Shown: positions 1-64,000 of the stretch, one piece after another
Layout: each line of letters starts with the position of its first letter
Position numbering within the stretch: position 1 is the stretch's first letter
NCBI GenBank assembly: GCA_045533675.1
Contig: JAZSIF010000058.1
Coordinates: forward strand, 2,119-66,118
Length of the DNA: 64,000 nt
DNA from: Eubacteriales bacterium
Lineage (GTDB): Bacteria > Bacillota > Clostridia > Oscillospirales > CAG-272
Direction of reading: 5' to 3'
Notes under the pieces: model-generated
Seen by the model: only the letters and a program-made list of their open reading frames with translations
Databases searched by the model: none
What the model was told of the DNA's origin: nothing
Position numbers and translations under genes: made by a program

Positions 1-10
1 CCGTGTCACC

Positions 11-697
11 GTGATCGTTGCCGTTGTACTGGTCGCCGCCCTGACGCTCATCATCGGCATCACTGTTGCCACCAACCGTTCCAAGAAAAACGAGCTTCCT
101 CTACCCGATGACACAACCCCCTCCACGGACACGCCCGCAGACACCGAGCACAATGAGCCCGAAGACACGAAGCCCACAAAGCCCTCCGACACCCAGCCCC
201 AAAAGCCTGCCGACACGTCGGTTTCGGTAGACGATTCCCTCCCCTCCTTCGTGCTTCCGGTCAGCGGTGTTCTCTCCAAAAAGCACGACCCCGAGCTTCA
301 GGTTTATTCCGTAACCATGAATGATTACCGCGCCCACATCGGCGTAGATATCGTTACCGAAAAGAACGCGCCTGTCTATGCTGCCGCCGATGGCACCGTG
401 CAGAAGATCTGGAAGGACGTTCTCATGGGCTACTGTATCGCCGTACAACATAACGGCGACTGCCTGACTGTCTACAAGAATTTGGCGGAGACCCTGCCCG
501 ACGGCATCGCCGAAGGTGTTAAGGTGCGCTCGGGTCAGCTTATCGCCTCGGTTGGTGAAAGCGCCATGGTGGAGGTTGCCGAGGAACCCCATCTCCACTT
601 CGAAATGACCATTGAGGATTTGGCAGTAGACCCACTGGAGTATTTCAATGAAAAAGCCCTGGAGTCCCTGTCCATTGACGCGTCTTACGGGGAGTAA
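11..697 (+). CDS. M23 family metallopeptidase with N-terminal membrane anchor and Pro/Thr/Asp-rich linker (5' end may lie at or before the window edge)
   Basis: 228-aa ORF. C-terminal LytM/M23 signature HIGVDI ... EEPHLHFEM. Hydrophobic N-terminus IVAVVLVAALTLIIGITVA. GTG start at 11, with the frame open back to position 2. Confidence 0.8.
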   Translation: MIVAVVLVAALTLIIGITVATNRSKKNELPLPDDTTPSTDTPADTEHNEPEDTKPTKPSDTQPQKPADTSVSVDDSLPSFVLPVSGVLSKKHDPELQVYSVTMNDYRAHIGVDIVTEKNAPVYAAADGTVQKIWKDVLMGYCIAVQHNGDCLTVYKNLAETLPDGIAEGVKVRSGQLIASVGESAMVEVAEEPHLHFEMTIEDLAVDPLEYFNEKALESLSIDASYGE

Positions 698-698
698 T

Positions 699-985
699 GG
701 TTAGTTTAAGAAAAGGATTTTGACACTTTTGAAAAAGCTTGACAAAACTTTTATACAAAATTTTGTCTTATATCGCCTTTCTTGATTTAGTGTATCCTTT
801 ACCAATATTATTCTTTTCCAAGGAAGAAACCCGTCGGTGGCGAAGCAGCCATCCGACGGGTTTCTTCTTTAGAGAAAAACTTTAAGTTACACGGTACACC
901 ACATGTAGAACGCAATGTAAGAAAAAGCAAAAATTTGTATAAAAGTTTTGCCAAGCTTTTTTCAAAAAGCGACCCGCATCCCCAA
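699..985. repeat. Nested-palindrome intergenic repeat element, full copy 1
   Basis: Left arm 699-825 and right arm 865-985 are imperfect reverse complements (TTTTGAAAAAGCTTGACAAAACTTTTATACAAAATTT vs AAATTTGTATAAAAGTTTTGCCAAGCTTTTTTCAAAAA). They flank hairpin 826-864 (GAAACCCGTCGG-N15-CCGACGGGTTTC). The element fills the gap between convergent CDS ends at 697 and 1027. Confidence 0.8.
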
Positions 986-1026
986 TGTCATTAAGTTCAG
1001 AGAGGGGGCTTGATAATAAGATTTTC

Positions 1027-2475
1027 TTATTCCTCGGTAGGCTTTTCGGCGTTCTTCTTCGCCTTCTTTTTCTTGCCTACCTTGACGGCTGCCACGACAA
1101 TGCCCGACAGCGCGAACAGTGCCAGTACGTTGGGGATGACCATCAGGTTGTTGAACATATCGGTCAGCTCCCAAACCAGATCGTTGGGGAACATAGAGCC
1201 AAGGAAGATGAAGCCGATCGCCAGCACGGAGTAAACCGCGGTAGCCACCTTCTGTTTTTTACCAAACATATACTGAATGTTCTGTTTACCGAAGAAATTC
1301 CAACCAATGATGGTGGTAAAAGCGAAGAAGGTCAAGCATACGGCAATGGTAATATTACCGAAGATCGAACTGCCGAACGCAGTACCCACAGCGGTCTGCA
1401 TCAGGTTTGCCTTGGTCAGAGTGGTAGCGGCAAGGCCCTCTGCCGTACCGAGAGGTCCGTTTGCGTACAGGGTGGAAATGACCACCAGAGCGGTAATGGT
1501 GAGAACCACGAAGGTATCGATGAACACACCGACCATGGCAACCACACCCTGATCGTGAGGCTTCTCGACCTTTGCCTGCGCGTGTGCGTGAGGCGTCGAA
1601 CCCATACCCGCCTCGTTGGAGAAGAGTCCGCGCTTCGCGCCCTGGCTGATCGCCGCCTTGATTGCCGCACCGAACGCGCCGCCGAGAAGTGCCTGAGGAA
1701 CAAAGGCAAACTTAAAGATCATACCGAAGGTTGCGGGAATTGCCTTGAAGTTGATTCCAAGAACCACAAGACCCAAGAGGAGATAAACCACTGCCATAAT
1801 GGGAACGATCTTCTCGGCAACCGACGCGATTCTCTGTACGCCGCCCAGGAAAATGAAGGCGCAGATCGCAGCCAGCACCAGTCCGATGACCCAAGTGGGA
1901 ACTAAGCCCGAAGAAGCGGTGCTGATCGACTCGGAAATCGAGTTGGACTGAACCATGGCACCCATGAAGCCGAGAGCAAGAGTAATGGCAACAGCAAAGA
2001 AGCCTGCCAATGCCTTACCGAATTTGCCCTTGAAGGCACGGCGAATGTAGTACACGGGACCGCCGAGCACCGAGCCGTCCTCTTTGACGATTTTGGTCTC
2101 TTGTGCCAGCGTTGCCTCGGCGTAGATGGTTGCCATGCCGAAGAACGCAATAATCCACATCCAGAAAATGGCACCGGGTCCACCGATCAGGATTGCGCCG
2201 CAGGCACCGACGATGTTACCCGTACCGACCTGAGCGGCAATGGCGGTTGCCAGCGCCTGGAAGGACGAAAGTCCTCCCTTTTGCTTTCCTCCGCGGAGAG
2301 ACAGATTTCCAAACACCTTCTTCATGCCCTCGCCGAAACAGCGAATCTGCACGAAGCGGGTACGAATGGTGTAAAAGAGTCCTACACCCACCAAAAGGAT
2401 GAGCAGGATGTAGTCAGAAAGATACGCGTTGATCTTCTGAACAATGGGGAGCAAAAAGTCTGTTACTGCTTGCAT
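1027..2475 (-). CDS. Alanine/glycine:cation symporter (AGCS family)
   Basis: Translation from MQAVTDFLLPIVQKINAYLSDYILLILLVGVGLFYTIRTRFVQIRCFGEG is typical of the AGCS N-terminus and is polytopic throughout. ATG at 2475 is preceded by GGAGGG. I discard the 49 upstream codons of the track ORF. Confidence 0.9.
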   Translation of the reverse strand: MQAVTDFLLPIVQKINAYLSDYILLILLVGVGLFYTIRTRFVQIRCFGEGMKKVFGNLSLRGGKQKGGLSSFQALATAIAAQVGTGNIVGACGAILIGGPGAIFWMWIIAFFGMATIYAEATLAQETKIVKEDGSVLGGPVYYIRRAFKGKFGKALAGFFAVAITLALGFMGAMVQSNSISESISTASSGLVPTWVIGLVLAAICAFIFLGGVQRIASVAEKIVPIMAVVYLLLGLVVLGINFKAIPATFGMIFKFAFVPQALLGGAFGAAIKAAISQGAKRGLFSNEAGMGSTPHAHAQAKVEKPHDQGVVAMVGVFIDTFVVLTITALVVISTLYANGPLGTAEGLAATTLTKANLMQTAVGTAFGSSIFGNITIAVCLTFFAFTTIIGWNFFGKQNIQYMFGKKQKVATAVYSVLAIGFIFLGSMFPNDLVWELTDMFNNLMVIPNVLALFALSGIVVAAVKVGKKKKAKKNAEKPTEE

Positions 2476-2526
2476 AGAAGAGAACCCTCCTTGCCGCGCA
2501 CGGCGGCGATGAAATAAAATGAAAAC

Positions 2527-2690
2527 AAAAAAACCACTGAAAACATCAGTGGCTCCAAAGAGAAAACAATCGACGCCTTTTCTTGACGTCTCCTCTGTCC
2601 TTTTGCCTGAGAGATTCGGCATTTCTGCAAACGCCTTGCACCTTCGGCACTCTTACGAGATTCTCCAGAGCCCCTCCGCCTCCTGTTTCT
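2527..2690 (-). promoter_or_regulatory. Glycine riboswitch (single aptamer visible) with terminator expression platform, in the 5' leader of the AGCS symporter
   Basis: The minus strand reads CTCTGGAGAA (2661-2670), GCCGAAGGTGCAA (2636-2648) and CTCTCAGGCAAAAGGAC (2597-2613), the conserved glycine-aptamer core strings. A hairpin CCACTGATGTTTTCAGTGG (2534-2552) plus U7 (2527-2533) follows, upstream of the RBS. The gene context (Gly/Ala transporter) fits. Confidence 0.7.
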
Positions 2691-2879
2691 TGCGATCCAA
2701 AAGGCTTCAACGGTTTTCATATTTATGAAATTATTTTATCACACATTTCGACAAATTGCAATACATATTTTTTATAAAAAATACACATATTGATCACAGA
2801 TATTTGTGAACATTTCACAAACAATTTGTTATCTTTTTCCGTAATGTAAAAGAAAAGTCAAGTCTTTTCCCGAATTTAA

Positions 2880-2908
2880 TTGACAAACCCCTATCTTCGT
2901 GATATAAT
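2880..2908 (+). promoter_or_regulatory. Sigma-A type promoter of asnS
   Basis: TTGACA (2880-2885), 17-nt spacer, TATAAT (2903-2908), 49 nt upstream of the ATG at 2957. Confidence 0.6.
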
Positions 2909-2956
2909 AAACTATTGAATGAATTTCCGAAAACAGGAAAGGAACGGTTCGAAAAA

Positions 2957-4351
2957 ATGAAAAGAGATTTTGTAAGATCCATGTATGAAAATCCCGAGGC
3001 CTTTGGCGGCAAGACCGTCACCGTGGGCGGATGGGTCCGCAATCTGCGCGACAGTAAGGCATTCGGCTTTATCGACCTGAACGACGGCTCCTGCTTCAAG
3101 AGCATTCAGGTAGTATTTGAGCGTGAAAAGATCGCGAATTACGACGAGATCGCCCGTCAGAACGTAGGGGCATCCTTGATCGTGAAGGGCGTCATCGAGC
3201 TGACCCCAGGTATGAAGCAGCCCTTTGAGCTGAAAGCCACCGAAATCGCCATAGAGGGCACCTCGACTCCCGAATATCCCCTCCAGCCCAAGCGCCACTC
3301 GGTGGAATTTCTCCGCGAGCAGGCATATCTGCGTCCGAGAACCAATCTGTTCTCTGCCGCGTTCCGTGTTCGCAGTGAAGCGGCATTCGCCATTCACAAA
3401 TTTTTCCACGACCGTGGATTCGTTTACGTGCACACTCCTCTGATCACCGCCTCCGACTGCGAGGGCGCGGGTGAGATGTTCCGTGTGACCACCCTCGATC
3501 TGGACAACCCGCCCCGCAAGGAAGACGGCTCTATTGATTTCTCTCAGGACTTCTTCGGAAAGTCCGCCAACCTGACCGTTTCGGGTCAGCTGGAGGGCGA
3601 GACCTTTGCTCTCGCTTACGGAAAAATCTATACCTTCGGTCCGACCTTCCGTGCCGAGAACTCCAATACCGCCCGCCACGCGGCAGAGTTCTGGATGATC
3701 GAGCCTGAGATCGCCTTTGCCGATCTGGACGACAACATGGCACTGGCTTGGGATATGATCCAATATATTATCCGTCACGTCATGGAGACCTGTCCTCAGG
3801 AGATCGACTTCTTCAACAGCTTTGTGGAAAAGGGTCTCAAGGACCGTCTGACTACCCTCGCCAACAGCGAATACAAAAAGGTGACCTACACCGAGGCAGT
3901 GGACATTCTTCAAAAGAGCGGTGCCGACTTCAAATACCCCGTAGAGTGGGGCATCGATCTCCAGACCGAGCACGAGCGCTACCTGACCGAGCAGGTATTT
4001 AAGTGCCCCATCTTCGTGGTGGATTATCCCAAGGAGATCAAGGCGTTCTATATGCGCCTCAACGACGACGGAAAAACCGTTGCCGCCATGGACCTTCTCG
4101 TTCCCGGTGTGGGCGAGATCATCGGCGGCTCTCAGCGTGAGGAAAGAATCGACGTGCTCACCGCAAGAATGGCGGAGTGCGGTCTGAATGAAGAGGACTA
4201 CTGGTGGTATCTGAATCTCCGTCGCTACGGCGGCACTAAGCACGCGGGCTACGGTCTCGGATTTGAGCGCATCATTATGTACCTGACCGGTATTTCCAAC
4301 ATCCGTGATACCATCCCCTACCCCAGAACGGTTGGCAACGCGGAGTATTGA
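2957..4351 (+). CDS. asnS: Asparagine--tRNA ligase
   Basis: 464 aa from [13 protein letters not shown]-terminal OB-fold motif [21 protein letters not shown]. Class II motifs [21 protein letters not shown] and [28 protein letters not shown] lies upstream. Confidence 0.93.
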
Positions 4352-4722
4352 GTTAGGGAAGTTAGTTGAGAAAAGGATTTTTGGTCGCTTTTTGAAAAAA
4401 GCTCCGCAAAACTTTCATACAATGATTTTGCTTATATCACCTTTCTTGATTTGGTGTACCGTGTAAGATGATTGTTCTTTTTCAAGGTAGAAACCCGTCG
4501 GACGGCTGCTGCGCCACCGACGGGTTTCTATTCTTTTAGTTAAATTCAGAAATCCGTCGGGACGCAGCAGGGTCCGACGGATTTCTTCCTTAGAGAAAAA
4601 TATTCAGTTATACGGTACACCAAGTGTAGGACGTGATGTAAAACAAGCCATAAATTGTAAGAAAGTTTTGCCGCGCTTTTTCAAAAGCGGCCAAAAATCC
4701 TTTTCTTAACTAACTCCCCACC
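4352..4722. repeat. Nested-palindrome intergenic repeat element, full copy 2 (two central hairpins)
   Basis: Starts right after the asnS TGA with GTTAGGGAAGTTAGTTGAGAAAAGGATTTTT and ends CCAAAAATCCTTTTCTTAACTAAC just before the stop of the 4725 gene. Hairpins at 4490-4528 and 4549-4585. The arms are reverse-complementary to each other and homologous to copies 1, 3 and 4. Confidence 0.85.
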
Positions 4723-4724
4723 CA

Positions 4725-5834
4725 CTATTTCTTCTTCACCGTATACTTCTTATAGGTAGATTTCGCTCTGGCGCTTTGCTTGACCATGAGACCCAAGAGC
4801 TTGATCATATGGGATCGGGTAGTAGAATCCATGGTCCCCCAAATTTTGAGCAGCTTGATCTTTTCAATATTCAGGTCGGTCAGCGTTTTGGCTCCCGTCG
4901 CCATGATTGTCTCATAGAGGGAGTCTACAAACCTTTCCCGTTCGGCGGGCTTCATGCTCTTCATAAAGTCCTTGATGGCGGTATCGATCTGTCGGCTCTC
5001 CTCGCTGATGGTATCTAAATGGATAAAACGATTGCCAAGCACCTCCCAGGAAAAGGCATTGTGTTGCCATAAACCTTTTTCCGTACTTCTTATAACCTCA
5101 TAGCCTTCCTCATGCTCCAACAGGAGCCCCACGACCGATGATTGAGGCACAAAGGTACGGATCTTCCCTTTCATTTCCTTATATTCGGCGCTCCTAATAA
5201 ACTTCGAGTCGAAACCGGGGCCATCGTTGTTGTAGACCGCCGCAATACGGCTCTTTAATTCCTTGCGGCATTTGACGGCGGCATATACCGCAAGATTGCC
5301 GCCTTTGCTATGACCGCACAAGGTAAAAGCTCCCGTCTTCGCCTCTGCCATCCGTTCAAAGTAGGCAACCGCCTCTCGCTGGGCGGGCACGGGCTGCATA
5401 TAGCTCATATTAAAGTCCTCTTTCCAGCCCACAAGGGTATCGTCGGTCCCCCGGTATGCCAGAAAATAACGATCTTTGGATGAGAAAAAGGAAACGGCAC
5501 TGAATTGCAGCTCATCCTTCTGATTGATCCGATTTACGTATCCAAACAGCGACAACGCACCAAAACGGCGTGTTTTTGCCGCACGTACCATAAGGGTCAG
5601 CGTCTCGGGGGGCAGAATTTTTCCAAGATATGCTTTTTCCCCCTTATGGGCGCGCAGGTAGGTGCGGACAGCATCCATCATGGGGACACCTTCGGCATTT
5701 GGGTCGGAGGAAACGATTCCATCCAAATTCACGTAGCTGATTTGGGAAAGGATCAGCGCGTCCACCTCGTTCATAGGCGAGGCATCAAAGCTGAGATCTC
5801 CTCTCCATTCTAAATAATCAAAGAGATTGGTCAT
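4725..5834 (-). CDS. DUF2974 (Mbeg1-like) alpha/beta-hydrolase family protein
   Basis: 369 aa. Nucleophile-elbow motif CGHSKGGNLAVYAA. N-terminal DYLEWRGDLSF is characteristic of DUF2974, recalled from memory. Confidence 0.7.
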   Translation of the reverse strand: MTNLFDYLEWRGDLSFDASPMNEVDALILSQISYVNLDGIVSSDPNAEGVPMMDAVRTYLRAHKGEKAYLGKILPPETLTLMVRAAKTRRFGALSLFGYVNRINQKDELQFSAVSFFSSKDRYFLAYRGTDDTLVGWKEDFNMSYMQPVPAQREAVAYFERMAEAKTGAFTLCGHSKGGNLAVYAAVKCRKELKSRIAAVYNNDGPGFDSKFIRSAEYKEMKGKIRTFVPQSSVVGLLLEHEEGYEVIRSTEKGLWQHNAFSWEVLGNRFIHLDTISEESRQIDTAIKDFMKSMKPAERERFVDSLYETIMATGAKTLTDLNIEKIKLLKIWGTMDSTTRSHMIKLLGLMVKQSARAKSTYKKYTVKKK

Positions 5835-5850
5835 GGATTCTCCTTATCTG

Positions 5851-6045
5851 TCAGATCTGTTTATGTACACTTTTGTATTCATCGTAATAGCGGTAATAGG
5901 GGCAGGAACGGGTATTCCCTCCGAGGAAATTGATCATCTCATCCTCGTCCAAACGAATGTCGCAAACATAAGCATCCAAATATTCGTCGTAGTCGTAAAA
6001 TTCGCAGGTCTCGCAAGTGCCGCCCTGCGGCTTTTTCTTTTCCAT
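5851..6045 (-). CDS. Small Cys-containing acidic protein (DUF6472-like), function unknown
   Basis: 64 aa with CETCEFYDYDEY ... CDIRLDEDE ... SCPYYRYYDEY. Tightly packed between ruvX and the DUF2974 gene on the same strand. Confidence 0.55.
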   Translation of the reverse strand: MEKKKPQGGTCETCEFYDYDEYLDAYVCDIRLDEDEMINFLGGNTRSCPYYRYYDEYKSVHKQI

Positions 6046-6055
6046 GGTTTCTCCT

Positions 6056-6502
6056 TTATTTGGATTGATATTTTAATCGATCCAGACAATTCTGTAAAAT
6101 GATCTGTGCCGAGAGGGTGTCAATGACTCCCTTTCTCTTTTTTCCTCGGGTACCCGTCTCGTTCAGGTATCGCGCGGCATTCATCGTGCTCATGCGCTCG
6201 TCGAACATGGCGACGGGCAGTCCCGTCCGCTCCTCTAACATCCACGCAAATTTACGGCAGCGGTCGGCTCTCTGTCCTTGACTTCCGTCCATATTCACGG
6301 GAAGCCCCACCACAAGGGCGACCACGCCCTGCTCACGGGCGATTTCTGCCACCGCATCAGCAGTCTTTTCGATGCCGCCGGGGCTCACCATACCAATACC
6401 CGACGCCAAAAGACGGGAGGGATCACTGACCGCCAGTCCCGTACGGGCATCTCCAAAATCCACACCGAGGATCTTTCCTTTGGTTTTTAACAATCGTTCC
6501 AT
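6056..6502 (-). CDS. ruvX: Holliday junction resolvase-like protein RuvX (YqgF)
   Basis: 148 aa. N-terminal ILGVDFGDARTGLAVSD and VVGLPVNMDGS motifs of the YqgF family. Confidence 0.9.
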   Translation of the reverse strand: MERLLKTKGKILGVDFGDARTGLAVSDPSRLLASGIGMVSPGGIEKTADAVAEIAREQGVVALVVGLPVNMDGSQGQRADRCRKFAWMLEERTGLPVAMFDERMSTMNAARYLNETGTRGKKRKGVIDTLSAQIILQNCLDRLKYQSK

Positions 6503-6514
6503 CCGAATTTCCCT

Positions 6515-7702
6515 TTATTTCTTATCATGATATGCAAGTGCCAAAAAAAGGAGCGTGTCCTTTTGGTTTTTCGAGGGGTCCTCCAAAACCTTAGAAAGCA
6601 GCCAGTCGAGAGTCTTTCCCACCAGTCGGGGTTCAATTCCCGCGGCGATCAGCTCTCTGCCTCCCACCGAAAGCTCCGAGAGGGTGCAGGGGCTTCGGTT
6701 GTTCTCGACCCAGCCCACCGCTTCCGATGGCGACACCCCCAAAAGCACGGAAACACGGACACCGAAGGGAGCATAGATTCCGCAATCGGCAATGAGATGC
6801 CTGGCATCCGCCTCGGACCGAACCGATCTCCGAGCGGCACGGCAAACGGAAGAAAGACCGGTGATCTGCTTATTGGAGAGCCGAAGCGTTCTGGCAATGC
6901 TTGCGGCACGGTTGGGCTCGGCATCGGCAAAGAAAAGTCCTAATCTCTCCTCCTCCACGGGTCGGCTCTTTCCGAGAGCCGCAAGAATAGATTCCGAGGG
7001 GCAATAGTCCCCTGTTACGTAGGGCAGTACACCGTATTCGATCATCTGCCGAAGCGCCATCGGCGCGTCCTTTGCGCAAATCAGACGAAGAAATTCCGAT
7101 GCGATGCGCTCTGTGGCGATTTTAGAAAGTCCATCCTTTGTTTGAGCAATTCCCGAAAGCGTTTTATCCTCAATAGAAAATCCGAGCTGCGCCGAAAAGC
7201 GGAATGCCCTCATAATGCGCAATGCATCCTCCGAAAACCGTAAAACGGGCTCACGAACCGCGCGAAGAACTCCCCGCTTAAGGTCTTCTCTGCCCCCAAA
7301 AGGATCGCAAATACCTTTCTTCGGATGGTATGCCATGGCATTCACTGTAAAATCCCGTCTGGCAAGATCCTCCCCAATTCTTGGAGTAAAGATTACATCG
7401 TCGGGATGTCTTCCGTCAGTATAGTCGCCATCCACACGAAAGGTGGTAATCTCGACGGGCTCGCCGTTGGCAATAACGGTAACTGTTCCGTGAGCAAGTC
7501 CCGTAGCAATTACACGATATCCCCCCAGAATTTCCATAGTCCTCTCGGGGATAGAGGATACGGCGAGATCAAAATCGTTGGGAGAAAAGCCCAAAAGGGT
7601 ATCCCTAAGACTCCCTCCCACAAGATAGACTTCCTCGCCCGCCGTTTCCAGCTTGTTCATGAGGGCAAGAATATGGGGCGGCAGAGAAATGATATGGCGC
7701 AT
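6515..7702 (-). CDS. cca: CCA-adding tRNA nucleotidyltransferase / poly(A) polymerase family protein
   Basis: 395 aa. Head-domain motifs VYLVGGSLRDTLLG, DFDLAV, RRDFTVNAMAY. Confidence 0.85.
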   Translation of the reverse strand: MRHIISLPPHILALMNKLETAGEEVYLVGGSLRDTLLGFSPNDFDLAVSSIPERTMEILGGYRVIATGLAHGTVTVIANGEPVEITTFRVDGDYTDGRHPDDVIFTPRIGEDLARRDFTVNAMAYHPKKGICDPFGGREDLKRGVLRAVREPVLRFSEDALRIMRAFRFSAQLGFSIEDKTLSGIAQTKDGLSKIATERIASEFLRLICAKDAPMALRQMIEYGVLPYVTGDYCPSESILAALGKSRPVEEERLGLFFADAEPNRAASIARTLRLSNKQITGLSSVCRAARRSVRSEADARHLIADCGIYAPFGVRVSVLLGVSPSEAVGWVENNRSPCTLSELSVGGRELIAAGIEPRLVGKTLDWLLSKVLEDPSKNQKDTLLFLALAYHDKK

Positions 7703-7736
7703 GATCTCACCTCGCTTCGTTCGGAATTTGGGATTT

Positions 7737-8180
7737 TTACTTTCTGACCTTCATGACTGCCTTTTGGGCAACCGAAGGAGTACCGTTTACGGCACAGCCG
7801 GGATGGTGTGCCTCCACGGTATCGAGAATGACACACTCACCCGTGGAGAAATCCACTACCTCTGCCTCGTCGTAATCGTAAAAAATCACGTCCTCCCGCG
7901 GATCGTATTCGGTGACGGCAGTAAGGGTGTTTCGGTCGATATAATAGATCCGCTCGTCGCCCTCAATCAGGCACTGCACGTCAATGTAGAGATCGTGCGC
8001 CTCGGCACGCTTCTCCTCACGGGGCTTGATGGTGGCATCCATCACATTGACAAAGCAGAAATCTCCAAAAGGATATTTGTCATTGGGCGTGTCCTTCGTA
8101 ATACTCTCCACAAATGCGACCGCTTCAGCAGGCACATTCACGTACTTACCGATTTCCCGAAAATTCGTTAACTTTTTCAT
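7737..8180 (-). CDS. YhcH/YjgK/YiaL (EbgC-like, DUF386) family protein
   Basis: Start chosen at MKKLTNFREIGKYV, where the ATG at 8180 is preceded by GAGGAGGAG. Size (147 aa) and sequence resemble the beta-sandwich DUF386 family. Confidence 0.65.
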   Translation of the reverse strand: MKKLTNFREIGKYVNVPAEAVAFVESITKDTPNDKYPFGDFCFVNVMDATIKPREEKRAEAHDLYIDVQCLIEGDERIYYIDRNTLTAVTEYDPREDVIFYDYDEAEVVDFSTGECVILDTVEAHHPGCAVNGTPSVAQKAVMKVRK

Positions 8181-8208
8181 AACAGCTCTCCTCCTCTCTA
8201 TTAATTTC

Positions 8209-8860
8209 TTATGAGTTTCTTTTTTGGAATCGTCGATCAGTCCTAAGGCAACCACCGATCCCTGATAAAAGGGTCATGTTCTCCGCAAAGAAGATCATGC
8301 CATAGATCGTTCCCGCCATGGGCTTACGATGCCGAGGGCAGATGCCGTTCCCGCAGGGAGCGTCTTCATGGCGATTTTGTAAACAAAATACGGCATCATG
8401 GCGGTAATAAGTTCCATGGTACAAAGTAAAATCACTCCCCACCACGGCAACGCTCCCATCTGAGAGGGAATTGAGAGGGGATTAGCAAAGCAAACATCAC
8501 CATAAATAAAAAGGAATAGTAGGTAGTGGTCAGGGGGCGGTACTGTCGATCCATAGCGACCTTAGCGAGAATGGTATAGGCGGCATAGGACCCCGCCGCC
8601 GTGGCGATTGAGGTCTGCTGGATGGCGGCATAGTAAAATGCCGATGCGCCGAACATGGTGGCTCCGAGGAAGAAATAAAGCAAATGCTCACGTTTGCTAA
8701 TACGGAAAAGAGAGCGATCTTTGAAGAGCAGAAATACACTCAAAAAGCAGAGTCCCGCCAAACCGCGAAAGAGAGTCAGAACGCCCGACGACACGCCGAA
8801 GGGGGAAAGAAGCTTGACGAAAATCCCCGATGTCCCCCACATCAGCCCCGCTAAGATCAC
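8209..8860 (-). pseudogene. Degraded EamA/DMT-family transporter gene (internal deletion plus at least 2 frameshifts)
   Basis: Frame 1 gives MILAGLMWGTSGIFVKLL ... YYAAIQQTSIATAA, then jumps straight to second-half sequence YAAYTILAKV and stops at 8432. Later EamA-like segments (MPYFVYKIAMKTLPAGTASALGIV; PMAGTIYGMIFFAENMTLLSGIGG) lie in two other frames. Confidence 0.55.
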
Positions 8861-8925
8861 TAAGAAAAAGCTTTTTTATTCATGACGTTTTGTTTCCTTG
8901 GTATTACGTTACCCTGCGTGTGTTT

Positions 8926-9759
8926 TTAAAATTCGCAGAAAAAGGGACGTTCGTCGTTCGCTCGATTGGGACGATGGAGAGAGATCATCCTCTTCCCCTC
9001 GAAGGTATGGAAGATCATGGCGTGCCCGCCGTCAAAGTCAAAGAGACTACCGCCGTGGATCCAGGGACCTCGGAGTTGCTCGCTCTCGGCGGAAAGCACC
9101 AAATATCTCCCCTCAAAGAAGCTGGACCAGATCATGCGGGTCTTCCCGTTTTCCCGCCAAAGAAAAGGTCCGTCAGTGACGAAGCAGCCCTCGTGCCTTT
9201 TCAGACAGCTGACTCCCTGATTGTCGGTAGCACGAAACAAAAGAAAAGGTTCGCCCACAGCGGAACTTAAGTCGTCGGTCAGCGCCCGCGCCCAAATCTC
9301 TCCGTTTCCCACCTGGGTCCACTCATGGCAAAATACGATGTAAGGAATGCCGTCCTCCACGAAGAGAGTTCCGTCCAAGCACTCCCAATCGGCAGGCGTA
9401 GCAGGTTGGTCGCTGACAGGAAGAAATTCGCCGTCGGGGGTGTCCGACACAAGGATTTGAGTGGCGCGGCATCTGCCGTCCGCCTTAAAGCTTGCGAAGA
9501 GATAATATTTTCCGTTATGGATATGTACCTCGGGCGCCCAGTAATCATGGGTCGCCCAGAAGCCGATCCTCTCTCCGTCGAAGATGACCTTCGGCTCGGA
9601 GAAATGTTCCAGATCCTCGGTCTTGTACACCGAGAAGCTGTGGCTTGTGCGAAGCGTGCCCTCCATGCAAGAGGTGGTGCCGTACATATAGTAGCATCCT
9701 TGCTCCTTGTCGGTCAAGATAAAAGGGTCACGAATACGAATATCTTCACGTTTAAGCAT
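8926..9759 (-). CDS. Glycoside hydrolase family 43 protein
   Basis: 277 aa. IRDPFILTD, YWAPEVH, CLDGTLF and FCHEW match the GH43 five-bladed propeller catalytic Asp/Asp/Glu context. RBS AAGGAG. Confidence 0.8.
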   Translation of the reverse strand: MLKREDIRIRDPFILTDKEQGCYYMYGTTSCMEGTLRTSHSFSVYKTEDLEHFSEPKVIFDGERIGFWATHDYWAPEVHIHNGKYYLFASFKADGRCRATQILVSDTPDGEFLPVSDQPATPADWECLDGTLFVEDGIPYIVFCHEWTQVGNGEIWARALTDDLSSAVGEPFLLFRATDNQGVSCLKRHEGCFVTDGPFLWRENGKTRMIWSSFFEGRYLVLSAESEQLRGPWIHGGSLFDFDGGHAMIFHTFEGKRMISLHRPNRANDERPFFCEF

Positions 9760-9819
9760 AGTAAAAAGTCTCCTTAGAATAATTTTTTAAAATATTTGTT
9801 TTTCTTTCCGTCATACGAT

Positions 9820-10262
9820 TTATCCGACAAGATCCCTGACAGCATTGCGAACCGCAAGGTAATCATTGGTCAGGACGGTATCGATACCCATTTCAAAATA
9901 TCGTCTCGCGTCCTCGGGATCATCTGCGTAAAAGTAATTGCAGAGAATGCCGTTTTGGTGGGCATATTCGATGCTCTCGCGGCTGACGTAATCGCAGAAA
10001 AATGCACCTTGTAGCATCTGTCCACCGTGACCATGGGATTCTTGTTTCCGTCGTAGCCCACGCAAACGGGGAGATCGGGATCATACGCCCGCACACGGCG
10101 GATAATGTCATCCGAGGTAGTCATAAAATAGATATGATTCTCACAATCGTATCCACGAATCTGCTCCACAATTTACTCGATCATGGCATCTTGTGCATTG
10201 GTATCCCAGATCTTCACATGGATGTTCATGACCACACGACCACCGAGTTTCCTAAGAAATTC
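9820..10262 (-). pseudogene. Glycerophosphodiester phosphodiesterase (GDPD) remnant, N-terminally truncated and frameshifted
   Basis: GDPD-like pieces lie in three frames. These are EFLRKLGGRVVMNIHVKIWD (stop), then MEQIRGYDCENHIYFMTTSDDIIRRVRAYDPDLPVCVGYD, then C-terminal NGILCNYFYADDPEDARRYFEMGIDTVLTNDY. The catalytic N-terminal HRG region is absent. Confidence 0.5.
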
Positions 10263-10506
10263 CTCGAAGTTGGGAATTCGTAAACCTTGCGAAATTTTCA
10301 TAGAAATAAAAGTCGCGGCAGGTTAAAAATCCAAAGCGCAAGCCCTCCTTCCCCTCTACATCAGCGAGCGCGTCACTGTATTCGGGCAGAACGATCAGGT
10401 CCATGGTCTCATCGCACCGGTCAAGAAGTGAAGGAAGTTCGAGAAAGCAGGCATCCCCGTCCTTTTCGTTGAAGGAATAATGGGGTTGAAGCACACTGAT
10501 TTTCAT
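10252..10506 (-). pseudogene. Carbon-nitrogen hydrolase (nitrilase superfamily) N-terminal fragment
   Basis: 84 aa with MKISVLQPHY ... DLIVLPEYS ... FGFLTCRDFYFYE, only about a quarter of a normal CN hydrolase. It runs directly into the GDPD remnant. Confidence 0.4.
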
Positions 10507-10517
10507 AAATAGCTCCT

Positions 10518-11555
10518 TTATCGTTCCTTGGTCACATCGATCTTATGAATTTTCAATTCGCTATACAGGATCTTTGCGATATAGTGCACATTCGCACAAG
10601 AAATTCCCTTTCCGTTTCCAAGAACCACCACCCCAAATTTTTTCTTCGGATTGAAGAGCATGGAGGAGCGAAAAGTCCCCACACCGCCTACGTGCCAGAG
10701 GCGATCGGAGTTTTTGTATGTGTGCCAGCCGATACAAGCATATTCATTGGTCTTTTGGAAATAGGATTCCAAACAAGGAACGTGCGCCTCTTTAATATAG
10801 GACTCCTCACTTTCGATCTGCAACGCCAAGTAGGCGAGCATATCCTCAATATTGCTGACAAAGCCTCCGCTGGCGAGATACGGGTTGTCCCTCTCCCATT
10901 CCCAAAACGCAATCAGACTTCTTCCGCTGACCGCGGGAGGAATCCGAGTGTCGGGGTCTGCTTGAATCTCGGTTCGGCTCATTCCCAGTCGATTTTGCAG
11001 AAAGGAAAGGGAAAGCTCGGCAAAGGGTCTTCCCGCCACACGCTCTGCCACAAGTGCCAAAAGAGCATAGGCGAAATCGGAATAGCCGTAGTCCATTGAC
11101 TTTTGTTTTCGTTTTTTTCTCACGGAGAGACACCCAAGCACGGTCTCTCTCGTACACCCCGCATAGGGGTTTTTACGGGAATATCGATGCCGCATCAGTG
11201 CGGGAAGTGTGACCTCCAGAGGGGTCAGATGTCGGTACCCCGCCGTATGGGTCAGAAGCTCATAAAGCGTGGGATAATTTCCCCGGGGCAGATCAAGATA
11301 GCGATCCACCGAATCCTCCAAGCGAAGGAGCTTTTGTTCTTTTAAGTAGAGAATCAAATGCGCCGTGACGGTTTTGCTAATCGAGCCGATGTCGTATTGG
11401 TAAGAGAAAACGTCCTCATCCTCGGAGATCACGTATCGCTCTCCCTTGTAGTAAACTCCCACCGTCAGACGGTAATCCTCCGAGATTCCAAGGTAGCGTT
11501 CTTGAGAGGCTCGCGCCTTTTCTCGGACCGCCTCAAATGTCAGTCGTTTGATCAT
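10518..11555 (-). CDS. Serine hydrolase, beta-lactamase/PBP4*-like family
   Basis: 345 aa. SxxK motif GSISKTVTA and YSDFAY (YxN-like region), as expected for class C beta-lactamase-fold esterases. Confidence 0.8.
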   Translation of the reverse strand: MIKRLTFEAVREKARASQERYLGISEDYRLTVGVYYKGERYVISEDEDVFSYQYDIGSISKTVTAHLILYLKEQKLLRLEDSVDRYLDLPRGNYPTLYELLTHTAGYRHLTPLEVTLPALMRHRYSRKNPYAGCTRETVLGCLSVRKKRKQKSMDYGYSDFAYALLALVAERVAGRPFAELSLSFLQNRLGMSRTEIQADPDTRIPPAVSGRSLIAFWEWERDNPYLASGGFVSNIEDMLAYLALQIESEESYIKEAHVPCLESYFQKTNEYACIGWHTYKNSDRLWHVGGVGTFRSSMLFNPKKKFGVVVLGNGKGISCANVHYIAKILYSELKIHKIDVTKER

Positions 11556-11607
11556 GATTGTACGCTCCTTTGGGGTTCTATGAGAATGCCTTCCCGCTCA
11601 TCCTTGG

Positions 11608-12972
11608 CTATTGTCGTGTGAGACACACAACACATTCCACATGCCCCGTTCTCGGAAACATATCCACGGGCTGAACCTCGCCCATGGCATATCCCTCCTC
11701 GGAAAACCACTTGCAGTCTCTCGCGAGCGTATCGGGGTCGCAGGAAACGTAGACGATCTTGGGAACGTCGAAAGAGGAAAGGGTCTTTACCAGCTCACGG
11801 GTACTTCCCTTTCTCGGCGGGTCGATGACGACCACGTCGGGTCTCGCTCCCCCTGCCGCTTCAAGAATCACCTCGGCGCTGCCCGCGTCGGCGCAGAAAA
11901 ATTCCGCGTTCTCGATGCCGTTTCGCTTCGCGTTCTCACGGGCGCAGTCCACCGCCGCCGAGACGATCTCCACCCCCGACACCTTCTTTACCTTTTTTGC
12001 CATGGAAAGACCGATGGTGCCCGTTCCGCAATAGAGGTCCATGAGCACCTCGTCGCCACGAAGGTCAGCAAGCTCCGCCGCCAGTGCGTAAAGCAGCTCG
12101 GCGCCGTCATGGTTGACCTGATAGAAGGAGTCAGGAGAGATGCGAAAGCGCAGTCCGCACAGCTCGTCCTCCATGTAGTCCCGTCCCCAAAGGAGAATCG
12201 TCTTCTTCCCAAGGATGATGTTGGTCTTTTCTCGGTTTATGTTCAGAAGGATTCCCGAAAGAGCGGGAAAATCCCCCGTCATGGCAGCGATAAATTTTTC
12301 CGCACTCGGCAGACGGTCGCCGTTGACTACAAGACAAAGGAGGATTTCTCCCGTCTTTTGTCCAATACGAAGATAGATATGGCGCAAAAGCCCCTTTCCC
12401 GCCGTCTCGTCATAGACGCTCCAGCCCGCCTCCTCGGCAAACACGCACACCCTCTTGACGATGGGAGAGAACGCTTCGTTCTGAATGTTGCAGTCCTCGG
12501 CGGCGATCAGATTGTGGCTCTTGGCGGCATAAAATCCCGCCCGAATGCCTTCCTTGGTTTTCGACACGGGGTACTGTCCCTTATTGCGGTAGCCACGGGT
12601 TTTCCCCGTACCCTTCACGGGCAGAACCGTAACGTCAGAAAGCCCCGCCTTGCGAAAGGCATAAGTCACGTACTCTCTCTTTAATTCCAGTTCATGGGCA
12701 TATGTCACATGTCGGTAAACGCAGCCGCCGCAGGCATTGGGAGCGGAACAAAAGCCATCCTCCCGATGGGGCGAGGGCGTCACCACCGACAGAAGCCGCC
12801 CCACAAGAAAATCCTTCGCAACCTTAATGATCTCCGCATCAATCTCATCCCCGCTGACCGCGCCGCGTGTGAAGACCACCCGACCGTCCTCGGCACGGGC
12901 AACGCCCGCGCCAAGATTATTGAGGTCAGTCACCTTCAAGCGAAGAACACTTCCTTTTTGAATCATGCTCAT
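11608..12972 (-). CDS. rlmD: 23S rRNA (uracil-C5)-methyltransferase, RumA/RlmD family
   Basis: 454 aa. N-terminal TRAM-like domain, Cys cluster CSAPNACGGCVYRH, SAM motif DLYCGTGTIG and C-terminal catalytic VSCDP. Confidence 0.88.
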   Translation of the reverse strand: MSMIQKGSVLRLKVTDLNNLGAGVARAEDGRVVFTRGAVSGDEIDAEIIKVAKDFLVGRLLSVVTPSPHREDGFCSAPNACGGCVYRHVTYAHELELKREYVTYAFRKAGLSDVTVLPVKGTGKTRGYRNKGQYPVSKTKEGIRAGFYAAKSHNLIAAEDCNIQNEAFSPIVKRVCVFAEEAGWSVYDETAGKGLLRHIYLRIGQKTGEILLCLVVNGDRLPSAEKFIAAMTGDFPALSGILLNINREKTNIILGKKTILLWGRDYMEDELCGLRFRISPDSFYQVNHDGAELLYALAAELADLRGDEVLMDLYCGTGTIGLSMAKKVKKVSGVEIVSAAVDCARENAKRNGIENAEFFCADAGSAEVILEAAGGARPDVVVIDPPRKGSTRELVKTLSSFDVPKIVYVSCDPDTLARDCKWFSEEGYAMGEVQPVDMFPRTGHVECVVCLTRQ

Positions 12973-13658
12973 GAAACGTAATATTCCCGCCCGTTATCGA
13001 GGCACAGGCATCCCAAGGGCTCGTCAAAGGCGGCGCCGCAATCAATAAAAATAGCACCGTCTGTATAGTGAATTTTTCCCGGCTCGGCACCTTCCATGGT
13101 GTAGGTAGGGGTATGGCCCACCACCATGGTCACGTCGTCAAAGTAGACACGATCGGGATCGGCTGTCTCGGAAATAAAGTCCTCCGGCATATAGTCCTCC
13201 AAGGCGGTATCGGGGTGAAAATCGGCAATGCCCGCATGGAGAAGCAGATATTTTTGTCCTTTCACGGTTACTTCCTCATAAAGGGCGAAGTCGGAGAGGT
13301 ATTCGAGAACCCCCTCCTTCATGTCGTCATCCAGCGCCTTAAAACCCTCCATGGTCTTCTGACCGCCCTCGGCGATCCAGCCCGTCATCTCTCCGATGAC
13401 CTCGGGGTCGGGAGAAGCGCCCTTCAGCATCTTATCCAGCTCCGCCAGCATCCGAAGCGCCTTGAGATCGTGCTCCCCCACGATGGGGATCACGTTGTAT
13501 CGCATACTCAGGTCGCAGAGCAGCTCCATGGACTCCTCACCGTAGTCTACCACATCGCCAAGGATGTACAGTACATCGTCATTGGTGAAATTGATCTCCT
13601 TTAGGAGTTTTTTGAATTTTTTATAGCATCCGTGCAGGTCGGAAACGAGATAGGTCAT
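12969..13658 (-). CDS. Metallophosphoesterase (PPP/ApaH-like Ser/Thr phosphatase family)
   Basis: 229 aa. Motifs VSDLHGCY, GDVVDYG, GEHD, VVGHTP. There is a 4-nt overlap with rlmD. Confidence 0.8.
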   Translation of the reverse strand: MTYLVSDLHGCYKKFKKLLKEINFTNDDVLYILGDVVDYGEESMELLCDLSMRYNVIPIVGEHDLKALRMLAELDKMLKGASPDPEVIGEMTGWIAEGGQKTMEGFKALDDDMKEGVLEYLSDFALYEEVTVKGQKYLLLHAGIADFHPDTALEDYMPEDFISETADPDRVYFDDVTMVVGHTPTYTMEGAEPGKIHYTDGAIFIDCGAAFDEPLGCLCLDNGREYYVS

Positions 13659-13764
13659 AAGAGTAGTTCCTTTCTTTAGTTTCTGATTATTGAATTTTTT
13701 CGTTTACGCAAACAGTTTTCAAGCGCCACGCCCTCGCAGAGAAAGACGGCGGCGTAAGAGAAGG

Positions 13765-14031
13765 TCAAATGAAATAGAGACGTATTCCATTGGAATCCCT
13801 ACCCCAGCCCTCAAAGGTGGTGGTGGCTCCCTCTCGGAGCATCCGCAGCCATGCCTCGGTGTCCAGTAGCATTTCCCGAATGATCTCCCACTCCCCTCTC
13901 TTGACAAATCCCATGAGCGCGGGGAAGGTACAGAAGAGAGAAAGCGCATGGGTGCCTCTCTCCCGAATCATGTTGGCAATTCGATCCTCACAGGCGCTGT
14001 CGGGACAAAGCCCGAAGGCAAAGGGGAACAC
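13765..14031 (-). pseudogene. Remnant of an alpha-L-rhamnosidase (GH78)-like gene, C-terminal fragment only
   Basis: 88-aa ORF with WLRMLREGATTTFEGW, resembling the GH78 six-hairpin domain end. There is no upstream continuation, and the surrounding 450 bp has no intact ORF. Confidence 0.35.
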
Positions 14032-14104
14032 GTTGCGGGGAGAGAGCGCGTAAAACTCCCCGTCGGTGATCCATTTCCCGATAAATCTGTGCGTCTGCTT
14101 CTCC

Positions 14105-14866
14105 TTAAAACGTTTTAACGGTGTTGCTGTAGAATTGCTCCACGAAAAGAGTGGAGTCCAACTCGGACAGCCATGCCGTAAGGGTAGCTATCACAGGCTG
14201 CTCGGTAAAGAAGTGCCCCGCCTCCAACAGATTCATGCCCGCCTCGGGGGCATCGGTCAGATCATGGTAACCGAGGGTCCCCGACAGATAGGTGTCGGCA
14301 CCCGCCGCGCGAGCCGCGGAAAGGTCGTCAGAGCCTGAGCCGCCCAGCACTGCCACACGGTGCACGGGGGTCCCCGCGTCTCCAAAATGTACCGCAGGGG
14401 CATTCAGCCGCTCCTTAACAAGACGAGCAAATTTCTCGCCCATCATGGGTGTGGGTAGCGTGCCGATGCGACCAATTCCCTCTTCGCCGAAAGGCTCAGC
14501 ACTTTCGATTCCCAACAACCGACAGAGGGTATCATTGACTCCTCCTTCCACCGCGTCCAGTCGGGTGTGAAAGGACATGACGGCAACGCCGCCAAGCAGA
14601 AGCTCGACCGTCTTTTTGCCGAGATAGGTCTCACCGTTTACCGCCTTCAATCCCTTAAAAAGCAGGGGGTGGTGAGAGAGGATCACGTCAAAATTGCCTG
14701 CCTTTGCGTAGGCGACCGCCCGGGAGGTCACGTCTAAGGTCACAATGACCCTTCTTGCCTCCTTGTCTCCGTCGGGACAACACATAAGCCCGTCGTTGTC
14801 CCAGGGACAGGACAGAGACGAGGGGATCCTTTCATTTAATCTGGCGTAAAGCTCTCGAATCGTCAT
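14105..14866 (-). CDS. Nif3-like dinuclear metal centre protein (YqfO family)
   Basis: Start at MTIRELYARL. Motifs WDNDGL, ILSHHPLLFKGLK, MSFHTRLD. Adjacent to trmK, as in many Firmicutes. Confidence 0.85.
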   Translation of the reverse strand: MTIRELYARLNERIPSSLSCPWDNDGLMCCPDGDKEARRVIVTLDVTSRAVAYAKAGNFDVILSHHPLLFKGLKAVNGETYLGKKTVELLLGGVAVMSFHTRLDAVEGGVNDTLCRLLGIESAEPFGEEGIGRIGTLPTPMMGEKFARLVKERLNAPAVHFGDAGTPVHRVAVLGGSGSDDLSAARAAGADTYLSGTLGYHDLTDAPEAGMNLLEAGHFFTEQPVIATLTAWLSELDSTLFVEQFYSNTVKTF

Positions 14867-14926
14867 GATGAATTCCTTTCTTGTTTCTTTCGGTATTATT
14901 GGCATCCGTTGTTTTGTGGTAATAGC

Positions 14927-15619
14927 TTAAAAATCCTTTGCCAAATATGTGTGGATTTTTGCAAGGAGCCGATCCTCCTCGGGAGAAGGCTCGCCTGCTA
15001 TCGCCTTTCCGTCCTTCCGCTTTTGGAGAATTTTCTCCCAATGGATCAGCAGTTCCGAAAGAAGCGCTCCGCCCCGCTTCAGATTGATTTCTCCGAACAT
15101 GAGAGATAACTCGTCAAAAGAGCAATGCTCTCCCGTATATTCGGCAACAATAATTTGATATATTTTATCTTCTTTAATAAGTGTCTCATCCACAATAGCA
15201 TAGCCTTCGGCGACAAGAAAGCGACGCACAATCTCGGGGTGAGTCATGGGCTGAAGGATCAGCCTCACGCCCGTCCGCTTCAAAAAGGACGCGTCGGAAA
15301 GAATGCGGACAATGAGCTCCCCGCCCATGCCAAGAACACATACGTCCTCGGGAGAATAAGGTTCCAGTGCCGACAGTCCGTCGCAAAGAACGGGAATGAG
15401 ACGCTTTTGCCTGTCATATGTCCCGAGGTGTACGACAGCACGATCAAGCGGGCCCTCGTTGATATCAGAAACCACTCCGCCTCGAATCTTTCCTTCAAGT
15501 AAAAGCCATAAGGGCAGATAAGCATGATCGGTGCCCACGTCTGCCACATAGGACCCCTCGCGGACAAATTTCGCCGCCGCGGAAAGACGCTTCGATAAAG
15601 AAATTGGATTTTGTTTCAT
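14927..15619 (-). CDS. trmK: tRNA (adenine22-N1)-methyltransferase TrmK
   Basis: Start at MKQNPISLSKRL. VADVGTDHAYLPLWLL and VLGMGGELI motifs. Confidence 0.85.
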   Translation of the reverse strand: MKQNPISLSKRLSAAAKFVREGSYVADVGTDHAYLPLWLLLEGKIRGGVVSDINEGPLDRAVVHLGTYDRQKRLIPVLCDGLSALEPYSPEDVCVLGMGGELIVRILSDASFLKRTGVRLILQPMTHPEIVRRFLVAEGYAIVDETLIKEDKIYQIIVAEYTGEHCSFDELSLMFGEINLKRGGALLSELLIHWEKILQKRKDGKAIAGEPSPEEDRLLAKIHTYLAKDF

Positions 15620-15703
15620 ACATCTTCCTTTTATGGGGGACACGCCCTGCCTTGACAGGTAACGAGCCCCCCACGTGTGTTATGTCGGACCTTTCCTGTG
15701 TCC

Positions 15704-15904
15704 TTATTTTGCCGCAAGACAAGCATTGATCTTTGCGATCAGCGCATCAGCGTCGGTTCCGTGAACCATGCATGCCGCCTCAATGGATTCGCCTCTTGCA
15801 GAGGGGCAACCCAGACAGTGCATACCGATTTCAAAGAAAAATTGAGCGGTTTCGGGAGCCATGTCCAAAACATCGCCAATGATAGATTCTTTCGTTACCT
15901 GCAT
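15704..15904 (-). CDS. DUF1858 / hybrid-cluster-protein-associated redox disulfide domain protein
   Basis: 66 aa. IGDVLDMAPETAQFFFEIGMHCLGCPSARGESIEAAC is the typical DUF1858 CxxC context. Confidence 0.7.
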   Translation of the reverse strand: MQVTKESIIGDVLDMAPETAQFFFEIGMHCLGCPSARGESIEAACMVHGTDADALIAKINACLAAK

Positions 15905-16007
15905 GATCAGTTCCTCCTTACCATTTTATATATATTATTATAAAGATAAAAGTCCATTATGTCAACAGAAAAACGATATTTTCTTAAGTTTCCCTCATAT
16001 AAAATAG

Positions 16008-16050
16008 AAAGGAATCCGTCGAGACATAGTCAAGTCCAACGGATTTCCAC
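16008..16050 (-). terminator. Intrinsic terminator downstream of dut (degenerate relative of the family hairpin)
   Basis: Minus strand reads GGAAATCCGTTGGACTTGACTATGTCTCGACGGATTCC followed by TTTCTATTTT. The stem shares the GAAATCCGT core with the repeat-family hairpin. Confidence 0.45.
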
Positions 16051-16108
16051 TTCAAAGAAAAACAGTAAGCATTACGACAAATTTCCTTTTTAAGCTAACT
16101 TCTCACTC

Positions 16109-16552
16109 TCAATTTCCCGTAGAGCCAAAGCCTCCCACACCGCGGACGGTATCCTCCAGCTCGTCGGAGAGAACAAAATCGGCAGCATAGTAGGGGGCAA
16201 ACACCATTTGGGCAATCCGCTCACCATGGGCAACGACCTGTGATATTGCGCTGTGGTTGTGAAGTGCCACCATGATCTCTCCCCGATAGTCACTGTCCAC
16301 CACCCCGACTTTATTGGCAGGCGCAAGACCCCGTTTGGAGGCAAGCCCACTGCGAGCATAGATGAGCCCCACAAGGCCCTCGGGGATTTCCATAGAAAGA
16401 CCCGTGTGAATCAAGAGCGTCTGCCCCGACTCAATCACAAGATCCCTGTCAGTACAGGCATAGAGATCGGCACCTGCGGAAAATTCAGATCCGTAGGTAG
16501 GGAGAATCGCATGTTCGGAAAGCTTTTTGACGCGCATGGAAAAATGGTTCAT
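16109..16552 (-). CDS. dut: dUTP diphosphatase
   Basis: 147 aa. GADLYA, ARSGLA, GVVDSDYRGEI and GGFGSTG motifs. Confidence 0.92.
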   Translation of the reverse strand: MNHFSMRVKKLSEHAILPTYGSEFSAGADLYACTDRDLVIESGQTLLIHTGLSMEIPEGLVGLIYARSGLASKRGLAPANKVGVVDSDYRGEIMVALHNHSAISQVVAHGERIAQMVFAPYYAADFVLSDELEDTVRGVGGFGSTGN

Positions 16553-16659
16553 GTTAAAATTCCTTCCTCATTTTACCTAAAATTCTTCCCTTTAATGATA
16601 CCATAGATCGTCGATTCTGTCAAGATCGAACGTATGGTATTATCAACGAAATGAAAATT

Positions 16660-17034
16660 CTATATATTCTTTTTTATCTCTTTTTGCTGACGCTTGAGAG
16701 AAGATATTCCGCTGATAACCAGCAAAACACCGAAGATTTTCCGAAGTATACCTTCGTCCAAGTGGGCGGAAAGATAAGTGCCAAGGAACACACCTACCAA
16801 ACCAAAGCAAATAAGAAGAGCCACCGTCCTCCAGGGAATCTGCCGTTTTTGCAGGTGTACGAGCATGGCGGCCCCCGCCGAGCAAAGAAAGAATAATAAA
16901 TTCAGTCCCTGTGCGGAAAGCTGGGGAAGCTCGGTCATAAAAACCAGATAGATAACGAAAAGGCCTCCTCCTCCGACCCCCATTCCGGACAAAGCCGATA
17001 TGACAAGCGTGGCAAAAAAATGAATCCACATCAT
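16660..17034 (-). CDS. Half-size TSUP (TauE/SafE) family membrane protein
   Basis: 124 aa, about 4 TM. SGMGVGGGGLFVIYL motif. Confidence 0.7.
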   Translation of the reverse strand: MMWIHFFATLVISALSGMGVGGGGLFVIYLVFMTELPQLSAQGLNLLFFLCSAGAAMLVHLQKRQIPWRTVALLICFGLVGVFLGTYLSAHLDEGILRKIFGVLLVISGISSLKRQQKEIKKNI

Positions 17035-17051
17035 AAAAAAGCCCCCTTTTG

Positions 17052-17453
17052 CTATCGAAGAATGAGCATCAGTCCGGACCAGACCACCAACGCTCCAAAA
17101 AGCTTGCCAAGGGTCGCGTTTTTAATACGACCAAGCAAAATCGCACCCACGATTCCACCTATAATCGATGGGACAAGATAAGGTTTAAAAGCCGCAAGGG
17201 ACAAATGCCCCGCCGCCCCGTAGCGAAGGCAGGAAACCACCGACAAGGGCAGCATCACGCAAAGGGCACCGGCATATACATCCCTCGGCAAAAGCTCCCC
17301 TTTGTGAACACGAAGAATACCAAACACAGCAAGAATACCTCCCCCCGCTCCCAAAAGTCCATTGCAAAGTCCCGCAAGGACCCCAAATATCCCAAGAACT
17401 GCCACTTCCTGAAAGTTGGTACTCTTTATACGGGCAAGCGTTTCTTTTTTCAC
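17052..17453 (-). CDS. Half-size TSUP (TauE/SafE) family membrane protein
   Basis: Start re-set to the GTG at 17453, preceded by GGAGG with a 6-nt spacer. LLGAGGGILAVFGI motif, about 4 TM. The upstream 33 codons of the track ORF have no support. Confidence 0.6.
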   Translation of the reverse strand: MKKETLARIKSTNFQEVAVLGIFGVLAGLCNGLLGAGGGILAVFGILRVHKGELLPRDVYAGALCVMLPLSVVSCLRYGAAGHLSLAAFKPYLVPSIIGGIVGAILLGRIKNATLGKLFGALVVWSGLMLILR

Positions 17454-17605
17454 AAGACACCTCCACTTCCTACGCAATTTTGGAATTTCTTCCCCAAAAG
17501 GGCTTGCACCCCGCCCTTTTTTATGATATAATGTAGGATGTATATTTATCATTGCCCGAAAGGGCGGTTTTTAAACCAAGGAACCCTACACGAGGAGGAA
17601 GATAT

Positions 17606-20374
17606 ATGGCAAGCAAAAAGAAAATAAAGAAAACCATCTCCACCGCAAAAAAGGCAACCTCTGCCGCCAAGCGCGTGATGAGCGATTCGCCCGCCGATAA
17701 CCGCAAGCAGAAGAAAAAATCTCTGCGCGGCACGGGCTGCAAAGTCGCCCCCTACGTAATCCTATCATTCTCCCTTGTACTGGCTGTCTGCATGGTCATC
17801 GTCCACCTCCTGGACATGGAGGACGGAGCGGGTACCATTGGCTTTTGGGTACAGGGAGTCTTTGGGGGACTTTTTGGTGGCGCTTCCATCTTTCTCCCTC
17901 TATTTTTGGGTTATATGGGCGTCAGATGGTGCGTCCATAACGTCCGTTGGAAGGAAAAAGACATGACCCCCTCCTCGGAATTTTTCGAAGACTACCGCAA
18001 AGCTAAGCGCAGGCTGGTGGTCGGACTTATCATGGCTTCCCTCACTTTCTTGACTCTTTCGGTCATGATGGGAGTTCTTGCCGACTACCGTGACCTCGAC
18101 TTGACAGATATGTGGGAGGACGGTGTGGAGCGCCTCTTCTCGGGCGGCGGTGCCGTGGGAGGTTTTCTCGGCTACGGCATGACGGTTGCCTTCCGCCAGG
18201 TCGTCTCTATGATCATTCTGTCCATTCTTTTATTTGTATTCATCCTCTTTATGGTGGGACTGACTCCCGATTATATTGTCAAAAAAATTCAAGAGAATCG
18301 GGAAAGTCACAAAGAGGAACGCGCGTATCTTGCCGCTCAGCGCCGTGAGGAAGCGTTTCGGCGCCGCGAAGAGGCAAGAATCGCCAAGGAGGAGGAACGC
18401 AGAGCCCGTGAGGCGGAGCGTGCCGCAGAAGAAGAAGCCCGTGCCAGAGCCGCCACGGCGGCAGCTTTGGCAGAGGATACCCTCCCCGCCGAGGAGAAAA
18501 AAGGTACCGCCCTTTCTCACGAGGACATGCTCGAAATGATTGCCCCCGAGGATGCGGACCTTTCCTTTGAAACAGTCAAGCTCGATTCCACCGAATCTAT
18601 GGCACAAAATCTTGGGAAAGACTACGGGGCTGAGTCTTCTCTGGATACCAAGGAGTACGATTGTCTGTCCGACTTCTTTGACTCCTTAGAGAAAAAGGAG
18701 CCCGCGGGTGAGGCGCCCGTCGAGGGAACCCCCTCCACAGCAAAATCAAAAAAGGAACAGCCCGCAAAGATGTTAGAGCTGTCCGAGCTCGCATCGGAGG
18801 AGCTCCTCTCCGATGTGGTAGAAGTCGCCCCCGAGCAAGGAGACGAAGAGGAACAGATAGAAGAGCCTATCCGACCTTACATTTTCCCTCCCATGGATCT
18901 GATGGCAAAGAGTCCATCCGACCAAAAGGAAGATTTTACCGCCGAGCTTCGTGAAAACGCGCAACTCCTTTTAGATACCCTTAAAAGTTTCCGTATCAAT
19001 ATCAAATCCATCGACTACTCCAGAGGTCCTACCATTACCCGTTACGAGCTTCGTCCCGAGGCGGGTGTACGGGTACGCTCTATTGCCAATCTCGTAGATG
19101 ACATCGCCCTCTCCCTTGCCACCTCGGGTGTTCGTATCGAAGCCCCCATTCCCGGCAAGCCAGCCGTTGGTATCGAGGTACCCAATCGCAAACGGGCAAC
19201 CGTATTCCTCCGCGATCTCATCGACAATTCCCAATTCACCGATGCGAAAAGCAAGCTGACCGCATCTCTCGGTATGGATGTTGGCGGAAATCCCATTTAC
19301 TTTGATATTACCAAGATGCCCCATATGATCATTGCGGGCGCGACGGGTATGGGTAAGTCGGTTTGTATCAACAGCATTATCATCAGCATTCTCTATAAGG
19401 CAAGACCCGAGGACGTAAAGCTGATTCTCATTGACCCTAAGAAGGTGGAATTTAATCTCTACAAAGACATTCCCCACCTCTACGCTCCCATTGTCAGTGA
19501 ACCCAAGAAGGCGGCGGGCGCCCTTGCCAGCGCGGTCGCCGAAATGGAGCGGCGCTTTGAGCTGATCGAGGAAGTGGGTGTCCGTGACATCACCTCCTAC
19601 AATGCCGCTACCGAGAACGATCCTTACAAGGAGCACATGCCCCACATGGTCATCATTATTGACGAGCTTGCCGACCTGATGATGACAGCCCCCGACGACG
19701 TAGAAGCCTCGATCTGCAGACTGGCACAGAAGGCAAGAGCGGCTGGTATTCATATCATTATCGGTACGCAGCGCCCCTCCGTAGACGTCATCACGGGTCT
19801 CATTAAAGCGAACATCCCCTCTCGAATTGCCTGCACCGTGGCGTCTCAGGTAGACTCCCGTACTATCATTGATATTGCGGGTGCGGAAAAACTCATCGGA
19901 CGGGGAGACATGCTCTTTGCTCCCGTAGGCGCCGCCAAGCCTTTGCGCGTACAGGGTGCCTTTGTAACCGAGAACGAGGTAGAAAGTATTTGTACCTTTA
20001 TCCGCGAGAATAACCATAAAGCAAAATACAACAGTGAATTTGTCAACCGCATCGAAGAGGAGGCGGCAAAGTGCGGTCAGAAGAAGGGCTCAGGCTCAAC
20101 CGAGGGCGGCATGATGAGTTCCTCCGACAATGAGGGCGGGGACTCCAAATTCCACGATGCCGTGAAGCTTGCGGTAGAAGAGGGAAAAATTTCCACCTCT
20201 CTCATGCAGAGGCGGTTGGGTGTGGGTTACGGCAGAGCCGCCAAGATCATTGACACCATGGAGCAGATGGGCTACGTATCGAAGCCGGACGGCAACAAGC
20301 CCCGCCGTGTCCTGATCACCGCGGAGGAATATGCCCAGCGCCTCACCGACGGAACGCTTGGATCCGAAGATTGA
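17606..20374 (+). CDS. ftsK: DNA translocase FtsK/SpoIIIE
   Basis: Start at MASKKKIKK with RBS GAGGAGG. N-terminal TM segments, then an acidic/low-complexity linker. Walker A GATGMGKS, IIIDELADLMM, and a C-terminal gamma domain (LMQRRLGVGYGRAAKIID). Confidence 0.93.
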   Translation: MASKKKIKKTISTAKKATSAAKRVMSDSPADNRKQKKKSLRGTGCKVAPYVILSFSLVLAVCMVIVHLLDMEDGAGTIGFWVQGVFGGLFGGASIFLPLFLGYMGVRWCVHNVRWKEKDMTPSSEFFEDYRKAKRRLVVGLIMASLTFLTLSVMMGVLADYRDLDLTDMWEDGVERLFSGGGAVGGFLGYGMTVAFRQVVSMIILSILLFVFILFMVGLTPDYIVKKIQENRESHKEERAYLAAQRREEAFRRREEARIAKEEERRAREAERAAEEEARARAATAAALAEDTLPAEEKKGTALSHEDMLEMIAPEDADLSFETVKLDSTESMAQNLGKDYGAESSLDTKEYDCLSDFFDSLEKKEPAGEAPVEGTPSTAKSKKEQPAKMLELSELASEELLSDVVEVAPEQGDEEEQIEEPIRPYIFPPMDLMAKSPSDQKEDFTAELRENAQLLLDTLKSFRINIKSIDYSRGPTITRYELRPEAGVRVRSIANLVDDIALSLATSGVRIEAPIPGKPAVGIEVPNRKRATVFLRDLIDNSQFTDAKSKLTASLGMDVGGNPIYFDITKMPHMIIAGATGMGKSVCINSIIISILYKARPEDVKLILIDPKKVEFNLYKDIPHLYAPIVSEPKKAAGALASAVAEMERRFELIEEVGVRDITSYNAATENDPYKEHMPHMVIIIDELADLMMTAPDDVEASICRLAQKARAAGIHIIIGTQRPSVDVITGLIKANIPSRIACTVASQVDSRTIIDIAGAEKLIGRGDMLFAPVGAAKPLRVQGAFVTENEVESICTFIRENNHKAKYNSEFVNRIEEEAAKCGQKKGSGSTEGGMMSSSDNEGGDSKFHDAVKLAVEEGKISTSLMQRRLGVGYGRAAKIIDTMEQMGYVSKPDGNKPRRVLITAEEYAQRLTDGTLGSED

Positions 20375-20549
20375 CCATGATTGGCGCCCCCCGTCGGGTG
20401 AAACGCTCAGGCACATCAAACATTCCATGCCATTCACATGTCTTGACAGATCGTCCGATTAGACTTTCTGAAAATTCAATCGTAACTGCGTTTTATCCCG
20501 CGAATATATGAATATACTGTAAACAATTTGAAATTTTAACACATTATTC

Positions 20550-20578
20550 TTGCAAAAATTAAAAAAGCATGCTATAAT
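20550..20578 (+). promoter_or_regulatory. Sigma-A type promoter of the citrate synthase gene
   Basis: TTGCAA (20550-20555), 17 nt, TATAAT (20573-20578). RBS AAGGAGGG precedes the ATG at 20611. Confidence 0.55.
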
Positions 20579-20610
20579 AAACCAACATTTCCCACAAGGA
20601 GGGTTTTCCC

Positions 20611-21987
20611 ATGAACAAATTTAATCCTAACATAAATGATGCTGTGGATCGCGAGGTTTTCGAGCGATTCTTGGCGGCAGCAAAGGAAGCCAACCGTGTC
20701 CCTCCCGGGGTCTTTGAAAGCTTCCGTATCAAGAGAGGTCTGCGTGACCCAGACGGCACCGCCGTTCTGGCAGGCGTATCCAATATTGGTAACGCTCACG
20801 GATACATTCTGTCCGAGGGTGATCGTGTCCCCGACGAAGGCAAGTTGGAGTACCGTGGCTTTGATATGTCATCTCTTGTAGACGGTGTCAGTGCCGAGAA
20901 GCGCTTCGGCTTCGAGGAGTGCGCCTACATTCTTCTCTTCGGAAAGCTCCCCACCGCCGAGGAACTGGAAACCTTTAAGGGCGCTTTGGCAAGCTATCGT
21001 CATCTGCCCGATCGCTTTACCGAGGACATTCTCATGAAGGCTCCCTCTCCTTCCATCATGAACAAAATGGCGACCGGCGTTTTGTCCCTCTACTCATACG
21101 ACGAAAATCCTGACGACACAGGCCTTGAAAATATGCTCCGTCAGAGCATGGAGATCATCGCCCGTCTCCCCAGCATTGCGGCGCACGCCTATGCGGTCTA
21201 TCGTAGCCACTACTTCAAAAAAAGCTTGACCCTCAACTTTCCCAAGGACAATTTGGGAACGGCGGAAAACTTTCTGCGTATGATTCGTCCCGATAAAAAA
21301 TATACCGATGAAGAAGCAAAGCTTCTTGACCTCTGCATGATCATTCACGCCGAGCACGGCGGCGGAAACAACTCTACCTTTTCCTGCCGCGTTCTGTCCT
21401 CCTCGGGTACCGATACCTATTCCGCCATCAGCGCTGCCATCGGCTCCTTGAAGGGCCCTCTCCACGGCGGTGCCAATATCAAGGTCCAGGAGATGTTTGA
21501 CTGCATCAAGGAGAACGTCAAGGACATTGAGGATGAGGAAGCGGTTTGCGACTTCCTACGTAAAATTCTCCGTAAGGAGGCCTACGACCGAAAGGGCCTT
21601 ATTTACGGCATGGGTCATGCCATCTATACGAAGTCCGACCCCCGCGCGGTCATGCTCAAGAAATATGCCGGGGAGTTGGCTAAGGAGAAGGGATTTGGCG
21701 ATGATTTTCACCTGTTGGAAACCATCGAGAAGAACACTCCCGCCCTTTTCAACGAATATAAGGGTACCAAAAAGGTCATGTGCGCCAATGTGGACCTCTA
21801 TTCGGGTCTGGTGTATCGGATGCTGGGCATTCCCGTGGAGCTCTACACCCCCCTCTTCGCCATCGCCCGTGTTGCCGGTTGGTGCGCGCACCGCATCGAG
21901 GAGTATGAAACCTCCAAGAAAATCATCCGTCCGGGCTACAAGGTCATTGTCAAGAAACAGAGCTACGCCCCGCTTAACGAGCGATAA
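20611..21987 (+). CDS. Citrate (or 2-methylcitrate) synthase
   Basis: 458 aa. HAEHGGGNNSTF, GPLHGGAN and GMGHAIY motifs of the citrate synthase family. Confidence 0.9.
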   Translation: MNKFNPNINDAVDREVFERFLAAAKEANRVPPGVFESFRIKRGLRDPDGTAVLAGVSNIGNAHGYILSEGDRVPDEGKLEYRGFDMSSLVDGVSAEKRFGFEECAYILLFGKLPTAEELETFKGALASYRHLPDRFTEDILMKAPSPSIMNKMATGVLSLYSYDENPDDTGLENMLRQSMEIIARLPSIAAHAYAVYRSHYFKKSLTLNFPKDNLGTAENFLRMIRPDKKYTDEEAKLLDLCMIIHAEHGGGNNSTFSCRVLSSSGTDTYSAISAAIGSLKGPLHGGANIKVQEMFDCIKENVKDIEDEEAVCDFLRKILRKEAYDRKGLIYGMGHAIYTKSDPRAVMLKKYAGELAKEKGFGDDFHLLETIEKNTPALFNEYKGTKKVMCANVDLYSGLVYRMLGIPVELYTPLFAIARVAGWCAHRIEEYETSKKIIRPGYKVIVKKQSYAPLNER

Positions 21988-22029
21988 GAACGCGCAAATC
22001 CTATTTTACGCTCTTTTTGTCCCCCATAT

Positions 22030-22135
22030 AAGTACTTATTATATACCGTCCTCGTGTTTGTGCACGATATGGGAATATTGTTTTTCTAAGGTAAAAGTCC
22101 GTCGGACGGCCGCTGCGCCGCTGACGGATTTTTTA
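22030..22135. repeat. Partial copy of the intergenic repeat family (inner left module plus degenerate hairpin)
   Basis: CCTCGTGTTTGTGCACGAT...TTTTTCTAAGG followed by hairpin AAAGTCCGTCGGACGGCCGCTGCGCCGCTGACGGATTTT (about 22093-22133). Homologous to 35290-35396 and to the inner parts of the full copies. Confidence 0.6.
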
Positions 22136-22178
22136 TGACGGGAGTCCAATAGCCCCCCTAATTGACATGGTATACTAA

Positions 22179-22210
22179 GAATCCCCCAAGGCAAATGCCT
22201 TGGGGGATTC
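22179..22210. terminator. Perfect 14-bp stem / 4-nt loop hairpin between convergent citrate synthase and giant-protein genes
   Basis: GAATCCCCCAAGGC-AAAT-GCCTTGGGGGATTC, followed by T-rich TTAGTTGATTTGTTTATTTG on the plus strand. It lies 14 nt beyond the stop (22224) of the minus-strand gene. Confidence 0.6.
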
Positions 22211-22223
22211 TTAGTTGATTTGT

Positions 22224-25200
22224 TTATTTGCTTACTTTTCTTTGGATCGCCTTACCGCCCGTCAGGGTGATCATCTTAATTGCCTGCACGGAGAAGGAAT
22301 CCGCTATTACAGTCAATGGCTTATCCAAATGTCCGTCTGCCAAAACCTTTACTCGTTGCGTCTTAGCGGAGATCAGCTTCTTTGCCTTCAAGGCATCGAG
22401 ATCCACCGTCTCTTCAGCATCAAACGTCTCATTGATTTCGGAGATATTGATGATGGACTTGAGTCCTGTCGCGTTGGCACCGCCCGCGGTTTTCAGAGCA
22501 GCCATTGCCACAGTATCCTCCATCATAGCATCTGCCGTATCCACATCAACCGTCTCTACCACTTCAACCACAGGTTCAGGTTCAGGTTCAAGTTCAGGTT
22601 CGGGTTCAGGCTCGGGTTCAGGCTCGGGTTCAGGCTCGGGTTCAGGCTCGGCCACCGGCACGATAATCACAGGTTCCTCAGCAACAGGTTCCGAGGTAAC
22701 GAATTCTTCCTCTCCCTCATCGTCCGCTACCGCCGCAACTACGGCTGCCGCCAGCTTGCGCGCGCGAATAACGAAGAAGTAGATGAAGGTCAAAACGATA
22801 AGGATGATGAGAATGAGGATCAACAGCCACCATACCCACCAAAGTCCAAACACCATCGCCCTCGTAGCCTCCGCTTGAGCATAGACCGTCAAGCTCTCGG
22901 CATTGTGGTCGGTGAGCACGTAGTCGCTCCACAGAACGTCATTCTCTCCCATTTCCACATACCACTCGTATCGATATCCCGATGCCTTACCCTTGAAATC
23001 GGGGATCGGCTTCTCGGTCTCGCAAGTTAGGGTCAAAACCTCCTCACTTCCGTCGGGATGCTTAAAGGTTACCGTGTATTCAATAGGAGCATAAACCGCC
23101 TTGACATTGATTCCCAACGCGCCGTTCTTGAGATCGTAAGCGCTCCACTCGACGAGTTTGCCCTCGCTGTCAACGACATACCATGCACCACGGTAGCCGA
23201 CCTTAGCGGGAAGCTCCACCGGTGTCCACGCATCAAGAACAGTATAGGTCTTTTCTATTTTGTCGTCTCCGATCACAAACGTAACCTTATACTGAATAGG
23301 TAGGATCTTTACGTACAGCTTTACGCTTGTTCCGCCCTTGACCAGCTCATACGCTGTAATCTGAGGGTCGGTGTCAGCGGGCGTGTCGCCTATCTGCACG
23401 AACCATGCCCCGTAGTAGCCCGCTTGGGTCACCTCAATCGAGGGAGGTGTAGGCACGCTGATCACGGTGCCGACTCTCTCCACAACGGTTCCGTCGGGAT
23501 AGGTAAAGGTGAAGGTATACTCCAGAGGAATCTGCTTTGCCTCTACCTCAATCGTGGCATCGGTATCGGTCAGCTGATAATTCTTCCACTCGACCTCACC
23601 CACATACCAACGGTATTCGTAACCGGGCGCGCAATCCGTAGGAAGATCCGCGGGAGTGAGAGGATCATTGATCGTGTAAGACTTCTCCACACGGCTTCCG
23701 TCGGGGAGAATAAAGTCCACGCGGTAGGATTTCGCCGTATAGACCACGTAGACCGTAACCTCGCGTTCACCGTCAATCAGACGATAATCCATCCACAAGG
23801 GGTCAGTGTCGGCAGGCGCCGTACCCATCTGCACGTACCATGCGCCCGTATAGAAGGGCTTGGCGGGTACATCGGGCTGGGTCTTCGTATCCTTGGTCAT
23901 GGTCAGAACGGTGGGGGTGTCGCCGATTCCAATAAACGTTACCGTATATTGGAGGTTGACAAATTCACCGAACACATCCACGTCACCCGTGGTCAGGCAA
24001 GCCTTGGTCCAGAGGACCTTTTGACCGTTGTCCATGTAGTACCAGCGGAACTCGGTGCCTGCGGGAGCCGTTACCGCGGGAATCTCAAAGGACTTGTCAA
24101 GGACCGTATAGGTCTTGGTGACAACATCCTCGGGAGCCGAACCGGGCAGGTGGAAGCGCACCTCGTACTCATCGATGGTCTTCCGAAGCTTAATCGTCAG
24201 ATCGGCAGGCGTTTGGTAATTGATTCCCTCCCACGTTGTGCCGAAGAGGTTGCACCAATCGTAAGTATAGCCGGACTCGGTCGGCAGGGTGGGAACAATA
24301 CCCGATACCATACCTTCAACCGTATAGATGACCTCCCCCATGAGATTGTCGTCCAGGTCCTTGAAGGTCAGGGTATACTCATGCGCCGTATAGGTGGGCA
24401 TGATGTTGATCCGTCTGTCAGCAGCAGTTGCCGTTTCAAGGTCAATGCCCAGATCAGAGAGGAAGGTAGCGGGATCGAAGCCCTGTGCGGTCAATGCGGG
24501 AGTGTCGCCATTTCCCGCGAAATACCAGCCCGCAAAGTCATAGTAATCGACCGAAGGAGGCAGGATCAGATCCACACTGGTTTCATTGCCGTACTCGTCT
24601 CTCTGATAGAAGCCAGCATAGGTATAGAAGTACTCGGCAAGCAGATTGCCGTCCTTATCGTACACGTAGAGTTTGTTGTCGTCTACCGCACGGCGAATCT
24701 CGGTAAAGGTCTTTTGGATGGTGTCCGCGTTGTCGTTGGTCAGCGTTTCGGGGAAGCTGTACTTTGCCCACTTGCCATCGGCATCCACGTAATACCATTC
24801 GTAGGTGTAGGAGCCAATCTCGTCACCGGTAGGCTCGTTCAGCATCCGGGTAAGCTCCGCGTAAACCTCCGGCCAGTTGTTGGCATTGTAAACCACGGTG
24901 ATTTCTCCCGCGGCACGGGTCGCGCGCAGAAGACTCATGGTTTGTATACGTTTCAGTGTCAGCGTGTAGTCAATGGCAACGCCATACTCGTAAACCGTAA
25001 AGTCACGAAGCTCGGAGGCATCGAAATCGGTCGCGGGATCCCACACCTCGCTTGCGCTGAACGTTCCGTCATTGTTTTTGTCAATGTACCAAACATATCT
25101 CGTATACAGCTTATTGTTCTCGCTCGTTACCTCATGCAAAGCGGGAACATTCTTGTTCGCCAGTGTTTCGGTATTGGCAAAGTAGCCAATCTCTTCGGGA

Positions 25201-28200
25201 GTTCCCGCCACGCCCGACACATTGTTCTTCAAGGGAACAAAGGTAATGGTATACTCGGGAAGCGCCTTCTTTTCCTCAACGAAGTCGAGGTTGCATAGCC
25301 ACTCGTTCGCCCCCGTTTCGAACTGATCGGGAGTCCATTCCACTCCGTTCTCATCTAACCAAACATGGGTATATCCCTCGGCGGGAGCAGTATGAATCGA
25401 ATTTACCCAGGCAACGAAAGCGCTTTCCACGGTCTCTGCCGTAACGGTGTATTTGCCCAGCTCGTTATAATTTTCGTCATAGAAGGTGTAAGTGTATTCC
25501 TTATACGTTCCATGCTCCTTCAAAGTAAAGCTCTTGGCGGGGTTGGCAGTAATGTTCTCAAATGCCGTCTCATATGTTCCGTTACCGTCCAGATCCGCAC
25601 GCCAGCTATAGATCATGGCAGCGGTGTCTTGCTGCATATAGCTACGGATCTGACTCAAAATATTTTGCCAGCTATCCCGCGACGTATAGGTCAGGATCTC
25701 ATTATCCTTATTGGATGCAAAGAAATCCAAGGTAATGGTATACTCGGTATATACCTTTCTCTCAAGAATTTCCACATTCTCTTCGAACCTGTGTTCGTTG
25801 AAAAATTTCTCCCAAGTCTTGCCGCCAAAATCCCATTCATAATGGAAGTCGGGATCGGGATCCGTCAACGCGGGAAGCGCAATGCCCGTGGCTACGGTAT
25901 TCTTGTCATAGGCAACCCTCTCCGTCGTTCCGTTCAGATAGCGGAACACAAAGTAATATGTTATGAGGTCGGCTTTTTCCCGAACCTCCAGATCCTTTGC
26001 CATGTTGAAATCAAAGGAATCTGTGGTTGCCGTAAAACGCTTGTTATCGGTCACGTTCCACCACATATGGGTGTAATGCTCCTCGGGAGCCGTAGGCAAA
26101 GCGGGAATGTAATCGGTTACCGCGTTTACCCAGTTCTCCACGGTATACTTTGCCTCCTGATAGAGGTTGCCATTCACATCATAGAAGGAGATCGTGTAAA
26201 CGAAGTAGGTCTTAATCTGCTCAAACACACCCAAGGAATCGAGCGCATTTGCGGGATTTTTCAAATAGCTCTTGATCCATGCAAGGTCACGAACCGTGCC
26301 CTCCAGAGCCCAATCGTACTTGTAGCCATGTCCTGGCGCATCGGTTTCGGGGATGGTCAGCGTATCAACGGTCTCTACGGTAAAGGGCACCTTGATGGTC
26401 TCATTCCCCTTCAAGAAGGTCAATTCGTAAGGAATAGTCTTATAGGTAACATACACAGTCTGAGACTGCGCCACACCGATCAATGCCTCGTAATCAGGCC
26501 ATACGACCTCATAACCGCGGATCCCATCGGGAGTCTTGGGCGCTCTGGGAAGCGCGGTATCACCCTCCTTATAAAGAATATTATCAAGCGTCCTCTCGCT
26601 TCCGTCGGGGGCTTTCAGTACGAAGATCATTTCATACTCATCCTCTTCCAAGGGAGGGGTCACAACGATGTCCATAGCGGGCATGGTCGCGGGAAGCCTG
26701 TCTTTGAAGCGTTCCAGATCCAATCCCGACACGCTCGTCAGAACATCAAGAGACATACCCGCGGGCAGGAGAAATACTTCTTCTCCGCCCTGACGGTCAT
26801 CCAGCGTCAAAGAGTAGAGCCCCCTAAAGGTCACTTCTGCGCTAAAGGTTCCCGACAGATCCGCCTTAAGCATTCCCGCGGGCAGCCCCAGCTTGGAGGA
26901 TACCTTGTCACCAAAATCAAAGTCATAGGATGCCGAGGGCAGGGTAAAGTGTCCCGCGCCGTCGTACATTTGGTAAATGCTAAAGGTTTTAATTCTTTCG
27001 GGCAATCTCTCCGCAAGAGCTTTCGCCTTGTCTGCCAACCGCTTCCAGCCGTCTACGGTACGAAGCTTTTCGAGAATAGCGTCTACACGGTCACGAGCAC
27101 CGTCGGGGAGTTTCTCCATAGCGCCGTCCGCTTTTTCCAGAACGGCATCCAGTTTTTCGTTGACTGCATCCGAAAGGGCTTGAAGCTCCTCATCGCTGAA
27201 GGTATCCAACATCCGCACCACTTCGGGCAGAGTCATGTTGGAAGCCTCCATCAGTTTCCCCTTCAAAGCGGCAGGCAGACGATTGGATTCCAGCACCCTG
27301 GCGTAGAGTGTCATAACCTTAGAGGGAAGCACAGAGCTGACGTGCAGGTCAAGGTCATCCTCGCCCACCTCCAGATGGAAGAGGTCCTTCTGGCTCCGTG
27401 CCAGCCTTTGCAGGTTTGTAAAGTCACCGTCGAAACAAATCTCAAAGCCCAGCTTTACATCACCGTCATTTCGGAAGGTGGTATGTAAAACCATGCCTAC
27501 GATAATGTCTCCCGATTCCATTTCGCAGAAGCGTTCCACATCGGGAATCGAAAGGAGCAGCGCGCGGACCGCCTCTTCCAGGTCAACGATACCGTTCTTA
27601 AATACCACGGAATCGTTAATCTTGATCGTTCCCACCTCTTCTACAACGATCTGCAGAAGGATCTGCTTGATATCAGCGGCAAAGCTCTTCAGCTTTGCTT
27701 TGTCTGCAATCACGTCACGAAGAAGGGTCTTTGCCAACTCCTTTGCGGCGGGAGAGGTCAGAAGTCCGTTGTCTTTTGCCAGCGCAAACAGCTTGTCGGT
27801 GCCGATCTTATTCGCGATCGCGGTAAGCTGCTCAGGGGTATACCAGCCAAGAATCACATCGTAACCGCCCGCCCAGTCCTTGATCTGGTCAAAGGTCACG
27901 TACTGCATCAAGAGATCGCCCAACTCATCAACCAAAAGTCCCTGGTCCAGCATGCCTGCCAAAGCCACAAGACCCGCGCTCTTCTTCTCTGCCTCGGTAG
28001 CATCGGGCTTTTCTACACCGCCGATGGCAATGGCGATCTGATCAAAGCTCAGGGTTCCATCGGAGATCAGCACCATCATACCCGATTTCTTGGAGGTGCC
28101 GTCGGTGGTAGCAAACAGGACGTCAATCAGCTCAATGGCACCAAGGCAGTCGAGGAACGGCACAATGCCCGTCTTCTCAATAATTTCGGAGGAATGAGGC

Positions 28201-30341
28201 ATCAGTATGTTGATAATCTCCTCATACTCCATTTCCTTGAATATCTCTTGATAATCCGAAGAGGTGAGATTCACCAACGCGGCCAAGTCACGGATTCGTT
28301 TCTCCTTGATAGCGGCTTCCTCCTCGGAGTCTCCCTCCTTGGGGTCGACCAGCTCATGGATCAGTCCCGACAGGTCCACTTTATCACTGGTAGCAACCAC
28401 CGTCAGATCCACATGCGCAAAGAAATCAATAGGGTCGATCTGACCTTGTTCGATTTGGTCGAGGAAGGATTCCTTTAACAGCTCCTTCACTCCGGCAACC
28501 GCCAGCGCATCCGTTGCCATGGCTGCCAGCTCTTCTCCGCTCAATCCAAGATCGGAAATCTTGATTCCGCTATCGGAGAGCACACGGCTCACATCCACCA
28601 AACCCTCATCGAGAATGTCATCCAGCTTGATGCCGTATGCGGAGAAATTCAAAATCTCCGAAACTTTAAGCGCGTCCTTGTTCGCAAGGAGCTGCTCCAA
28701 CGTAATGGAGCCAGGATACTTGTCGAGCAATTCGCCTACATCTACCAGATTGTTCGCCAGCAAAGTTTCCGGTGTAATACCCTTGTCCTGGGCAACTTCA
28801 GCCACCGTAATCAGTCCGTTGGCAAGCCATTCATCCAGAGTGTCCAACTCATGATCGCGGACTTTTTGCTTCTGCTCAGGTGTCAAAGCGTCAAACTTGC
28901 TTTCAAAATATGCCTCATCGATGCCGTACGCCGTGGCAACCGCATTTTTCTCGTCCGAAGTCATACCATTGTAAATGGTGGTAACATCCAGATCCAAAGA
29001 AGAAATATCGATCTCATTGACATTGAGATGCTTATTGGCGATCAATGCCGCTGCCGTAATCGCATTGTATTTCTTCAGAAAAGCAGAGAGTGTCTCCGTC
29101 GTGACCTCGGGCTTAACCGCATTGGTCAGAACCAACGTCTTGCCCTCAAGAAGCTTCGCCAGACGTGTATTATCCATGTACTTGGAAATACTGAACCCTT
29201 GGCTTCCTACCAGCTTGTCAACAATTTCCTTTGTGACAACCATGGAGGCAACGGTATAAAAGTCGGGATCCTCGATCAATCCATCGACCAGCCCTTCCGC
29301 CTCGAGCAGCTCCTTGACGACCGCATAGTCGTTTTTCTTTACCAAATCACGAAGCGCGTCCTCGCCAAAGATCTCAATCAGCTTTGCATTGGTCAGAACA
29401 TCCTTGCGATGTGTAAATATGTACTCTACCGTTTCCTCAGTCATCAGCCATTCGGGATGCTTCGCGACCTGTTCAAGAATTGCCTCGTTCTCGAGCAGCT
29501 TCTTTAACGGATTATCATCCGCAATCTCTTGTCCCTCTTCCGGAACAAAGGTCATCAAATAATCCTTAAGCTTTTCACGGAGAGACTCGTCGCTCATAAT
29601 TTTTTGCTTGATCTTGTCGCCAACCGCGTTCACCAGCGCATTCTTATACTGCTCATCGGACAGGATCGAACTCACCACCGAATCCGTCACCAAATTGGGG
29701 AGCGCCGCCATGACCTGGCTCTCATGCTCAGAAAGGAGACGATCAATGGCATCCGCCAACACGGCCTCCATAAACGACTCGTCGCGCAAAAGTCTTCCCT
29801 GCACCTCATCGGTCAAAAGATCCTTCAGCACGGGCGCGAGAAGCGCGTTCAATTCACGGTTGAATTTTTCCTCGTCCTCTACGCCGTCAAGGAGTGCGTC
29901 AAAATCCATCACCGCCAAGATTTCATCCAGCGTGACCAGCTTTTCTACAAACTCCGGGTTCAGGAAATACTTCGACAGAAGATTTTCGGGAAGCAAAGCC
30001 ACCAGCTCGTTGAGCTCCTCGGCGCTCAGATATTCGGAGACAAGCGTCAAAAACGTCTCCTTAGATGCGCCGTCCTCCAAGGCAGCCAGAACTTCCGCGG
30101 GGACAAAATCCTTTAGCTCCTCCTTTGTGAGATCGCCATCCGCCAATAAATCATACACCTTTTGGGGATTCAACTTCACCCGAAGAACTCCATCCTTGAA
30201 TTCGATGGTGTAATAGGGCGTTCCGTCTTCATCAGCCGCAGAGGACCCCACGGAAAAGGCACCTACGGGCAAGCAGATCGAAGCCAGCATGATTATCGCC
30301 ATCACAAACGGAAGAATTCGTTTCAGCAACAATTGTTTCAT
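22224..30341 (-). CDS. Giant (2705 aa) secreted, C-terminally membrane-anchored protein with about 16 Flg_new/InlB-B-type repeats and a cytoplasmic uL15-like tail
   Basis: Signal peptide MKQLLLKRILPFVMAIIMLASICLPVGAFSVGSSAA. About 1150 aa of acidic, Leu-rich sequence with no domain I recognise. About 16 repeats of pattern Y-x-[VL]-T-F ... G-Y-x-[FY]-x-[GAEW]-W-[YF]. TM segment MVFGLWWVWWLLILILIILIVLTFIYFFVI followed by RARK, then a 180-aa tail. RBS AGGAGA. Confidence 0.85.
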   Translation of the reverse strand: MKQLLLKRILPFVMAIIMLASICLPVGAFSVGSSAADEDGTPYYTIEFKDGVLRVKLNPQKVYDLLADGDLTKEELKDFVPAEVLAALEDGASKETFLTLVSEYLSAEELNELVALLPENLLSKYFLNPEFVEKLVTLDEILAVMDFDALLDGVEDEEKFNRELNALLAPVLKDLLTDEVQGRLLRDESFMEAVLADAIDRLLSEHESQVMAALPNLVTDSVVSSILSDEQYKNALVNAVGDKIKQKIMSDESLREKLKDYLMTFVPEEGQEIADDNPLKKLLENEAILEQVAKHPEWLMTEETVEYIFTHRKDVLTNAKLIEIFGEDALRDLVKKNDYAVVKELLEAEGLVDGLIEDPDFYTVASMVVTKEIVDKLVGSQGFSISKYMDNTRLAKLLEGKTLVLTNAVKPEVTTETLSAFLKKYNAITAAALIANKHLNVNEIDISSLDLDVTTIYNGMTSDEKNAVATAYGIDEAYFESKFDALTPEQKQKVRDHELDTLDEWLANGLITVAEVAQDKGITPETLLANNLVDVGELLDKYPGSITLEQLLANKDALKVSEILNFSAYGIKLDDILDEGLVDVSRVLSDSGIKISDLGLSGEELAAMATDALAVAGVKELLKESFLDQIEQGQIDPIDFFAHVDLTVVATSDKVDLSGLIHELVDPKEGDSEEEAAIKEKRIRDLAALVNLTSSDYQEIFKEMEYEEIINILMPHSSEIIEKTGIVPFLDCLGAIELIDVLFATTDGTSKKSGMMVLISDGTLSFDQIAIAIGGVEKPDATEAEKKSAGLVALAGMLDQGLLVDELGDLLMQYVTFDQIKDWAGGYDVILGWYTPEQLTAIANKIGTDKLFALAKDNGLLTSPAAKELAKTLLRDVIADKAKLKSFAADIKQILLQIVVEEVGTIKINDSVVFKNGIVDLEEAVRALLLSIPDVERFCEMESGDIIVGMVLHTTFRNDGDVKLGFEICFDGDFTNLQRLARSQKDLFHLEVGEDDLDLHVSSVLPSKVMTLYARVLESNRLPAALKGKLMEASNMTLPEVVRMLDTFSDEELQALSDAVNEKLDAVLEKADGAMEKLPDGARDRVDAILEKLRTVDGWKRLADKAKALAERLPERIKTFSIYQMYDGAGHFTLPSASYDFDFGDKVSSKLGLPAGMLKADLSGTFSAEVTFRGLYSLTLDDRQGGEEVFLLPAGMSLDVLTSVSGLDLERFKDRLPATMPAMDIVVTPPLEEDEYEMIFVLKAPDGSERTLDNILYKEGDTALPRAPKTPDGIRGYEVVWPDYEALIGVAQSQTVYVTYKTIPYELTFLKGNETIKVPFTVETVDTLTIPETDAPGHGYKYDWALEGTVRDLAWIKSYLKNPANALDSLGVFEQIKTYFVYTISFYDVNGNLYQEAKYTVENWVNAVTDYIPALPTAPEEHYTHMWWNVTDNKRFTATTDSFDFNMAKDLEVREKADLITYYFVFRYLNGTTERVAYDKNTVATGIALPALTDPDPDFHYEWDFGGKTWEKFFNEHRFEENVEILERKVYTEYTITLDFFASNKDNEILTYTSRDSWQNILSQIRSYMQQDTAAMIYSWRADLDGNGTYETAFENITANPAKSFTLKEHGTYKEYTYTFYDENYNELGKYTVTAETVESAFVAWVNSIHTAPAEGYTHVWLDENGVEWTPDQFETGANEWLCNLDFVEEKKALPEYTITFVPLKNNVSGVAGTPEEIGYFANTETLANKNVPALHEVTSENNKLYTRYVWYIDKNNDGTFSASEVWDPATDFDASELRDFTVYEYGVAIDYTLTLKRIQTMSLLRATRAAGEITVVYNANNWPEVYAELTRMLNEPTGDEIGSYTYEWYYVDADGKWAKYSFPETLTNDNADTIQKTFTEIRRAVDDNKLYVYDKDGNLLAEYFYTYAGFYQRDEYGNETSVDLILPPSVDYYDFAGWYFAGNGDTPALTAQGFDPATFLSDLGIDLETATAADRRINIMPTYTAHEYTLTFKDLDDNLMGEVIYTVEGMVSGIVPTLPTESGYTYDWCNLFGTTWEGINYQTPADLTIKLRKTIDEYEVRFHLPGSAPEDVVTKTYTVLDKSFEIPAVTAPAGTEFRWYYMDNGQKVLWTKACLTTGDVDVFGEFVNLQYTVTFIGIGDTPTVLTMTKDTKTQPDVPAKPFYTGAWYVQMGTAPADTDPLWMDYRLIDGEREVTVYVVYTAKSYRVDFILPDGSRVEKSYTINDPLTPADLPTDCAPGYEYRWYVGEVEWKNYQLTDTDATIEVEAKQIPLEYTFTFTYPDGTVVERVGTVISVPTPPSIEVTQAGYYGAWFVQIGDTPADTDPQITAYELVKGGTSVKLYVKILPIQYKVTFVIGDDKIEKTYTVLDAWTPVELPAKVGYRGAWYVVDSEGKLVEWSAYDLKNGALGINVKAVYAPIEYTVTFKHPDGSEEVLTLTCETEKPIPDFKGKASGYRYEWYVEMGENDVLWSDYVLTDHNAESLTVYAQAEATRAMVFGLWWVWWLLILILIILIVLTFIYFFVIRARKLAAAVVAAVADDEGEEEFVTSEPVAEEPVIIVPVAEPEPEPEPEPEPEPEPEPELEPEPEPVVEVVETVDVDTADAMMEDTVAMAALKTAGGANATGLKSIINISEINETFDAEETVDLDALKAKKLISAKTQRVKVLADGHLDKPLTVIADSFSVQAIKMITLTGGKAIQRKVSK
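22572..22649 (-). repeat. In-frame hexanucleotide tandem repeat encoding (EP)9-EL-(EP)3
   Basis: The plus strand reads GGTTCA/GGCTCG units repeated 13 times. It lies within the cytoplasmic tail of the giant protein. Confidence 0.9.
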
Positions 30342-30406
30342 GAAATGTTCTCCTACTCTTTTGGATTTTTATGTGTCAAAATACTACATAAATAATATAT
30401 GCTAAT

Positions 30407-30435
30407 ATTATACCTCTTTTTTGACGGCTCGTCAA
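30407..30435 (-). promoter_or_regulatory. Sigma-A type promoter of the giant-protein gene, with the -35 box embedded in a 6-3-6 palindrome
   Basis: Minus strand reads TTGACG (30435-30430), 17 nt, TATAAT (30412-30407), about 65 nt upstream of the ATG at 30341. The plus strand at 30421-30435 reads TTGACGGCTCGTCAA, a perfect inverted repeat. Confidence 0.55.
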
Positions 30436-30776
30436 GAGGTTCGGGGAAGAAAAGGAGGGCGCGTGCCCCCGCGCATCCCTTTCAATTCATGTATTTTTTG
30501 TGCATTTTTGCCATACATTTTGCAAAAAAAGTTTCAAAAGCACAACACATTTCGTGGAGACTCCTCAATTCTCGATTTGTTTTGCAAAAAACAACCTTAT
30601 CGCATTGGAGCAGTGCCGATCCAATAATTCTATATAAGAACACAAATATGATTTTAGTATTTAAATGTTTAAAAGGTTCTTCCTCGAATTTGTTGTAAAA
30701 AACATCATTCAATCACTCTTTTTTCTTTGCCCACGGGCATCTCGTTCTTGTTTAAAAATATTTTGTGATTTTGCAC

Positions 30777-30808
30777 GAAAAAAGGCTCTCCTTTAGGAAG
30801 AGCCTTTC
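30777..30808 (-). terminator. Intrinsic terminator of the thrS-DUF4234 transcription unit
   Basis: Minus strand has stem AGGCTCT/AGAGCCT (30783-30789 / 30799-30805) followed by a U-run (plus-strand A-run 30778-30783), about 60 nt after the stop at 30866. Confidence 0.6.
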
Positions 30809-30865
30809 AAAATGCTTCGCGCGGAAATTTTTCTTAGTTTTCGAAAACGAAAATCCGAATCCTCT

Positions 30866-31195
30866 TTAGAGATGGTTAACCTCGTTCTGAATAAACGCCA
30901 TAGTAATCACGGGAATCAAGCCCCCGAGAATAAGCCAAAGAGTCAGATCATTGGATTGGGGCTTTTCGTTTCTTGCTTGAAGGACATTTAGGGTATGGTG
31001 GCAATCGTAGCCGAGAAGCGCGCCGCCCGCATTCGAGGAAAGAATAAGAAGAACCAGGAGTACCGTCAAGGGAATCTTTTCCTCACCGCTTTCCTTTTGA
31101 AGATCGCGGGCAGTCACATAGCACCAGTATATTCCGTAAATGCCAAAAGTAATGATTGTCAGAACAACCACAGCCGCAACACTTCTTTTTTTCAT
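30866..31195 (-). CDS. DUF4234 family small membrane protein
   Basis: Start re-set to MKKRSVAAVVVLTIITFGIYGIYWCY with RBS GAGGAG. The FGIYGIYW motif is typical of DUF4234. The upstream part of the track ORF overlaps the thrS 3' end. Confidence 0.65.
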   Translation of the reverse strand: MKKRSVAAVVVLTIITFGIYGIYWCYVTARDLQKESGEEKIPLTVLLVLLILSSNAGGALLGYDCHHTLNVLQARNEKPQSNDLTLWLILGGLIPVITMAFIQNEVNHL

Positions 31196-31208
31196 AGCCG
31201 GTCGCTCC

Positions 31209-33152
31209 TCAGTTATCCAACGAGCGGGAATCTGACTGTTCCTTGACGAAAGCAATAAATTCGTCAGCAGGCATCGCTCCAAGGTCGCCTTTCTTACGGG
31301 ATCGGACGGCAACCGTGTTCTCGGTCATTTCCTTGTCACCGATGATCAGCATATAGGGCACTTTTTCCAACTGAGCGGCACGGATCTTGTAGCCGATCTT
31401 CTCGTTGCGCTCGTCTACGGTTACGCGCAGTCCAAGTGCCGTCATGCGGTTTGCGAGATCACGGCAGTATTCTATCTGCTCGTCACCGATAGGCAGGAAG
31501 CGAACCTGCTCGGGAGCCATCCACATAGGCAAAGCGCCCGCGTACTTTTCAAGCAGGAGAGCCAGCGTACGCTCATAGCAGCCCAAGGAGGTACGGTGAA
31601 TGATATAGGGAGTTTTGAGGGTATTATCGGAATCCACGTACTCCATGCCGAACTTCTTGGCAAGCAGCATATCAATCTGGATAGTCACAAGGGTGTCTTC
31701 CTTGCCGTGTACATTCCGCATCTGAATGTCCAACTTAGGACCGTAGAAGGCAGCTTCGTCGATGCCGATGCTGTAATTGCCCTCGCCGAGATACTCGTCA
31801 AGCAGCTTACCCATAATACTCTGTGCCTCGTTCCACTGCTCGGGTGTGCCCTCGTACTTGCCCTCGCGGTTTGGGTCCCACTGAGAGAAGCGGAAGTAGC
31901 AGTCCTCCCAAAGTCCGACGGCAGACAGACAGTGCTTTGCCAGCTCCAGGCAGCCCTTGAATTCCTCGGCAAGCTGCTCGGGACGAAGCACCAGATGTCC
32001 CTCGGAAATGGTAAACTGACGCACACGGATCAATCCGTGCATCTCTCCGCTATCCTCGTTACGGAAGAGTGTGGAGGTCTCGCCCAATCTCATGGGCAGA
32101 TCACGGTAGGAGCGCTTCTTGTTCAGGAATACCTGATACTGGAAGGGACAGGTCATAGGGCGGAGCGCGAAGCACTCCTTGGTCTCGTCATAGGGGTCGC
32201 CGAGGACGAACATGCCGTCCAGATAGTGATCCCAGTGTCCCGAAATCTTATATAGGTCACGCTTTGCCATCAGGGGGGTCTTGGTCAGCAGATAGCCGCG
32301 CTTCTGCTCCTCGTCCTCCACCCATCTCTGCAAAAGCTGAATGGTTCTCGCTCCCTTTGGAAGCATGATGGGCAGACCCTGACCAATGGAATCCACGGTA
32401 GTGAAATACTCAAGGTCTCTGCCGATCTTGTTGTGATCGCGCTTCTTTGCCTCCTCGATACGCTCTAAGTGTGCCTTCAGCTCATCCTTTGTGGGAAATG
32501 CCGTGCCGTAGACGCGTTGCAGCATCTTGTTCTTCTGGTCACCCTTCCAGTAGGCACCCGTGCACTGAGTCAGCTTGAATGCTTTCACAGCCCCCGTCGC
32601 GAAAAGGTGAGGACCTGCGCAGAGGTCCACAAATTCGCCCTGACGGTAGAAGCTGATAATCTCTCCCTCGGGCAGCTCCTCGATGAGCTGGACCTTGTAG
32701 GGCTCGTTCTTCTCGGTCATGAGCGCGATCGCCTCATCACGGGCAAGCTCAAACCGTTCAATACGAAGATTTTCCTTAACGATCTTCTTCATCTCGTCCT
32801 CCAAAGCCTTCAGCACCTCGGGGGTAAAGGAAACCTCACTGTCAAAGTCGTAGTAGAAGCCATTTTCAATAGCGGGTCCGATGGTCAGCTTGGTCTCAGG
32901 ATAGAGGCGCTTGACCGCCTGTGCCAAAATATGAGAAGCGGTATGACGGAACACGTGCGCGCCATCCTCCTCCGCGAAGGTAAGAAGCTCCGCCTCGGCG
33001 TCGTCCTCAATCAGAGTCGACAGCGCCACCACCTTGCCCGAAAGCTTTGCGGCAAGGACCGCGCGGCTCATGAGCTCCAGCTCGTTGGCTGCGTCGTACA
33101 CCGTGACCGGCTCGTTCTTTTCCAACATTTTGTCTCCAAATTTGATCTTCAT
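31209..33152 (-). CDS. thrS: Threonine--tRNA ligase
   Basis: 647 aa from MKIKFGDKMLEKNEPVTVYD (TGS domain). HTASHILAQAV editing-domain motif. Class II core FRNEDSGEMHGLIRVRQFT. RBS AGGAGGAA lies before the ATG at 33152. Confidence 0.93.
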   Translation of the reverse strand: MKIKFGDKMLEKNEPVTVYDAANELELMSRAVLAAKLSGKVVALSTLIEDDAEAELLTFAEEDGAHVFRHTASHILAQAVKRLYPETKLTIGPAIENGFYYDFDSEVSFTPEVLKALEDEMKKIVKENLRIERFELARDEAIALMTEKNEPYKVQLIEELPEGEIISFYRQGEFVDLCAGPHLFATGAVKAFKLTQCTGAYWKGDQKNKMLQRVYGTAFPTKDELKAHLERIEEAKKRDHNKIGRDLEYFTTVDSIGQGLPIMLPKGARTIQLLQRWVEDEEQKRGYLLTKTPLMAKRDLYKISGHWDHYLDGMFVLGDPYDETKECFALRPMTCPFQYQVFLNKKRSYRDLPMRLGETSTLFRNEDSGEMHGLIRVRQFTISEGHLVLRPEQLAEEFKGCLELAKHCLSAVGLWEDCYFRFSQWDPNREGKYEGTPEQWNEAQSIMGKLLDEYLGEGNYSIGIDEAAFYGPKLDIQMRNVHGKEDTLVTIQIDMLLAKKFGMEYVDSDNTLKTPYIIHRTSLGCYERTLALLLEKYAGALPMWMAPEQVRFLPIGDEQIEYCRDLANRMTALGLRVTVDERNEKIGYKIRAAQLEKVPYMLIIGDKEMTENTVAVRSRKKGDLGAMPADEFIAFVKEQSDSRSLDN

Positions 33153-33195
33153 GTGATTCCTCCTATTACGTGTGTGTAAATTAATTTTCTTCCAA

Positions 33196-33400
33196 ACAAA
33201 AGCACCTCGGGTGGCAGACGCAGTCTGACCACCCGGGGTGCGCAAATTCTTGGCACGGTTCCACCCGGACTTTTATCTCTTTATTCAAGCTACCGATCGG
33301 CATGAAAAGCGGTATCGCGGGGACTCCGTTCGCAAGAGCCTTTCAGCCATGGGCTCTCTCTCTGGGGCGGGGACATCCGAGGACGTGGTTTTTCAAGGTA
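33196..33400 (-). promoter_or_regulatory. T-box leader (tRNA-Thr sensing) upstream of thrS
   Basis: The minus strand has T-box sequence AAGTCCGGGTGGAACCGTGCC (about 33252-33272). It is followed by terminator CACCCCGGGTGG-N14-CCACCCGAGGTG (33203-33240) plus CTTTTGTTT. Upstream is an AGAGAGAG / GCTGAAAGG stem-I-like region. The candidate specifier ACC at 33313-33311 is tentative. Confidence 0.7.
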
Positions 33401-33408
33401 CTCCGACC

Positions 33409-33837
33409 TTATTTCCTTTTGGATTGATTGTACGCGGAATGGGGGTTGACGATCTCACGCCAATCCAGATCGCCACGATCCAATGCCGTAACGATAACCT
33501 CGGCGGTGGCAATGTTGGTGGCAACGGGAATATTGTGCAGATCACACATCCGAAGCAGCTCCTGCTCGGCGGGATTGTGCTTGGCTGTGGGACGGGTATC
33601 ACGGAAGTTCAGAAGCACGTCGATCTCGTTATAGGAAATTCTCGACGCGATCTGCTCCTCGCCCCCTTGGTCGCCCGACATGAGTCGGTCGATATGAAGT
33701 CCCGTAGCCTCGGATATATATTTCGCGGTAGCGGCGGTGGCACATAAATGGTGCTTGCTCAGAATCCCGCAATACGCAATACAAAACTGAGCCATCAGCT
33801 CTTTTTTCATGTCGTGGGCGATCATCGCAATTTCCAT
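33409..33837 (-). CDS. Methylglyoxal synthase-like (MGS-like domain) protein
   Basis: Start at MEIAMIAHDMKKELM, with GGAGG 7 nt upstream. Overall MgsA-like (IAHD.KK, NIPVATN), but the TGTTG phosphate-binding motif reads ATAATA. Confidence 0.7.
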   Translation of the reverse strand: MEIAMIAHDMKKELMAQFCIAYCGILSKHHLCATAATAKYISEATGLHIDRLMSGDQGGEEQIASRISYNEIDVLLNFRDTRPTAKHNPAEQELLRMCDLHNIPVATNIATAEVIVTALDRGDLDWREIVNPHSAYNQSKRK

Positions 33838-33985
33838 TTGAGTTCCTCCGTTCATTCTTACTGTTCTCTACTGTCTGTTGATGTATAATATACACCACTC
33901 TAAGATTTATTATAACATTTTTCCGCCCCTCTTGTCAATGGCTTTCTCCGATTTTTGTTATTTTTTAAAAAATGGGACAAACCCC

Positions 33986-34014
33986 TTGTAATTTTTCTCC
34001 AAATCGTTTATAAT
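33986..34014 (+). promoter_or_regulatory. Sigma-A type promoter of glyA
   Basis: TTGTAA (33986-33991), 17 nt, TATAAT (34009-34014). GGAGG RBS precedes the ATG at 34045. Confidence 0.55.
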
Positions 34015-34044
34015 AAATATGATTTTATATCTTGGAGGTTTCTC

Positions 34045-35289
34045 ATGATTAACGAAATGATCGAAAAGGTTGCCACAACCGATAAGGAAATTGCCGATGC
34101 CATTTCCGCGGAATACAAGCGGCAGTCCGACGGGCTGGAGCTGATCGCTTCCGAAAACGTCGTATCCGAGGCAGTGATGTGTGCCATGGGCTCGGTTCTC
34201 ACCAACAAGTATGCCGAGGGTTATCCCGGCAAGAGATATTACGGCGGCTGTTCTTGCGTAGACGTAGCCGAGACCATCGCCATTGAGCGTGCCAAGAAGC
34301 TCTTCGGCGCGGCATACGCAAACGTGCAGCCCCACAGCGGCGCGCAGGCAAACACCGCGGTTTACTTTGCTCTGCTGAATCCGGGTGACACGGTTATGGG
34401 CATGAGTCTGGCACACGGCGGTCACCTGACCCACGGAAGCCCCGTCAACATTTCGGGTATGTACTACAATTTCGTTCCCTACGAGCTGGATCCCGTGACC
34501 GAATATATCGATATGGAAGCCTACGAAAGGCTGGCAAAGGAGCATCGTCCCAAATTGATCGTGGCAGGCGCTTCCGCTTATCCCAGAATTATCGATTTCA
34601 AGAGAATGGCAGAGATTGCTCACGAGGTTGGCGCATATTTTATGGTGGATATGGCGCATATTGCAGGTCTTGTCGCCGCAGGTGTTCACCCTTCCCCCAT
34701 GCCCTATGCCGACGTAGTGACCACTACCACCCATAAGACTCTGCGCGGTCCTCGGGGCGGTATGATTCTGACCAACAACGAGGAGCTGGCAAAGAAATTC
34801 AACAAGGCGATTTTTCCCGGCATTCAGGGCGGTCCCTTGATGCACGTCATTGCCGCCAAGGCTGTAAGCTTCGGCGAGGCACTGACTCCCGAATTCAAGG
34901 CATATCAAGAGCAGATCGTGAAGAATGCCGCTGTTCTGGCTGAAGGATTGCTGGCTGAGGGCTTTGACCTGGTTTCGGGCGGCACCGACAACCATCTAAT
35001 GCTGGTCGACCTCCGTCCCATGAAGATCACGGGCAAGGAGTTCGAGGCAAGGCTGGATGCCGTACACATTACTGTCAACAAGAATGCCATCCCCAACGAT
35101 CCCGAAAAGCCCTTCGTGACCTCGGGCGTCCGTGTAGGAACCCCCGCCGTCACCTCCCGTGGACTCAAGGAAGAAGATATGAAGACCATCGCGCGTCTAT
35201 TTGGTATGGTTGCCCGTGACTTTGAGGGTACTGCCGATGTGGTTCGCGCTGAGGTCGCGGCTCTGTGCGAAAAATATCCTTTGTATTAA
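34045..35289 (+). CDS. glyA: Serine hydroxymethyltransferase
   Basis: 414 aa from [33 protein letters not shown] and [14 protein letters not shown] (PLP-lysine) motifs. Confidence 0.95.
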
Positions 35290-35396
35290 TTATTAATCTT
35301 TGTGCACGATTCTCGTGTTTGTATACCCTGTAAGAATATCGTTTAACTCTTTGAAAGAAATCCGTCGGTGGCATAACAAGCCGTCCGACGGATTTC
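35290..35396. repeat. Partial copy of the intergenic repeat family (inner left module plus hairpin)
   Basis: TTTGTGCACGATTCTCGTGTTTGTATACCCTGTAAGAATATCG... followed by GAAATCCGTCGG-N16-CCGACGGATTTC (35357-35396). The hairpin ends 1 nt before the stop codon (35397-35399) of the convergent gene. Confidence 0.65.
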
Positions 35397-35882
35397 TTAT
35401 TTTTTCGCTCCGAGATTCCAAACTGTAAGCCCCTGCTCCTTCGCGTATTTGACGGTATAAGCGCTGCCCCCCTCTATGTGTCTGCAAAAGGCGATGCACA
35501 TGTCGCTTCCGTCTACCAGCGCACGATTGCGTACCATCATGCAGCCTTGGAAATAATGCTCAGACGTATATGTAACCGTGTCCGCTCGCTGAAGAATGTG
35601 TCGATAGATCGATCGATCACGCTCCAACCAACCACGGTCTTGATCCCGACACGGAAGGTACAGACAAAGACGAAGATCGGGACATCTCTCCCGAAGATCC
35701 AATACCGTCAGCGCCGCCAAGGTATCAAACCCCAAAGCACCGCCCGCGCGAAATTCCCGAGCTCCGTGATCATAGGCATAGCGTACCGCTCGCCGCAAGA
35801 AATCGTAAAGCGCTTCTAAGGAATCCACCGGCAACTCTCTGTGCCCCGTAAAGCAACATACACGAAAGGTCCTTTCCCTCAT
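35397..35882 (-). CDS. SLOG-fold DUF1273 (YpsA-like) protein
   Basis: Start re-set to MRERTFRVCCFTGHR, with GGAGG 5 nt upstream. The CFTGHR and GGALGFD motifs are typical of DUF1273. The upstream 146 codons of the track ORF are antisense to the lipoprotein gene. Confidence 0.7.
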   Translation of the reverse strand: MRERTFRVCCFTGHRELPVDSLEALYDFLRRAVRYAYDHGAREFRAGGALGFDTLAALTVLDLRERCPDLRLCLYLPCRDQDRGWLERDRSIYRHILQRADTVTYTSEHYFQGCMMVRNRALVDGSDMCIAFCRHIEGGSAYTVKYAKEQGLTVWNLGAKK

Positions 35883-36009
35883 CCTATCCTCCATCAAGTT
35901 TCTTTGGTTCATTATACCACACTTTTCCCCTTTTGTGTGAAAAAAGTCATAAAAAACTTTTCCCCTTGATACAATGGTAACAAGTAGCCAAAACCGATGG
36001 AGGAAATCT

Positions 36010-36732
36010 ATGAAAAAATTTGTTTCACTGCTCCTTATGCTATGTCTTCTTACCCTTCCGCTTGCCGCCTGCGGCGAAGCGATGGAAACCAACGCTCCCG
36101 TTTCCCTCGGGCTGCACGTACTTGCCAAAAGCGCCCCCATGGCAAAGGCGGGACTCTGCGACACGCCCCTGTCTTTCCATGCCGATGATTTCGGTCGTGC
36201 CATGAATCTCTCAAACGTGGAATCGATTACCGTCACTCGTCTCCCCTCTCCCGAGGAGGGAGAGCTGCGTCTGGGGAACGTGGTGGTAAATCGAGGGCAA
36301 ATCATCCGCGCCTCTGCCATTTCTAATCTCTCCTACGTGTCTGCCAGAGGTGGTGTCCGCTATGCCTCCTTCGACTTCACCGTCAACGATTCCCCCGTGG
36401 AAATGACCTGCGAGGTCTTTCTTCTGAATGCCGTCAACCATGCGCCTTCCCTCTCGGGCGTCCCCGAAGCGTCTCTTTCGGTAAGCACCTCTCGGAACGT
36501 CACTCTTTCCGGCGAGCTTCCCTCCTATGATCCCGACGGCGACGAGACCACTGTTGAAATCGTATCCTATCCCCAATCGGGGATCCTCATTCTGACCGAT
36601 GCCCACAAGGGTACCTATACCTATACCCCCTATCCCGACCGCACGGGCTCCGATTCCTTTACCTATGTGGTCCGCGACCCCTACGGCAATTACAGTGCCT
36701 CAGCTACGGTGTCGTTGCAGATTGTGAAGTAG
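36010..36732 (+). CDS. Lipoprotein with C-terminal cadherin-like/Ig-like domain
   Basis: Start at MKKFVSLLLMLCLLTLPLAACG (lipobox LAAC), RBS GGAGG. C-terminal YDPDGDETTVEIVSYPQSGIL ... GSDSFTYVVRDPYGNYS resembles cadherin-like/VCBS repeats. Confidence 0.7.
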   Translation: MKKFVSLLLMLCLLTLPLAACGEAMETNAPVSLGLHVLAKSAPMAKAGLCDTPLSFHADDFGRAMNLSNVESITVTRLPSPEEGELRLGNVVVNRGQIIRASAISNLSYVSARGGVRYASFDFTVNDSPVEMTCEVFLLNAVNHAPSLSGVPEASLSVSTSRNVTLSGELPSYDPDGDETTVEIVSYPQSGILILTDAHKGTYTYTPYPDRTGSDSFTYVVRDPYGNYSASATVSLQIVK

Positions 36733-36899
36733 TTAGTTGGAGAAAGGATTTTTCGCGTTTTTTCAAAAGCGCGGCAAAGCCTTCATACAAATTATGGGTT
36801 ATTTTACACCGCGTTCTACATGTGGTGTACCATGAGATTTTAACTTCTTTCTCTAAAGTAGAAATCCGTCGGACGGCTTTATTGCCACCGACGGATTTC
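36733..36899. repeat. Intergenic repeat family, copy 3 left half (arm plus hairpin)
   Basis: Begins at the lipoprotein stop (TAGTTAGTTGGAGAAAGGATTTTT). Contains the arm-internal palindrome CGCGTTTTTTCAAAAGCGCG (36754-36773) and hairpin 36861-36899. Its reverse complement nearly matches 37331-37455. Confidence 0.85.
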
Positions 36900-37040
36900 C
36901 GTTTATTAAAAATTACACACGACAAAAAGAGACAAAAATTGCGAACAAGATGGGACAGAAAACATGAGCAAAAGGCTGTTTGTGCAAAATGCGGAAAATG
37001 AATTATTTTCAAAAACCTCTTGACAAAAATTCTCGGAAGG

Positions 37041-37156
37041 TTTTCCATAGGCAAAAAAATAAAAAGAAAAATTTTTCCTTGATTTTGCTGGGTTTTCCAC
37101 ATTATCAGCAGAGTTTTCCATAGGGGGTATGGCTTTTTTTCAAGGGGTATGGAAAA
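37041..37156. promoter_or_regulatory. Cluster of four GTTTTCCAYA motifs (DnaA-box-like) with an A/T tract
   Basis: TTTTCCATA 37041-37049, TTTTCCACA 37093-37101, TTTTCCATA 37114-37122, and inverted TATGGAAAA 37148-37156. A/T run at 37051-37078. The motifs have 1-2 mismatches to the DnaA box TTATCCACA. Confidence 0.35.
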
Positions 37157-37254
37157 CTTTCAAAAAAGTCAAATTGGGAAATTTGACGAATTTTGCAAAA
37201 AAAGGAATATTGTAAAGAGTGCTTGCATAGACAAAAGAGAATTTCAATTTTTAC

Positions 37255-37279
37255 GGGAGGAGCGAGTACCTCCCTTTTT
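37255..37279 (+). terminator. Terminator-like hairpin inside the insert
   Basis: GGGAGG-AGCGAGTA-CCTCCC followed by TTTTT. Confidence 0.4.
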
Positions 37280-37291
37280 AAAAAAAATTAG

Positions 37292-37455
37292 GAAATCCGT
37301 CGGTTGCGATAAAGCCTTCCGACGGATTTCTATATTAGAAAAAACTTCAAGTTACACGGTACACCAAGTGTAGAACGTGGTGTAAAATAACCCATAATTT
37401 GTATGAAGGTTTTGCTACTCTTTTTCAAAAGCGCGAAAATCCCCTTTCTAACCAA
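37292..37455. repeat. Intergenic repeat family, copy 3 right half (hairpin plus arm)
   Basis: Hairpin 37292-37330. The arm AAGTTACACGGTACACCAAGTGTAGAACGTGGTGTAAAATAACCCATAATTTGTATGAAGG...CTAACCAACTA runs into the murA stop codon (37456-37458). Confidence 0.85.
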
Positions 37456-38712
37456 CTACTCCCTCCGAATATCCGCGCCAAGACGCTTAAGCTTGCCTAC
37501 AATGTCCTCATAGCCGCGATCTAAAAATTCCAGTCCCGAGACTTCACTTTCACCATCGGCTGCAAGGGCGGCGATCACCAAAGCGGCTCCCGCGCGCAGG
37601 TCACTTCCCTTCACAATCGCGCCGTGGAGCGCGGACACTCCCGTAATGTGAGCGGTACCGTTGTCCACCACAATATCCGCACCCATCTTTTTCAGTTCCT
37701 CGGCATATTTGAAGCGAGCCCCCCAGATTCCCTCGGAGATCGAACTGATACCGCGCGCCAGCGTCAGCACCGCGCTGAACTGAGGGTGCATATCGGTAGG
37801 GAATCCCGGATAAGGATTGGTTTTGATGGTAGTGGCACGATAGACCCGCTCCGAGGTCACGGTAATGGAATCGTCCGAGGCAGTCACCGACAGACCGATT
37901 TCTCGCAGCTTGTGGCTGATCACCTCCATATGCTTGGGGATTACCCGCTTGACAGTCACAGAGCCCCCCGCAGCGGCGACTGCCGCCATGTATGTACCCG
38001 CTTCGATCATGTCGGGCGCCAGCTCGTATCGGCATCCATGAAGCTCCTTGACCCCGCGAATGCGGATCATACCCGTTCCAGCGCCGCACACGTCGGCACC
38101 GCAAGCGTTCAAAAAGCTCGCCATATCCACAATATGCGGCTCACGGGCGGCATTCTCAATAACGGTCACGCCCTCCGCAAATACAGCCGCCAGCATGATG
38201 TTGATGGTAGCGCCTACCGACGCGACGTCCAGATAAATCATATTGCCCTTAAGTCCATGCTCTACCGTAGCATGAAGATTGGCATTGTCGTCGTATTCCA
38301 CACGGGCGCCCAGATGCTCAAAACCCTTAATGTGCTGGTCAATGGGGCGCACCCCGAAGTCACATCCCCCCGGATAGCCCACCAGCGCCTCGCCAAAACG
38401 CCCCAGCATAGCACCGATCAGATAGGTGGACGCCCGCATCTTGCCCACGTATTCCATGGGAGGACTCTTCATCATTACCTCACGGGTGTCAATGACCACA
38501 CGATCCGTCGTCTCGAAGCGTACCTTGGCACCGATCGAGCGAAGAATCTCCAACGTCAGCGAAATGTCACTCACATCGGGCACATTGCTGATCACGCAGA
38601 TCCCTCCCGTGGCAACCGTGCCAAAGAGTACGGGAAGAGCGGAATTCTTCATACCGCTGATCTTCACTTCTCCAAAGAGCGGCTTGCCGCCCCGTATTCT
38701 CAATTTATCCAT
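37456..38712 (-). CDS. murA: UDP-N-acetylglucosamine 1-carboxyvinyltransferase
   Basis: 418 aa from MDKLRIRGGKPLFGEVKISGMKNSALP. A conserved Cys region GGCDFGVRPIDQH is present. Confidence 0.93.
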   Translation of the reverse strand: MDKLRIRGGKPLFGEVKISGMKNSALPVLFGTVATGGICVISNVPDVSDISLTLEILRSIGAKVRFETTDRVVIDTREVMMKSPPMEYVGKMRASTYLIGAMLGRFGEALVGYPGGCDFGVRPIDQHIKGFEHLGARVEYDDNANLHATVEHGLKGNMIYLDVASVGATINIMLAAVFAEGVTVIENAAREPHIVDMASFLNACGADVCGAGTGMIRIRGVKELHGCRYELAPDMIEAGTYMAAVAAAGGSVTVKRVIPKHMEVISHKLREIGLSVTASDDSITVTSERVYRATTIKTNPYPGFPTDMHPQFSAVLTLARGISSISEGIWGARFKYAEELKKMGADIVVDNGTAHITGVSALHGAIVKGSDLRAGAALVIAALAADGESEVSGLEFLDRGYEDIVGKLKRLGADIRRE

Positions 38713-38745
38713 ATAGCCTCCCATTGGCAGACTGTGTGTCTCTTT

Positions 38746-39879
38746 TTATTGTATGCGCGGTTCCGTCTCGGCGGGAATAAAATATGCCACCGCCAGGTCC
38801 ACTACCATGCCATAGCTTCGTATCCCCTCGGTTCCGTGAAGAGTCAGAAAGGCATCGTTGACCGCTCCCGATACGTCTCCTGCCACTGAATCTCGAAACT
38901 CATCAAAAAAATCGGAAAAAGCATTTAGTTCGCCCCGTACCGTGGAGGCCAAAGTATTCTGCACCTCCCAATACAGCTCGGGGGACACCGAATAAAGCTC
39001 ACTGACGACGTATTCGTACAGATTCAGATAGCCAGAATAGCGAATATAGGCGTGTTCCGATCCCTCGCACACGAGGAATGCCACGAAATTCGCTTCGTCC
39101 TCACGGGCAATACCCCGCTGATGCGCCAGCTCATGCGCGGCAGTATAGGGCAAGGTATAGTCGGGAAAATAGACATTGAGATTCGCCTCACCCGTGAAAA
39201 AGGTATAGACCCCTGTAATGTGGGTGTAGGACATAGGCTTGGAAAGCATGACGGGCTTTAGGCGAGAATAGAGACGATCGGTAACACCGTAACGGTCAGC
39301 GGCGGTTTCGTAAGCCTCCAACAAGTAGTCGTTCATCTCGCCAAAGCTATACGGCATACGGCAAAAGCCGTCCTTTCCATAGCTCAGTACCGCTGCCTCT
39401 CCATTGATTTTCTCGGCAAGGATCATCGCCGTCTCGTAAAGATCCTCCTTGCTGACCCCACGACGCTCCAGCCCTAACCGTTCATCCAAAGGTGTGCCAC
39501 GATAAGCGGGCGCCAATCCAAAGGTAAAAAGCGAGAGCACCAGTGCCGCCACCGCCCCCAAGCACACGCAGAAGCGACCCACATCCCGCCAGGATCCACT
39601 ATATCGACAAACGCCGAAGCGGAAGACGAGAAAGAGAGCCACGGGCAAGAGGAGCAACATCAGCTCCGCCAACGAGCAGGGCAAAAGATTGGTTGAAAAC
39701 GCAAGGATCGCCCGCACTACGGGAGAAATAAAGTGATTGAAAAAATCCGAAAAGGCAGGACTGATCCAAAAGAAAAGATTCAAAACCGCGCTAACGGCAA
39801 AAATCAAATAGATGATCTTGACCGCGAGGGGCAACTTTCTCCGCTTCGGTTCTGCTTGACATTCAACGGGCTGATTCAA
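38746..39879 (-). CDS. DUF3810 family membrane protein (putative Zn-metalloprotease, HExxH)
   Basis: 377 aa. N-terminal TM segments and the HELAHQRG motif. Confidence 0.7.
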   Translation of the reverse strand: MNQPVECQAEPKRRKLPLAVKIIYLIFAVSAVLNLFFWISPAFSDFFNHFISPVVRAILAFSTNLLPCSLAELMLLLLPVALFLVFRFGVCRYSGSWRDVGRFCVCLGAVAALVLSLFTFGLAPAYRGTPLDERLGLERRGVSKEDLYETAMILAEKINGEAAVLSYGKDGFCRMPYSFGEMNDYLLEAYETAADRYGVTDRLYSRLKPVMLSKPMSYTHITGVYTFFTGEANLNVYFPDYTLPYTAAHELAHQRGIAREDEANFVAFLVCEGSEHAYIRYSGYLNLYEYVVSELYSVSPELYWEVQNTLASTVRGELNAFSDFFDEFRDSVAGDVSGAVNDAFLTLHGTEGIRSYGMVVDLAVAYFIPAETEPRIQ

Positions 39880-40819
39880 GTCTTTCTCCTTTCATGGCGT
39901 CTGAAAGCCCAAGAGCTTCCATAGCAAAGATCATATCGTCGGGCAGAGGCGACTCCACCGTGATTCGTTCTTCATCCGAAACACGGGGAAAGGTCAACCT
40001 GTGGGAGTGCAGAGCGTGCCGTCCAATGAGAGAGGATGGCTCGCCGTACAGGTCGTCACCCAAAATGGGGCATCCAAGCCCCGCGAAATGAACACGGAGC
40101 TGATGCGTTCGCCCGGTCAATGGCTCGCATTCCACCAAGGTATGTCCGCCCGCCTGCTTCAATACACGGTAACGGGTTAGGGCTCTGGCTCCTCCCTGTC
40201 CCTGTGGGCAGTTCTCCCGTAGGATTACGCTCTTTGCGGTCCGTCTCATATAGGTATCGATCATACCCTCACATTCGGGAAGCGTTCCCCGAAGAATTGC
40301 CAAATAGGTCTTCCGTATCTCACCCTTTTGCATAGCTTTGCCAAGCCTTGCGGCGGCAATGCGATTGCGGGCGATCAGTAAAAGACCGCTGGTATTCCGA
40401 TCCAGACGATTGACGGGACGAAACACAAAGGGGACACCCCGAGAGATATACCGATGCGCCAACGCATTCGCAACCGTGTCCTCCGAGTGACCGTGAGAGG
40501 GATGGGTAGGCATATCCGCAGGCTTTGCGGGCACCACCGTGTCCTCGTCCTCATAGGCAATCGCAAGAGGGAGCGCTACGGGAATCAGCCTCTCCCCGAA
40601 CGTCCGATCTTCCACCGCCAGGGAGAGAAGCTCCCCCTCGGCAAGAACGTGACGAACCGTCACGTGGACCCCGTTTACAAGAATCCCGCCCTCTGAAAAT
40701 TTTAAGTGGCGAAGCATGGCGCCCGAAAGCCGCACCTCGGAGCGGAGTATCTCTTTGACGGTCTTACCCGCCTGTGCATGGTCAATCCGAATCTCCAAAG
40801 CGCCCTCCCATTTTCTCAT
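39863..40819 (-). CDS. RluA-family pseudouridine synthase (S4 domain plus catalytic domain)
   Basis: 318 aa. HRLDRNTSGLLL-type motif (PVNRLDRNTSGLLLIA) and GRTHQLRVH. There is a 17-nt overlap with the downstream gene. Confidence 0.88.
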   Translation of the reverse strand: MRKWEGALEIRIDHAQAGKTVKEILRSEVRLSGAMLRHLKFSEGGILVNGVHVTVRHVLAEGELLSLAVEDRTFGERLIPVALPLAIAYEDEDTVVPAKPADMPTHPSHGHSEDTVANALAHRYISRGVPFVFRPVNRLDRNTSGLLLIARNRIAAARLGKAMQKGEIRKTYLAILRGTLPECEGMIDTYMRRTAKSVILRENCPQGQGGARALTRYRVLKQAGGHTLVECEPLTGRTHQLRVHFAGLGCPILGDDLYGEPSSLIGRHALHSHRLTFPRVSDEERITVESPLPDDMIFAMEALGLSDAMKGERLESAR

Positions 40820-40939
40820 TACTTATCCATTATATTATACCACGCCTCGGGAAATATTACAAGTTCTTTTTCAAGCTTCGGGAATGTTTTTTGTGGACGT
40901 TCAAGCGTCTTTTTTCGGATGCTCGGGATCCAATATAGA

Positions 40940-41063
40940 CAAAAAAGAAACCCGTCGGTGGCACAGCAGCCGTCCGACGGGTTTCCTCCTTAGAGGAAAA
41001 CAATTTGTATGAAAGTTTTTGTCAAGCTTTTTTCAAAAATCGCAAAAACGCATCCTTACGTCC
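40940..41063. repeat. Half copy of the intergenic repeat family (hairpin plus outer right arm)
   Basis: Hairpin 40947-40985, then AATTTGTATGAAAGTTTTTGTCAAGCTTTTTTCAAAAATCGC. Ends at the stop of the 41064 gene. The ACACGGTACACC inner module is absent. Confidence 0.75.
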
Positions 41064-41798
41064 TTATACCAGGAATACATCGCCATCCTGCGTGAGCGTC
41101 ACGTCAAAATGATCCTGCATCTGCGCGATGAAATCGGCAAGAACCTCGGGAGGATTGCACCCCTCATAAACGTGGTTGATGAGCATGTGGCGAGTTCTGG
41201 TCTTCTTGAAAATCTCCTGATTCTCCGGTTTTGCATAGTGCGCGTGAGCCGCTTCCACGACCGCAACGTCCACGTCGGTCTCGGTGAGTACCTTCGGGTA
41301 ATCGCCGAGATGTCCGCTCATGTCACCCGTAAAGACTACACGCTTGCCCTCTGCCTCGAAAAGGAAGCCGTAGGAGGGATTGCAGTGCTCGGTACGGAAG
41401 GAGGTCACGCGGACCAGCTCATCCTCATAAACCAAGCCTTCCTCATACACGTTCACGTTGATCTGCTTGGTATGATCGTGTCCGAGAAGGAAACGATGGT
41501 AGAAATCGGCATCGGCAGGTACAAATACCTCCGCGTGAGCGTCGGGAGCAACGCGATTGTGATATCCGCTCAAGGCGATAGAAAATTCACACAAGCCATA
41601 GTAGTGATCCGCGTGATTGTGGGTAACAAACACTGCCTTCACCGTGCCGGGATGAATTCCCTTCTTCTGCATCAGGAGAGAAACGGGCGCGCCCGCATCC
41701 ACCAGATAGCTCTTTCCCTTTACCGTAACCACAGCAGAGGAGCAAAAACGGTTCTTCTCAGCGGTTCCGTGACCGGTTCCCAAAAACGTAATCTTCAT
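41064..41798 (-). CDS. MBL-fold metallo-hydrolase
   Basis: 244 aa with the THNHADH motif. Confidence 0.8.
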   Translation of the reverse strand: MKITFLGTGHGTAEKNRFCSSAVVTVKGKSYLVDAGAPVSLLMQKKGIHPGTVKAVFVTHNHADHYYGLCEFSIALSGYHNRVAPDAHAEVFVPADADFYHRFLLGHDHTKQINVNVYEEGLVYEDELVRVTSFRTEHCNPSYGFLFEAEGKRVVFTGDMSGHLGDYPKVLTETDVDVAVVEAAHAHYAKPENQEIFKKTRTRHMLINHVYEGCNPPEVLADFIAQMQDHFDVTLTQDGDVFLV

Positions 41799-41832
41799 TC
41801 CGATTTCCTCCGTTTTTCTGCTTATTATTCAA

Positions 41833-43857
41833 TTATTCAGCATCTTCCGTGCTGTAAACAACACCCTCTGCATCCTCGGGCATCGCCTCCTCGGCTGCCT
41901 GCGCCTCGTCGAGAAGCGCGCGGATAGAAAGGCTTACCTTCTGATTCTCCTCGTCGATGGCAATGATCTTGGCATCCACTACCTGACCCAACTCCAGAAC
42001 GTCGGCAGGCTTGCCGATCTTCTCCTGAGCGATCTGAGAGATGTGGATCAGACCGTCCACACCGTCAACGATCTCAGCAAACGCGCCAAAAGGCATCATG
42101 CTGACAATCTTTACGGATGCCACATCGCCCACTGCGTAAGCGGCGGTGAATTGATACCAAGGGTTGGTATCGTCGGTCTTGTATCCGAGGGAGATTCTCT
42201 TCTTCTCTGCGTCAAAGGACTTAACGAATACGGTAATCTCGTCGCCAACAGAAACAACAGCGGCGGGAGACGCGATGGGACGCCAAGACAGCTCGGTCTT
42301 ATGTACCATACCGTCAACGCCACCCAGATCCACAAACGCGCCGTAGGAGGTCATGCTCTTAACAACACCGGTGTAAACCTTGCCCTCCTCAATGGATGCC
42401 CAGAAAGCGGCTTCCTTCGCACGACGCTCTTCACGGAGAACGGAACGGATGGAGCCAATGGCGCGGTTTCCCTTGATCTCGATGATCTTAATCTTCTGCT
42501 CGGTTCCCTTAAGAACGGAGAGATCACCCTCCTTCGGAACACCGGTGTGGGATGCAGGGACAAAGATCTTGTTGGCACCAACGAGAACGTTGACACCGCC
42601 CTTGACTACGTCAACCACCTTACCCTCGAGAACGTCTCCGTTCTCAGAAGCGTCTACGATCTTCTGCCAGTTCTTAGCGGAATCCACTGCCTTCTTGGAC
42701 AGCTCCGCGATTCCTTCGATGTCACTGACACGACCTACGCGAGCCTCGATCTGATCGCCCTTCTTATAGAGCTCGGTCAGCTTTACAGAAGGATCGTCGG
42801 TGATCTGCTCGGCTTTGATGATGCCGGTGACGGGCGCGCCGATATCCAGCTGAAGCTCAGCATCGGTAACAACCGTTACGGTTCCGGTTACGATTTCTCC
42901 TGTATTTAAAGTTTTGAACGACGAATTGAGCAGTTCTTCAAAATTTTCTTTCATTTCGCTCATGGTTTTGTACACCTCCTGAATGATGCCTGACGGAGTA
43001 GATGCCCCCGCGGCGATGCCCACTTTCGTGTGGACGGACGTATTAAGATCCAACCCCGATAGCTCCTCCGGCCGTTCAATCCAAAAGGTATCTGGGCAAA
43101 TCCTTTTACAGATATCGTACAGCTTTGCGGTGTTGGAGCTCTCCCTTCCCCCAATGACGATCATTACGTCACTTTCGGCGGCAAGCGCTCGCGCCTCAGT
43201 CTGTCTCGATTCCGTAACATTACATATTGTATCAAAAATTAAGGAATTTGTATATAGTTTTTTCAAAAATTTTTGACTTTTTTTCCACTCTGTTAAATTT
43301 TGCGTGGTTTGGGCTGCCAAAACGGGGGTTTTTTCTCGATTTTTTTCAAAAAAGCCCTCTTTCCCCGCTCGGATCAGTGCCGAGGCATTCTCGAAGCAAC
43401 GCTTCTCCCCTTCAAAATAGCTCATGATCCCCACTACCTCGGGATGAGACGCAAAGCCCGACAAAAGGAAGAGCCGATCCTCTCCCGAATTTTCCTCGGC
43501 AATGCGATGAATTTTTTTGACAAAGGGACAGGTGCAGTCCTCGTAGCGAAAATGGGGGTTTCGCTCCGTCTCCCTTGCCAGCATTGCCTCATCTTCCCGC
43601 GGAATGCCGTGCGCCCTCACAAAAATACGAACAGGAGAGGTCTCGGTGGCGGTGGCGGCAAGAGAGGGAATCTCGGATATAGAGGTCACCCTCACTCCTT
43701 GGGAATGAAGCCATGCGTTATAGGTATCGTTGTGAATGAGGGTCCCGAGGGTAAAGATCCGCTCGGCGCCCCCCTTTCCGATGGTTTCCTCCAAGCGATC
43801 GGTGGCACGCTTCACACCAAAGCAGAAGCCTGCGTTCTCGGCGATCTTAATCTGCAT
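41833..43857 (-). CDS. ispH: Bifunctional 4-hydroxy-3-methylbut-2-enyl diphosphate reductase (IspH) / ribosomal protein S1-domain fusion
   Basis: Start at MQIKIAENAGFCFGVKRA. IspH Cys ligand contexts are present. The C-terminal half holds four S1 repeats (GEIVTGTV.., GDVLEGKV.., GKVYTGVVKSMTSYGAFVDL, GDVASVKIVSMMPFGAFAEI). This fusion is common in Clostridia. Confidence 0.9.
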   Translation of the reverse strand: MQIKIAENAGFCFGVKRATDRLEETIGKGGAERIFTLGTLIHNDTYNAWLHSQGVRVTSISEIPSLAATATETSPVRIFVRAHGIPREDEAMLARETERNPHFRYEDCTCPFVKKIHRIAEENSGEDRLFLLSGFASHPEVVGIMSYFEGEKRCFENASALIRAGKEGFFEKNREKTPVLAAQTTQNLTEWKKSQKFLKKLYTNSLIFDTICNVTESRQTEARALAAESDVMIVIGGRESSNTAKLYDICKRICPDTFWIERPEELSGLDLNTSVHTKVGIAAGASTPSGIIQEVYKTMSEMKENFEELLNSSFKTLNTGEIVTGTVTVVTDAELQLDIGAPVTGIIKAEQITDDPSVKLTELYKKGDQIEARVGRVSDIEGIAELSKKAVDSAKNWQKIVDASENGDVLEGKVVDVVKGGVNVLVGANKIFVPASHTGVPKEGDLSVLKGTEQKIKIIEIKGNRAIGSIRSVLREERRAKEAAFWASIEEGKVYTGVVKSMTSYGAFVDLGGVDGMVHKTELSWRPIASPAAVVSVGDEITVFVKSFDAEKKRISLGYKTDDTNPWYQFTAAYAVGDVASVKIVSMMPFGAFAEIVDGVDGLIHISQIAQEKIGKPADVLELGQVVDAKIIAIDEENQKVSLSIRALLDEAQAAEEAMPEDAEGVVYSTEDAE

Positions 43858-44554
43858 TCCTTTTTTGTTCCTTTGCTTGTTTTTTTGCCTGCTTTTTTGC
43901 GGTCTTGGGGTCAGTAAAATTCTCCCCAAGGGCGCAGACGCGGTCAAAGATCACCTCCGAGATGCGGGCGTATTCACCGCTTTCCTCGGGGTTGTAGCCA
44001 AAGCTATCAAAGGGAATGGGCTCTCCGATGATCACGTAGGTTCTACGGAAGAGCTTGGGGGTATTGTTCCTTCTTGCGATGTAAACCGGGATCACGTCAG
44101 CACTCGCGCGGGTGCTGATCAGTGCCGCGCCATTCTTTAAGGAGGTCGTTCTGGGATCTACACCGGGATAACGGTGTCCCTGAGGGAAAATGCCCATGCA
44201 CTCCCCATCGGTCAAAAACTTCACACCCTTCTTGATTGCGCCCACATCGCTACCGCCACGGTCCACGGGGAACGCGCCCAAAAGCTTGATGAGCCCCGAC
44301 AAAAGAGGAATCTTGAAGAGCTCCTTCTTCGCCATGAACCGAACCTGATGCTTGCGGAAGGCATAGCAAAGGATAACGGGGTCGGAGGCGGAGATATGAT
44401 TGGCGCACACCAAAAAGCCTCCCCTATCGGGCTCATTTTCTCTACCAATCACACGGATGCGGAGCACACAGCCCACGATCCCCGCAAAAATGGCGTAAAT
44501 CACACGGTAAAGTCGGGAGCCGCTCTTCTTCTGCTTCTTCTGTTTCTTAGCCAT
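43847..44554 (-). CDS. plsC: 1-acyl-sn-glycerol-3-phosphate acyltransferase
   Basis: 235 aa. NHISASDP (HX4D) and FPQGHR-type motifs. There is an 11-nt overlap with ispH. Confidence 0.88.
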   Translation of the reverse strand: MAKKQKKQKKSGSRLYRVIYAIFAGIVGCVLRIRVIGRENEPDRGGFLVCANHISASDPVILCYAFRKHQVRFMAKKELFKIPLLSGLIKLLGAFPVDRGGSDVGAIKKGVKFLTDGECMGIFPQGHRYPGVDPRTTSLKNGAALISTRASADVIPVYIARRNNTPKLFRRTYVIIGEPIPFDSFGYNPEESGEYARISEVIFDRVCALGENFTDPKTAKKQAKKQAKEQKRNAD

Positions 44555-44564
44555 AATCCACCTC

Positions 44565-45239
44565 TTATCTCAAAAAGCCAGTCTTCTCACGAACCAGCTC
44601 GATAACGTGCGCCACGCTCTCCTCAAGATTCATGCCTGTGTTGTCGAAGAGAATCGCATCCTCTGCCGCTTGAGCGGGAGCGATCTCACGGGTACTGTCC
44701 TGCGTGTCTCGCTGATTCATTTCCGCCAGCACGTCCTCAAAAGACACGGTCTGTCCCTTGGCAACGAGCTCATCATAGCGGCGGCGGGCACGGCATTCGG
44801 GTGAGGCGGTCAGAAAAATTTTCAGGTCCGCATCAGGGAGAATGACTGTGCCAATGTCTCTGCCGTCCATAATGACGCTGTTTTTACGGGCAATGTCCTT
44901 TTGTGTCTCCAAAAGAAAGGAACGAACTGCGGGAATAGCGGACACAGCCGAGGCATACATGGACATTTCGGGGGTACGGATGCGATCCCCAAGATCCTCT
45001 CCGTTCAGATAAACCCGCTGAACACCGTCCACGTATTTGACCTCAATTTTGATCTCCGAAAGAAGCGCTCCCACAGCGGAAGCATCCTTGGGGTCGGTAT
45101 TTTTCTGTCTTACGTAATAGCCCACTGTGCGGTAGAGAGCACCCGTATCCACGTACACGATGCCGAGCTTGGCGGCAACCTCCTTGGCAATGGTGCTTTT
45201 TCCCGCTCCGCCGGGACCGTCAATGGCAATCTGAATCAT
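44565..45239 (-). CDS. cmk: Cytidylate kinase
   Basis: 224 aa. IAIDGPGGAGKST P-loop, DTGALYR, DGRDIGT. Confidence 0.92.
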   Translation of the reverse strand: MIQIAIDGPGGAGKSTIAKEVAAKLGIVYVDTGALYRTVGYYVRQKNTDPKDASAVGALLSEIKIEVKYVDGVQRVYLNGEDLGDRIRTPEMSMYASAVSAIPAVRSFLLETQKDIARKNSVIMDGRDIGTVILPDADLKIFLTASPECRARRRYDELVAKGQTVSFEDVLAEMNQRDTQDSTREIAPAQAAEDAILFDNTGMNLEESVAHVIELVREKTGFLR

Positions 45240-45310
45240 AGGATCTTCTCCTTTTGTCTCTTCTTTGTTATTATTTAGTATTCATTATTCATTCTTTATT
45301 CTTCATTTAT

Positions 45311-46546
45311 TCACAAGTCTTCCGCTGCGCTGGCGCCCGCCAGGGCACCCGTGGAAAAGGCGATCTGCAAATTGTAGCCTCCCGTGTAAGCGTCCACATC
45401 GAGAAGCTCGCCCGCCAGATAAAGGCCCGACACAATTTTCGATTCCATGGTCTTGGGGTTCACCTCGCTCACCGCCACACCGCCGCGGGTCACGATCGCC
45501 TCCGAAATGGGACGAAATCCCTCAATCTCCACCAAAAAGCAACGAATCACATCAATAAGCGCCCGTCTCTCTTCCCTGGTCACGGAATTGACCTTCTTGC
45601 GAGGCGAAATGCCCGAGCGGGCAATAATTACGGGAATCATTTTCTGTGGCAACAGATCGCCAAGCGCATTCAAAAAGTCTTTATTTTGATATTTGGAAAA
45701 ATCCGATAGAATCCTCCCATCCAACGTTTTTTCGTCCAGAGCGGGCTTTAGGTTGATCTGGACCCGATATTTCCCCGCCCGCATGTCAGTAAGGTGAGCA
45801 GACGCCGACAGGACCATGGGACCCGTCAGCCCGAAATGGGTGAACATCATCTCCCCGAAGTCCTCATAAACCGTCTTTCCCGTGGCGACCTCCACCACAG
45901 ACAGCGACACGTTTTTCAAGGAAAGCCCCTGTAAAGCGGCGCAATCCTTGTCCTTAGAGGTCAGGGGGATCAACGAGGGAATGAGAGAAGTGACGGTATG
46001 CCCCGCCTCTCTTGCCAGGCGGTGACCGTCACCGTCCGAGCCGGTTCGGGGATAAGAGACCCCACCCGTACAAAGAATGACGCGATCGGCAGAAACCGCA
46101 TCTCCGTCCTCAAGAACGCAGCCCCCCACGGTACCGTTTTCAATGCAAAGGGATTTTGCCCGCCCACGAATGAGACGAACCCCTCTCTTCTTCACCGCCC
46201 CCGAAAGACAGTGAACAATGTCCTCTGCCCGATCAGACACCGGGAACACCCGTCTGCCCCGCTCTACCTTCAAGGGCACGCCGTTCTCTTCAAAGAAGCG
46301 GCACACGTCCTCCCCCGACAGATGATTCAGGGCGGCATATAAAAAGCGAGGATTTCTCGGCACGTTCTGCAAAAATTCCTGCAAGGTGCAATCGTTGGTC
46401 ACGTTACAGCGACCTTTTCCCGTGATCCGCAGCTTCTTGCCGCATGTCTCGTTTTTCTCAAGGAGGGTCACCTCCGCGCCGCCGTCCGCCGCGCGGATCG
46501 CCGCCATCATACCCGCGGCGCCTCCTCCGATGATCAGTACTTTCAT
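45311..46546 (-). CDS. NAD(P)/FAD-dependent oxidoreductase, HI0933/BaiN-like flavoprotein
   Basis: 411 aa. VLIIGGGAAGMMAA dinucleotide-binding motif and C-terminal GLYLAGELLDVDAYTGGYNLQ. Confidence 0.85.
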   Translation of the reverse strand: MKVLIIGGGAAGMMAAIRAADGGAEVTLLEKNETCGKKLRITGKGRCNVTNDCTLQEFLQNVPRNPRFLYAALNHLSGEDVCRFFEENGVPLKVERGRRVFPVSDRAEDIVHCLSGAVKKRGVRLIRGRAKSLCIENGTVGGCVLEDGDAVSADRVILCTGGVSYPRTGSDGDGHRLAREAGHTVTSLIPSLIPLTSKDKDCAALQGLSLKNVSLSVVEVATGKTVYEDFGEMMFTHFGLTGPMVLSASAHLTDMRAGKYRVQINLKPALDEKTLDGRILSDFSKYQNKDFLNALGDLLPQKMIPVIIARSGISPRKKVNSVTREERRALIDVIRCFLVEIEGFRPISEAIVTRGGVAVSEVNPKTMESKIVSGLYLAGELLDVDAYTGGYNLQIAFSTGALAGASAAEDL

Positions 46547-46552
46547 ACGCGT

Positions 46553-47416
46553 TTATCCTTGATTTTTGTCGTAAACGTCATACTCGTCCCAGATTTCCTC
46601 CAGCTGACGAAGCCGCACTCTGAGATCGTCCCGCTTCTCCCGAGATACCGCCACAATAATGGCATTGATGATGCTCAAGGGTGCCACCAAGGAATCGGCA
46701 AAGGATGCCATGTCACTCTTGGCGGTCAAAATCTGGTTGGCTCCCACCGCAATGGGGGATGCCATGCTGTCTGTGAGGGCAATCACGTCTGCCCCCGCAT
46801 GGTGCGCGAAATCCACCGCATGAATAATCCTTTTGGAATAGCGGGGGAAGCTGATGGCAATCATTACATCCTCCTCGCCGATGCTCATGATCTGCTCGAA
46901 CATCTCACTGCCCGAGGTGGTCTGCACCAGCTTGACGCTATCGAAGATCATCTGAAGTCCATGCGCCAAAAATCCCGCCAAGGAGGAGGCGGCACGCACA
47001 CCGAGAATATAAATATTTTTTGCCTTGACAATATGCGCCACCGCGTCTTGGAACGCGGCTCTATCAATATCTCCCAAGGTCCCTCGGATCTTCTCCATAT
47101 CGCCAAGGAGGACCTTCGTAAGCACGTCCCCGTCTCCGATCAGGCTGTTGGTCACCTCCATACGCTCAAAGGAGGTCAGCTTCGTGCGGACCATTTCTTG
47201 CAACGCGTGCTGAAACTGAGGGTAGCCCTCAAAGCCCAGCTCGATGGCAAAGCGAACCACCGTGGACTCGGAAACCTCCACAAGCTTTCCGAGCTTCGAG
47301 GCGGTCATGTATGCTGCCTTATCATAATTTTCCAAAACGTAATGGGAGATCAGCTTCTGCCCCTTGGAAAAGGAGGGCATTCGCTCCTCGATCTCGCTTA
47401 ATAGATTTCTCATCAT
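46553..47416 (-). CDS. MurR/RpiR family transcriptional regulator (HTH plus SIS domain)
   Basis: 287 aa. N-terminal HTH TASKLGKLVEVSESTVVRFA and a SIS domain (IYILGVRAASSLA). Confidence 0.85.
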   Translation of the reverse strand: MMRNLLSEIEERMPSFSKGQKLISHYVLENYDKAAYMTASKLGKLVEVSESTVVRFAIELGFEGYPQFQHALQEMVRTKLTSFERMEVTNSLIGDGDVLTKVLLGDMEKIRGTLGDIDRAAFQDAVAHIVKAKNIYILGVRAASSLAGFLAHGLQMIFDSVKLVQTTSGSEMFEQIMSIGEEDVMIAISFPRYSKRIIHAVDFAHHAGADVIALTDSMASPIAVGANQILTAKSDMASFADSLVAPLSIINAIIVAVSREKRDDLRVRLRQLEEIWDEYDVYDKNQG

Positions 47417-47439
47417 CTAAGTCCTCGAATTCCTATGCG

Positions 47440-47781
47440 TTATTGTCCGTCCGAGCCCGCTGTCAGGCGGATCAGCAGGCGGTGATTATCAGGGACATCC
47501 CCTTTCATTGCCGCACGGTTGCGGCGGATCTCTCCACACTTCTCACATCGGTGAACGATCACAAAGCCTTTTTTGGGGTCGGGCTCGGTCCGTATGGGAC
47601 GAAGTCCCCCGCCGCAAGGATTGGCTCGATCACCGGGCAGAACGTCGACATGCAAGGACCACAGACAATAGGGACAGTGATTGCGGGAGGTATACCCAAG
47701 AGGCGGGACCTCCTTGCCGCAGTGAGCGCAAACAAATCCCTCGTCCTTTTTTTGAAAACGCTTTCGCTCAAGCTCTTCCAT
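47440..47781 (-). CDS. RNHCP domain-containing protein
   Basis: 113 aa. CAHCGKEV ... SRNHCPYCLWSLHVD ... HRCEKCG. Confidence 0.7.
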   Translation of the reverse strand: MEELERKRFQKKDEGFVCAHCGKEVPPLGYTSRNHCPYCLWSLHVDVLPGDRANPCGGGLRPIRTEPDPKKGFVIVHRCEKCGEIRRNRAAMKGDVPDNHRLLIRLTAGSDGQ

Positions 47782-47791
47782 GTCGGTCTCC

Positions 47792-48541
47792 TTACTTATT
47801 CGCCAGATAGTCTCGAAGGACTGCTTTGTCGTCTTTGGAAAGACGAATGGGCTCGATCTCGGTCACATAGTCATAAAGGCAGAGCGTACCGTAGGCGGAG
47901 TTATCGTAGTTTACGTCACCCTTGTAATAAATATCGGTATAGACCGCCAAAAGAAGCTCCTCTTCCAAAAGCTCGGACAGAGTGACGCCCGCCGTACCAA
48001 GATCAAACACAAAGCGTCGGTAATTATAAAGATTCTTTTGGTCTGAAGTCACACTCGTCGCGTGTACTCTCGTAAACGCCACGCTGCCCTCGTCATTGCC
48101 AAAGTTATCCTCTTCATTGTCAGGGGTCAGATCGGTCGCAACCGACAGCGTCACGTCAAAGAGATCCTCCTCCCGATCAGGAACAGAAGGAAGCCCCTTG
48201 TCCTCGGCAAGGGAACGTAGCGTGCTGTTGTTGTACCGCACCACGATCTGCACTTGATTGGCGGAGGGAATAAAGACCGCATCGGTCACTGAAAAATATC
48301 CGTAGTTCTTCTCGCCGCTGGTAATGCTCCTCTGCTCCTGACGGAAAAGATAGAGCTCGTCTCCCTCCTCCTCGTAGGCAATAGCAAGGGCATCATTGGG
48401 GACCAATCGCTTCATTGATTTGGGGTCGTCCGACGAAAAAATTCTCCAAAGCAAAACGGCAATGACGCCGAAAATCACACAGAAGAAAAGAAACTTGACA
48501 ATCCTTCCGCTCCAGCGGAATGCACGCGAAACTCTTGACAT
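47792..48541 (-). CDS. Hypothetical membrane-anchored protein
   Basis: 249 aa with a single N-terminal TM (IVKFLFFCVIFGVIAVLLW). I recognise no motif. The coding call rests on length, packing and orientation. Confidence 0.5.
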   Translation of the reverse strand: MSRVSRAFRWSGRIVKFLFFCVIFGVIAVLLWRIFSSDDPKSMKRLVPNDALAIAYEEEGDELYLFRQEQRSITSGEKNYGYFSVTDAVFIPSANQVQIVVRYNNSTLRSLAEDKGLPSVPDREEDLFDVTLSVATDLTPDNEEDNFGNDEGSVAFTRVHATSVTSDQKNLYNYRRFVFDLGTAGVTLSELLEEELLLAVYTDIYYKGDVNYDNSAYGTLCLYDYVTEIEPIRLSKDDKAVLRDYLANK

Positions 48542-48647
48542 TTCTGCTCCTTTTCGATATAATGTTGAATATATTCATTTTATTATATCACAGACTACGG
48601 ATAAATTCAAGAAAAAAACAAAAAATAACGAAAAGAGAGATACAAAT

Positions 48648-49196
48648 ATGCGCCAATGGATTCCCAAGAAAAGCAATGACACGGCCCGTAATATGATCCT
48701 GCTTTTGTTCTGCGGAGCTTTTGCCCTGTTGGCTCTGACCGCCATTTGGGGTGATATTCCCTTTCGCTGGGGCTTCCAGACCATCGCGCTCCTTCTTTTG
48801 ACGGCAGCAATCTTTTTCGTGACCCGTTATATGACAAAAATGTTCGTCTATCGCGTCGAAGCCGACGAAGATGGGGACATTGATCTGACCGTCACCGAAG
48901 CGGCGGCAAACGGCAAGCGGGCTGTGACAGTCTGCCGTGTGGGAGTCAGATCTGTCTGCTCTGCCCGTCTCTTTGATTTTTCGGACGGTGAGGCATCTCT
49001 TTCGGCATGGAAGGAATTTAAAAAGGGCAGAAAAAAGATCCACGACTACCGTGTGGACCTGCGCCCCGTAACATTTCTCCTTGTGTCAGTGAAGGAAGGC
49101 GGAGAAACGCTTTATATTCTGCTCTCCCACGAGGTCGAGTTGACCGAGCTTCTCACAAGCGCCGCAAAAGCTTATCGCGAGGAGGACGAGGAATGA
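48648..49196 (+). CDS. Hypothetical membrane protein upstream of gatC
   Basis: Start re-set to MRQWIPKKSN. Two TM segments. The stop overlaps the gatC start (49193). The upstream part of the track ORF is antisense to the 47792 gene. Confidence 0.5.
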   Translation: MRQWIPKKSNDTARNMILLLFCGAFALLALTAIWGDIPFRWGFQTIALLLLTAAIFFVTRYMTKMFVYRVEADEDGDIDLTVTEAAANGKRAVTVCRVGVRSVCSARLFDFSDGEASLSAWKEFKKGRKKIHDYRVDLRPVTFLLVSVKEGGETLYILLSHEVELTELLTSAAKAYREEDEE

Positions 49197-49453
49197 ACAG
49201 TCAAGAGCTTTCCCACCTCGAAGCCCTTTCGAAGCTCTCCCTTTCAAAGGAGGAGAAAACAGCGCTTTCCTCCGATCTTGACGGGCTTCTTTCCCTCCTC
49301 AGCACCCTTTCCGAGCTTCCCGAGAGCACCCCTCCCCCCAAGGAAGACACCCCCTCGGTCACAAGAGAGGATATCCCCGCAGCCTGCCTTGCAAGGGAGC
49401 AGGCTCTCAAAAACGCACCCAAGCAAACGGACGGATTCTTTGTCATTCCGTAA
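49193..49453 (+). CDS. gatC: Asp-tRNA(Asn)/Glu-tRNA(Gln) amidotransferase subunit C
   Basis: 86 aa. HLEALSKLSLSKEEKTALSSDLDGLL pattern, directly upstream of gatA and gatB. Confidence 0.85.
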   Translation: MNSQELSHLEALSKLSLSKEEKTALSSDLDGLLSLLSTLSELPESTPPPKEDTPSVTREDIPAACLAREQALKNAPKQTDGFFVIP

Positions 49454-49512
49454 GAATTACGCGCCGCTTTTTCATCCCCTATGATTCATTTTTCACCAAA
49501 AGGAACTTAATT

Positions 49513-50946
49513 ATGTCCGATCTTATTTTTCGCACGCTCTCGGAGCATTCCGAAGCTCTCAGGAAAAAAGAATATTCTGCTCGTGAGCTGACGCTGGCAT
49601 ACCTTTCGAGGATCGATTCCACCGACTCGGACGTGGGCGCTTTTTTGACCGTCCTTCACGATTCCGCTTTGGAAGAGGCGAATGCCATTGACGAGAGACG
49701 GCAAAGGGGAGAAGCGCTCCCCCCTTTCGCGGGCATTCCCGTGGCTCTGAAGGACAATATCTGCACAAAGGGAATTCCCACCACCTGTGCCTCCCGTATT
49801 CTGGAGGGATATCGCCCCCCCTATGACGCTACGGTCACCAAACAGCTCTCGCGGGCGGGATTTGTCCTCCTTGGAAAGACCAACATGGACGAATTCGGCA
49901 TGGGCTCGACCACCGAGCATTCCGCCTATAAAATTACGAAAAATCCCCTCGATCTCTCCCTCGTTCCGGGGGGCTCATCCGGTGGCTCTGCCGCGGCTGT
50001 TGCCGCCTGCCAGGTCCCTCTTGCCCTTGGCTCGGATACGGGGGGCTCTGTGCGTCAGCCCGCCGCCTTTTGCGGTGTTTGCGGTCTGCGCCCCACCTAT
50101 GGTGCCGTCTCCCGCTATGGCCTCATTGCCTATGCTTCCTCCTTTGACCAAATCGGCCCGCTGACCCATACCGTAAAGGATTGCGCCATGGCAACCGAGA
50201 TACTTCTTGGCAAGGACGAACGGGACGCTACCTCTAAAACGCACCCCTCCCCTCATCTCTTACCAGGACTTGAAGGAGGCGTGCGGGGTATGAGGATCGG
50301 TCTGCTTTCCGCCCCCTTCGTGGAATCCGCCTTCGAGGACGTTCGTTTAGCACTCCGAGAAGCGGCAATCACCCTCTCTGCCTTGGGCGCTACGGTGGAG
50401 GAGATCACTCTCCCTTCCTTCAAGTTTGCCACCGCCACTTACGGAGTCATGGCAAGCGCCGAGGCATCCTCCAACCTTGCCCGCTTTGACGGTATACGCT
50501 ACGGACGGCGCGCAGAGGATTGTGAAGACCCCGACACCGTTTTCTGCCGCTCCCGCTCCGAGGGCTTCGGCAACGAGGTCAAGCGCCGCATTCTCCTCGG
50601 TACCTACGTGCTCTCCGAGGGCTATTATGATGCCTACTACCAAAAAGCGAGAGCCGCCCGCTCACTTCTGTGCAAGGAGACCCTCGATACACTCTGTCAC
50701 TACGATCTTTTGCTTCTGCCCACTACCCCCACTCCGCCCTATTCCTTCGGAACGAAAAAGGACGACCCCGTTCTGCGCCTTTCCGAGGACTTATTTTGTC
50801 TGATTGCCCCCCTTTGCGGTCTGCCCGCATTGGCTCTTCCCTTTGGAAAAACCGAAAAGGGTCTCCCTCTATCGGTCCAACTCGTAGGCAGACCCTTCGA
50901 CGAGGCAGCCGTTCTCCAAGCAGGCTTTGCGCTGGAGAACGCGTAA
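49513..50946 (+). CDS. gatA: Asp-tRNA(Asn)/Glu-tRNA(Gln) amidotransferase subunit A
   Basis: 477 aa. Amidase signature GGSSGGSAAAVAA ... GSDTGGSVRQPA. Confidence 0.93.
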   Translation: MSDLIFRTLSEHSEALRKKEYSARELTLAYLSRIDSTDSDVGAFLTVLHDSALEEANAIDERRQRGEALPPFAGIPVALKDNICTKGIPTTCASRILEGYRPPYDATVTKQLSRAGFVLLGKTNMDEFGMGSTTEHSAYKITKNPLDLSLVPGGSSGGSAAAVAACQVPLALGSDTGGSVRQPAAFCGVCGLRPTYGAVSRYGLIAYASSFDQIGPLTHTVKDCAMATEILLGKDERDATSKTHPSPHLLPGLEGGVRGMRIGLLSAPFVESAFEDVRLALREAAITLSALGATVEEITLPSFKFATATYGVMASAEASSNLARFDGIRYGRRAEDCEDPDTVFCRSRSEGFGNEVKRRILLGTYVLSEGYYDAYYQKARAARSLLCKETLDTLCHYDLLLLPTTPTPPYSFGTKKDDPVLRLSEDLFCLIAPLCGLPALALPFGKTEKGLPLSVQLVGRPFDEAAVLQAGFALENA

Positions 50947-50981
50947 ATTTCCAGTTAAAAAACACCCCGAAAGGAGCACCC

Positions 50982-52409
50982 ATGTCCTATACGGAATACG
51001 AGACCGTCATCGGTTTGGAGGTTCACGTAGAGCTGAACACAAAAACGAAAATTTTTTGCTCCTGCCCCACCGACTTCGGCGGCGAGCCCAATACCCGCAT
51101 CTGTCCCGTTTGCATGGGACTGCCCGGTGCGCTTCCCGTCCTCAACCGAGAGGTGGTCCGCCTTGCCGCCAAGGCAGGACTGGCGTTGGGCTGTACTGTT
51201 TCTACTTTGTCGGGGCAGGACCGAAAAAACTACTTCTATCCCGATCTGCCCAAGGCATATCAGATCTCTCAATATGACCGTCCCCTTTGCGAGAACGGTT
51301 CTCTGACCATTGATACCCCCAAAGGAAAGAAATCCATCGGCATTACCCGTATCCACATTGAGGAGGATGCGGGCAAGCTCATTCACGATAACACAAAAGG
51401 CACTCTCATTGACTACAACCGATGCGGAATCCCCCTCATCGAGATCGTCTCCGAGCCAGATCTCCGCTCCGCGGAGGAAGCGAAGAGCTATCTGCAAGGC
51501 CTCCGTTCGCTTCTCCGTTACGCGGGCGTGTCGGACTGCCGTATGAATGAAGGCTCCTTCCGTGCCGATATAAACCTATCGATAAGAAAAAAGGGCGATC
51601 CCCTCCTTGGAATTCGCACCGAAATCAAAAATCTTAATTCTTTCACGTTTGCCGCCAAAGCCATCGAATGTGAGGAAGCAAGGCAAATTTCGCTGTTGGA
51701 GTCAGGCAGACCCGTTTTGCGCGAAACCCGCCGCTTTGACCCCGCCACGGGAAAGACCGAGACAATGCGCCGCAAGGAAAGCGCGGCAGACTATCGCTTC
51801 TTCCCCGACCCCGATCTTCCTCCCGTCTGTTTGTCCGAGGAGGAGATCGAAGAACTCCGTGCTTCTCTTCCCGAGCTCCCCCACGAGAAGCAGGGCCGCT
51901 TTACTACCACTTTGGGGCTTTCGGACTATGACGCCTCCGTTCTCTCCTCCGATCGGCTGCTGGGGGACTATTTCGACCGTGTGGCAAGCGTCACTCCCTA
52001 TCCCAAAACCGCGGCCAATCTTATTCTTTCGGAGCTGCTCCGATTGACCGAGGCGGAGGATTTCTCCTGCCCCATTGCCCCGCTTCGTCTTGCCGATCTG
52101 GCAACCCTATTGGGGGACAATGTCATCTCGGGCGCTACGGCTAAAAAGTTATTACATCGCCTATGGGAAAAGGATTTTGACCCCTCAGATGTAGTCAAAA
52201 AAGAGAATCTTGGGCAGATCAACGATAAAGAAGCCCTTCTCCCCATCGTCCGAGCGGTGATTCTCGGGAACCCCCGCTCGGTCGACGATTATCACGCGGG
52301 CAAAACCCGTGCCGTCCAAGCTCTTATGGGCGGAGCAATGGCAAAAACCGACGGAAGAGCCAATCCTTCTTTGCTTATAAAATTGATTGAGGAAGAATTG
52401 AACAGATAG
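50982..52409 (+). CDS. gatB: Asp-tRNA(Asn)/Glu-tRNA(Gln) amidotransferase subunit B
   Basis: 475 aa from MSYTEYETVIGLEVHVEL with RBS AAAGGAG. The upstream 104 codons of the track ORF overlap gatA and are discarded. Confidence 0.93.
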   Translation: MSYTEYETVIGLEVHVELNTKTKIFCSCPTDFGGEPNTRICPVCMGLPGALPVLNREVVRLAAKAGLALGCTVSTLSGQDRKNYFYPDLPKAYQISQYDRPLCENGSLTIDTPKGKKSIGITRIHIEEDAGKLIHDNTKGTLIDYNRCGIPLIEIVSEPDLRSAEEAKSYLQGLRSLLRYAGVSDCRMNEGSFRADINLSIRKKGDPLLGIRTEIKNLNSFTFAAKAIECEEARQISLLESGRPVLRETRRFDPATGKTETMRRKESAADYRFFPDPDLPPVCLSEEEIEELRASLPELPHEKQGRFTTTLGLSDYDASVLSSDRLLGDYFDRVASVTPYPKTAANLILSELLRLTEAEDFSCPIAPLRLADLATLLGDNVISGATAKKLLHRLWEKDFDPSDVVKKENLGQINDKEALLPIVRAVILGNPRSVDDYHAGKTRAVQALMGGAMAKTDGRANPSLLIKLIEEELNR

Positions 52410-52440
52410 TTTGGTATGGTTTTTAGGTTGCTTTTTCTCC

Positions 52441-53778
52441 TCAAGAAACCACCACATCAATTTTATCAATACCATAGCGCAAAAAGAGTTCAATGTCCTC
52501 TTTGGTGATCACGTCTCCACTGACGGCTATCGGCACAGCGGGGGGACAGGACACAGTAGGAGTAGCACACACGCAACCCTCGGCATCAGTCACCAAAACC
52601 GTCCTCCGCGGAGCAAGCATGGCAGAGCGAATGCCCTCGCAGGTCTTTGCGCCATGGAACCGCAGACAACCGTCCTCCTCGGAAAGAGGAATGCGTTGGG
52701 GCATTTCACAAAGTATCCCCATCAACGCTTCCAAATCCTCTTTTCTATTTTCGGGGGTCATCATCAGTACCAGTGCGTCGCCGTCGGAGAATTCGCATTC
52801 CATACCTTTACGACGCAAATACTCTGCCAAATCATTGCCCGTATAACCAAATGATCGGGGACGAAGTGTCAGCTTCAGGGGCTCAGAGTTCTCTACCGAA
52901 AAACCCATCGCAAGCAGCCTTCGCTTCATTCGTGCCATGTTGTCAGAAAGGAGAGAAAGCCGCTCCCTGTATCCGTCGGACAGATAGCGATTGCAAAGGT
53001 CAAGAGATTGCAAAATGAGATAAGAGGGACTGGTGGAGGCAAACAAAGAAAGAAATCCCCTCGCCCCCGTAAGATATTTCTCATAGCCCTTTGCCACATG
53101 GAGATAAGCACCACCCGTCAAAACAGGCAGGGTCTTATGCGCCGAATCACAGCACATGGAGGCACCCAAGTCAAGAGGATGGAGCGAAGGCTTCAAAAAT
53201 TTCAAATATGCCCCGTGGGCGTTATCGACGAGAAGCGGAACTCCATATTCATGGCAGACCGCGGAAATGCCCCGAACGTCGGAAAGATTTCCAAGATAAT
53301 CGGGAGAGGTCAGATAGACCGCCGCAGGCTTCTCCTCCATAGAATCAAGCGCCCGCTTCACATCCTCTGGGGTTACGTGACAACGGCACAAATGAGAGCC
53401 CGTCTCGGGGTCAAGCCAACGAATCCGAAGATCCAGCATGGTAGCCGCGTAAATGAGCGCCTTATGAGCATTCCTTGCGGCAAGGATCCACGGACGCTCT
53501 CCTCTTCCCGACACAGCCAAAGCCAGCATCGTCTTAATACAGAGGGTCGATCCCTCGGTAGAATAAAAGGTGTGCGCCGAGCCGAAAAGAGCGGTAGCGT
53601 TCGCCTCACTCTCGGCAATAATCCCCTCGGGCGCATACAGAACATCGGCTCCCGACACCTCAGTGATGTCCAAGGACTCGCATCCGAGAAAGGCGCGCCC
53701 CTTATGACCGGGCATATGAAAACGGGTCATGCCGCTCTCGGCATAGTTGCGGACAAAATCCACAATGGGTGTGGTCAT
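52441..53778 (-). CDS. Orn/Lys/Arg decarboxylase-family PLP enzyme (YaaO-like)
   Basis: 445 aa. FHMPGHKG N-terminal motif and SAHKTLPVLTGG (PLP-Lys). The start lies 1 nt after the scfB stop. Confidence 0.8.
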   Translation of the reverse strand: MTTPIVDFVRNYAESGMTRFHMPGHKGRAFLGCESLDITEVSGADVLYAPEGIIAESEANATALFGSAHTFYSTEGSTLCIKTMLALAVSGRGERPWILAARNAHKALIYAATMLDLRIRWLDPETGSHLCRCHVTPEDVKRALDSMEEKPAAVYLTSPDYLGNLSDVRGISAVCHEYGVPLLVDNAHGAYLKFLKPSLHPLDLGASMCCDSAHKTLPVLTGGAYLHVAKGYEKYLTGARGFLSLFASTSPSYLILQSLDLCNRYLSDGYRERLSLLSDNMARMKRRLLAMGFSVENSEPLKLTLRPRSFGYTGNDLAEYLRRKGMECEFSDGDALVLMMTPENRKEDLEALMGILCEMPQRIPLSEEDGCLRFHGAKTCEGIRSAMLAPRRTVLVTDAEGCVCATPTVSCPPAVPIAVSGDVITKEDIELFLRYGIDKIDVVVS

Positions 53779-53779
53779 G

Positions 53780-55156
53780 TTAAAACTCCTCCGCCTCGGC
53801 GACCTGCATCATCACAGCGCATTCAATGCGCTTTTTGAAGAGCTCACAGCCATAGCGATAAATCCCGCCGATGCTTCCCGTGGCATGATAAGCGTTGGCG
53901 GCGCATCCGCCCGAGCAATAGAGCCGAGCCCAGCAGTCCTTACATTCCTCACGGGCATAGGCATTGCAGGAACGAAACTCGTCCTGAATGGCGGTGTTGG
54001 TCACGCCGTCCCAAATGTTCCCGAGACTGTATTTTTCGTCTCCCACAAACTGGTGGCAGGGATAAAGCTCACCCCAAGGAGTGACCGCCATATATTCGGT
54101 TCCCGAGCCGCATCCCGTGATCCGCTTGTAGATACAAGGACCATGCTTGAGGTCCAGCATATAGTGGTAGAAGGTAAAGCCTCTCCCCTCTTTTTTGCGC
54201 CTAATCATCTCCTTGGCAAGGATCTCGTACTGCTCAAAGAGCTTGGGAAGATCCTCCTCCGTCAGCGCATAGGGGTCGTCGGGAGGACACACCACTGGCT
54301 CCATGCTCAGCTCGGTAAAGCCAAGGTCCGCCATGTGAAAGAGATCCTCGGTGAAATCCACGTTGTTGTGGGTAAAGGTTCCCCGCACGTAATAATTCTT
54401 TCCCTCTCTCGCCTTGACAAACCTCTGGAATTTCGGAACAATGGTGTCGTAGCTTCCCTTTCCCGCATAATCACGGCGGAAGTGATCATTGACCTCTTTT
54501 CGTCCATCCAGACTCAGTACCACATTGCTCATTTCCCGATTGCAGAAGTCGATGACCTCATCGTCCACCAACATTCCGTTGGTGGTGAGGGTAAAGCGGA
54601 AATTCTTTCTCTTTTCCTTTTCAATGCTGCGGGCATATGCTACCAGCTTTTTGACAATATCCCAGTTCATGAGGGGCTCTCCACCGAAGAAATCCACCTC
54701 CAGATTGCGGCGGCTGCCCGAGTTTTCCACAAGAAAATCAAAGGCACGCTTTCCAACCTCAAAGCTCATGAGGGCTCGGTCGCCCTGATATTTCCCCTGG
54801 CTGGCAAAGCAGTAATTACAGTTGAGATTACAGGTATGCGCCACGTGCAGACACAATGCCTTAATCTCCTTGGAATTATTTTTATAGGTCTTCGCCAGCC
54901 CCTCGTAAGCGTCCTCAGAAAAGAGCTTGCCCGCCTCCTCCAGAGCGCGTACGTCGTCAATGCACTCCAAAATCTCCGCCTCGGTCACGTCGGGCAGATG
55001 GGCATATTTCTCCAGCATGCTCTTCACGATCGACTCGGGGGTCTCGGTCTTGTACATGGCAATAACGTCGTATGCCACCTCGTCCACCGTGTGCACCGAG
55101 CCCGAGCAGGTATCAAGGACGATGTTGTATCCGTTCAATTTATACTGATGTACCAT
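53780..55156 (-). CDS. scfB: Radical SAM/SPASM thioether-forming SCIFF maturase
   Basis: Start at MVHQYKLNGYNIVLD with RBS AAGGAGA. CLHVAHTCNLNCNYCFA radical-SAM cluster and a C-terminal SPASM Cys-rich region (CKDCWARLYCSGGCAANA). It lies immediately downstream of a SCIFF peptide gene. Confidence 0.85.
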   Translation of the reverse strand: MVHQYKLNGYNIVLDTCSGSVHTVDEVAYDVIAMYKTETPESIVKSMLEKYAHLPDVTEAEILECIDDVRALEEAGKLFSEDAYEGLAKTYKNNSKEIKALCLHVAHTCNLNCNYCFASQGKYQGDRALMSFEVGKRAFDFLVENSGSRRNLEVDFFGGEPLMNWDIVKKLVAYARSIEKEKRKNFRFTLTTNGMLVDDEVIDFCNREMSNVVLSLDGRKEVNDHFRRDYAGKGSYDTIVPKFQRFVKAREGKNYYVRGTFTHNNVDFTEDLFHMADLGFTELSMEPVVCPPDDPYALTEEDLPKLFEQYEILAKEMIRRKKEGRGFTFYHYMLDLKHGPCIYKRITGCGSGTEYMAVTPWGELYPCHQFVGDEKYSLGNIWDGVTNTAIQDEFRSCNAYAREECKDCWARLYCSGGCAANAYHATGSIGGIYRYGCELFKKRIECAVMMQVAEAEEF

Positions 55157-55230
55157 TTTTGATCTCTCCTTATTCAATGAGAAGTGGGTGTTTGAAATCA
55201 AACACCCACTCCGATCAGAATGACAAATTC

Positions 55231-55374
55231 TTACTTCTGATTCTCGCACTGCTGATTTGCAACACCGCAGGAGGTCTTGCAAGCGGACTGGCAAGAGGTC
55301 TGGCACTCGCCGCAGCCGCCGTTCTCAACGGTCTTTGCGATATCCTTCGTTTCAATGGTCTTAATTCTGCTCAT
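55231..55374 (-). CDS. scfA: SCIFF ranthipeptide precursor (six cysteines in forty-five residues family), 47 aa, absent from the ORF track
   Basis: My manual translation is MSRIKTIETKDIAKTVENGGCGECQTSCQSACKTSCGVANQQCENQK*. It has the hallmark GGCGECQTSCQSACKTSC core with exactly 6 Cys. RBS GGAGG lies 7 nt upstream. Length is 144 nt including the stop. Confidence 0.88.
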   Translation of the reverse strand: MSRIKTIETKDIAKTVENGGCGECQTSCQSACKTSCGVANQQCENQK

Positions 55375-55479
55375 GATTGTATCCTCCATAATTGATTGCT
55401 TGCACAAAGCTTTGATAAGTCATTATAGCACACCTCGCGAAAATTGTCAAGAGCATTGGAAAATTTCCTTTTCGAAACA

Positions 55480-55645
55480 CAAAAACAGAAACCCGTCGGT
55501 GGCGTAGCAGCCGTCCGACGGGTTTCCTCCAAAGAGATAAACAATCAAGTTACACGGTACATCAAACGTAGAGAACGTGATGTAAAAGCAAAACCTTGTA
55601 TGAAAGTTTTGCGCCACTTTTTCAAAAGTGGCAATCGCACCCCTC
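55480..55645. repeat. Half copy of the intergenic repeat family (hairpin plus full right arm)
   Basis: Hairpin 55488-55526, then AAGTTACACGGTACATCAAACGTAGAGAACGTGATGTAAAAGC...TTGTATGAAAGTTTTGCGCCACTTTTTCAAAAGTGGC. Located between scfA and the 3' end of the 55661 gene. Confidence 0.8.
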
Positions 55646-55660
55646 GCGACCTTCGCGTCC

Positions 55661-56839
55661 TTAGACCTCAGGAATCACGATCTCGATCTCCTTGCCTGCC
55701 TCGGCAGACTTAGCGATACCGTCGATGATTGCCTGGTTGTAGAGAATCTGGGAAGAGGGAACGGGAGCCTCGGTTCCGTTCTTGCAAGCATCCAGGAAGG
55801 TGCGGATCTTCAGATCAAAGAGTCCCTTAGTAGGTGCCTTCAAGGGAATGACCGTCTCAACCTGTGCACCTGACACCTCGTGGTGAATGGTCATGGGGGC
55901 ATCAAAGGTTCCGTTCCAGCACTCGGTGGAGGGAACGCGCAGAGATCCCTTGGCACCCATGATAATGGTGTCACCGGGGGTATCCAGATTCATTGCCCAA
56001 GCGATACGGAAGTCGAGAATGATTCCGCCTTCGAGACGAATGAACGCTGCAGCGAAATCGTCAACACCAAAGAGCTTGGCATACTCCTCACCCTTACCTG
56101 CAGGATATCCACAGTAAGCGGGATCCTTACCGAAGAAGTCGGACTTGTATCCCGAAACGGTCAGAGGCTTGGGATAGCCGATGGCATTGAGTACCAGGTC
56201 GAGGGAGTAGCATCCGATGTCTCCCAAAGCACCGACACCTGCGGTGTCCTTCTCAATAAAGGTGGTACCAAAAGGCGCGGGAATACCGCGACGGCGTCCG
56301 CCACCGGTCTGGATGTAGTAGATCTTTCCGAGCACACCGGAGTCAACGATCTTCTTGATCATCTTCATATTCTCGTCCATTCTGGGCTGGAAGCCGATAG
56401 ACAGAACCTTTCCGCTTGCCTTCTCTGCCTTCATAACAGCAATTGCCTCTTCAAGAGTTACCGTAAAGGGCTTTTCAAGCAGTACGTGAATACCTGCGTT
56501 CAGCGCGTCAATGGCGGGCTGTGCGTGCTGACGGTTGTAGGTACAAATGGAAACCGCGTCGAGATTGAGGCTCTTGTCCTCCAGCATTTCCTTGTGGGAC
56601 GCATAGTCGGTCTTTGCCCCCTCAATGCCGTGCTTTGCCATAAATGCGGCTGCCTTGCCAGGGATCAGATCGGCACCTGCCACGATCTCCACGTCGGGCT
56701 GCTTCAAATAGGATTTTGCGTGAGAATCAGCGATCCATCCGCATCCGATGATACCGATCCTCATTTTCTTGGTGGTGTCTACGACCTTAACCTCTTCTGC
56801 GGTAAAGGTGTTCAAACCTTCCATAGACCTATCTGCCAC
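55661..56839 (-). CDS. Gfo/Idh/MocA family oxidoreductase
   Basis: 392 aa. MRIGIIGCGWIADSHA Rossmann N-terminus and EKPF motif (LLEKPFTVTLEEA). Confidence 0.88.
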   Translation of the reverse strand: MADRSMEGLNTFTAEEVKVVDTTKKMRIGIIGCGWIADSHAKSYLKQPDVEIVAGADLIPGKAAAFMAKHGIEGAKTDYASHKEMLEDKSLNLDAVSICTYNRQHAQPAIDALNAGIHVLLEKPFTVTLEEAIAVMKAEKASGKVLSIGFQPRMDENMKMIKKIVDSGVLGKIYYIQTGGGRRRGIPAPFGTTFIEKDTAGVGALGDIGCYSLDLVLNAIGYPKPLTVSGYKSDFFGKDPAYCGYPAGKGEEYAKLFGVDDFAAAFIRLEGGIILDFRIAWAMNLDTPGDTIIMGAKGSLRVPSTECWNGTFDAPMTIHHEVSGAQVETVIPLKAPTKGLFDLKIRTFLDACKNGTEAPVPSSQILYNQAIIDGIAKSAEAGKEIEIVIPEV

Positions 56840-56882
56840 GGTAATTTTCCTCCGTACTCCGTAATTTTTATTTTTTCGACCT

Positions 56883-57698
56883 TCAATAGCCGATAGATTT
56901 CAGATATTCGCGGCTCTTCGCGATGGACTCCATGGGAGTCAGCCCCATCGAGGGATTGTCCTGCTCAACCACAACCCACTCAGCGCCTGCCTTCTCGGCA
57001 GCTTCCAGAATAGAGGGGAAGTTCTGCATTCCGCTTCCTACGGGACGGAACTCGAAGTTAGAAGGTCTCTTGGGAGCCTCGCTCTTGATTCCGATGAGCT
57101 CGTACATATCGTCCGACTTCGCTCCGTAAAAATCCTTCAGGTGAACCACAGGAGCTCTTCCCGAGTACTTCAAAATGTATTCAGCGGGGTTCTCTCCGCC
57201 TATGTTGACCCAGCAGGTGTCAAGCTCGGTAGCAAGATACTCGGCGGGAACCTCATCGTAAAGCATGTCAAGAGCATACTTGCCGTCAATCTTTACAAAC
57301 TCAAAATCATGGTTGTGATAGAGCAACTGCATGCCAAGCTCCTTGGCAACCTTGCCCAGCATCTTGATGTTCTCGATAACCTCTCCGAAGTTACCGCCCT
57401 CGGGACGGTAATCTGCCGAAAGATAAGGAACCGCCACGTATTTGCAGCCAATCTCGGCATACTTCTTGAGAATGCCCTTGGGGGCGCCCATCATGTCCAG
57501 ATAAGGCACGTGCGCCGAAATCGGAACCAACCCAATCTCCTCACACATTTTTTTGATGTCCGCCGGCGATTTCTTATAAAGTCCCGCGAACTCTACGCCA
57601 TCATAGCCCATTTCTTTGATTTTTTCCAATGTTCCGCGCAAATCCTCGTTTGCGTCCTCCCGTACAGAGTAGACCTGTACCGCTACCGGTAATGCCAT
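56883..57698 (-). CDS. Sugar phosphate isomerase/epimerase (xylose isomerase-like TIM barrel)
   Basis: 271 aa. YDGVEFAG ... LYHNHDFEF ... VHLKD ... VVEQD pattern, typical of the AP endonuclease 2/TIM-barrel family. Co-oriented with the Gfo/Idh/MocA gene. Confidence 0.82.
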   Translation of the reverse strand: MALPVAVQVYSVREDANEDLRGTLEKIKEMGYDGVEFAGLYKKSPADIKKMCEEIGLVPISAHVPYLDMMGAPKGILKKYAEIGCKYVAVPYLSADYRPEGGNFGEVIENIKMLGKVAKELGMQLLYHNHDFEFVKIDGKYALDMLYDEVPAEYLATELDTCWVNIGGENPAEYILKYSGRAPVVHLKDFYGAKSDDMYELIGIKSEAPKRPSNFEFRPVGSGMQNFPSILEAAEKAGAEWVVVEQDNPSMGLTPMESIAKSREYLKSIGY

Positions 57699-57865
57699 GG
57701 TTTCTTCCCCCTGTATAGCAAAGATTTCGGTGATTTCATTATATGGTATTTTTTTGCTTCTTTCAAGTCATTTTATTAGTTTTTATAGACAAATATTGCC
57801 CACTTGTCATTGGTTCGTGGGGATTTCACAAATCTGTTTGCCCAAGCCCTGCAACTTGACGAAAA

Positions 57866-58483
57866 TTAAAGAGCGTCCACAAGAGAGGAAATCTCGTCCG
57901 CGATCTCCTCGGGAGTACGGTAAGCATTCACGCGCGCAATACGGTCGGTGGCTGAAAGATCGTCAAGCACCGACAAAAACGATTCTCTCACTCGGGTCAG
58001 TGTATCAAGATTTTCGTAAATTTCAACGCTTTCCCTACCCTTGCGAATTCTCTCTAAACTCTGCTCAGGGGTCAGGTCCAGATAGATGCAAAGATCGGGA
58101 CGGCGAATTTCGGGACAAGACAGATTCATCGCCTTGCACCAGTGATAATCGGTAGACTGCCCTTGATATGCCAGAGTGGAATAGTAGTAGCGGTCGCAAA
58201 TTATGTCTGCCCCCGAAGCAAGGATCGCCTCAATCCCCTCGGCAGGATGAATATTGTGGGCAATGCGATCGGCAACAAACATGACCGCCATCTCACACTC
58301 GCTCTTCTTGATCTTTCCGCCAAGTGCCGCGCGAAGCGCCCGTCCGCTGTCAAAATCCGTGGGCTCTGCGGTACGGATCACTCGCCTGCCCTGTGCCTCC
58401 AAATGAGTGCGGAGCATCTCGGCTTGGGTGGTTTTTCCCGCACCGTCGATCCCCTCCAATACAATCAAACGTCCTCGTTCCAT
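57866..58483 (-). CDS. tmk: dTMP kinase
   Basis: 205 aa. IVLEGIDGAGKTTQ P-loop and DRYYYST. Confidence 0.92.
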   Translation of the reverse strand: MERGRLIVLEGIDGAGKTTQAEMLRTHLEAQGRRVIRTAEPTDFDSGRALRAALGGKIKKSECEMAVMFVADRIAHNIHPAEGIEAILASGADIICDRYYYSTLAYQGQSTDYHWCKAMNLSCPEIRRPDLCIYLDLTPEQSLERIRKGRESVEIYENLDTLTRVRESFLSVLDDLSATDRIARVNAYRTPEEIADEISSLVDAL

Positions 58484-58488
58484 AATCC

Positions 58489-59274
58489 TTATTTCTCACT
58501 TTCTCCGCTATTCAATCTTAGCGTAATCTCTCCGCTGGCAAGTATCTTCTCTCTTCCGTCCGTTTGTTTGACGGTCAGTCTTCCCCGCTCATCAATGGAT
58601 GTCACCACACCCTCATAGGCTTTACCGTTTTCAATATACACAACTCTTTCGCCCAACACCATGGAGTATTCTCGATAGAGCTTCATGTATTCCTCTGAGT
58701 CAATCTCTCCCATTAGAAGCGAAAGCTCCCGCAAAAGGGCTTTTGCCAGTCGGTTTCGAAGCCCCGTCGCCGCATTGGACAGCCCCCCCGCCACATCCCG
58801 AAGCTCTTCGGGAAAATCGGTGGTATAGAGATTGACCCCCACGCCGAGGATCACGTATCGTCCGTCGCCTATGGTCAGCGATTCCGCTAAGATTCCCGAT
58901 ACCTTTCTCCCCCTGTGGTAGAGGTCGTTAACCCACTTGATGGCGAGAGCGATTCCCGTCACGTTTCGAATGGCACGATGAACCGCCACGGCGGCAGCGG
59001 TGGTCAAAAACAGCGGATCGTTCTCCCGCACCGAAAAGCAAAGTGTCAGATAGATGCCCGTCCCATCGGGAGAATAAAAGCTCCTGCCCATCCTTCCTCT
59101 GCCCGCGGTCTGTTCCTCCGCCAAAATTGCTTGGGGCATGGGTTCTCCGTCGAGAAGCCTGCGACGCGCCTCGGTGTTGGTGGAATCCACTGTCCGAAGC
59201 ACCGATACGGGAACGGGAGAATCCTCACCGATCAAAGCGGCATCCAAACGCTCGTATTCCATTTTCCTCCCCAT
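58489..59274 (-). CDS. birA: Biotin--[acetyl-CoA-carboxylase] ligase (class I, no HTH domain)
   Basis: SVLRTVDSTNTEARR and EEQTAGRGRMGRSFYSP (GRGRxGR) motifs. The start is uncertain among 59283 (GTG), 59274 (ATG) and 59262 (ATG). Confidence 0.85.
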   Translation of the reverse strand: MGRKMEYERLDAALIGEDSPVPVSVLRTVDSTNTEARRRLLDGEPMPQAILAEEQTAGRGRMGRSFYSPDGTGIYLTLCFSVRENDPLFLTTAAAVAVHRAIRNVTGIALAIKWVNDLYHRGRKVSGILAESLTIGDGRYVILGVGVNLYTTDFPEELRDVAGGLSNAATGLRNRLAKALLRELSLLMGEIDSEEYMKLYREYSMVLGERVVYIENGKAYEGVVTSIDERGRLTVKQTDGREKILASGEITLRLNSGESEK

Positions 59275-59377
59275 TGCCAACACCTCGTTCCGTTCTTTTC
59301 ATCATTATACCATGATTTTTTTGTTTTTTCAAGGGGGCATCCGTTTTCATCATCGGTTCTCTCGCGAAAAATCCCTC

Positions 59378-59406
59378 TTGAAAAGATGTTTCCGACATGG
59401 TACAAT
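59378..59406 (+). promoter_or_regulatory. Sigma-A type promoter (extended -10) of the MFS-GH2 gene
   Basis: TTGAAA (59378-59383), 17 nt ending in TGG, TACAAT (59401-59406). RBS GGAGGA precedes the ATG at 59438. Confidence 0.55.
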
Positions 59407-59437
59407 AGAGGCAGAAATACCTCAACGGAGGATAAAC

Positions 59438-62398
59438 ATGACAAAGCAAACCAAAACCAAGCTCTCGGGTCGCTTTTGGTGCGCCCTGACCCTTTTCTCC
59501 CTCATAGGGCAAATTGCCTGGGTGGTGGAGAATATGTATCTCAATATCTTTATCTACGAAATTTTTCACGCAAGCGCGGCAGACATCAGCCGCATGGTAG
59601 CGGCAAGCGCCGTGTCGGCGGCACTGACCACCATATTCATCGGCGCCCTTTCCGACCGCATCGGAAAACGAAAGCTCTTCATTTGCGGCGGCTACATTCT
59701 TTGGGGCGTGTCAATCTTCGGCTTTGCCCTCTCCATGACGGTTACGGCAGCGGCGTTCGGCATCCTGCTTGTCATCTCCCTCGACTGCCTGATGACCTTC
59801 TTCGGCTCCTCCGCAAATGATGCCGCCTTCAACGCATGGCTCACCGACAGCACCGACCAGACCAACCGTGGCTCTGCCGAGGGCATCAATTCCATGATGC
59901 CCCTGTGTGCCATTCTTGCGGTGTTCGGCGGATTTATGTTCTTCGATTTGACGGTCCCGAGGAGTTGGACCTGGGTTTTCTGCATCATCGGCGGAGTGGT
60001 ACTCCTTGTGGGCATTCTCGGCATCTTTCTCATCCAAGAACCGAAGAAGACTACCCCCTCCGATACGGGGTACCTTAAAAATGTAATCTACGGCTTTCGT
60101 CCCGCCACCGTCCGCAACCATCTTTCTCTGTATTTTCACCTTCTGCTTTTTGTTCTCTTCAATACATCTATCCAAATCTTCATGCCCTATCTCATTCTCT
60201 ATTACGAGAAATCCTTAGGGCTTACCGACTACGTCTTTATCATGGCACCCGCCATTGTCTTGGCAAGCGCAGTGACAGCATTCTGGGGCAAGGTCTATGA
60301 CAAAAAGGGCTTCGCCTTTTCTTCGTGGATCACCCTTTTGTGGCTCTCCCTTGGCTACCTCATTCTTTTCCTTTTCAAGGCAACCCCCGCCGTATTTCTT
60401 GGCTCGCTGCTGATGATGTGCGGCTACCTTTCGGGCATGGCGGTATTCGGTGCCAAAATCCGTGACCTGACCCCCGAGGGAAAAGCAGGCAGACTCCAAG
60501 GAATCCGCATCACCTCCCAAGTACTTCTCCCCGGGCTGATTGGACCTGCCATTGGCAGCGCCGTCCTCGCCAATGCCGAAACCGTCACCAATTCGGACGG
60601 GACTACCTCTTTTATCCCCAACGAAAGTATTTTTCTGTCAGCCCTCATCGCCATTCTTCCGCTCGTTCTCCTGCTTTTAGTTTTCTCCGTCTTGCGACGT
60701 GTGCGCACCGTGCGTCTTTCCACCCCCTTTGAGGAGACCGCGAGGGGAACGGAATGGGAGGAGCATTATCCCCGCCCCCAAATGAAACGGACCTCCTTCC
60801 TCTCTCTCTCCGGAGAATGGGATCTGTCTGTCACAACCAAAAAAGGAACACTCCCTTTGGGAAAAATCCGTGTTCCCTTTCCTCCTGAAAGTGAGTTGTC
60901 CGGAATCGGACGGAACCTCAAAAAGAACGAGCGCTATCTCTACGAAAAGACCGTGATCCTCTCCGAGAGCGACCTGTCGGGTCGTCTGCTTCTGCACTTT
61001 GGTGCGGTGGATCAGATCTCCAAGGTCACCTTTAACAAACAGACACTCACGACTCACGAAGGGGGCTATCTCCCCTTTACCCTCGATCTCACCGATATAG
61101 CCCACATAGGGGAAAATTATCTTTCAGTAGAGGTTACGGACCGCACCGACCCCGAGCTTTGCTATGGCAAGCAACGAATCAAGCGAGGTGGAATGTGGTA
61201 CACACCCATCAGCGGCATTTGGCAGCCCGTTTGGATGGAATCGGTTCCCCGTGACTATATCCGCTCCCTACGTCTGATCCCCACCCTCACCTCGGTTACG
61301 ATTGAAACCGAGGGGGGAAAGTCGGAAAAGCTTCTGCGCCTGACCATTGATGGCGAACAAAAGACTTATCGCTACGAAGGGGACTCTTATACTCTCACCT
61401 TGGAGAATCCCATTCCTTGGTCCCCCGAGCATCCTCACCTCTATCCCTTTACCCTTATCTGCGGTGAGGATCGGATCGAATCCTATTTTGCCCTACGCAC
61501 CTTTGAGGTAGGTAGAAGAGATGACGGAGCCCCCGCGCTCTTGCTAAACGGCAAGCCCTATTTCGTCCACGGGCTATTGGATCAGGGCTATTTCAGCGAC
61601 GGCATCTATCTTCCCGCCACTCCCGAGGGATATTCATCCGACGTACGCCTTATGAAAGAGTGCGGCTTCAATGCCCTGCGCAAGCACATTAAAATCGAAC
61701 CCGACGTATTCTACTACGAATGTGACCGCCAAGGGTTGCTGGTGCTTCAGGATATGGTAAACAACGGAAAATATCATTTTATTCTCGATACCGCTCTGCC
61801 CACAATCGGCATGAAAAAAAGAAAGGGACACCGCGCCTCACCCCGCCGTCGTGCCGATTTTGAAAACAGTGCCAAGGAAACGATCTCTCTTCTTTATAAT
61901 CACCCCTCGGTGGTCTATTACACCATCTTCAATGAGGGCTGGGGACAATACGAGGGAGCCGAGCGCATCTATCGAGAGCTGAGGGCTCTTGACTCCTCCC
62001 GTGTCTATGACACCGCTTCGGGTTGGTTTATTCCCCGCGAGAGCGACGTACAGAGCGAGCACGTGTATTTCAAGCCCGTGAATCTGACCTACGGCTCCTT
62101 GCCCGTGGTCCTTTCCGAGTTTGGCGGTTATTCCTGCAAAATTGAGGGACACGCCTTTAATTTGGACAAAACCTACGGCTATAAGACCTGCCTGAGCACC
62201 GAGGAGTTTCAAAATGATCTCGAAGCCCTGTATCTCGGAGAGATCGCCCCCGCCATCCAAAAGGGACTTGCGGGCGCCATTCTCACCCAGGTCAGCGACG
62301 TGGAGGATGAGACCAACGGACTTCTCACCTACGACCGAAAAATTCTCAAGGTCGATCCCGCCCGCATGCGGGAGATAGCAAAAAAGTTAGTTAAGTAG
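59438..62398 (+). CDS. Fusion protein: N-terminal MFS-type transporter (about 425 aa) plus C-terminal glycoside hydrolase family 2 (about 560 aa)
   Basis: 986 aa in a single uninterrupted frame. The N-half is polytopic (GALSDRIGKRKLF MFS loop motif). The C-half has the GH2 sugar-binding region (LLLHFGAVDQISKVTFNKQTLTTHEGGYLPFTLDLT), TIM-barrel FNALRKHIK, an acid/base-like FNEGWGQ and a nucleophile-like LSEFGGYS. Confidence 0.8.
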   Translation: MTKQTKTKLSGRFWCALTLFSLIGQIAWVVENMYLNIFIYEIFHASAADISRMVAASAVSAALTTIFIGALSDRIGKRKLFICGGYILWGVSIFGFALSMTVTAAAFGILLVISLDCLMTFFGSSANDAAFNAWLTDSTDQTNRGSAEGINSMMPLCAILAVFGGFMFFDLTVPRSWTWVFCIIGGVVLLVGILGIFLIQEPKKTTPSDTGYLKNVIYGFRPATVRNHLSLYFHLLLFVLFNTSIQIFMPYLILYYEKSLGLTDYVFIMAPAIVLASAVTAFWGKVYDKKGFAFSSWITLLWLSLGYLILFLFKATPAVFLGSLLMMCGYLSGMAVFGAKIRDLTPEGKAGRLQGIRITSQVLLPGLIGPAIGSAVLANAETVTNSDGTTSFIPNESIFLSALIAILPLVLLLLVFSVLRRVRTVRLSTPFEETARGTEWEEHYPRPQMKRTSFLSLSGEWDLSVTTKKGTLPLGKIRVPFPPESELSGIGRNLKKNERYLYEKTVILSESDLSGRLLLHFGAVDQISKVTFNKQTLTTHEGGYLPFTLDLTDIAHIGENYLSVEVTDRTDPELCYGKQRIKRGGMWYTPISGIWQPVWMESVPRDYIRSLRLIPTLTSVTIETEGGKSEKLLRLTIDGEQKTYRYEGDSYTLTLENPIPWSPEHPHLYPFTLICGEDRIESYFALRTFEVGRRDDGAPALLLNGKPYFVHGLLDQGYFSDGIYLPATPEGYSSDVRLMKECGFNALRKHIKIEPDVFYYECDRQGLLVLQDMVNNGKYHFILDTALPTIGMKKRKGHRASPRRRADFENSAKETISLLYNHPSVVYYTIFNEGWGQYEGAERIYRELRALDSSRVYDTASGWFIPRESDVQSEHVYFKPVNLTYGSLPVVLSEFGGYSCKIEGHAFNLDKTYGYKTCLSTEEFQNDLEALYLGEIAPAIQKGLAGAILTQVSDVEDETNGLLTYDRKILKVDPARMREIAKKLVK

Positions 62399-62656
62399 CG
62401 TAAGGATGCGGTCGGTTTTGAAAAAAGCTCCGCAAAACTTTATTACAAATTATGACTGAATCTTTGTTCAGTCTCCTCGTCTTTGCGTGCCTCATAATTT
62501 AAACTTTTTCTCTAAGGAAGAAACATTAAAATTTCACGGTGCACCACACATAGAGCGTAATGTAAAATAACCCATAATCTGTATAAAAATTTTTTGTCGC
62601 TTTTTTCAAAAAGCGACCAAAAAATCCTCTCCTCAACTAACTTCCCCACTAACTCC
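62399..62656. repeat. Nested-palindrome intergenic repeat element, copy 4 (lacks the central hairpin)
   Basis: Left arm AAGGATGCGGTCGGTTTTGAAAAAAGCTCCGCAAAACTTTATTACAAATTATG. Right arm TTTCACGGTGCACCACACATAGAGCGTAATGTAAAATAACCCATAATCTGTATAAAAATTTTTTGTCGCTTTTTTCAAAAAGCGACC...CAACTAAC. It fills the gap between convergent stops 62398 and 62657. Confidence 0.8.
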
Positions 62657-64000
62657 TCAATTCATTTTAAACTGCGTTCCCTGAGGCGTATCAATGAGGG
62701 TCACGCCCTCGGACAGGAGCATTTGGCGAATCTCATCGGCGCGCGCGTAGTTCTTGGCTTTCTTTGCCTCGGCGCGCTCGCGGATCAGCTCCTCGATGCG
62801 ACGGATGACGGGATCCTCGGACAGGGGCGCGTTTGCCGCCTCCTCCTCTGCCTTTTTCAGCTTCTCCGCCTCGGCGATCAGATCAAGACCCAGCACACGG
62901 TCAAAGTCGGCAATGAGAGCCAGCTTCGTCGCAGGGGTGGTGTTCGTTTTCAAAACATCATAGAGAGCGGTCACCGCCAAGGATGTGTTCATATCGTTAT
63001 CAAGAGCGGCGCAGAAGGCTGCCTTTCTTTCGTCAAATACGGCAGAATCCACCTCGCCCTGCTCCGCTTTCAGAAGAGTTAGAATACGGGCAACCAGCTT
63101 CTTGTACGCGATCTGCGCGTTGTCCAGATTCTCGTAGGAGAATACCAGAGACTTGCGATAGTGAGACTGCAAACAGAAGAGACGGTATACCAGAGGATTG
63201 TATCCCTTGGACTCCAAGAGAGAAACGGTCAAAAATTCGCCCGAGCTCTTGCTCATCTTGCCGCTATTCGTATTCAGATGATACACGTGGAACCAGTAGT
63301 TACACCACTTATGTCCAAGATATGCCTCGCTCTGCGCGATCTCGTTGGTGTGATGAGGAAACGCGTTGTCAATGCCGCCGCAGTGAATATCCAAGGATTC
63401 TCCGAGATGCTTCATGCTGATGCAGGAGCACTCAATGTGCCAGCCGGGGTAACCGACTCCCCACGGGCTGTCCCACTTCAACTCTTGATCGTCGAACTTG
63501 GACTTGGTAAACCACAAAACGAAGTCCGCCTTGTTTTTTTTGTTGCCGTCCTCCTCAACGCCCTCGCGGACACCGACCTCCAGGTCTTCCTCACGGAAAT
63601 CGTTGAATACGTAGTACTGCTTCAGCTTGGAGGTATCAAAATAGATATTGCCCCCCGCCTCGTAGGCAAAGCCCTTTTCAAGCAGCCCCTCAATGACACG
63701 GATAAACTCGTCAATACAGCCCGTAGCGGGCGCTACCACGTCGGGGGTCTTGATATTCAGCTTCTGACAGTCGGCAAAGAATGCGTCGGTATAGTACTTG
63801 GCGATCTCCATGACCGTCTTCTTTTCCCGCTTGGCGCCCTTGAGCATCTTGTCCTCGCCCGTATCGGCATCGCTGGTCAGATGTCCCACGTCGGTAATGT
63901 TCATGACGCGGGTCACGTCATAGCCCGTGTAACGCAGATACTTCTCTAAAATATCCTCCATAATGTAGCTGCGGAGATTTCCAATGTGGGCATAGTGATA
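62657..64000 (-). CDS. cysS: Cysteine--tRNA ligase (5' end beyond window)
   Basis: The frame stays open to the window end. The last bases read ...YHYAHIGNLRSYIMEDILEKYLRY (HIGH motif region). The KMSKS motif GKMSKSSGEF is present. Confidence 0.93.
   Translation of the reverse strand, partial: YHYAHIGNLRSYIMEDILEKYLRYTGYDVTRVMNITDVGHLTSDADTGEDKMLKGAKREKKTVMEIAKYYTDAFFADCQKLNIKTPDVVAPATGCIDEFIRVIEGLLEKGFAYEAGGNIYFDTSKLKQYYVFNDFREEDLEVGVREGVEEDGNKKNKADFVLWFTKSKFDDQELKWDSPWGVGYPGWHIECSCISMKHLGESLDIHCGGIDNAFPHHTNEIAQSEAYLGHKWCNYWFHVYHLNTNSGKMSKSSGEFLTVSLLESKGYNPLVYRLFCLQSHYRKSLVFSYENLDNAQIAYKKLVARILTLLKAEQGEVDSAVFDERKAAFCAALDNDMNTSLAVTALYDVLKTNTTPATKLALIADFDRVLGLDLIAEAEKLKKAEEEAANAPLSEDPVIRRIEELIRERAEAKKAKNYARADEIRQMLLSEGVTLIDTPQGTQFKMN

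Follow-up and report, generated by a model that had tools for sequence, protein, structure and literature searches.

What is the repeated unit that fills the gap at positions 4352 to 4722, and to what kind of element does it belong? An earlier note on the window (the whole 64-kb stretch of DNA analyzed here) had named this gap as one of eight intergenic loci with common modules, four of them full copies described as palindromes of 260 to 370 bp. The family was present where it had been placed, with homologous modules at all eight loci: 12 direct-repeat families and 25 inverted pairs from a repeat search of the window join them. Inverted arms measured 110 nt in copy 3 (36743-36852 and 37337-37446; 82% complementarity), 43 nt in copy 2 (4356-4398 and 4677-4719; 88%), and 39 nt in copy 1 (90%). 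An nhmmer search with an arm profile placed 12 arms in these eight loci, with E values of 1e-25 to 1e-49, and gave no other match of comparable strength in the window. A diagnostic 32-nt pattern, TTTTGAAAAAN{5,6}RCAAAACYTTNNTACAA, had seven matches in the window against 0.00 expected, and CCGTCGG-N8-30-CCGACGG had eight against 0.01 expected, every one within these loci. The best arm identities within the genome were 81 to 87%, and no near-identical copies were found among its arms. The claim of a genuine multicopy intergenic repeat family of the MITE/REP/BOX/ERIC type is supported, as are several accompanying ones: all four full copies wholly occupy gaps between convergent genes, the small palindrome at 36754-36773 exists, and no transposase or recombinase occurred among 40 window proteins scanned against Pfam. 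Nor is there a convincing open reading frame (ORF); ORF 36704-37102 has noncoding composition, and no consistent ORF was found in either orientation.

The palindrome is not the repeat unit, however. The unit is rather a single oriented arm of about 110 to 190 nt (typically about 170), noncoding, which lies in the sense direction of the upstream gene, starts 0 to 10 nt past its stop codon, and closes with a terminator hairpin. The modules run in the order outer, A core, variable B, TTTCTCTAAGGWAGAAA, and hairpin C with a U-rich tail. Outer modules come in two types, one stop-rich (GTTAGTTGAG..AAGGATTTTT) and the other a series of repeated G-rich 9-mers (GGGGAYGCG). The A core reads GCTTTTGAAAAAGC-N4-CAAAACTTT-N2-TACAAA, and B is a fast-evolving segment of about 55 nt. 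The outermost 20 to 60 nt vary among copies and genomes, and conservation is lowest at the very ends. At convergent genes, two arms would meet head-on with their hairpins shared or duplicated, and this meeting accounts for the "nested palindromes" of 260 to 720 bp. The full copies do consist of inverted arms as described, but in three of the four the halves are not identical, as the two B modules differ.

In the focal copy, arm 2L (4352-4537, plus strand) begins directly past the TGA stop of the AsnRS gene (4349-4351), with its outer module at 4352-4385 (GTTAGGGAAGTTAGTTGAGAAAAGGATTTTTGG), A core at 4386-4424, B at 4425-4477, and pre-C module plus hairpin C at 4478-4535 (hairpin core, 4495-4523). 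Arm 2R (4540-4724, minus strand) begins directly past the stop of a Mbeg1-like gene (4725-5834, minus strand), with its outer module at 4691-4724, A core at 4655-4690, B at 4600-4654, and hairpin C at 4542-4599 (core, 4554-4580). In copy 1, arm 1L (698-872, plus strand; A core, 727-758) follows an M23 peptidase gene (stop, 695-697), and arm 1R (819-991, minus strand; A core, 935-967), with a GGGGATGCG-type outer module, lies on the side of a Na:Ala symporter gene (1027-2622, minus strand). The hairpin at 823-868 is common to both arms, and the segment beside arm 1R (992-1026) may be the relic of an older terminator.

Copy 3 is interrupted. For arm 3L (36730-36908, plus strand; A core, 36754-36790; hairpin core, 36866-36894), the element end TAGTTAGTTGG provides, with its first TAG, the host stop codon at 36730-36732. 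Arm 3R (37283-37458, minus strand; A core, 37399-37430; hairpin core, 37297-37325) follows an EPSP_synthase-family gene (37456-38724, minus strand), the stop TAG lying inside the element end GGGAGTAGTTGGTTAG. Between the two hairpins is an AT-rich insert of 380 nt (36909-37282) that stands outside the repeat family and carries four TTTTCCAYA (DnaA-box-like) motifs (37041-37156) as well as a hairpin and T run of its own (37255-37279). A replication origin at this insert was rejected, there being no GC-skew switch. Copy 4 comprises arm 4L (62385-62524, plus strand; A core, 62416-62448), whose outer module AGTTAGTTAAGTAG forms the last four codons and stop of ORF 59138-62398, and arm 4R (62505-62656, minus strand; A core, about 62580-62615), which follows the CysRS gene (62657-63961, minus strand). 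The pre-C modules of the two overlap at 62505-62524. The location given earlier for this copy stood, but its start at 62399 did not, the true start being about 62385, inside the last codons of the ORF. Copy 4 (62385-62656) also has no GC hairpin in either arm, contrary to the claim of a central one in every full copy.

The remaining loci hold single arms. A decayed arm after the citrate synthase gene (21988-22140, plus strand) has a degenerate A core, then B and a variant hairpin C (CCGTCGG..CTGACGG, 22099-22127); it is real, as had been noted, but is a decayed full arm and not a partial copy at 22030-22135. A 5'-shortened arm with B and C only (35290-35404, plus strand; hairpin core, 35362-35391) lies directly past the SHMT stop. 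Two arms lie in gaps between tandem genes: one (40938-41066, minus strand) follows a metallo-beta-lactamase-fold gene (41064-41798, minus strand) and has an outer module (GGACGTAAGGATGCG), an A core, and hairpin C (40952-40980), with B deleted; the other (55479-55660, minus strand) is complete (GGACGCGAAGGTCGCG.. outer module; A core, 55596-55627; B; hairpin C, 55493-55521) and follows a GFO_IDH_MocA oxidoreductase gene (55661-56839, minus strand). We also found a ninth, degenerate locus after the dUTPase gene (16109-16552, minus strand), at 15998-16108 on the minus strand, with an outer-like module, a pre-C module, and a hairpin (16011-16048) and without A core and B. Including this locus, 13 arms cover some 2 kb, or about 3% of the window. 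The module combinations seen are A+B+C, B+C, A+C, and outer+C.

Arm placement is tied closely to gene ends. In 23 of 28 A-core arms (window plus related loci), a long sense ORF ends 17 to 66 nt short of the A-core T run. All eight arm pairs have A outside and C inside, and at least 11 of 12 single arms are in sense orientation, the exception being L009. Elements supply the stop or last codons themselves in arms 3L, 3R, 4L, and L010R and in L001, and the TGA within CTTTTGAAAAAG serves as the stop in L006b and L012. The outer module TAGTTAGTTGA has a stop codon in all three frames. TAG stops end 10 of 22 armed genes versus 4 of 34 unarmed genes in the window.

Hairpin C is the sole consensus structure that RNAalifold found in the arms. 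It has a GC-rich stem of 12 to 17 bp, a folding energy of -20 to -35 kcal/mol, and 5 to 8 U residues among the 10 nt that follow; the sense tail is the better one in single arms. This stem-loop with its U tract, always distal to the stop codon, is a predicted intrinsic terminator, which a simple terminator consensus scan missed because the loops exceed the limit of the scan. In the alignment, pairing is kept in 99.6% of cells, and both sides have changed in 6 of 12 pairs, a level of covariation reached by none of 500 shuffles; compensatory changes in a DNA palindrome can also come from hairpin-templated repair and not from selection on RNA. The suggestion of a structured-RNA family thus holds for the terminal hairpin and fails for the rest, where RNAalifold found no other consensus pair. 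B modules folded no more strongly than shuffles (mean z = -0.8), and a conserved RNA structure in B or in an extended A stem was unsupported by the RNAalifold consensus, the shuffles, and the alignment. Coding readings were rejected as well: small ORFs in B (such as MGYFTPRSTCGVP*, MAWGNIDSSSLCDG*, and MILLISPFLIWCTV*) have no SD sequence and an unconserved ATG, and 1-nt indels break their frame, while an antisense ORF across the A core (MKVLRSFFKSD..) is frameshifted by the varying length of T and A runs. Rfam returned nothing on the repeats at the gathering threshold over the whole window, in keeping with the earlier note, which recognized no named family in them; the sole match was a glycine riboswitch at 2585-2678. 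In E-value mode (4330-4740 and 36700-37480), all matches were far below gathering, the best having 26 bits against a gathering threshold of 86.

Next, we compared the arms with those of relatives, using 22 loci from a handful of metagenome-assembled genomes (MAGs), some of them picked by the A-core pattern itself. Pattern scans found 11 loci in three MAGs among genome contigs and one locus among metagenome contigs; three patterns gave no match in viral contigs, and blastn gave none in plasmids and phages. Exact look-ups of two window proteins found neither on record, which places the genome of the window outside the collections searched. Only a few uncultured Clostridia MAGs carry the family, and about 90 kb of more distant relatives (4-fold-site identity, 0.43 to 0.52) held no arms. 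Closer relatives have both filled and empty orthologous sites, the presence/absence polymorphism that the earlier note had proposed looking for. Arms fill the AsnRS gap in the window, L003, L020, and L021; the site is empty in L014 (AsnRS 96% identical in amino acids), whose gap of 46 nt holds an unrelated simple terminator in place of the 371-bp copy. The M23/symporter gap holds a double arm in the window and in L003 and is empty (43 nt) in L020, although AsnRS is followed by an arm there. The closest relative of an arm was not its ortholog, and we therefore rejected simple vertical descent with no conversion. At AsnRS 4-fold sites, L020 and L021 share 96.7% identity, yet their orthologous arms differ in 9-mer number, in the whole A-core allele, and in hairpin C; the differing A-core allele also occurs at other loci. 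Near-identical genomes show block swaps between copies.

The flanks of copies 1 to 4 had no direct repeat of 2 to 10 nt at the boundaries, and the filled/empty comparisons with L014 and L020 show replacement from stop to stop without a duplicated target. No transposase or parent IS occurred among the annotated genes of L013 to L022. Neither a target-site duplication, a cognate transposase, nor near-identical copies spoke for recent transposition.

With homology, modularity, orientation, stop-codon coupling, covariation of C, filled and empty sites, and block exchange established, we lean toward a lineage-restricted, nonautonomous, mosaic interspersed repeat whose unit is the arm and which supplies the 3' untranslated region (3'UTR) and terminator of many transcription units. 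The arm would be transcribed as the 3'UTR of the upstream gene, with transcription probably stopping at C, a putative, largely bidirectional intrinsic terminator. Arms may have spread as selfish DNA landing directly behind stop codons, some apparently bringing their own stop codon along. Copies would then have been reshuffled by ectopic gene conversion, while selection presumably retained the terminator part. This is a new family within a known kind of bacterial interspersed repeat; as a system it is not of a new type.

Copy 4 persists although it has no hairpin C, and neither a purely selfish role nor termination alone explains the conservation of the A core. The core (37 nt) is much better conserved than its surroundings both within and between genomes. 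It is kept as sequence across at least four MAG lineages whereas B decays, and its palindrome is conserved in sequence without a covarying stem. The strongest competing explanation, which we nonetheless regard as unlikely, is that the arms are functional 3'UTR elements genome-wide and that the A core is bound or processed by a trans-acting RNA-binding protein or RNase setting the stability or translation of many housekeeping mRNAs. The GGA-rich outer repeats (two to six A/G-GGA motifs per arm) and an SD-like UAAGGWAG would possibly be part of the site, and spread would be secondary. The strict sense orientation and fixed closeness to stops agree with such a role, as do the minimal versions L012 and 40938-41066, which keep A plus the terminator. 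Close relatives, however, lack the element at the same genes, the host genes share no functional theme (Pfam scan of window proteins), and no candidate binding protein was found. Variants without A persist (35290-35404 and 15998-16108), and gene conversion could equally explain the conservation of A. Somewhat less likely still is the broader idea that the A core is the recognition site of a dedicated trans-acting factor and that the arms are more than decaying selfish terminators. That factor might be a new mobilization or conversion machinery setting sense cassettes precisely behind stops without target duplication, or it might be a global RNA-binding or processing system with a shared 3'UTR tag on many housekeeping mRNAs. 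To our knowledge, the A core matches no attC, dif, parS, CodY, cre, or DnaA-box site.

We consider it improbable that the arms are sRNA genes, with A as promoter, B as a variable body of about 60 nt, and C as terminator, yielding sRNAs of about 110 nt with diverse targeting. The layout of conserved 5' module, variable middle, and conserved terminator would suit such genes, the A core contains TTGAAA and TACAAA hexamers, and L009 and L010L have no sense gene upstream. Yet a sigma-70 scan found no promoter in any A module, whereas true promoters in the neighborhood have canonical hexamers (TTGACA-17-TATAAT at 2880 and TTGACA-17-TACAAT in L004). A promoter in A was rejected both on the quality of the hexamers, the -10-like one being without its final T, and on their spacing, which is 19 to 21 nt (16 to 18 nt expected) and differs from one A-core allele to another. 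We know of no sporulation-sigma or sigma-H consensus that fits the A core. B has no conserved structure or Rfam match, and the exact start of arms at stop codons would go unexplained. Slightly more doubtful again is a role at the DNA level, in which the phased A/T tracts of the A core and the GC palindrome C would be bound by proteins or adopt special structures between transcription units. Gyrase, a nucleoid protein, a cruciform, and an uptake signal are examples of what such sites might serve, as has been suggested for Escherichia coli BIMEs and Neisseria DUS pairs. In its favor are the enrichment in convergent gaps, where supercoils meet, and the sequence conservation of two tract palindromes in the A core (T4-5 G A5-6 and A4-5 C T3-4) and of the stem CCGTCGG/CCGACGG, but a DNA site needs neither gene orientation nor stop-codon adjacency, the arms show no strand bias relative to replication (6 plus versus 6 minus, or 7 with 15998-16108, in a window of uniform GC skew), and, unlike uptake sequences, the modules are absent from gene interiors in a profile search of the window.

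If the mosaic-repeat reading is right, one homologous cassette appears to provide the 3' flank and terminator at 13 gene ends in 64 kb of an uncultured gut/rumen Clostridia clade, making up about 3% of the DNA. This would be a clear case of mobile or mosaic repeats serving as terminators beyond a few model species. A profile of the arm lets annotators mark gene ends and terminators, and the arms account for poor MAG assembly in the clade, with several contigs (L001, L003, L008, and L011, for example) ending inside them. On present evidence the family does not reveal a new class of system.

Among known systems, an integron attC site was rejected, as the ends GTTAGTT ... AACTAAC are in the opposite order with one mismatch each and the host genes are housekeeping genes, convergent, with their own promoters. 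REP and BIME elements, which reach hundreds of copies per genome, resemble the arms in their GC-rich imperfect palindromes of about 35 to 45 nt at the 3' ends of transcription units, arranged in mosaics and commonly in inverted doublets, and module C with its mosaic of linkers corresponds to their palindrome. The arms differ in the U tails of hairpin C, which are in true intrinsic terminator style, and in the long A and B modules, which have no known REP counterpart; REPs are also not known to be anchored to stops. GTAG occurs in GGGAGTAGTT ends and not beside hairpin C, and no RAYT gene was seen in the window, unlike in REP/REPIN-RAYT systems.

Classical MITEs (Correia/NEMIS, RUP, and ERIC; PMC3184786 and PMC10969869) are likewise small, noncoding, multicopy, and intergenic; they show insertion polymorphism, and their inverted arms would form a long hairpin on read-through; terminal inverted repeats and presence/absence polymorphism are found here too. 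A classical MITE in the sense of the earlier comparison is nevertheless not supported, given the missing target-site duplication and the poorly conserved termini, and single orientation-specific arms are common and no related IS or transposase was found (window plus L013 to L022). Streptococcal BOX elements (boxA-boxB-boxC) are composite, noncoding, and strain variable, with modules absent or multiplied and terminal modules that pair. A BOX is one A-B-C unit with complementary ends and is not known to be tied to stop codons, whereas the arms are oriented and terminator ended, and palindromes here arise from two arms; the part that varies in number is the 9-mer outer repeat and not a 45-nt boxB. 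SPRITE, proposed in 2011 as mobile DNA co-opted as terminators (PMC3049150), has no sequence relationship that we could see, and for it as for BOX the likeness is one of architecture only. The arms have an extra 110 to 130 nt (outer, A, and B) upstream of the hairpin, begin at the stop codon, often form head-to-head pairs, and reside in uncultured Clostridia. With SPRITE they share an interspersed distribution, a long stem followed by a U-rich tract, and a strong enrichment near the 3' ends of coding sequences and in the gaps between convergent genes.

The repeats of the window are real and make up a new, well-delimited family within a known kind of element. A whole-window repeat search bore out an earlier note that had reported shared modules at eight intergenic loci, with 12 families of direct repeats and 25 inverted pairs linking these loci. 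The 12 individual arms align to a clear consensus about 185 nt long, and an nhmmer profile of this alignment recovered the same 12 arms at E values of 1e-25 to 1e-49, with no comparable match elsewhere in the window. Sub-profiles of three arm parts detected no isolated modules in the window except in a degenerate, previously unlisted arm at 15998-16108, behind the dUTPase gene, which has an outer-like GAGAAGTTAGCTTAAAAAGGAAATTTGTCG, a pre-C segment, and a hairpin (16011-16048) and is without A core and B. In the window, the diagnostic pattern TTTTGAAAAAN{5,6}RCAAAACYTTNNTACAA occurs 7 times (0.00 expected) and the hairpin pattern CCGTCGG-N8-30-CCGACGG 8 times (0.01 expected), all of the latter within the listed loci. 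The locus at 22030, described before as a partial copy, is instead a decayed full arm (21988-22140).

The unit itself had been taken for a palindrome; it is an oriented arm. Read away from the adjacent gene, every arm has the same order: stop codon, outer module, A core, B, pre-C, hairpin C, and U-rich tail. The outer module is either (GGGG)AGTAGTTAGTTGAG-AAAGGATTTTT, in which TAGTTAGTTGA gives a stop codon in all three frames, or 2 to 6 tandem G-rich 9-mers, GGGGAYGCG (GGGGAACGG in the related locus L009). The A core reads (G)GTCGC-TTTT(T)GAAAAA(A)GC-N4-CAAAAC-TTT-N2-TACAAA. The B module (about 55 nt) is variable with a semiconserved core (CGTTCTACAnnTGGTGTACCGTGTAAC in most window copies, TYCTCGTCWTTGTGTA elsewhere), pre-C is TTTCTCTAAGGWAGAAA, and hairpin C is GAAAYCCGTCGG-loop-CCGACGGRTTTC, followed by the U-rich tail. 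Nested palindromes result from two arms facing each other behind convergent genes, as in full copies 1 to 4 (699-985, 4352-4722, 36733-37455, and 62399-62656). The paired arms have one hairpin C in common in copy 1, keep two in copies 2 and 3, and have lost it in copy 4, which thus departs from the earlier description of a central GC hairpin in every full copy and truly starts at about 62385, within the last codons of the upstream ORF. Deletion variants retain B and C at 35290, A and C at 40938, and the outer module and C at 15998; in a relative (L012), an A core is joined to an unrelated terminator.

The tandem 9-mers (GGGGACGCG) lie between stop codon and A core in the related loci L001, L004, L006, L007, L011, L020, and L021 and in the window at 55628-55660 and 41040-41063. 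Their copy number differs even between the near-identical genomes L020 and L021, and the ORF of L006b runs in frame through them (..EDAGDAGDAG..). Such 9-mers could form G-quadruplexes or GGA-motif binding sites.

Arms are closely coupled to gene ends. Of 28 arms with an A core in the window and related loci, 23 follow a long sense ORF that stops 17 to 66 nt before the A-core T run; repeat sequence begins 0 to 10 nt past the stop codon. The element's own TAG is the host stop codon in both arms of copy 3, L010R, and L001; the left arm of copy 4 encodes the last four codons (K-L-V-K) of the upstream ORF, and the ORFs of L006b and L012 stop at a TGA within CTTTTGAAAAAG. Of 22 armed genes, 10 end in TAG, compared with only 4 of the 34 window genes that have no arm. 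All eight arm pairs have A outside and C inside, and at least 11 of 12 single arms lie in sense orientation (binomial P of about 0.003), L009 being the exception. The armed genes have ordinary housekeeping roles and no functional theme in common; they include those for M23 peptidase, the Na:Ala symporter, AsnRS, citrate synthase, SHMT, an EPSP-synthase-family enzyme, CysRS, and dUTPase. A scan of 40 window proteins revealed no transposase or recombinase, in agreement with the earlier note. At the M23 peptidase gene (window stop codon, 695-697), the last codons are GGG GAG TAA/TAG at filled sites (window and L003), near the element-end consensus GGGGAGTAG, and GGA GAA TAA, for the same amino acids, at the empty site of L020. 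The match may be a hint of insertion or conversion guided by microhomology, or a coincidence.

Hairpin C was the sole structure returned by RNAalifold from 20 complete arms. It pairs in 99.6% of cells, with both-side changes in 6 of 12 pairs (20 cells); none of 500 shuffles reached this level, and slid controls paired at 35 to 61%. Its folding energies (-20 to -35 kcal/mol) and the 5 to 8 U in the next 10 nt in both directions fit a largely bidirectional intrinsic terminator; in single arms the better U tail is the sense-direction one. The hairpins escaped a simple consensus terminator scan only because of loops longer than the scan allows. The B module was not more structured than shuffled sequence (mean z = -0.8), and the A palindrome GCTTTTGAAAAAGC is conserved at the sequence level; a longer A stem occurs in only a few copies (the 55479 arm, the right arms of copies 2 and 4, and the left arm of copy 3) and is missing from the commonest allele.

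In copy 3, the two terminator hairpins are separated by a 380-nt AT-rich insert (36909-37282) that holds four of the six TTTTCCAYA (DnaA-box-like) motifs of the window within 115 nt (37041-37156), a promoter-like site (37183-37211), and, at 37255-37279, a hairpin of its own with a T run. The insert has no GC-skew switch and is not repeated elsewhere; it could represent a cluster of DnaA boxes or a gene for a small RNA. Also in the window, a (CAGGTT)n tandem repeat (22559-22654) inside a 2705-aa ORF (22224-30341, minus strand) probably encodes a Pro/Glu-type linker in a giant surface protein, and the neighboring gene at 35974-36732 encodes Big_9/cadherin-like domains.

A search of 185,579 species representatives found the exact A-core pattern in only 11 contigs from three MAGs (Clostridia bacterium RGIG5324 from sheep colon, Eubacteriales bacterium SGB_7928, and Clostridia bacterium HGM12660); one JGI metagenome contig also carries it. 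By its AsnRS homologues, the window falls among MAGs labelled Ruminococcaceae/Oscillospiraceae. The presence/absence polymorphism suggested earlier as a check was found at orthologous sites in relatives, as filled and empty gaps. L003 (RGIG5324; AsnRS 4-fold-site identity to the window, 0.68) is syntenic with window positions 1-4351 and has arms behind M23 peptidase and AsnRS, and L006 from the same MAG has an arm orthologous to the left arm of copy 3. L014 (0.635) has a 46-nt unrelated simple terminator in place of the window's 371-bp copy, and L020 (0.60) has an arm behind AsnRS and an empty M23/symporter gap of 43 nt. L013, L015 to L019, and L022 (0.43 to 0.52, measured for L013, L015, and L018 only) have no arms in about 90 kb, with only a C-like hairpin in L018/L019. 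The family is therefore confined to a shallow clade in which sites turn over. No target-site duplication is visible. An A run plus TATCAAGC beside the symporter stop at the M23 site is a possible relic of an ancestral terminator and, if so, would weakly suggest insertion of the pair immediately after the stop codon of the M23 gene.

Arm copies group by genome, not by orthologous position. Between L020 and L021 (AsnRS 98.2% identical, 96.7% at 4-fold sites), orthologous arms differ by a 9-mer indel, a different hairpin C, and a swap of the whole A-core allele (GTCGCTTTTGAAAAAGCTCCGCAAAAC versus TACGCTTTTTGAAAAAAGCTTGGCAAAAAC), both alleles being found at other loci. Judged from these sequences, the block differences are the signature of ectopic gene conversion among copies, which would account for the mosaic appearance of the arms and, in part, for A-core "conservation." MAG contigs L001, L003, L008, L011, and L021 break off within an arm. 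The repeat is therefore a probable major source of broken assemblies in the clade, and MAGs understate its copy number. Other nested palindromic repeat families also occur in the relatives (L010, 5392-5550; L020, about 4049-4250; next to arms in L002, L005, and L006). One, with a roughly 33-bp inverted end TATAACGGGGCGTCGAGGACGTCGCCCCCTAC, replaced a C hairpin in L010, and another is bounded by CGCGGTAGGGGAGGGGC...GCCCCTCCCCTACCG.

Several identities were rejected. Rfam at the gathering threshold returned only a glycine riboswitch from the whole window, and two copies searched in E-value mode gave only noise far below threshold. The riboswitch aptamer (RF00504, 54.8 bits; 2585-2678, minus strand) lies upstream of the Na:Ala symporter gene (1027-2622, minus strand), an ordinary arrangement. 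As a canonical promoter, A offers at best TTGAAA and TACAAA, 19 to 21 nt apart and missing the final T, with a spacing that changes between A-core alleles; textbook promoters occur nearby (TTGACA-17-TATAAT before AsnRS at 2880 and TTGACA-17-TACAAT in L004). Indels between copies disrupt the small ORFs of B as well as an antisense ORF running through A, and an attC site is contradicted by the order of core sites and by the non-cassette host genes. No arms were found on plasmids, phages, or viral contigs.

Taken whole, with somewhat better than even confidence, we read the arms as a terminator-supplying, gene-converted, non-autonomous repeat, building on the observed homology, modularity, orientation, stop-codon coupling, C covariation, filled and empty sites, and block exchange. 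The arm would be transcribed as the 3'UTR of the upstream gene, as no terminator-like feature lies between stop codon and C. Hairpin C would end transcription in both directions, and the three-frame stop module may curb read-through translation when an element inserts within an ORF or at its end. Copies would have spread as non-autonomous DNA and been homogenized by gene conversion, with selection presumably retaining the terminator and A and B being dispensable in some copies. A sequence-specific 3'UTR regulatory tag centered on the A core is an unlikely alternative that still deserves some weight. Independent sRNA genes are improbable, and a structural or binding site at the DNA level is marginally less probable still.

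We found no published description of the family in the literature searched. Its unusual features are the precise sense-orientation placement behind stop codons, the stop-rich or G-rich 9-mer outer module, and the very conserved, non-structural A core; these do not alone establish a new type of system and merit experimental follow-up. Unlike classical MITEs, the arms lack target-site duplications and conserved termini. With E. coli REP/BIME they share a mosaic arrangement and the presence of GC palindromes at transcription-unit 3' ends, and with BOX elements a modular make-up (PMC3049150). By architecture and genomic behavior, the nearest analogue is the pneumococcal SPRITE, a terminator-like interspersed repeat that lies near CDS 3' ends, has its strongest enrichment between convergent genes, and has been proposed as a co-opted terminator (PMC3049150).

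Follow-up and report, generated by a model that had tools for sequence, protein, structure and literature searches.

The window (the whole stretch of 64,000 nucleotides that was analysed) carries a giant gene, P0001, whose neighbours are ftsK, thrS and the genes encoding citrate synthase and a DUF4234 protein. Its product is composed of a signal peptide, an ectodomain of about 2460 aa, one transmembrane (TM) helix and a tail of 180 aa (Table 1). The layout that a sequence-only reading had described for this end of the protein, i.e. a TM helix, an RARK cluster, an acidic stretch, an EP run and a C-terminal module, is present in that order, and past the signal peptide the TM helix is the sole strong hydrophobic segment on the Kyte-Doolittle scale. 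The hairpin separating the giant gene from the convergent citrate synthase gene is likely a terminator common to both; a T-run follows it on the + strand only. Orthologues of P0001 of 2800-4259 aa share its layout; one of them, P0002 (2800 aa, from another MAG), has a tail 85% identical to that of P0001. An assembly chimera was ruled out by the orthologues of the same layout in other MAGs and by the presence of the tail-bearing P0001-type architecture in 30 of the 37 genomes of its own genus.

Table 1. Features of the giant gene and its 3' flank (positions are those of the window)
Feature	Position	Strand	Basis or remark
Giant gene P0001, 2705 aa	22224..30341	-	Single open frame; stop codon 22224-22226
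Signal-peptide-like N-terminus, aa 1-35 (MKQLLLKR + hydrophobic core + SSA)	30237..30341	-	Sequence reading; hydropathy window 4-22
TM helix, aa 2498-2525 (FGLWWVWWLLILILIILIVLTFIYFFVI)	22767..22850	-	Kyte-Doolittle 3.44 (19-aa window)
RARK positive cluster, immediately C-terminal of the TM helix	22755..22766	-	Inside by the positive-inside rule
Acidic Pro-rich tether, aa 2530-2590	22572..22754	-	Sequence; 12-nt tandem repeat inside
(EP)9-EL-(EP)3, aa 2565-2590	22572-22649	-	Part of the tether
Two short acidic helices (VDVDTADAMMEDTVAMAAL) and Gly-rich turn	22464..22571	-	Family-specific module extension, outside the uL15 homology
uL15 C-terminal-domain-like fold, last helix AIKMITLTGG remodelled	22227..22463	-	PF00828 match aa 2630-2698 = 22248-22454
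Perfect 19-bp hairpin, between P0001 and the convergently oriented citrate synthase gene	22174..22215	.	Likely shared terminator

The C-terminal module occupies about the last 110 residues of P0001, and its assignment in that sequence-only reading to the C-terminal part of ribosomal protein uL15 was borne out by a sequence profile, a sequence search of the PDB and the predicted fold. With PF00828 (gathering threshold 21.5 bits) the P0001 tail scored 54.6 bits (E 1.5e-14), the match spanning positions 1-71 of the 72 in the profile, and a phmmer search of the PDB with the tail retrieved almost only uL15 and eL18 chains, the best being uL15. In the AlphaFold model (pLDDT 91.3, pTM 0.83; a predicted, not a solved structure), helices were placed at module residues 10-16 and 19-25 with a pLDDT of about 90. 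The top 50 Foldseek matches of this model in the PDB were all uL15 or eL18 (probability 1.00, rmsd 1.4-2.1 Å over 72-79 columns), with 8uu5_N (1.4 Å over 72 columns) as an example and Listeria and Mycobacterium ribosome structures among the uL15 matches. The E-values rule out a chance similarity; judged by its profile matches and its predicted fold, the P0001 tail is a genuine homologue of the globular C-terminal domain of uL15.

The tail is nevertheless non-ribosomal, and is not the uL15 of the cell. Besides the tail, the same genome contains a full rplO gene on another contig (C6; 173 bits with TIGR01071) in the order rplR-rpsE-rpmD-rplO-secY, so the possibility that the tail stands in for a missing rplO was ruled out. 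The tail did not reach the TIGR01071 equivalog cut-off of 77.95 (47.6 bits for the tail alone, 41.3 bits for the whole protein), its match covers only model positions 74-142 of 144, and it is encoded outside the spc operon, by the last part of a giant gene that stands alone. Only the C-terminal half of uL15 is present, and the basic Gly/Arg/Lys-rich N-terminal extension, which in uL15 penetrates 23S rRNA, is absent. The net charges of canonical uL15 are +13 for the N-terminal extension and -1 for the C-terminal domain; those of P0001 are -18 for the tether, -6 for the N-terminal helices of the module and +3 for the uL15 part, the tail as a whole being strongly acidic.

A column comparison of 182 tails with 15 canonical uL15 sequences revealed that the fold-core positions are common to both, while the basic RLPKRGFxN connector, K90 and K94, found only in the canonical proteins, have been lost in the tails. 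Exclusive to the tails are K104, M105, L108, T109 and the acidic helices, 88-98% conserved among the 182 sequences, and within these helices D19, D24 and A27 are 82-97% conserved; N47, K80 and K89 are conserved in the tails and in Clostridia uL15 alike. The last helix reads AKEKIEAAGG in uL15 and AIKMITLTGG in the tail, where E-K-x-E-A-A is replaced by K-M-x-T-L-T, making it more hydrophobic and basic, and the two acidic helices are extra relative to uL15. In a phylogenetic tree the tails separated from canonical uL15, whose clade had a support of 98/90. As far as sequence comparison and structure prediction can tell, the tail is best explained as a paralogue, no longer ribosomal, of the uL15 C-terminal globular domain.

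A ribosomal-protein-like module at the end of such a protein had been considered unexpected. The module is real, but it is not a one-off fusion: it belongs to a large family whose members had already been flagged in databases, under the names "uL15 family ribosomal protein" or "ribosomal protein L15/L18E". The conserved unit, of about 105 aa, comprises the acidic helices VDVETADxLMSDxxA and the uL15 fold with the remodelled last helix AIKMIxLTGG, and can be described by the pattern A-D-x-[LM]-[MI]-x-D-x-x-A, the uL15 fold and the ending A-[VI]-K-M-I-x-L-[TA]-G-G. P0001 has TADAMMEDTVA ... AIKMITLTGG, aligned over residues 1-105, the same query residues that were aligned in most of the 150 best family matches; its module lies behind the TM helix and a tether of 62 aa, and ends 7 residues before the stop. 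The KMIxLTGG ending and the acidic helices co-vary, as three members without the former also lack the latter.

At E<=1e-10 the family contains 765 clusters (50% identity), and GTDB species genomes contain at least 575 loci whose products end in the tail, all of them in gut Clostridia MAGs; no cultured host appeared among the best 80 genome loci and 391 small-protein clusters, all of which are metagenomic. Throughout the family the module is C-terminal and preceded by a TM helix and a spacer. Three kinds of setting were seen: one is the giant surface proteins; another is the small TM proteins encoded in sipW-tasA-like fibre operons, proteins with no parts other than TM helix, tether and module; in the third, the tail carries a YjbR-like domain. 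The genome of P0001 has a second copy of the tail on contig C20. The domain of about 150 aa that accompanies the tail in other members had no match in Pfam, and its predicted fold is weakly YjbR/DUF1801/frataxin-like (E 0.03, too weak to assign a function); the YjbR family is annotated as nucleic-acid-binding and has solved relatives from E. coli, B. subtilis and Listeria. A literature search on the uL15-like tail family, PF00828 and L15-like domains retrieved nothing relevant, and having found no paper on it we define this membrane-tethered family here as an undescribed one. Naming its members "uL15 family ribosomal protein" is a systematic misannotation.

The tether of P0001 (62 aa, 52% Pro+Glu, net charge -18) exceeds the family median (40 aa, 39% Pro+Glu, net charge -7). 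It was proposed earlier that a hexanucleotide repeat makes the length of this linker prone to slippage; the repeat was confirmed, but its unit is of 12 nt (GAGCCTGAACCC, 6.8 copies, 94% match) and not a clean hexanucleotide. The number of EP units does differ among close relatives, with (EP)3 in the 85%-identical orthologue vs 12 EP in P0001. The Pro/Glu segment may act as a spacer whose length would drift through repeat slippage. Matches of the tether to TonB, TonB_N, PARP, ClfB and similar models were discarded as compositional, all of them being below the cut-offs (PF16031, 25.5 bits against 33; the NCBIfam TonB models were far under theirs).

A cytoplasmic location of the tail, as originally read, agrees with the signal peptide, the single TM helix and the RARK cluster, that is, with hydropathy and the positive-inside rule only, and K/R residues occupy the RARK-equivalent position in most members of the tail family. 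It could be argued instead that the tail is extracellular and serves as a wall- or matrix-binding module, borne, as is common among surface proteins of Gram-positive bacteria, by a wall-spanning segment rich in Pro and Glu. Pro/Glu-rich segments are typical of wall-spanning regions; a few family members, the C20 copy included, have two hydrophobic segments before the tail, which would leave it outside the cell in those members if both span the membrane, and only a modest K/R bias orients the N-terminal helix of the small members. However, P0001 and most of the giants have a signal peptide and exactly one TM helix, placing the tail opposite the ectodomain, K/R clusters follow this helix on its C-terminal side, and other members carry the YjbR-like domain, with solved relatives among E. 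coli, B. subtilis and Listeria proteins. We therefore regard an extracellular tail as very improbable.

The genes encoding the small members are arranged in the order TM protein, SipW-like signal peptidase, TM-uL15-like protein and one to five TasA/camelysin-like genes, an order seen in 25-27 loci. At the level of the family, these operons link the module to the biogenesis of sortase-independent surface fibres. The genome of P0001 has no TasA-like gene, and the link to fibre operons therefore comes from other lineages. Among the neighbours of the giant tail genes no conserved functional one was found, only lineage synteny with housekeeping genes.

The genomes bearing the tail rarely have a sortase. 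PF04203 was absent from the 96.7%-complete genome of P0001, and was present in 3 of 37 genomes of its genus vs 22 of 24 in other families of the same order. Likewise, 4 of 50 tail-bearing genomes (some of the own genus among them, and MAG completeness not given) had it vs 97 of 200 in an even sample of the class, a contrast (Fisher p = 3.6e-8) that ignores phylogeny and is confounded by shared ancestry. In P0001 itself no LPXTG motif precedes the C-terminal helix (...YAQAEATRAMVFGLWW...).

Our tentative proposal, which we hold at somewhat less than even odds, is that the tail is a putative membrane-tethered cytoplasmic docking module of sortase-independent surface structures, derived by the re-use of a uL15 C-domain paralogue. 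The giant ectodomain would be exported by the Sec system and kept anchored via its single TM helix, and the folded tail, at the inner face of the membrane, would bind through its remodelled helix surface a conserved cytoplasmic partner, which we judge more likely to be a protein than rRNA. Such binding might anchor, cluster or position sortase-independent surface proteins and fibres. Counting against docking are the giant tail genes without a conserved functional neighbour, the own genome without a TasA-like gene, the shared ancestry behind the sortase contrast, and the few members (the C20 copy included) with two hydrophobic segments; in addition, N47, K80 and K89 are shared with Clostridia uL15, so that a uL15-type contact surface could persist in part.

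This last point touches on a disfavoured alternative, which we deem unlikely: that the tail is a membrane-bound receptor for ribosomes or rRNA, with enough of the contact surface of uL15 left to bind 23S rRNA, uL15-free late pre-50S particles or whole ribosomes, and to hold them at the membrane close to where fibre subunits or huge secreted proteins are synthesized. The true homology to uL15 and its fold would fit such a receptor, and so would the three shared residues and the KxL..G.L.K..TV.A.FS core common to the tails and Clostridia uL15, the linkage of the module to genes for secreted proteins, and the YjbR-like fold of the accompanying domain, given the nucleic-acid-binding annotation of that family. 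Moreover, the module is very highly conserved between architectures that are unrelated, as would be expected if its partner were universal and conserved. On the other hand, the N-terminal extension that holds the positive charge of uL15 (+13, as against -1 for the canonical C-domain) is missing, the tail is strongly acidic, as are the tether and the extra helices, the RLPKRGF connector, K90 and K94 are lost, and in mature ribosomes the uL15 site is filled by the cell's own intact uL15. The suggestion, made in the sequence-only reading, of a tether between ribosomes and the protein or its nascent chain finds no support in these features either; being at the extreme C-terminus the module is translated last and would be of no help to its own nascent chain. 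It is less likely still that in sortase-less gut Clostridia the duplicated and remodelled uL15 domain is a putative membrane receptor for large subunits or late pre-50S particles. If this were true, translation would be concentrated, or ribosomes parked, beneath the export sites of TasA-like fibres and giant adhesins. The module would then be the bacterial equivalent of a ribosome receptor, with the small TM-only members devoted to that role and the giants bringing their own.

It is also conceivable, though again doubtful, that the tail needs no separate partner, and is either a passive stopper that keeps the TM helix from being pulled out or a self-associating domain, in which case the tails, those of the small TM-only members included, would oligomerise and cluster the surface proteins. 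In favour of this reading are the position of the module, always C-terminal and preceded by TM helix and spacer, and its occurrence in lineages without sortase-mediated wall anchoring; small members reduced to TM helix, tether and module are what would be expected of a partner in homotypic contacts. A mere stopper, however, would require neither surface positions conserved at 88-98% across very different proteins (K104, M105, T109) nor a dedicated small gene inside fibre operons. Docking to a conserved cytoplasmic partner is the reading we retain, with the reservations stated above.

Domains of ribosomal proteins rarely occur outside the ribosome. Here, a copy of half of uL15 appears to have lost the arm that penetrates rRNA, to have been remodelled, and to have become the cytoplasmic terminus of hundreds of membrane and surface proteins, whose hosts are uncultured gut Clostridia. 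As PF00828 commonly serves as a single-copy marker, the misannotation of these tails could inflate single-copy-marker counts. The fibre-operon context and the lack of sortase suggest that bacteria abundant in the animal gut have an undescribed means, independent of sortase, to anchor or organise their surface structures; should the partner turn out to be the ribosome, the tails would connect it to the membrane in a way that is new for bacteria.

With respect to known systems, the operons of the small members resemble tapA-sipW-tasA of Bacillus subtilis (SipW; TasA/camelysin, PF12389; the SipW-cognate signal TIGR04088), an operon in which we know of no uL15-like component; the tail of P0001 differs in being part of a stand-alone giant protein, outside any sipW-tasA-like operon. 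P0001 shares with LPXTG/sortase proteins the condition of a giant secreted repeat protein with a C-terminal helix followed by an RARK-type cluster, and a Pro-rich spacer. However, LPXTG proteins end after the charged residues, whereas in P0001 the helix precedes a folded tail of 180 aa, and its Pro/Glu spacer faces the cytoplasm. TonB likewise has an (EP)n run beside a membrane anchor, but its spacer is periplasmic, while that of P0001 is cytoplasmic by predicted topology, and Pfam and NCBIfam profile searches detected no TonB C-terminal domain in P0001. With uL15 itself the tail has in common the signature N..F..G..V..L ... K.L..G.L.K.LTV.A..FS..A..I...GG; unlike uL15, it follows a TM helix and an acidic tether, as the terminal part of a secreted protein of 2705 aa.

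The C-terminal tail of P0001, a giant protein of 2705 aa, is a uL15-like module by three independent tests: Pfam, a phmmer search of the PDB and the predicted fold. PF00828 (Ribosomal_L27A) covered aa 2630-2698 with positions 1-71 of its 72-position profile; the score, 54.6 bits (E 1.5e-14), exceeds the cut-off (21.5 bits). Nearly all phmmer matches among all PDB chains were uL15 and eL18 chains; the top one was D. radiodurans uL15 (E 5.7e-8), aligned over its C-terminal half. The 115 C-terminal residues were modelled with AlphaFold on an input alignment of 29 family tails, and the model was confident (pLDDT 91.3, pTM 0.83). Its best 50 Foldseek matches in the PDB were all uL15 or eL18 in ribosome structures, and it superposed on Listeria 8uu5_N (rmsd 1.4 Å, 72 columns) and M. 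smegmatis 5o60_M (rmsd 1.5 Å, 73 columns), both with probability 1.00. The sequence-only reading had proposed a uL15-like module here, and both the profile search and the structural superposition bear it out.

Translation also confirmed that reading's description and coordinates of the tail: the 176 residues following RARK run from an acidic stretch through (EP)9-EL-(EP)3 to the C-terminal sequence it had quoted. The DNA of the EP repeat consists of a 12-nt unit, GAGCCTGAACCC, in 6.8 copies with 94% match. As that reading had expected of the linker, the length of this tether drifts, since the closest orthologue (tail 85% identical) carries (EP)3 against 12 EP units in P0001. Median values for the tether over 141 members are 40 aa in length, 39% P+E and a net charge of -7. 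Elsewhere in P0001, a hydropathy window at 726-744 was borderline (score 1.91) and has charged residues inside. The ectodomain showed no Flg_new (PF09479) match in Pfam at E<=1, though many tail-sharing homologues have one; the N-terminal ~1150 aa, acidic and helical, gave only a weak DUF445 match (E 0.002, under the cut-off). The hairpin flank beside the stop codon, TAGTTGATT, resembles the terminal motif of an interspersed terminator-cassette repeat of this genome.

Coordinates of the features described
Feature	Position	Strand	Remarks
P0001 ORF, 2705 aa, uninterrupted	window 22224-30341	minus	translation
Signal-peptide-like N-terminus of P0001 (MKQLLLKR, hydrophobic core, SSA)	start of ORF		read from sequence
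Sole strong hydrophobic helix of P0001 past the signal segment	aa 2498-2525		hydropathy score 3.44
RARK of P0001	immediately C-terminal to helix aa 2498-2525		
(EP)9-EL-(EP)3 of P0001	exactly 22572-22649		after acidic stretch, before module
Perfect hairpin, 19 bp	window 22174-22215		just beyond P0001 stop, between P0001 and convergent citrate synthase gene
Secreted protein, 1149 aa, same genome	contig C20:2389-5838 (locus L002 1-1752)	plus	second uL15-like tail of the genome
Hydrophobic segments of the 1149-aa protein	aa 897-915 and 946-964		before tail; K/R cluster after each
Secreted protein, 2205 aa, same genome	contig C34:4376-10993	minus	late hydrophobic segment aa 2012-2030
Domain of ~150 aa, examples	L053:5494-5955, L065:5503-5964, L081:5149-5610, L083:2981-3442		also in P0050-P0056
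Architecture B operon, example	L018:4511-7063		also L019, L034, L061, L068

The tail is not the cell's own uL15. In this genome (1.72 Mb, 96.7% complete) PF00828 occurs in three places, namely the tail of P0001, the tail of the 1149-aa protein and a complete rplO of 146 aa (173 bits) in the order rplR-rpsE-rpmD-rplO-secY, so that the tail coexists with the canonical gene that the earlier reading had suggested looking for. The equivalog TIGR01071 matched the tail at model positions 74-142 only, scoring 47.6 bits where the cut-off is 77.95. As a candidate RplO the tail fails on every count, namely full-length score, N-terminal extension and operon; the Pfam-domain and fold tests it passes. In the tree, canonical uL15 formed one clade (support 98/90) separate from the tails.

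Aligned column by column, 15 canonical uL15 sequences from Clostridia and 182 tails share N47, F55, G58, V61, L66, K80, L82, G85, L87, K89, L91-T92-V93, A95, F98-S99, A102, I106 and G110-G111; most of these are hydrophobic or glycine positions, and we take them for the fold core. The tails have lost the rRNA-penetrating arm, and the basic connector RLPKRGFxN, K90 and K94 are present in canonical sequences and absent from them. D19, D24, A27, G41, K67, K69 and A83 are fixed in the tails only, as is a changed last helix, AIKMIxLTGG instead of AKEKIEAAGG; there K104, M105 and L108 reach 95-98% conservation and T109 reaches 88%. The tails have also gained acidic helices. Three members, P0055, P0058 and the 1149-aa paralogue (last helix AREKIERDGG), lack these and keep a canonical-like last helix; this co-variation suggests that the acidic helices may pack against the altered last helix. 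Net charge is +13 for the canonical N-extension and -1 for its C-domain, against +3 for the uL15 part of the tail, -6 for its acidic helices and -18 for the tether.

A HMMER scan with the last 108 aa against 1.84 billion cluster representatives gave 1603 matches at E<=1e-3, of which 765 reached E<=1e-10. As most of the best 150 span query residues 1-105, the conserved unit is longer than the uL15 domain; at its start stand two short helices, both acidic, with the consensus VDVETADxLMSDxxA. In a word-indexed search, giant relatives of 1500-4259 aa numbered 58; only two of them lack PF00828, and many carry PF09479. At least 575 tail loci occur in GTDB species genomes, the best 80 of which are all in uncultured Clostridia, Eubacteriales or Oscillospiraceae MAGs, with ruminant, deer, chicken and rabbit guts as named sources. 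Extra PF00828 copies end long frames in 30 of the 37 genomes of the genus, in none of 24 other families of the order, and an even 200-genome sample of the class yielded no further genome with them; the family is therefore patchy and concentrated by lineage.

Three recurrent architectures carry the module. Architecture A, that of P0001, comprises a signal peptide, a giant ectodomain, one TM helix, the Pro/Glu tether and the module. Architecture B (170-200 aa) has nothing but an N-terminal TM helix, tether and module, and in architecture C a TM helix and an acidic linker precede one to three copies of a ~150-aa domain and the module. This undescribed domain, predicted to be cytoplasmic and lying just N-terminal to the module (YxxSFxAxLIQ ... 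RGKxLxxYLALDPxxYxxTKY), had no Pfam match; its model (pLDDT 92.2) has a weak YjbR/DUF1801/frataxin-like fold (2fki, E 0.03, probability 0.99). A subset of members has two hydrophobic segments before the tail, including the 1149-aa paralogue, whose topology is ambiguous as each segment is followed by K/R residues. In the 2205-aa protein, RHS/YD-repeat-like motifs directly precede the late hydrophobic segment, and the ~175-aa region after it is not uL15-like.

The tail is associated with secreted surface proteins and with fibre operons. At 25-27 loci, genes of architecture B belong to a conserved operon with the order ~165-aa TM protein, SipW-like signal peptidase (NF046067, E 2e-18), TM-uL15-like protein of 170-200 aa, and one to five TasA/camelysin-like genes (PF12389) with the SipW-cognate signal peptide TIGR04088; at some loci a second SipW-like gene lies farther downstream. 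For the giant genes of architecture A no conserved functional neighbour was found: P0001 is flanked in the window by ftsK, citrate synthase, a DUF4234 gene and thrS, and no TasA-like gene was found in its genome.

Sortase (PF04203) is absent from that genome and present in 3/37 genomes of its genus, 22/24 other families of the order and 97/200 of the even sample of the class. Among tail-bearing genomes reached via loci, some of them of the genus and all MAGs of ungiven completeness, it occurs in 4/50, and in 2/19 of those with architecture B. The difference between 4/50 and 97/200 (Fisher's test, p = 3.6e-8, shared ancestry ignored) makes the anticorrelation of tail and sortase a strong lead, not proof.

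Our tentative reading, which we put slightly below an even chance, is that of a cytoplasmic docking module organising sortase-independent surface structures. The module would lie in the cytoplasm, held by its membrane tether, and would dock a conserved partner, perhaps through its new last-helix surface; docking would anchor, cluster or position structures that sortase cannot fix to the wall. An extracellular tail appears very improbable. Tethering to ribosomes, the idea of the sequence-only reading, would suit the extreme conservation of the module and the polar positions that it shares with uL15. However, the tail is acidic, the basic arm and canonical lysines are gone and the uL15 site on mature ribosomes is already occupied, and we consider such tethering unlikely; sitting at the C-terminus, the module could be of no use to the nascent chain that carries it. 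That the tail is a passive stopper or a self-associating domain is likewise doubtful.

In the literature library searched, no paper mentioned membrane proteins with a uL15-like tail, and their database names are only automatic and misleading: in the NCBI and JGI pipelines they appear either as 'uL15 family ribosomal protein' or as 'ribosomal protein L15/L18E', several giant relatives being labelled 'uL15 family ribosomal protein [Clostridia bacterium]' by NCBI. As PF00828 is in common use as a single-copy marker, its extra copies could distort contamination estimates of tail-bearing MAGs. New here are the 105-aa unit with its co-varying parts, the column-by-column comparison of canonical and tail sequences, the quantified sipW-tasA context and the sortase anticorrelation over several genome sets. 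The nearest known entity to the tail is uL15 itself. What sortase substrates share with P0001 is a C-terminal helix with a positive cluster behind it, and nothing more; P0001 has no LPXTG motif and its genome no sortase.
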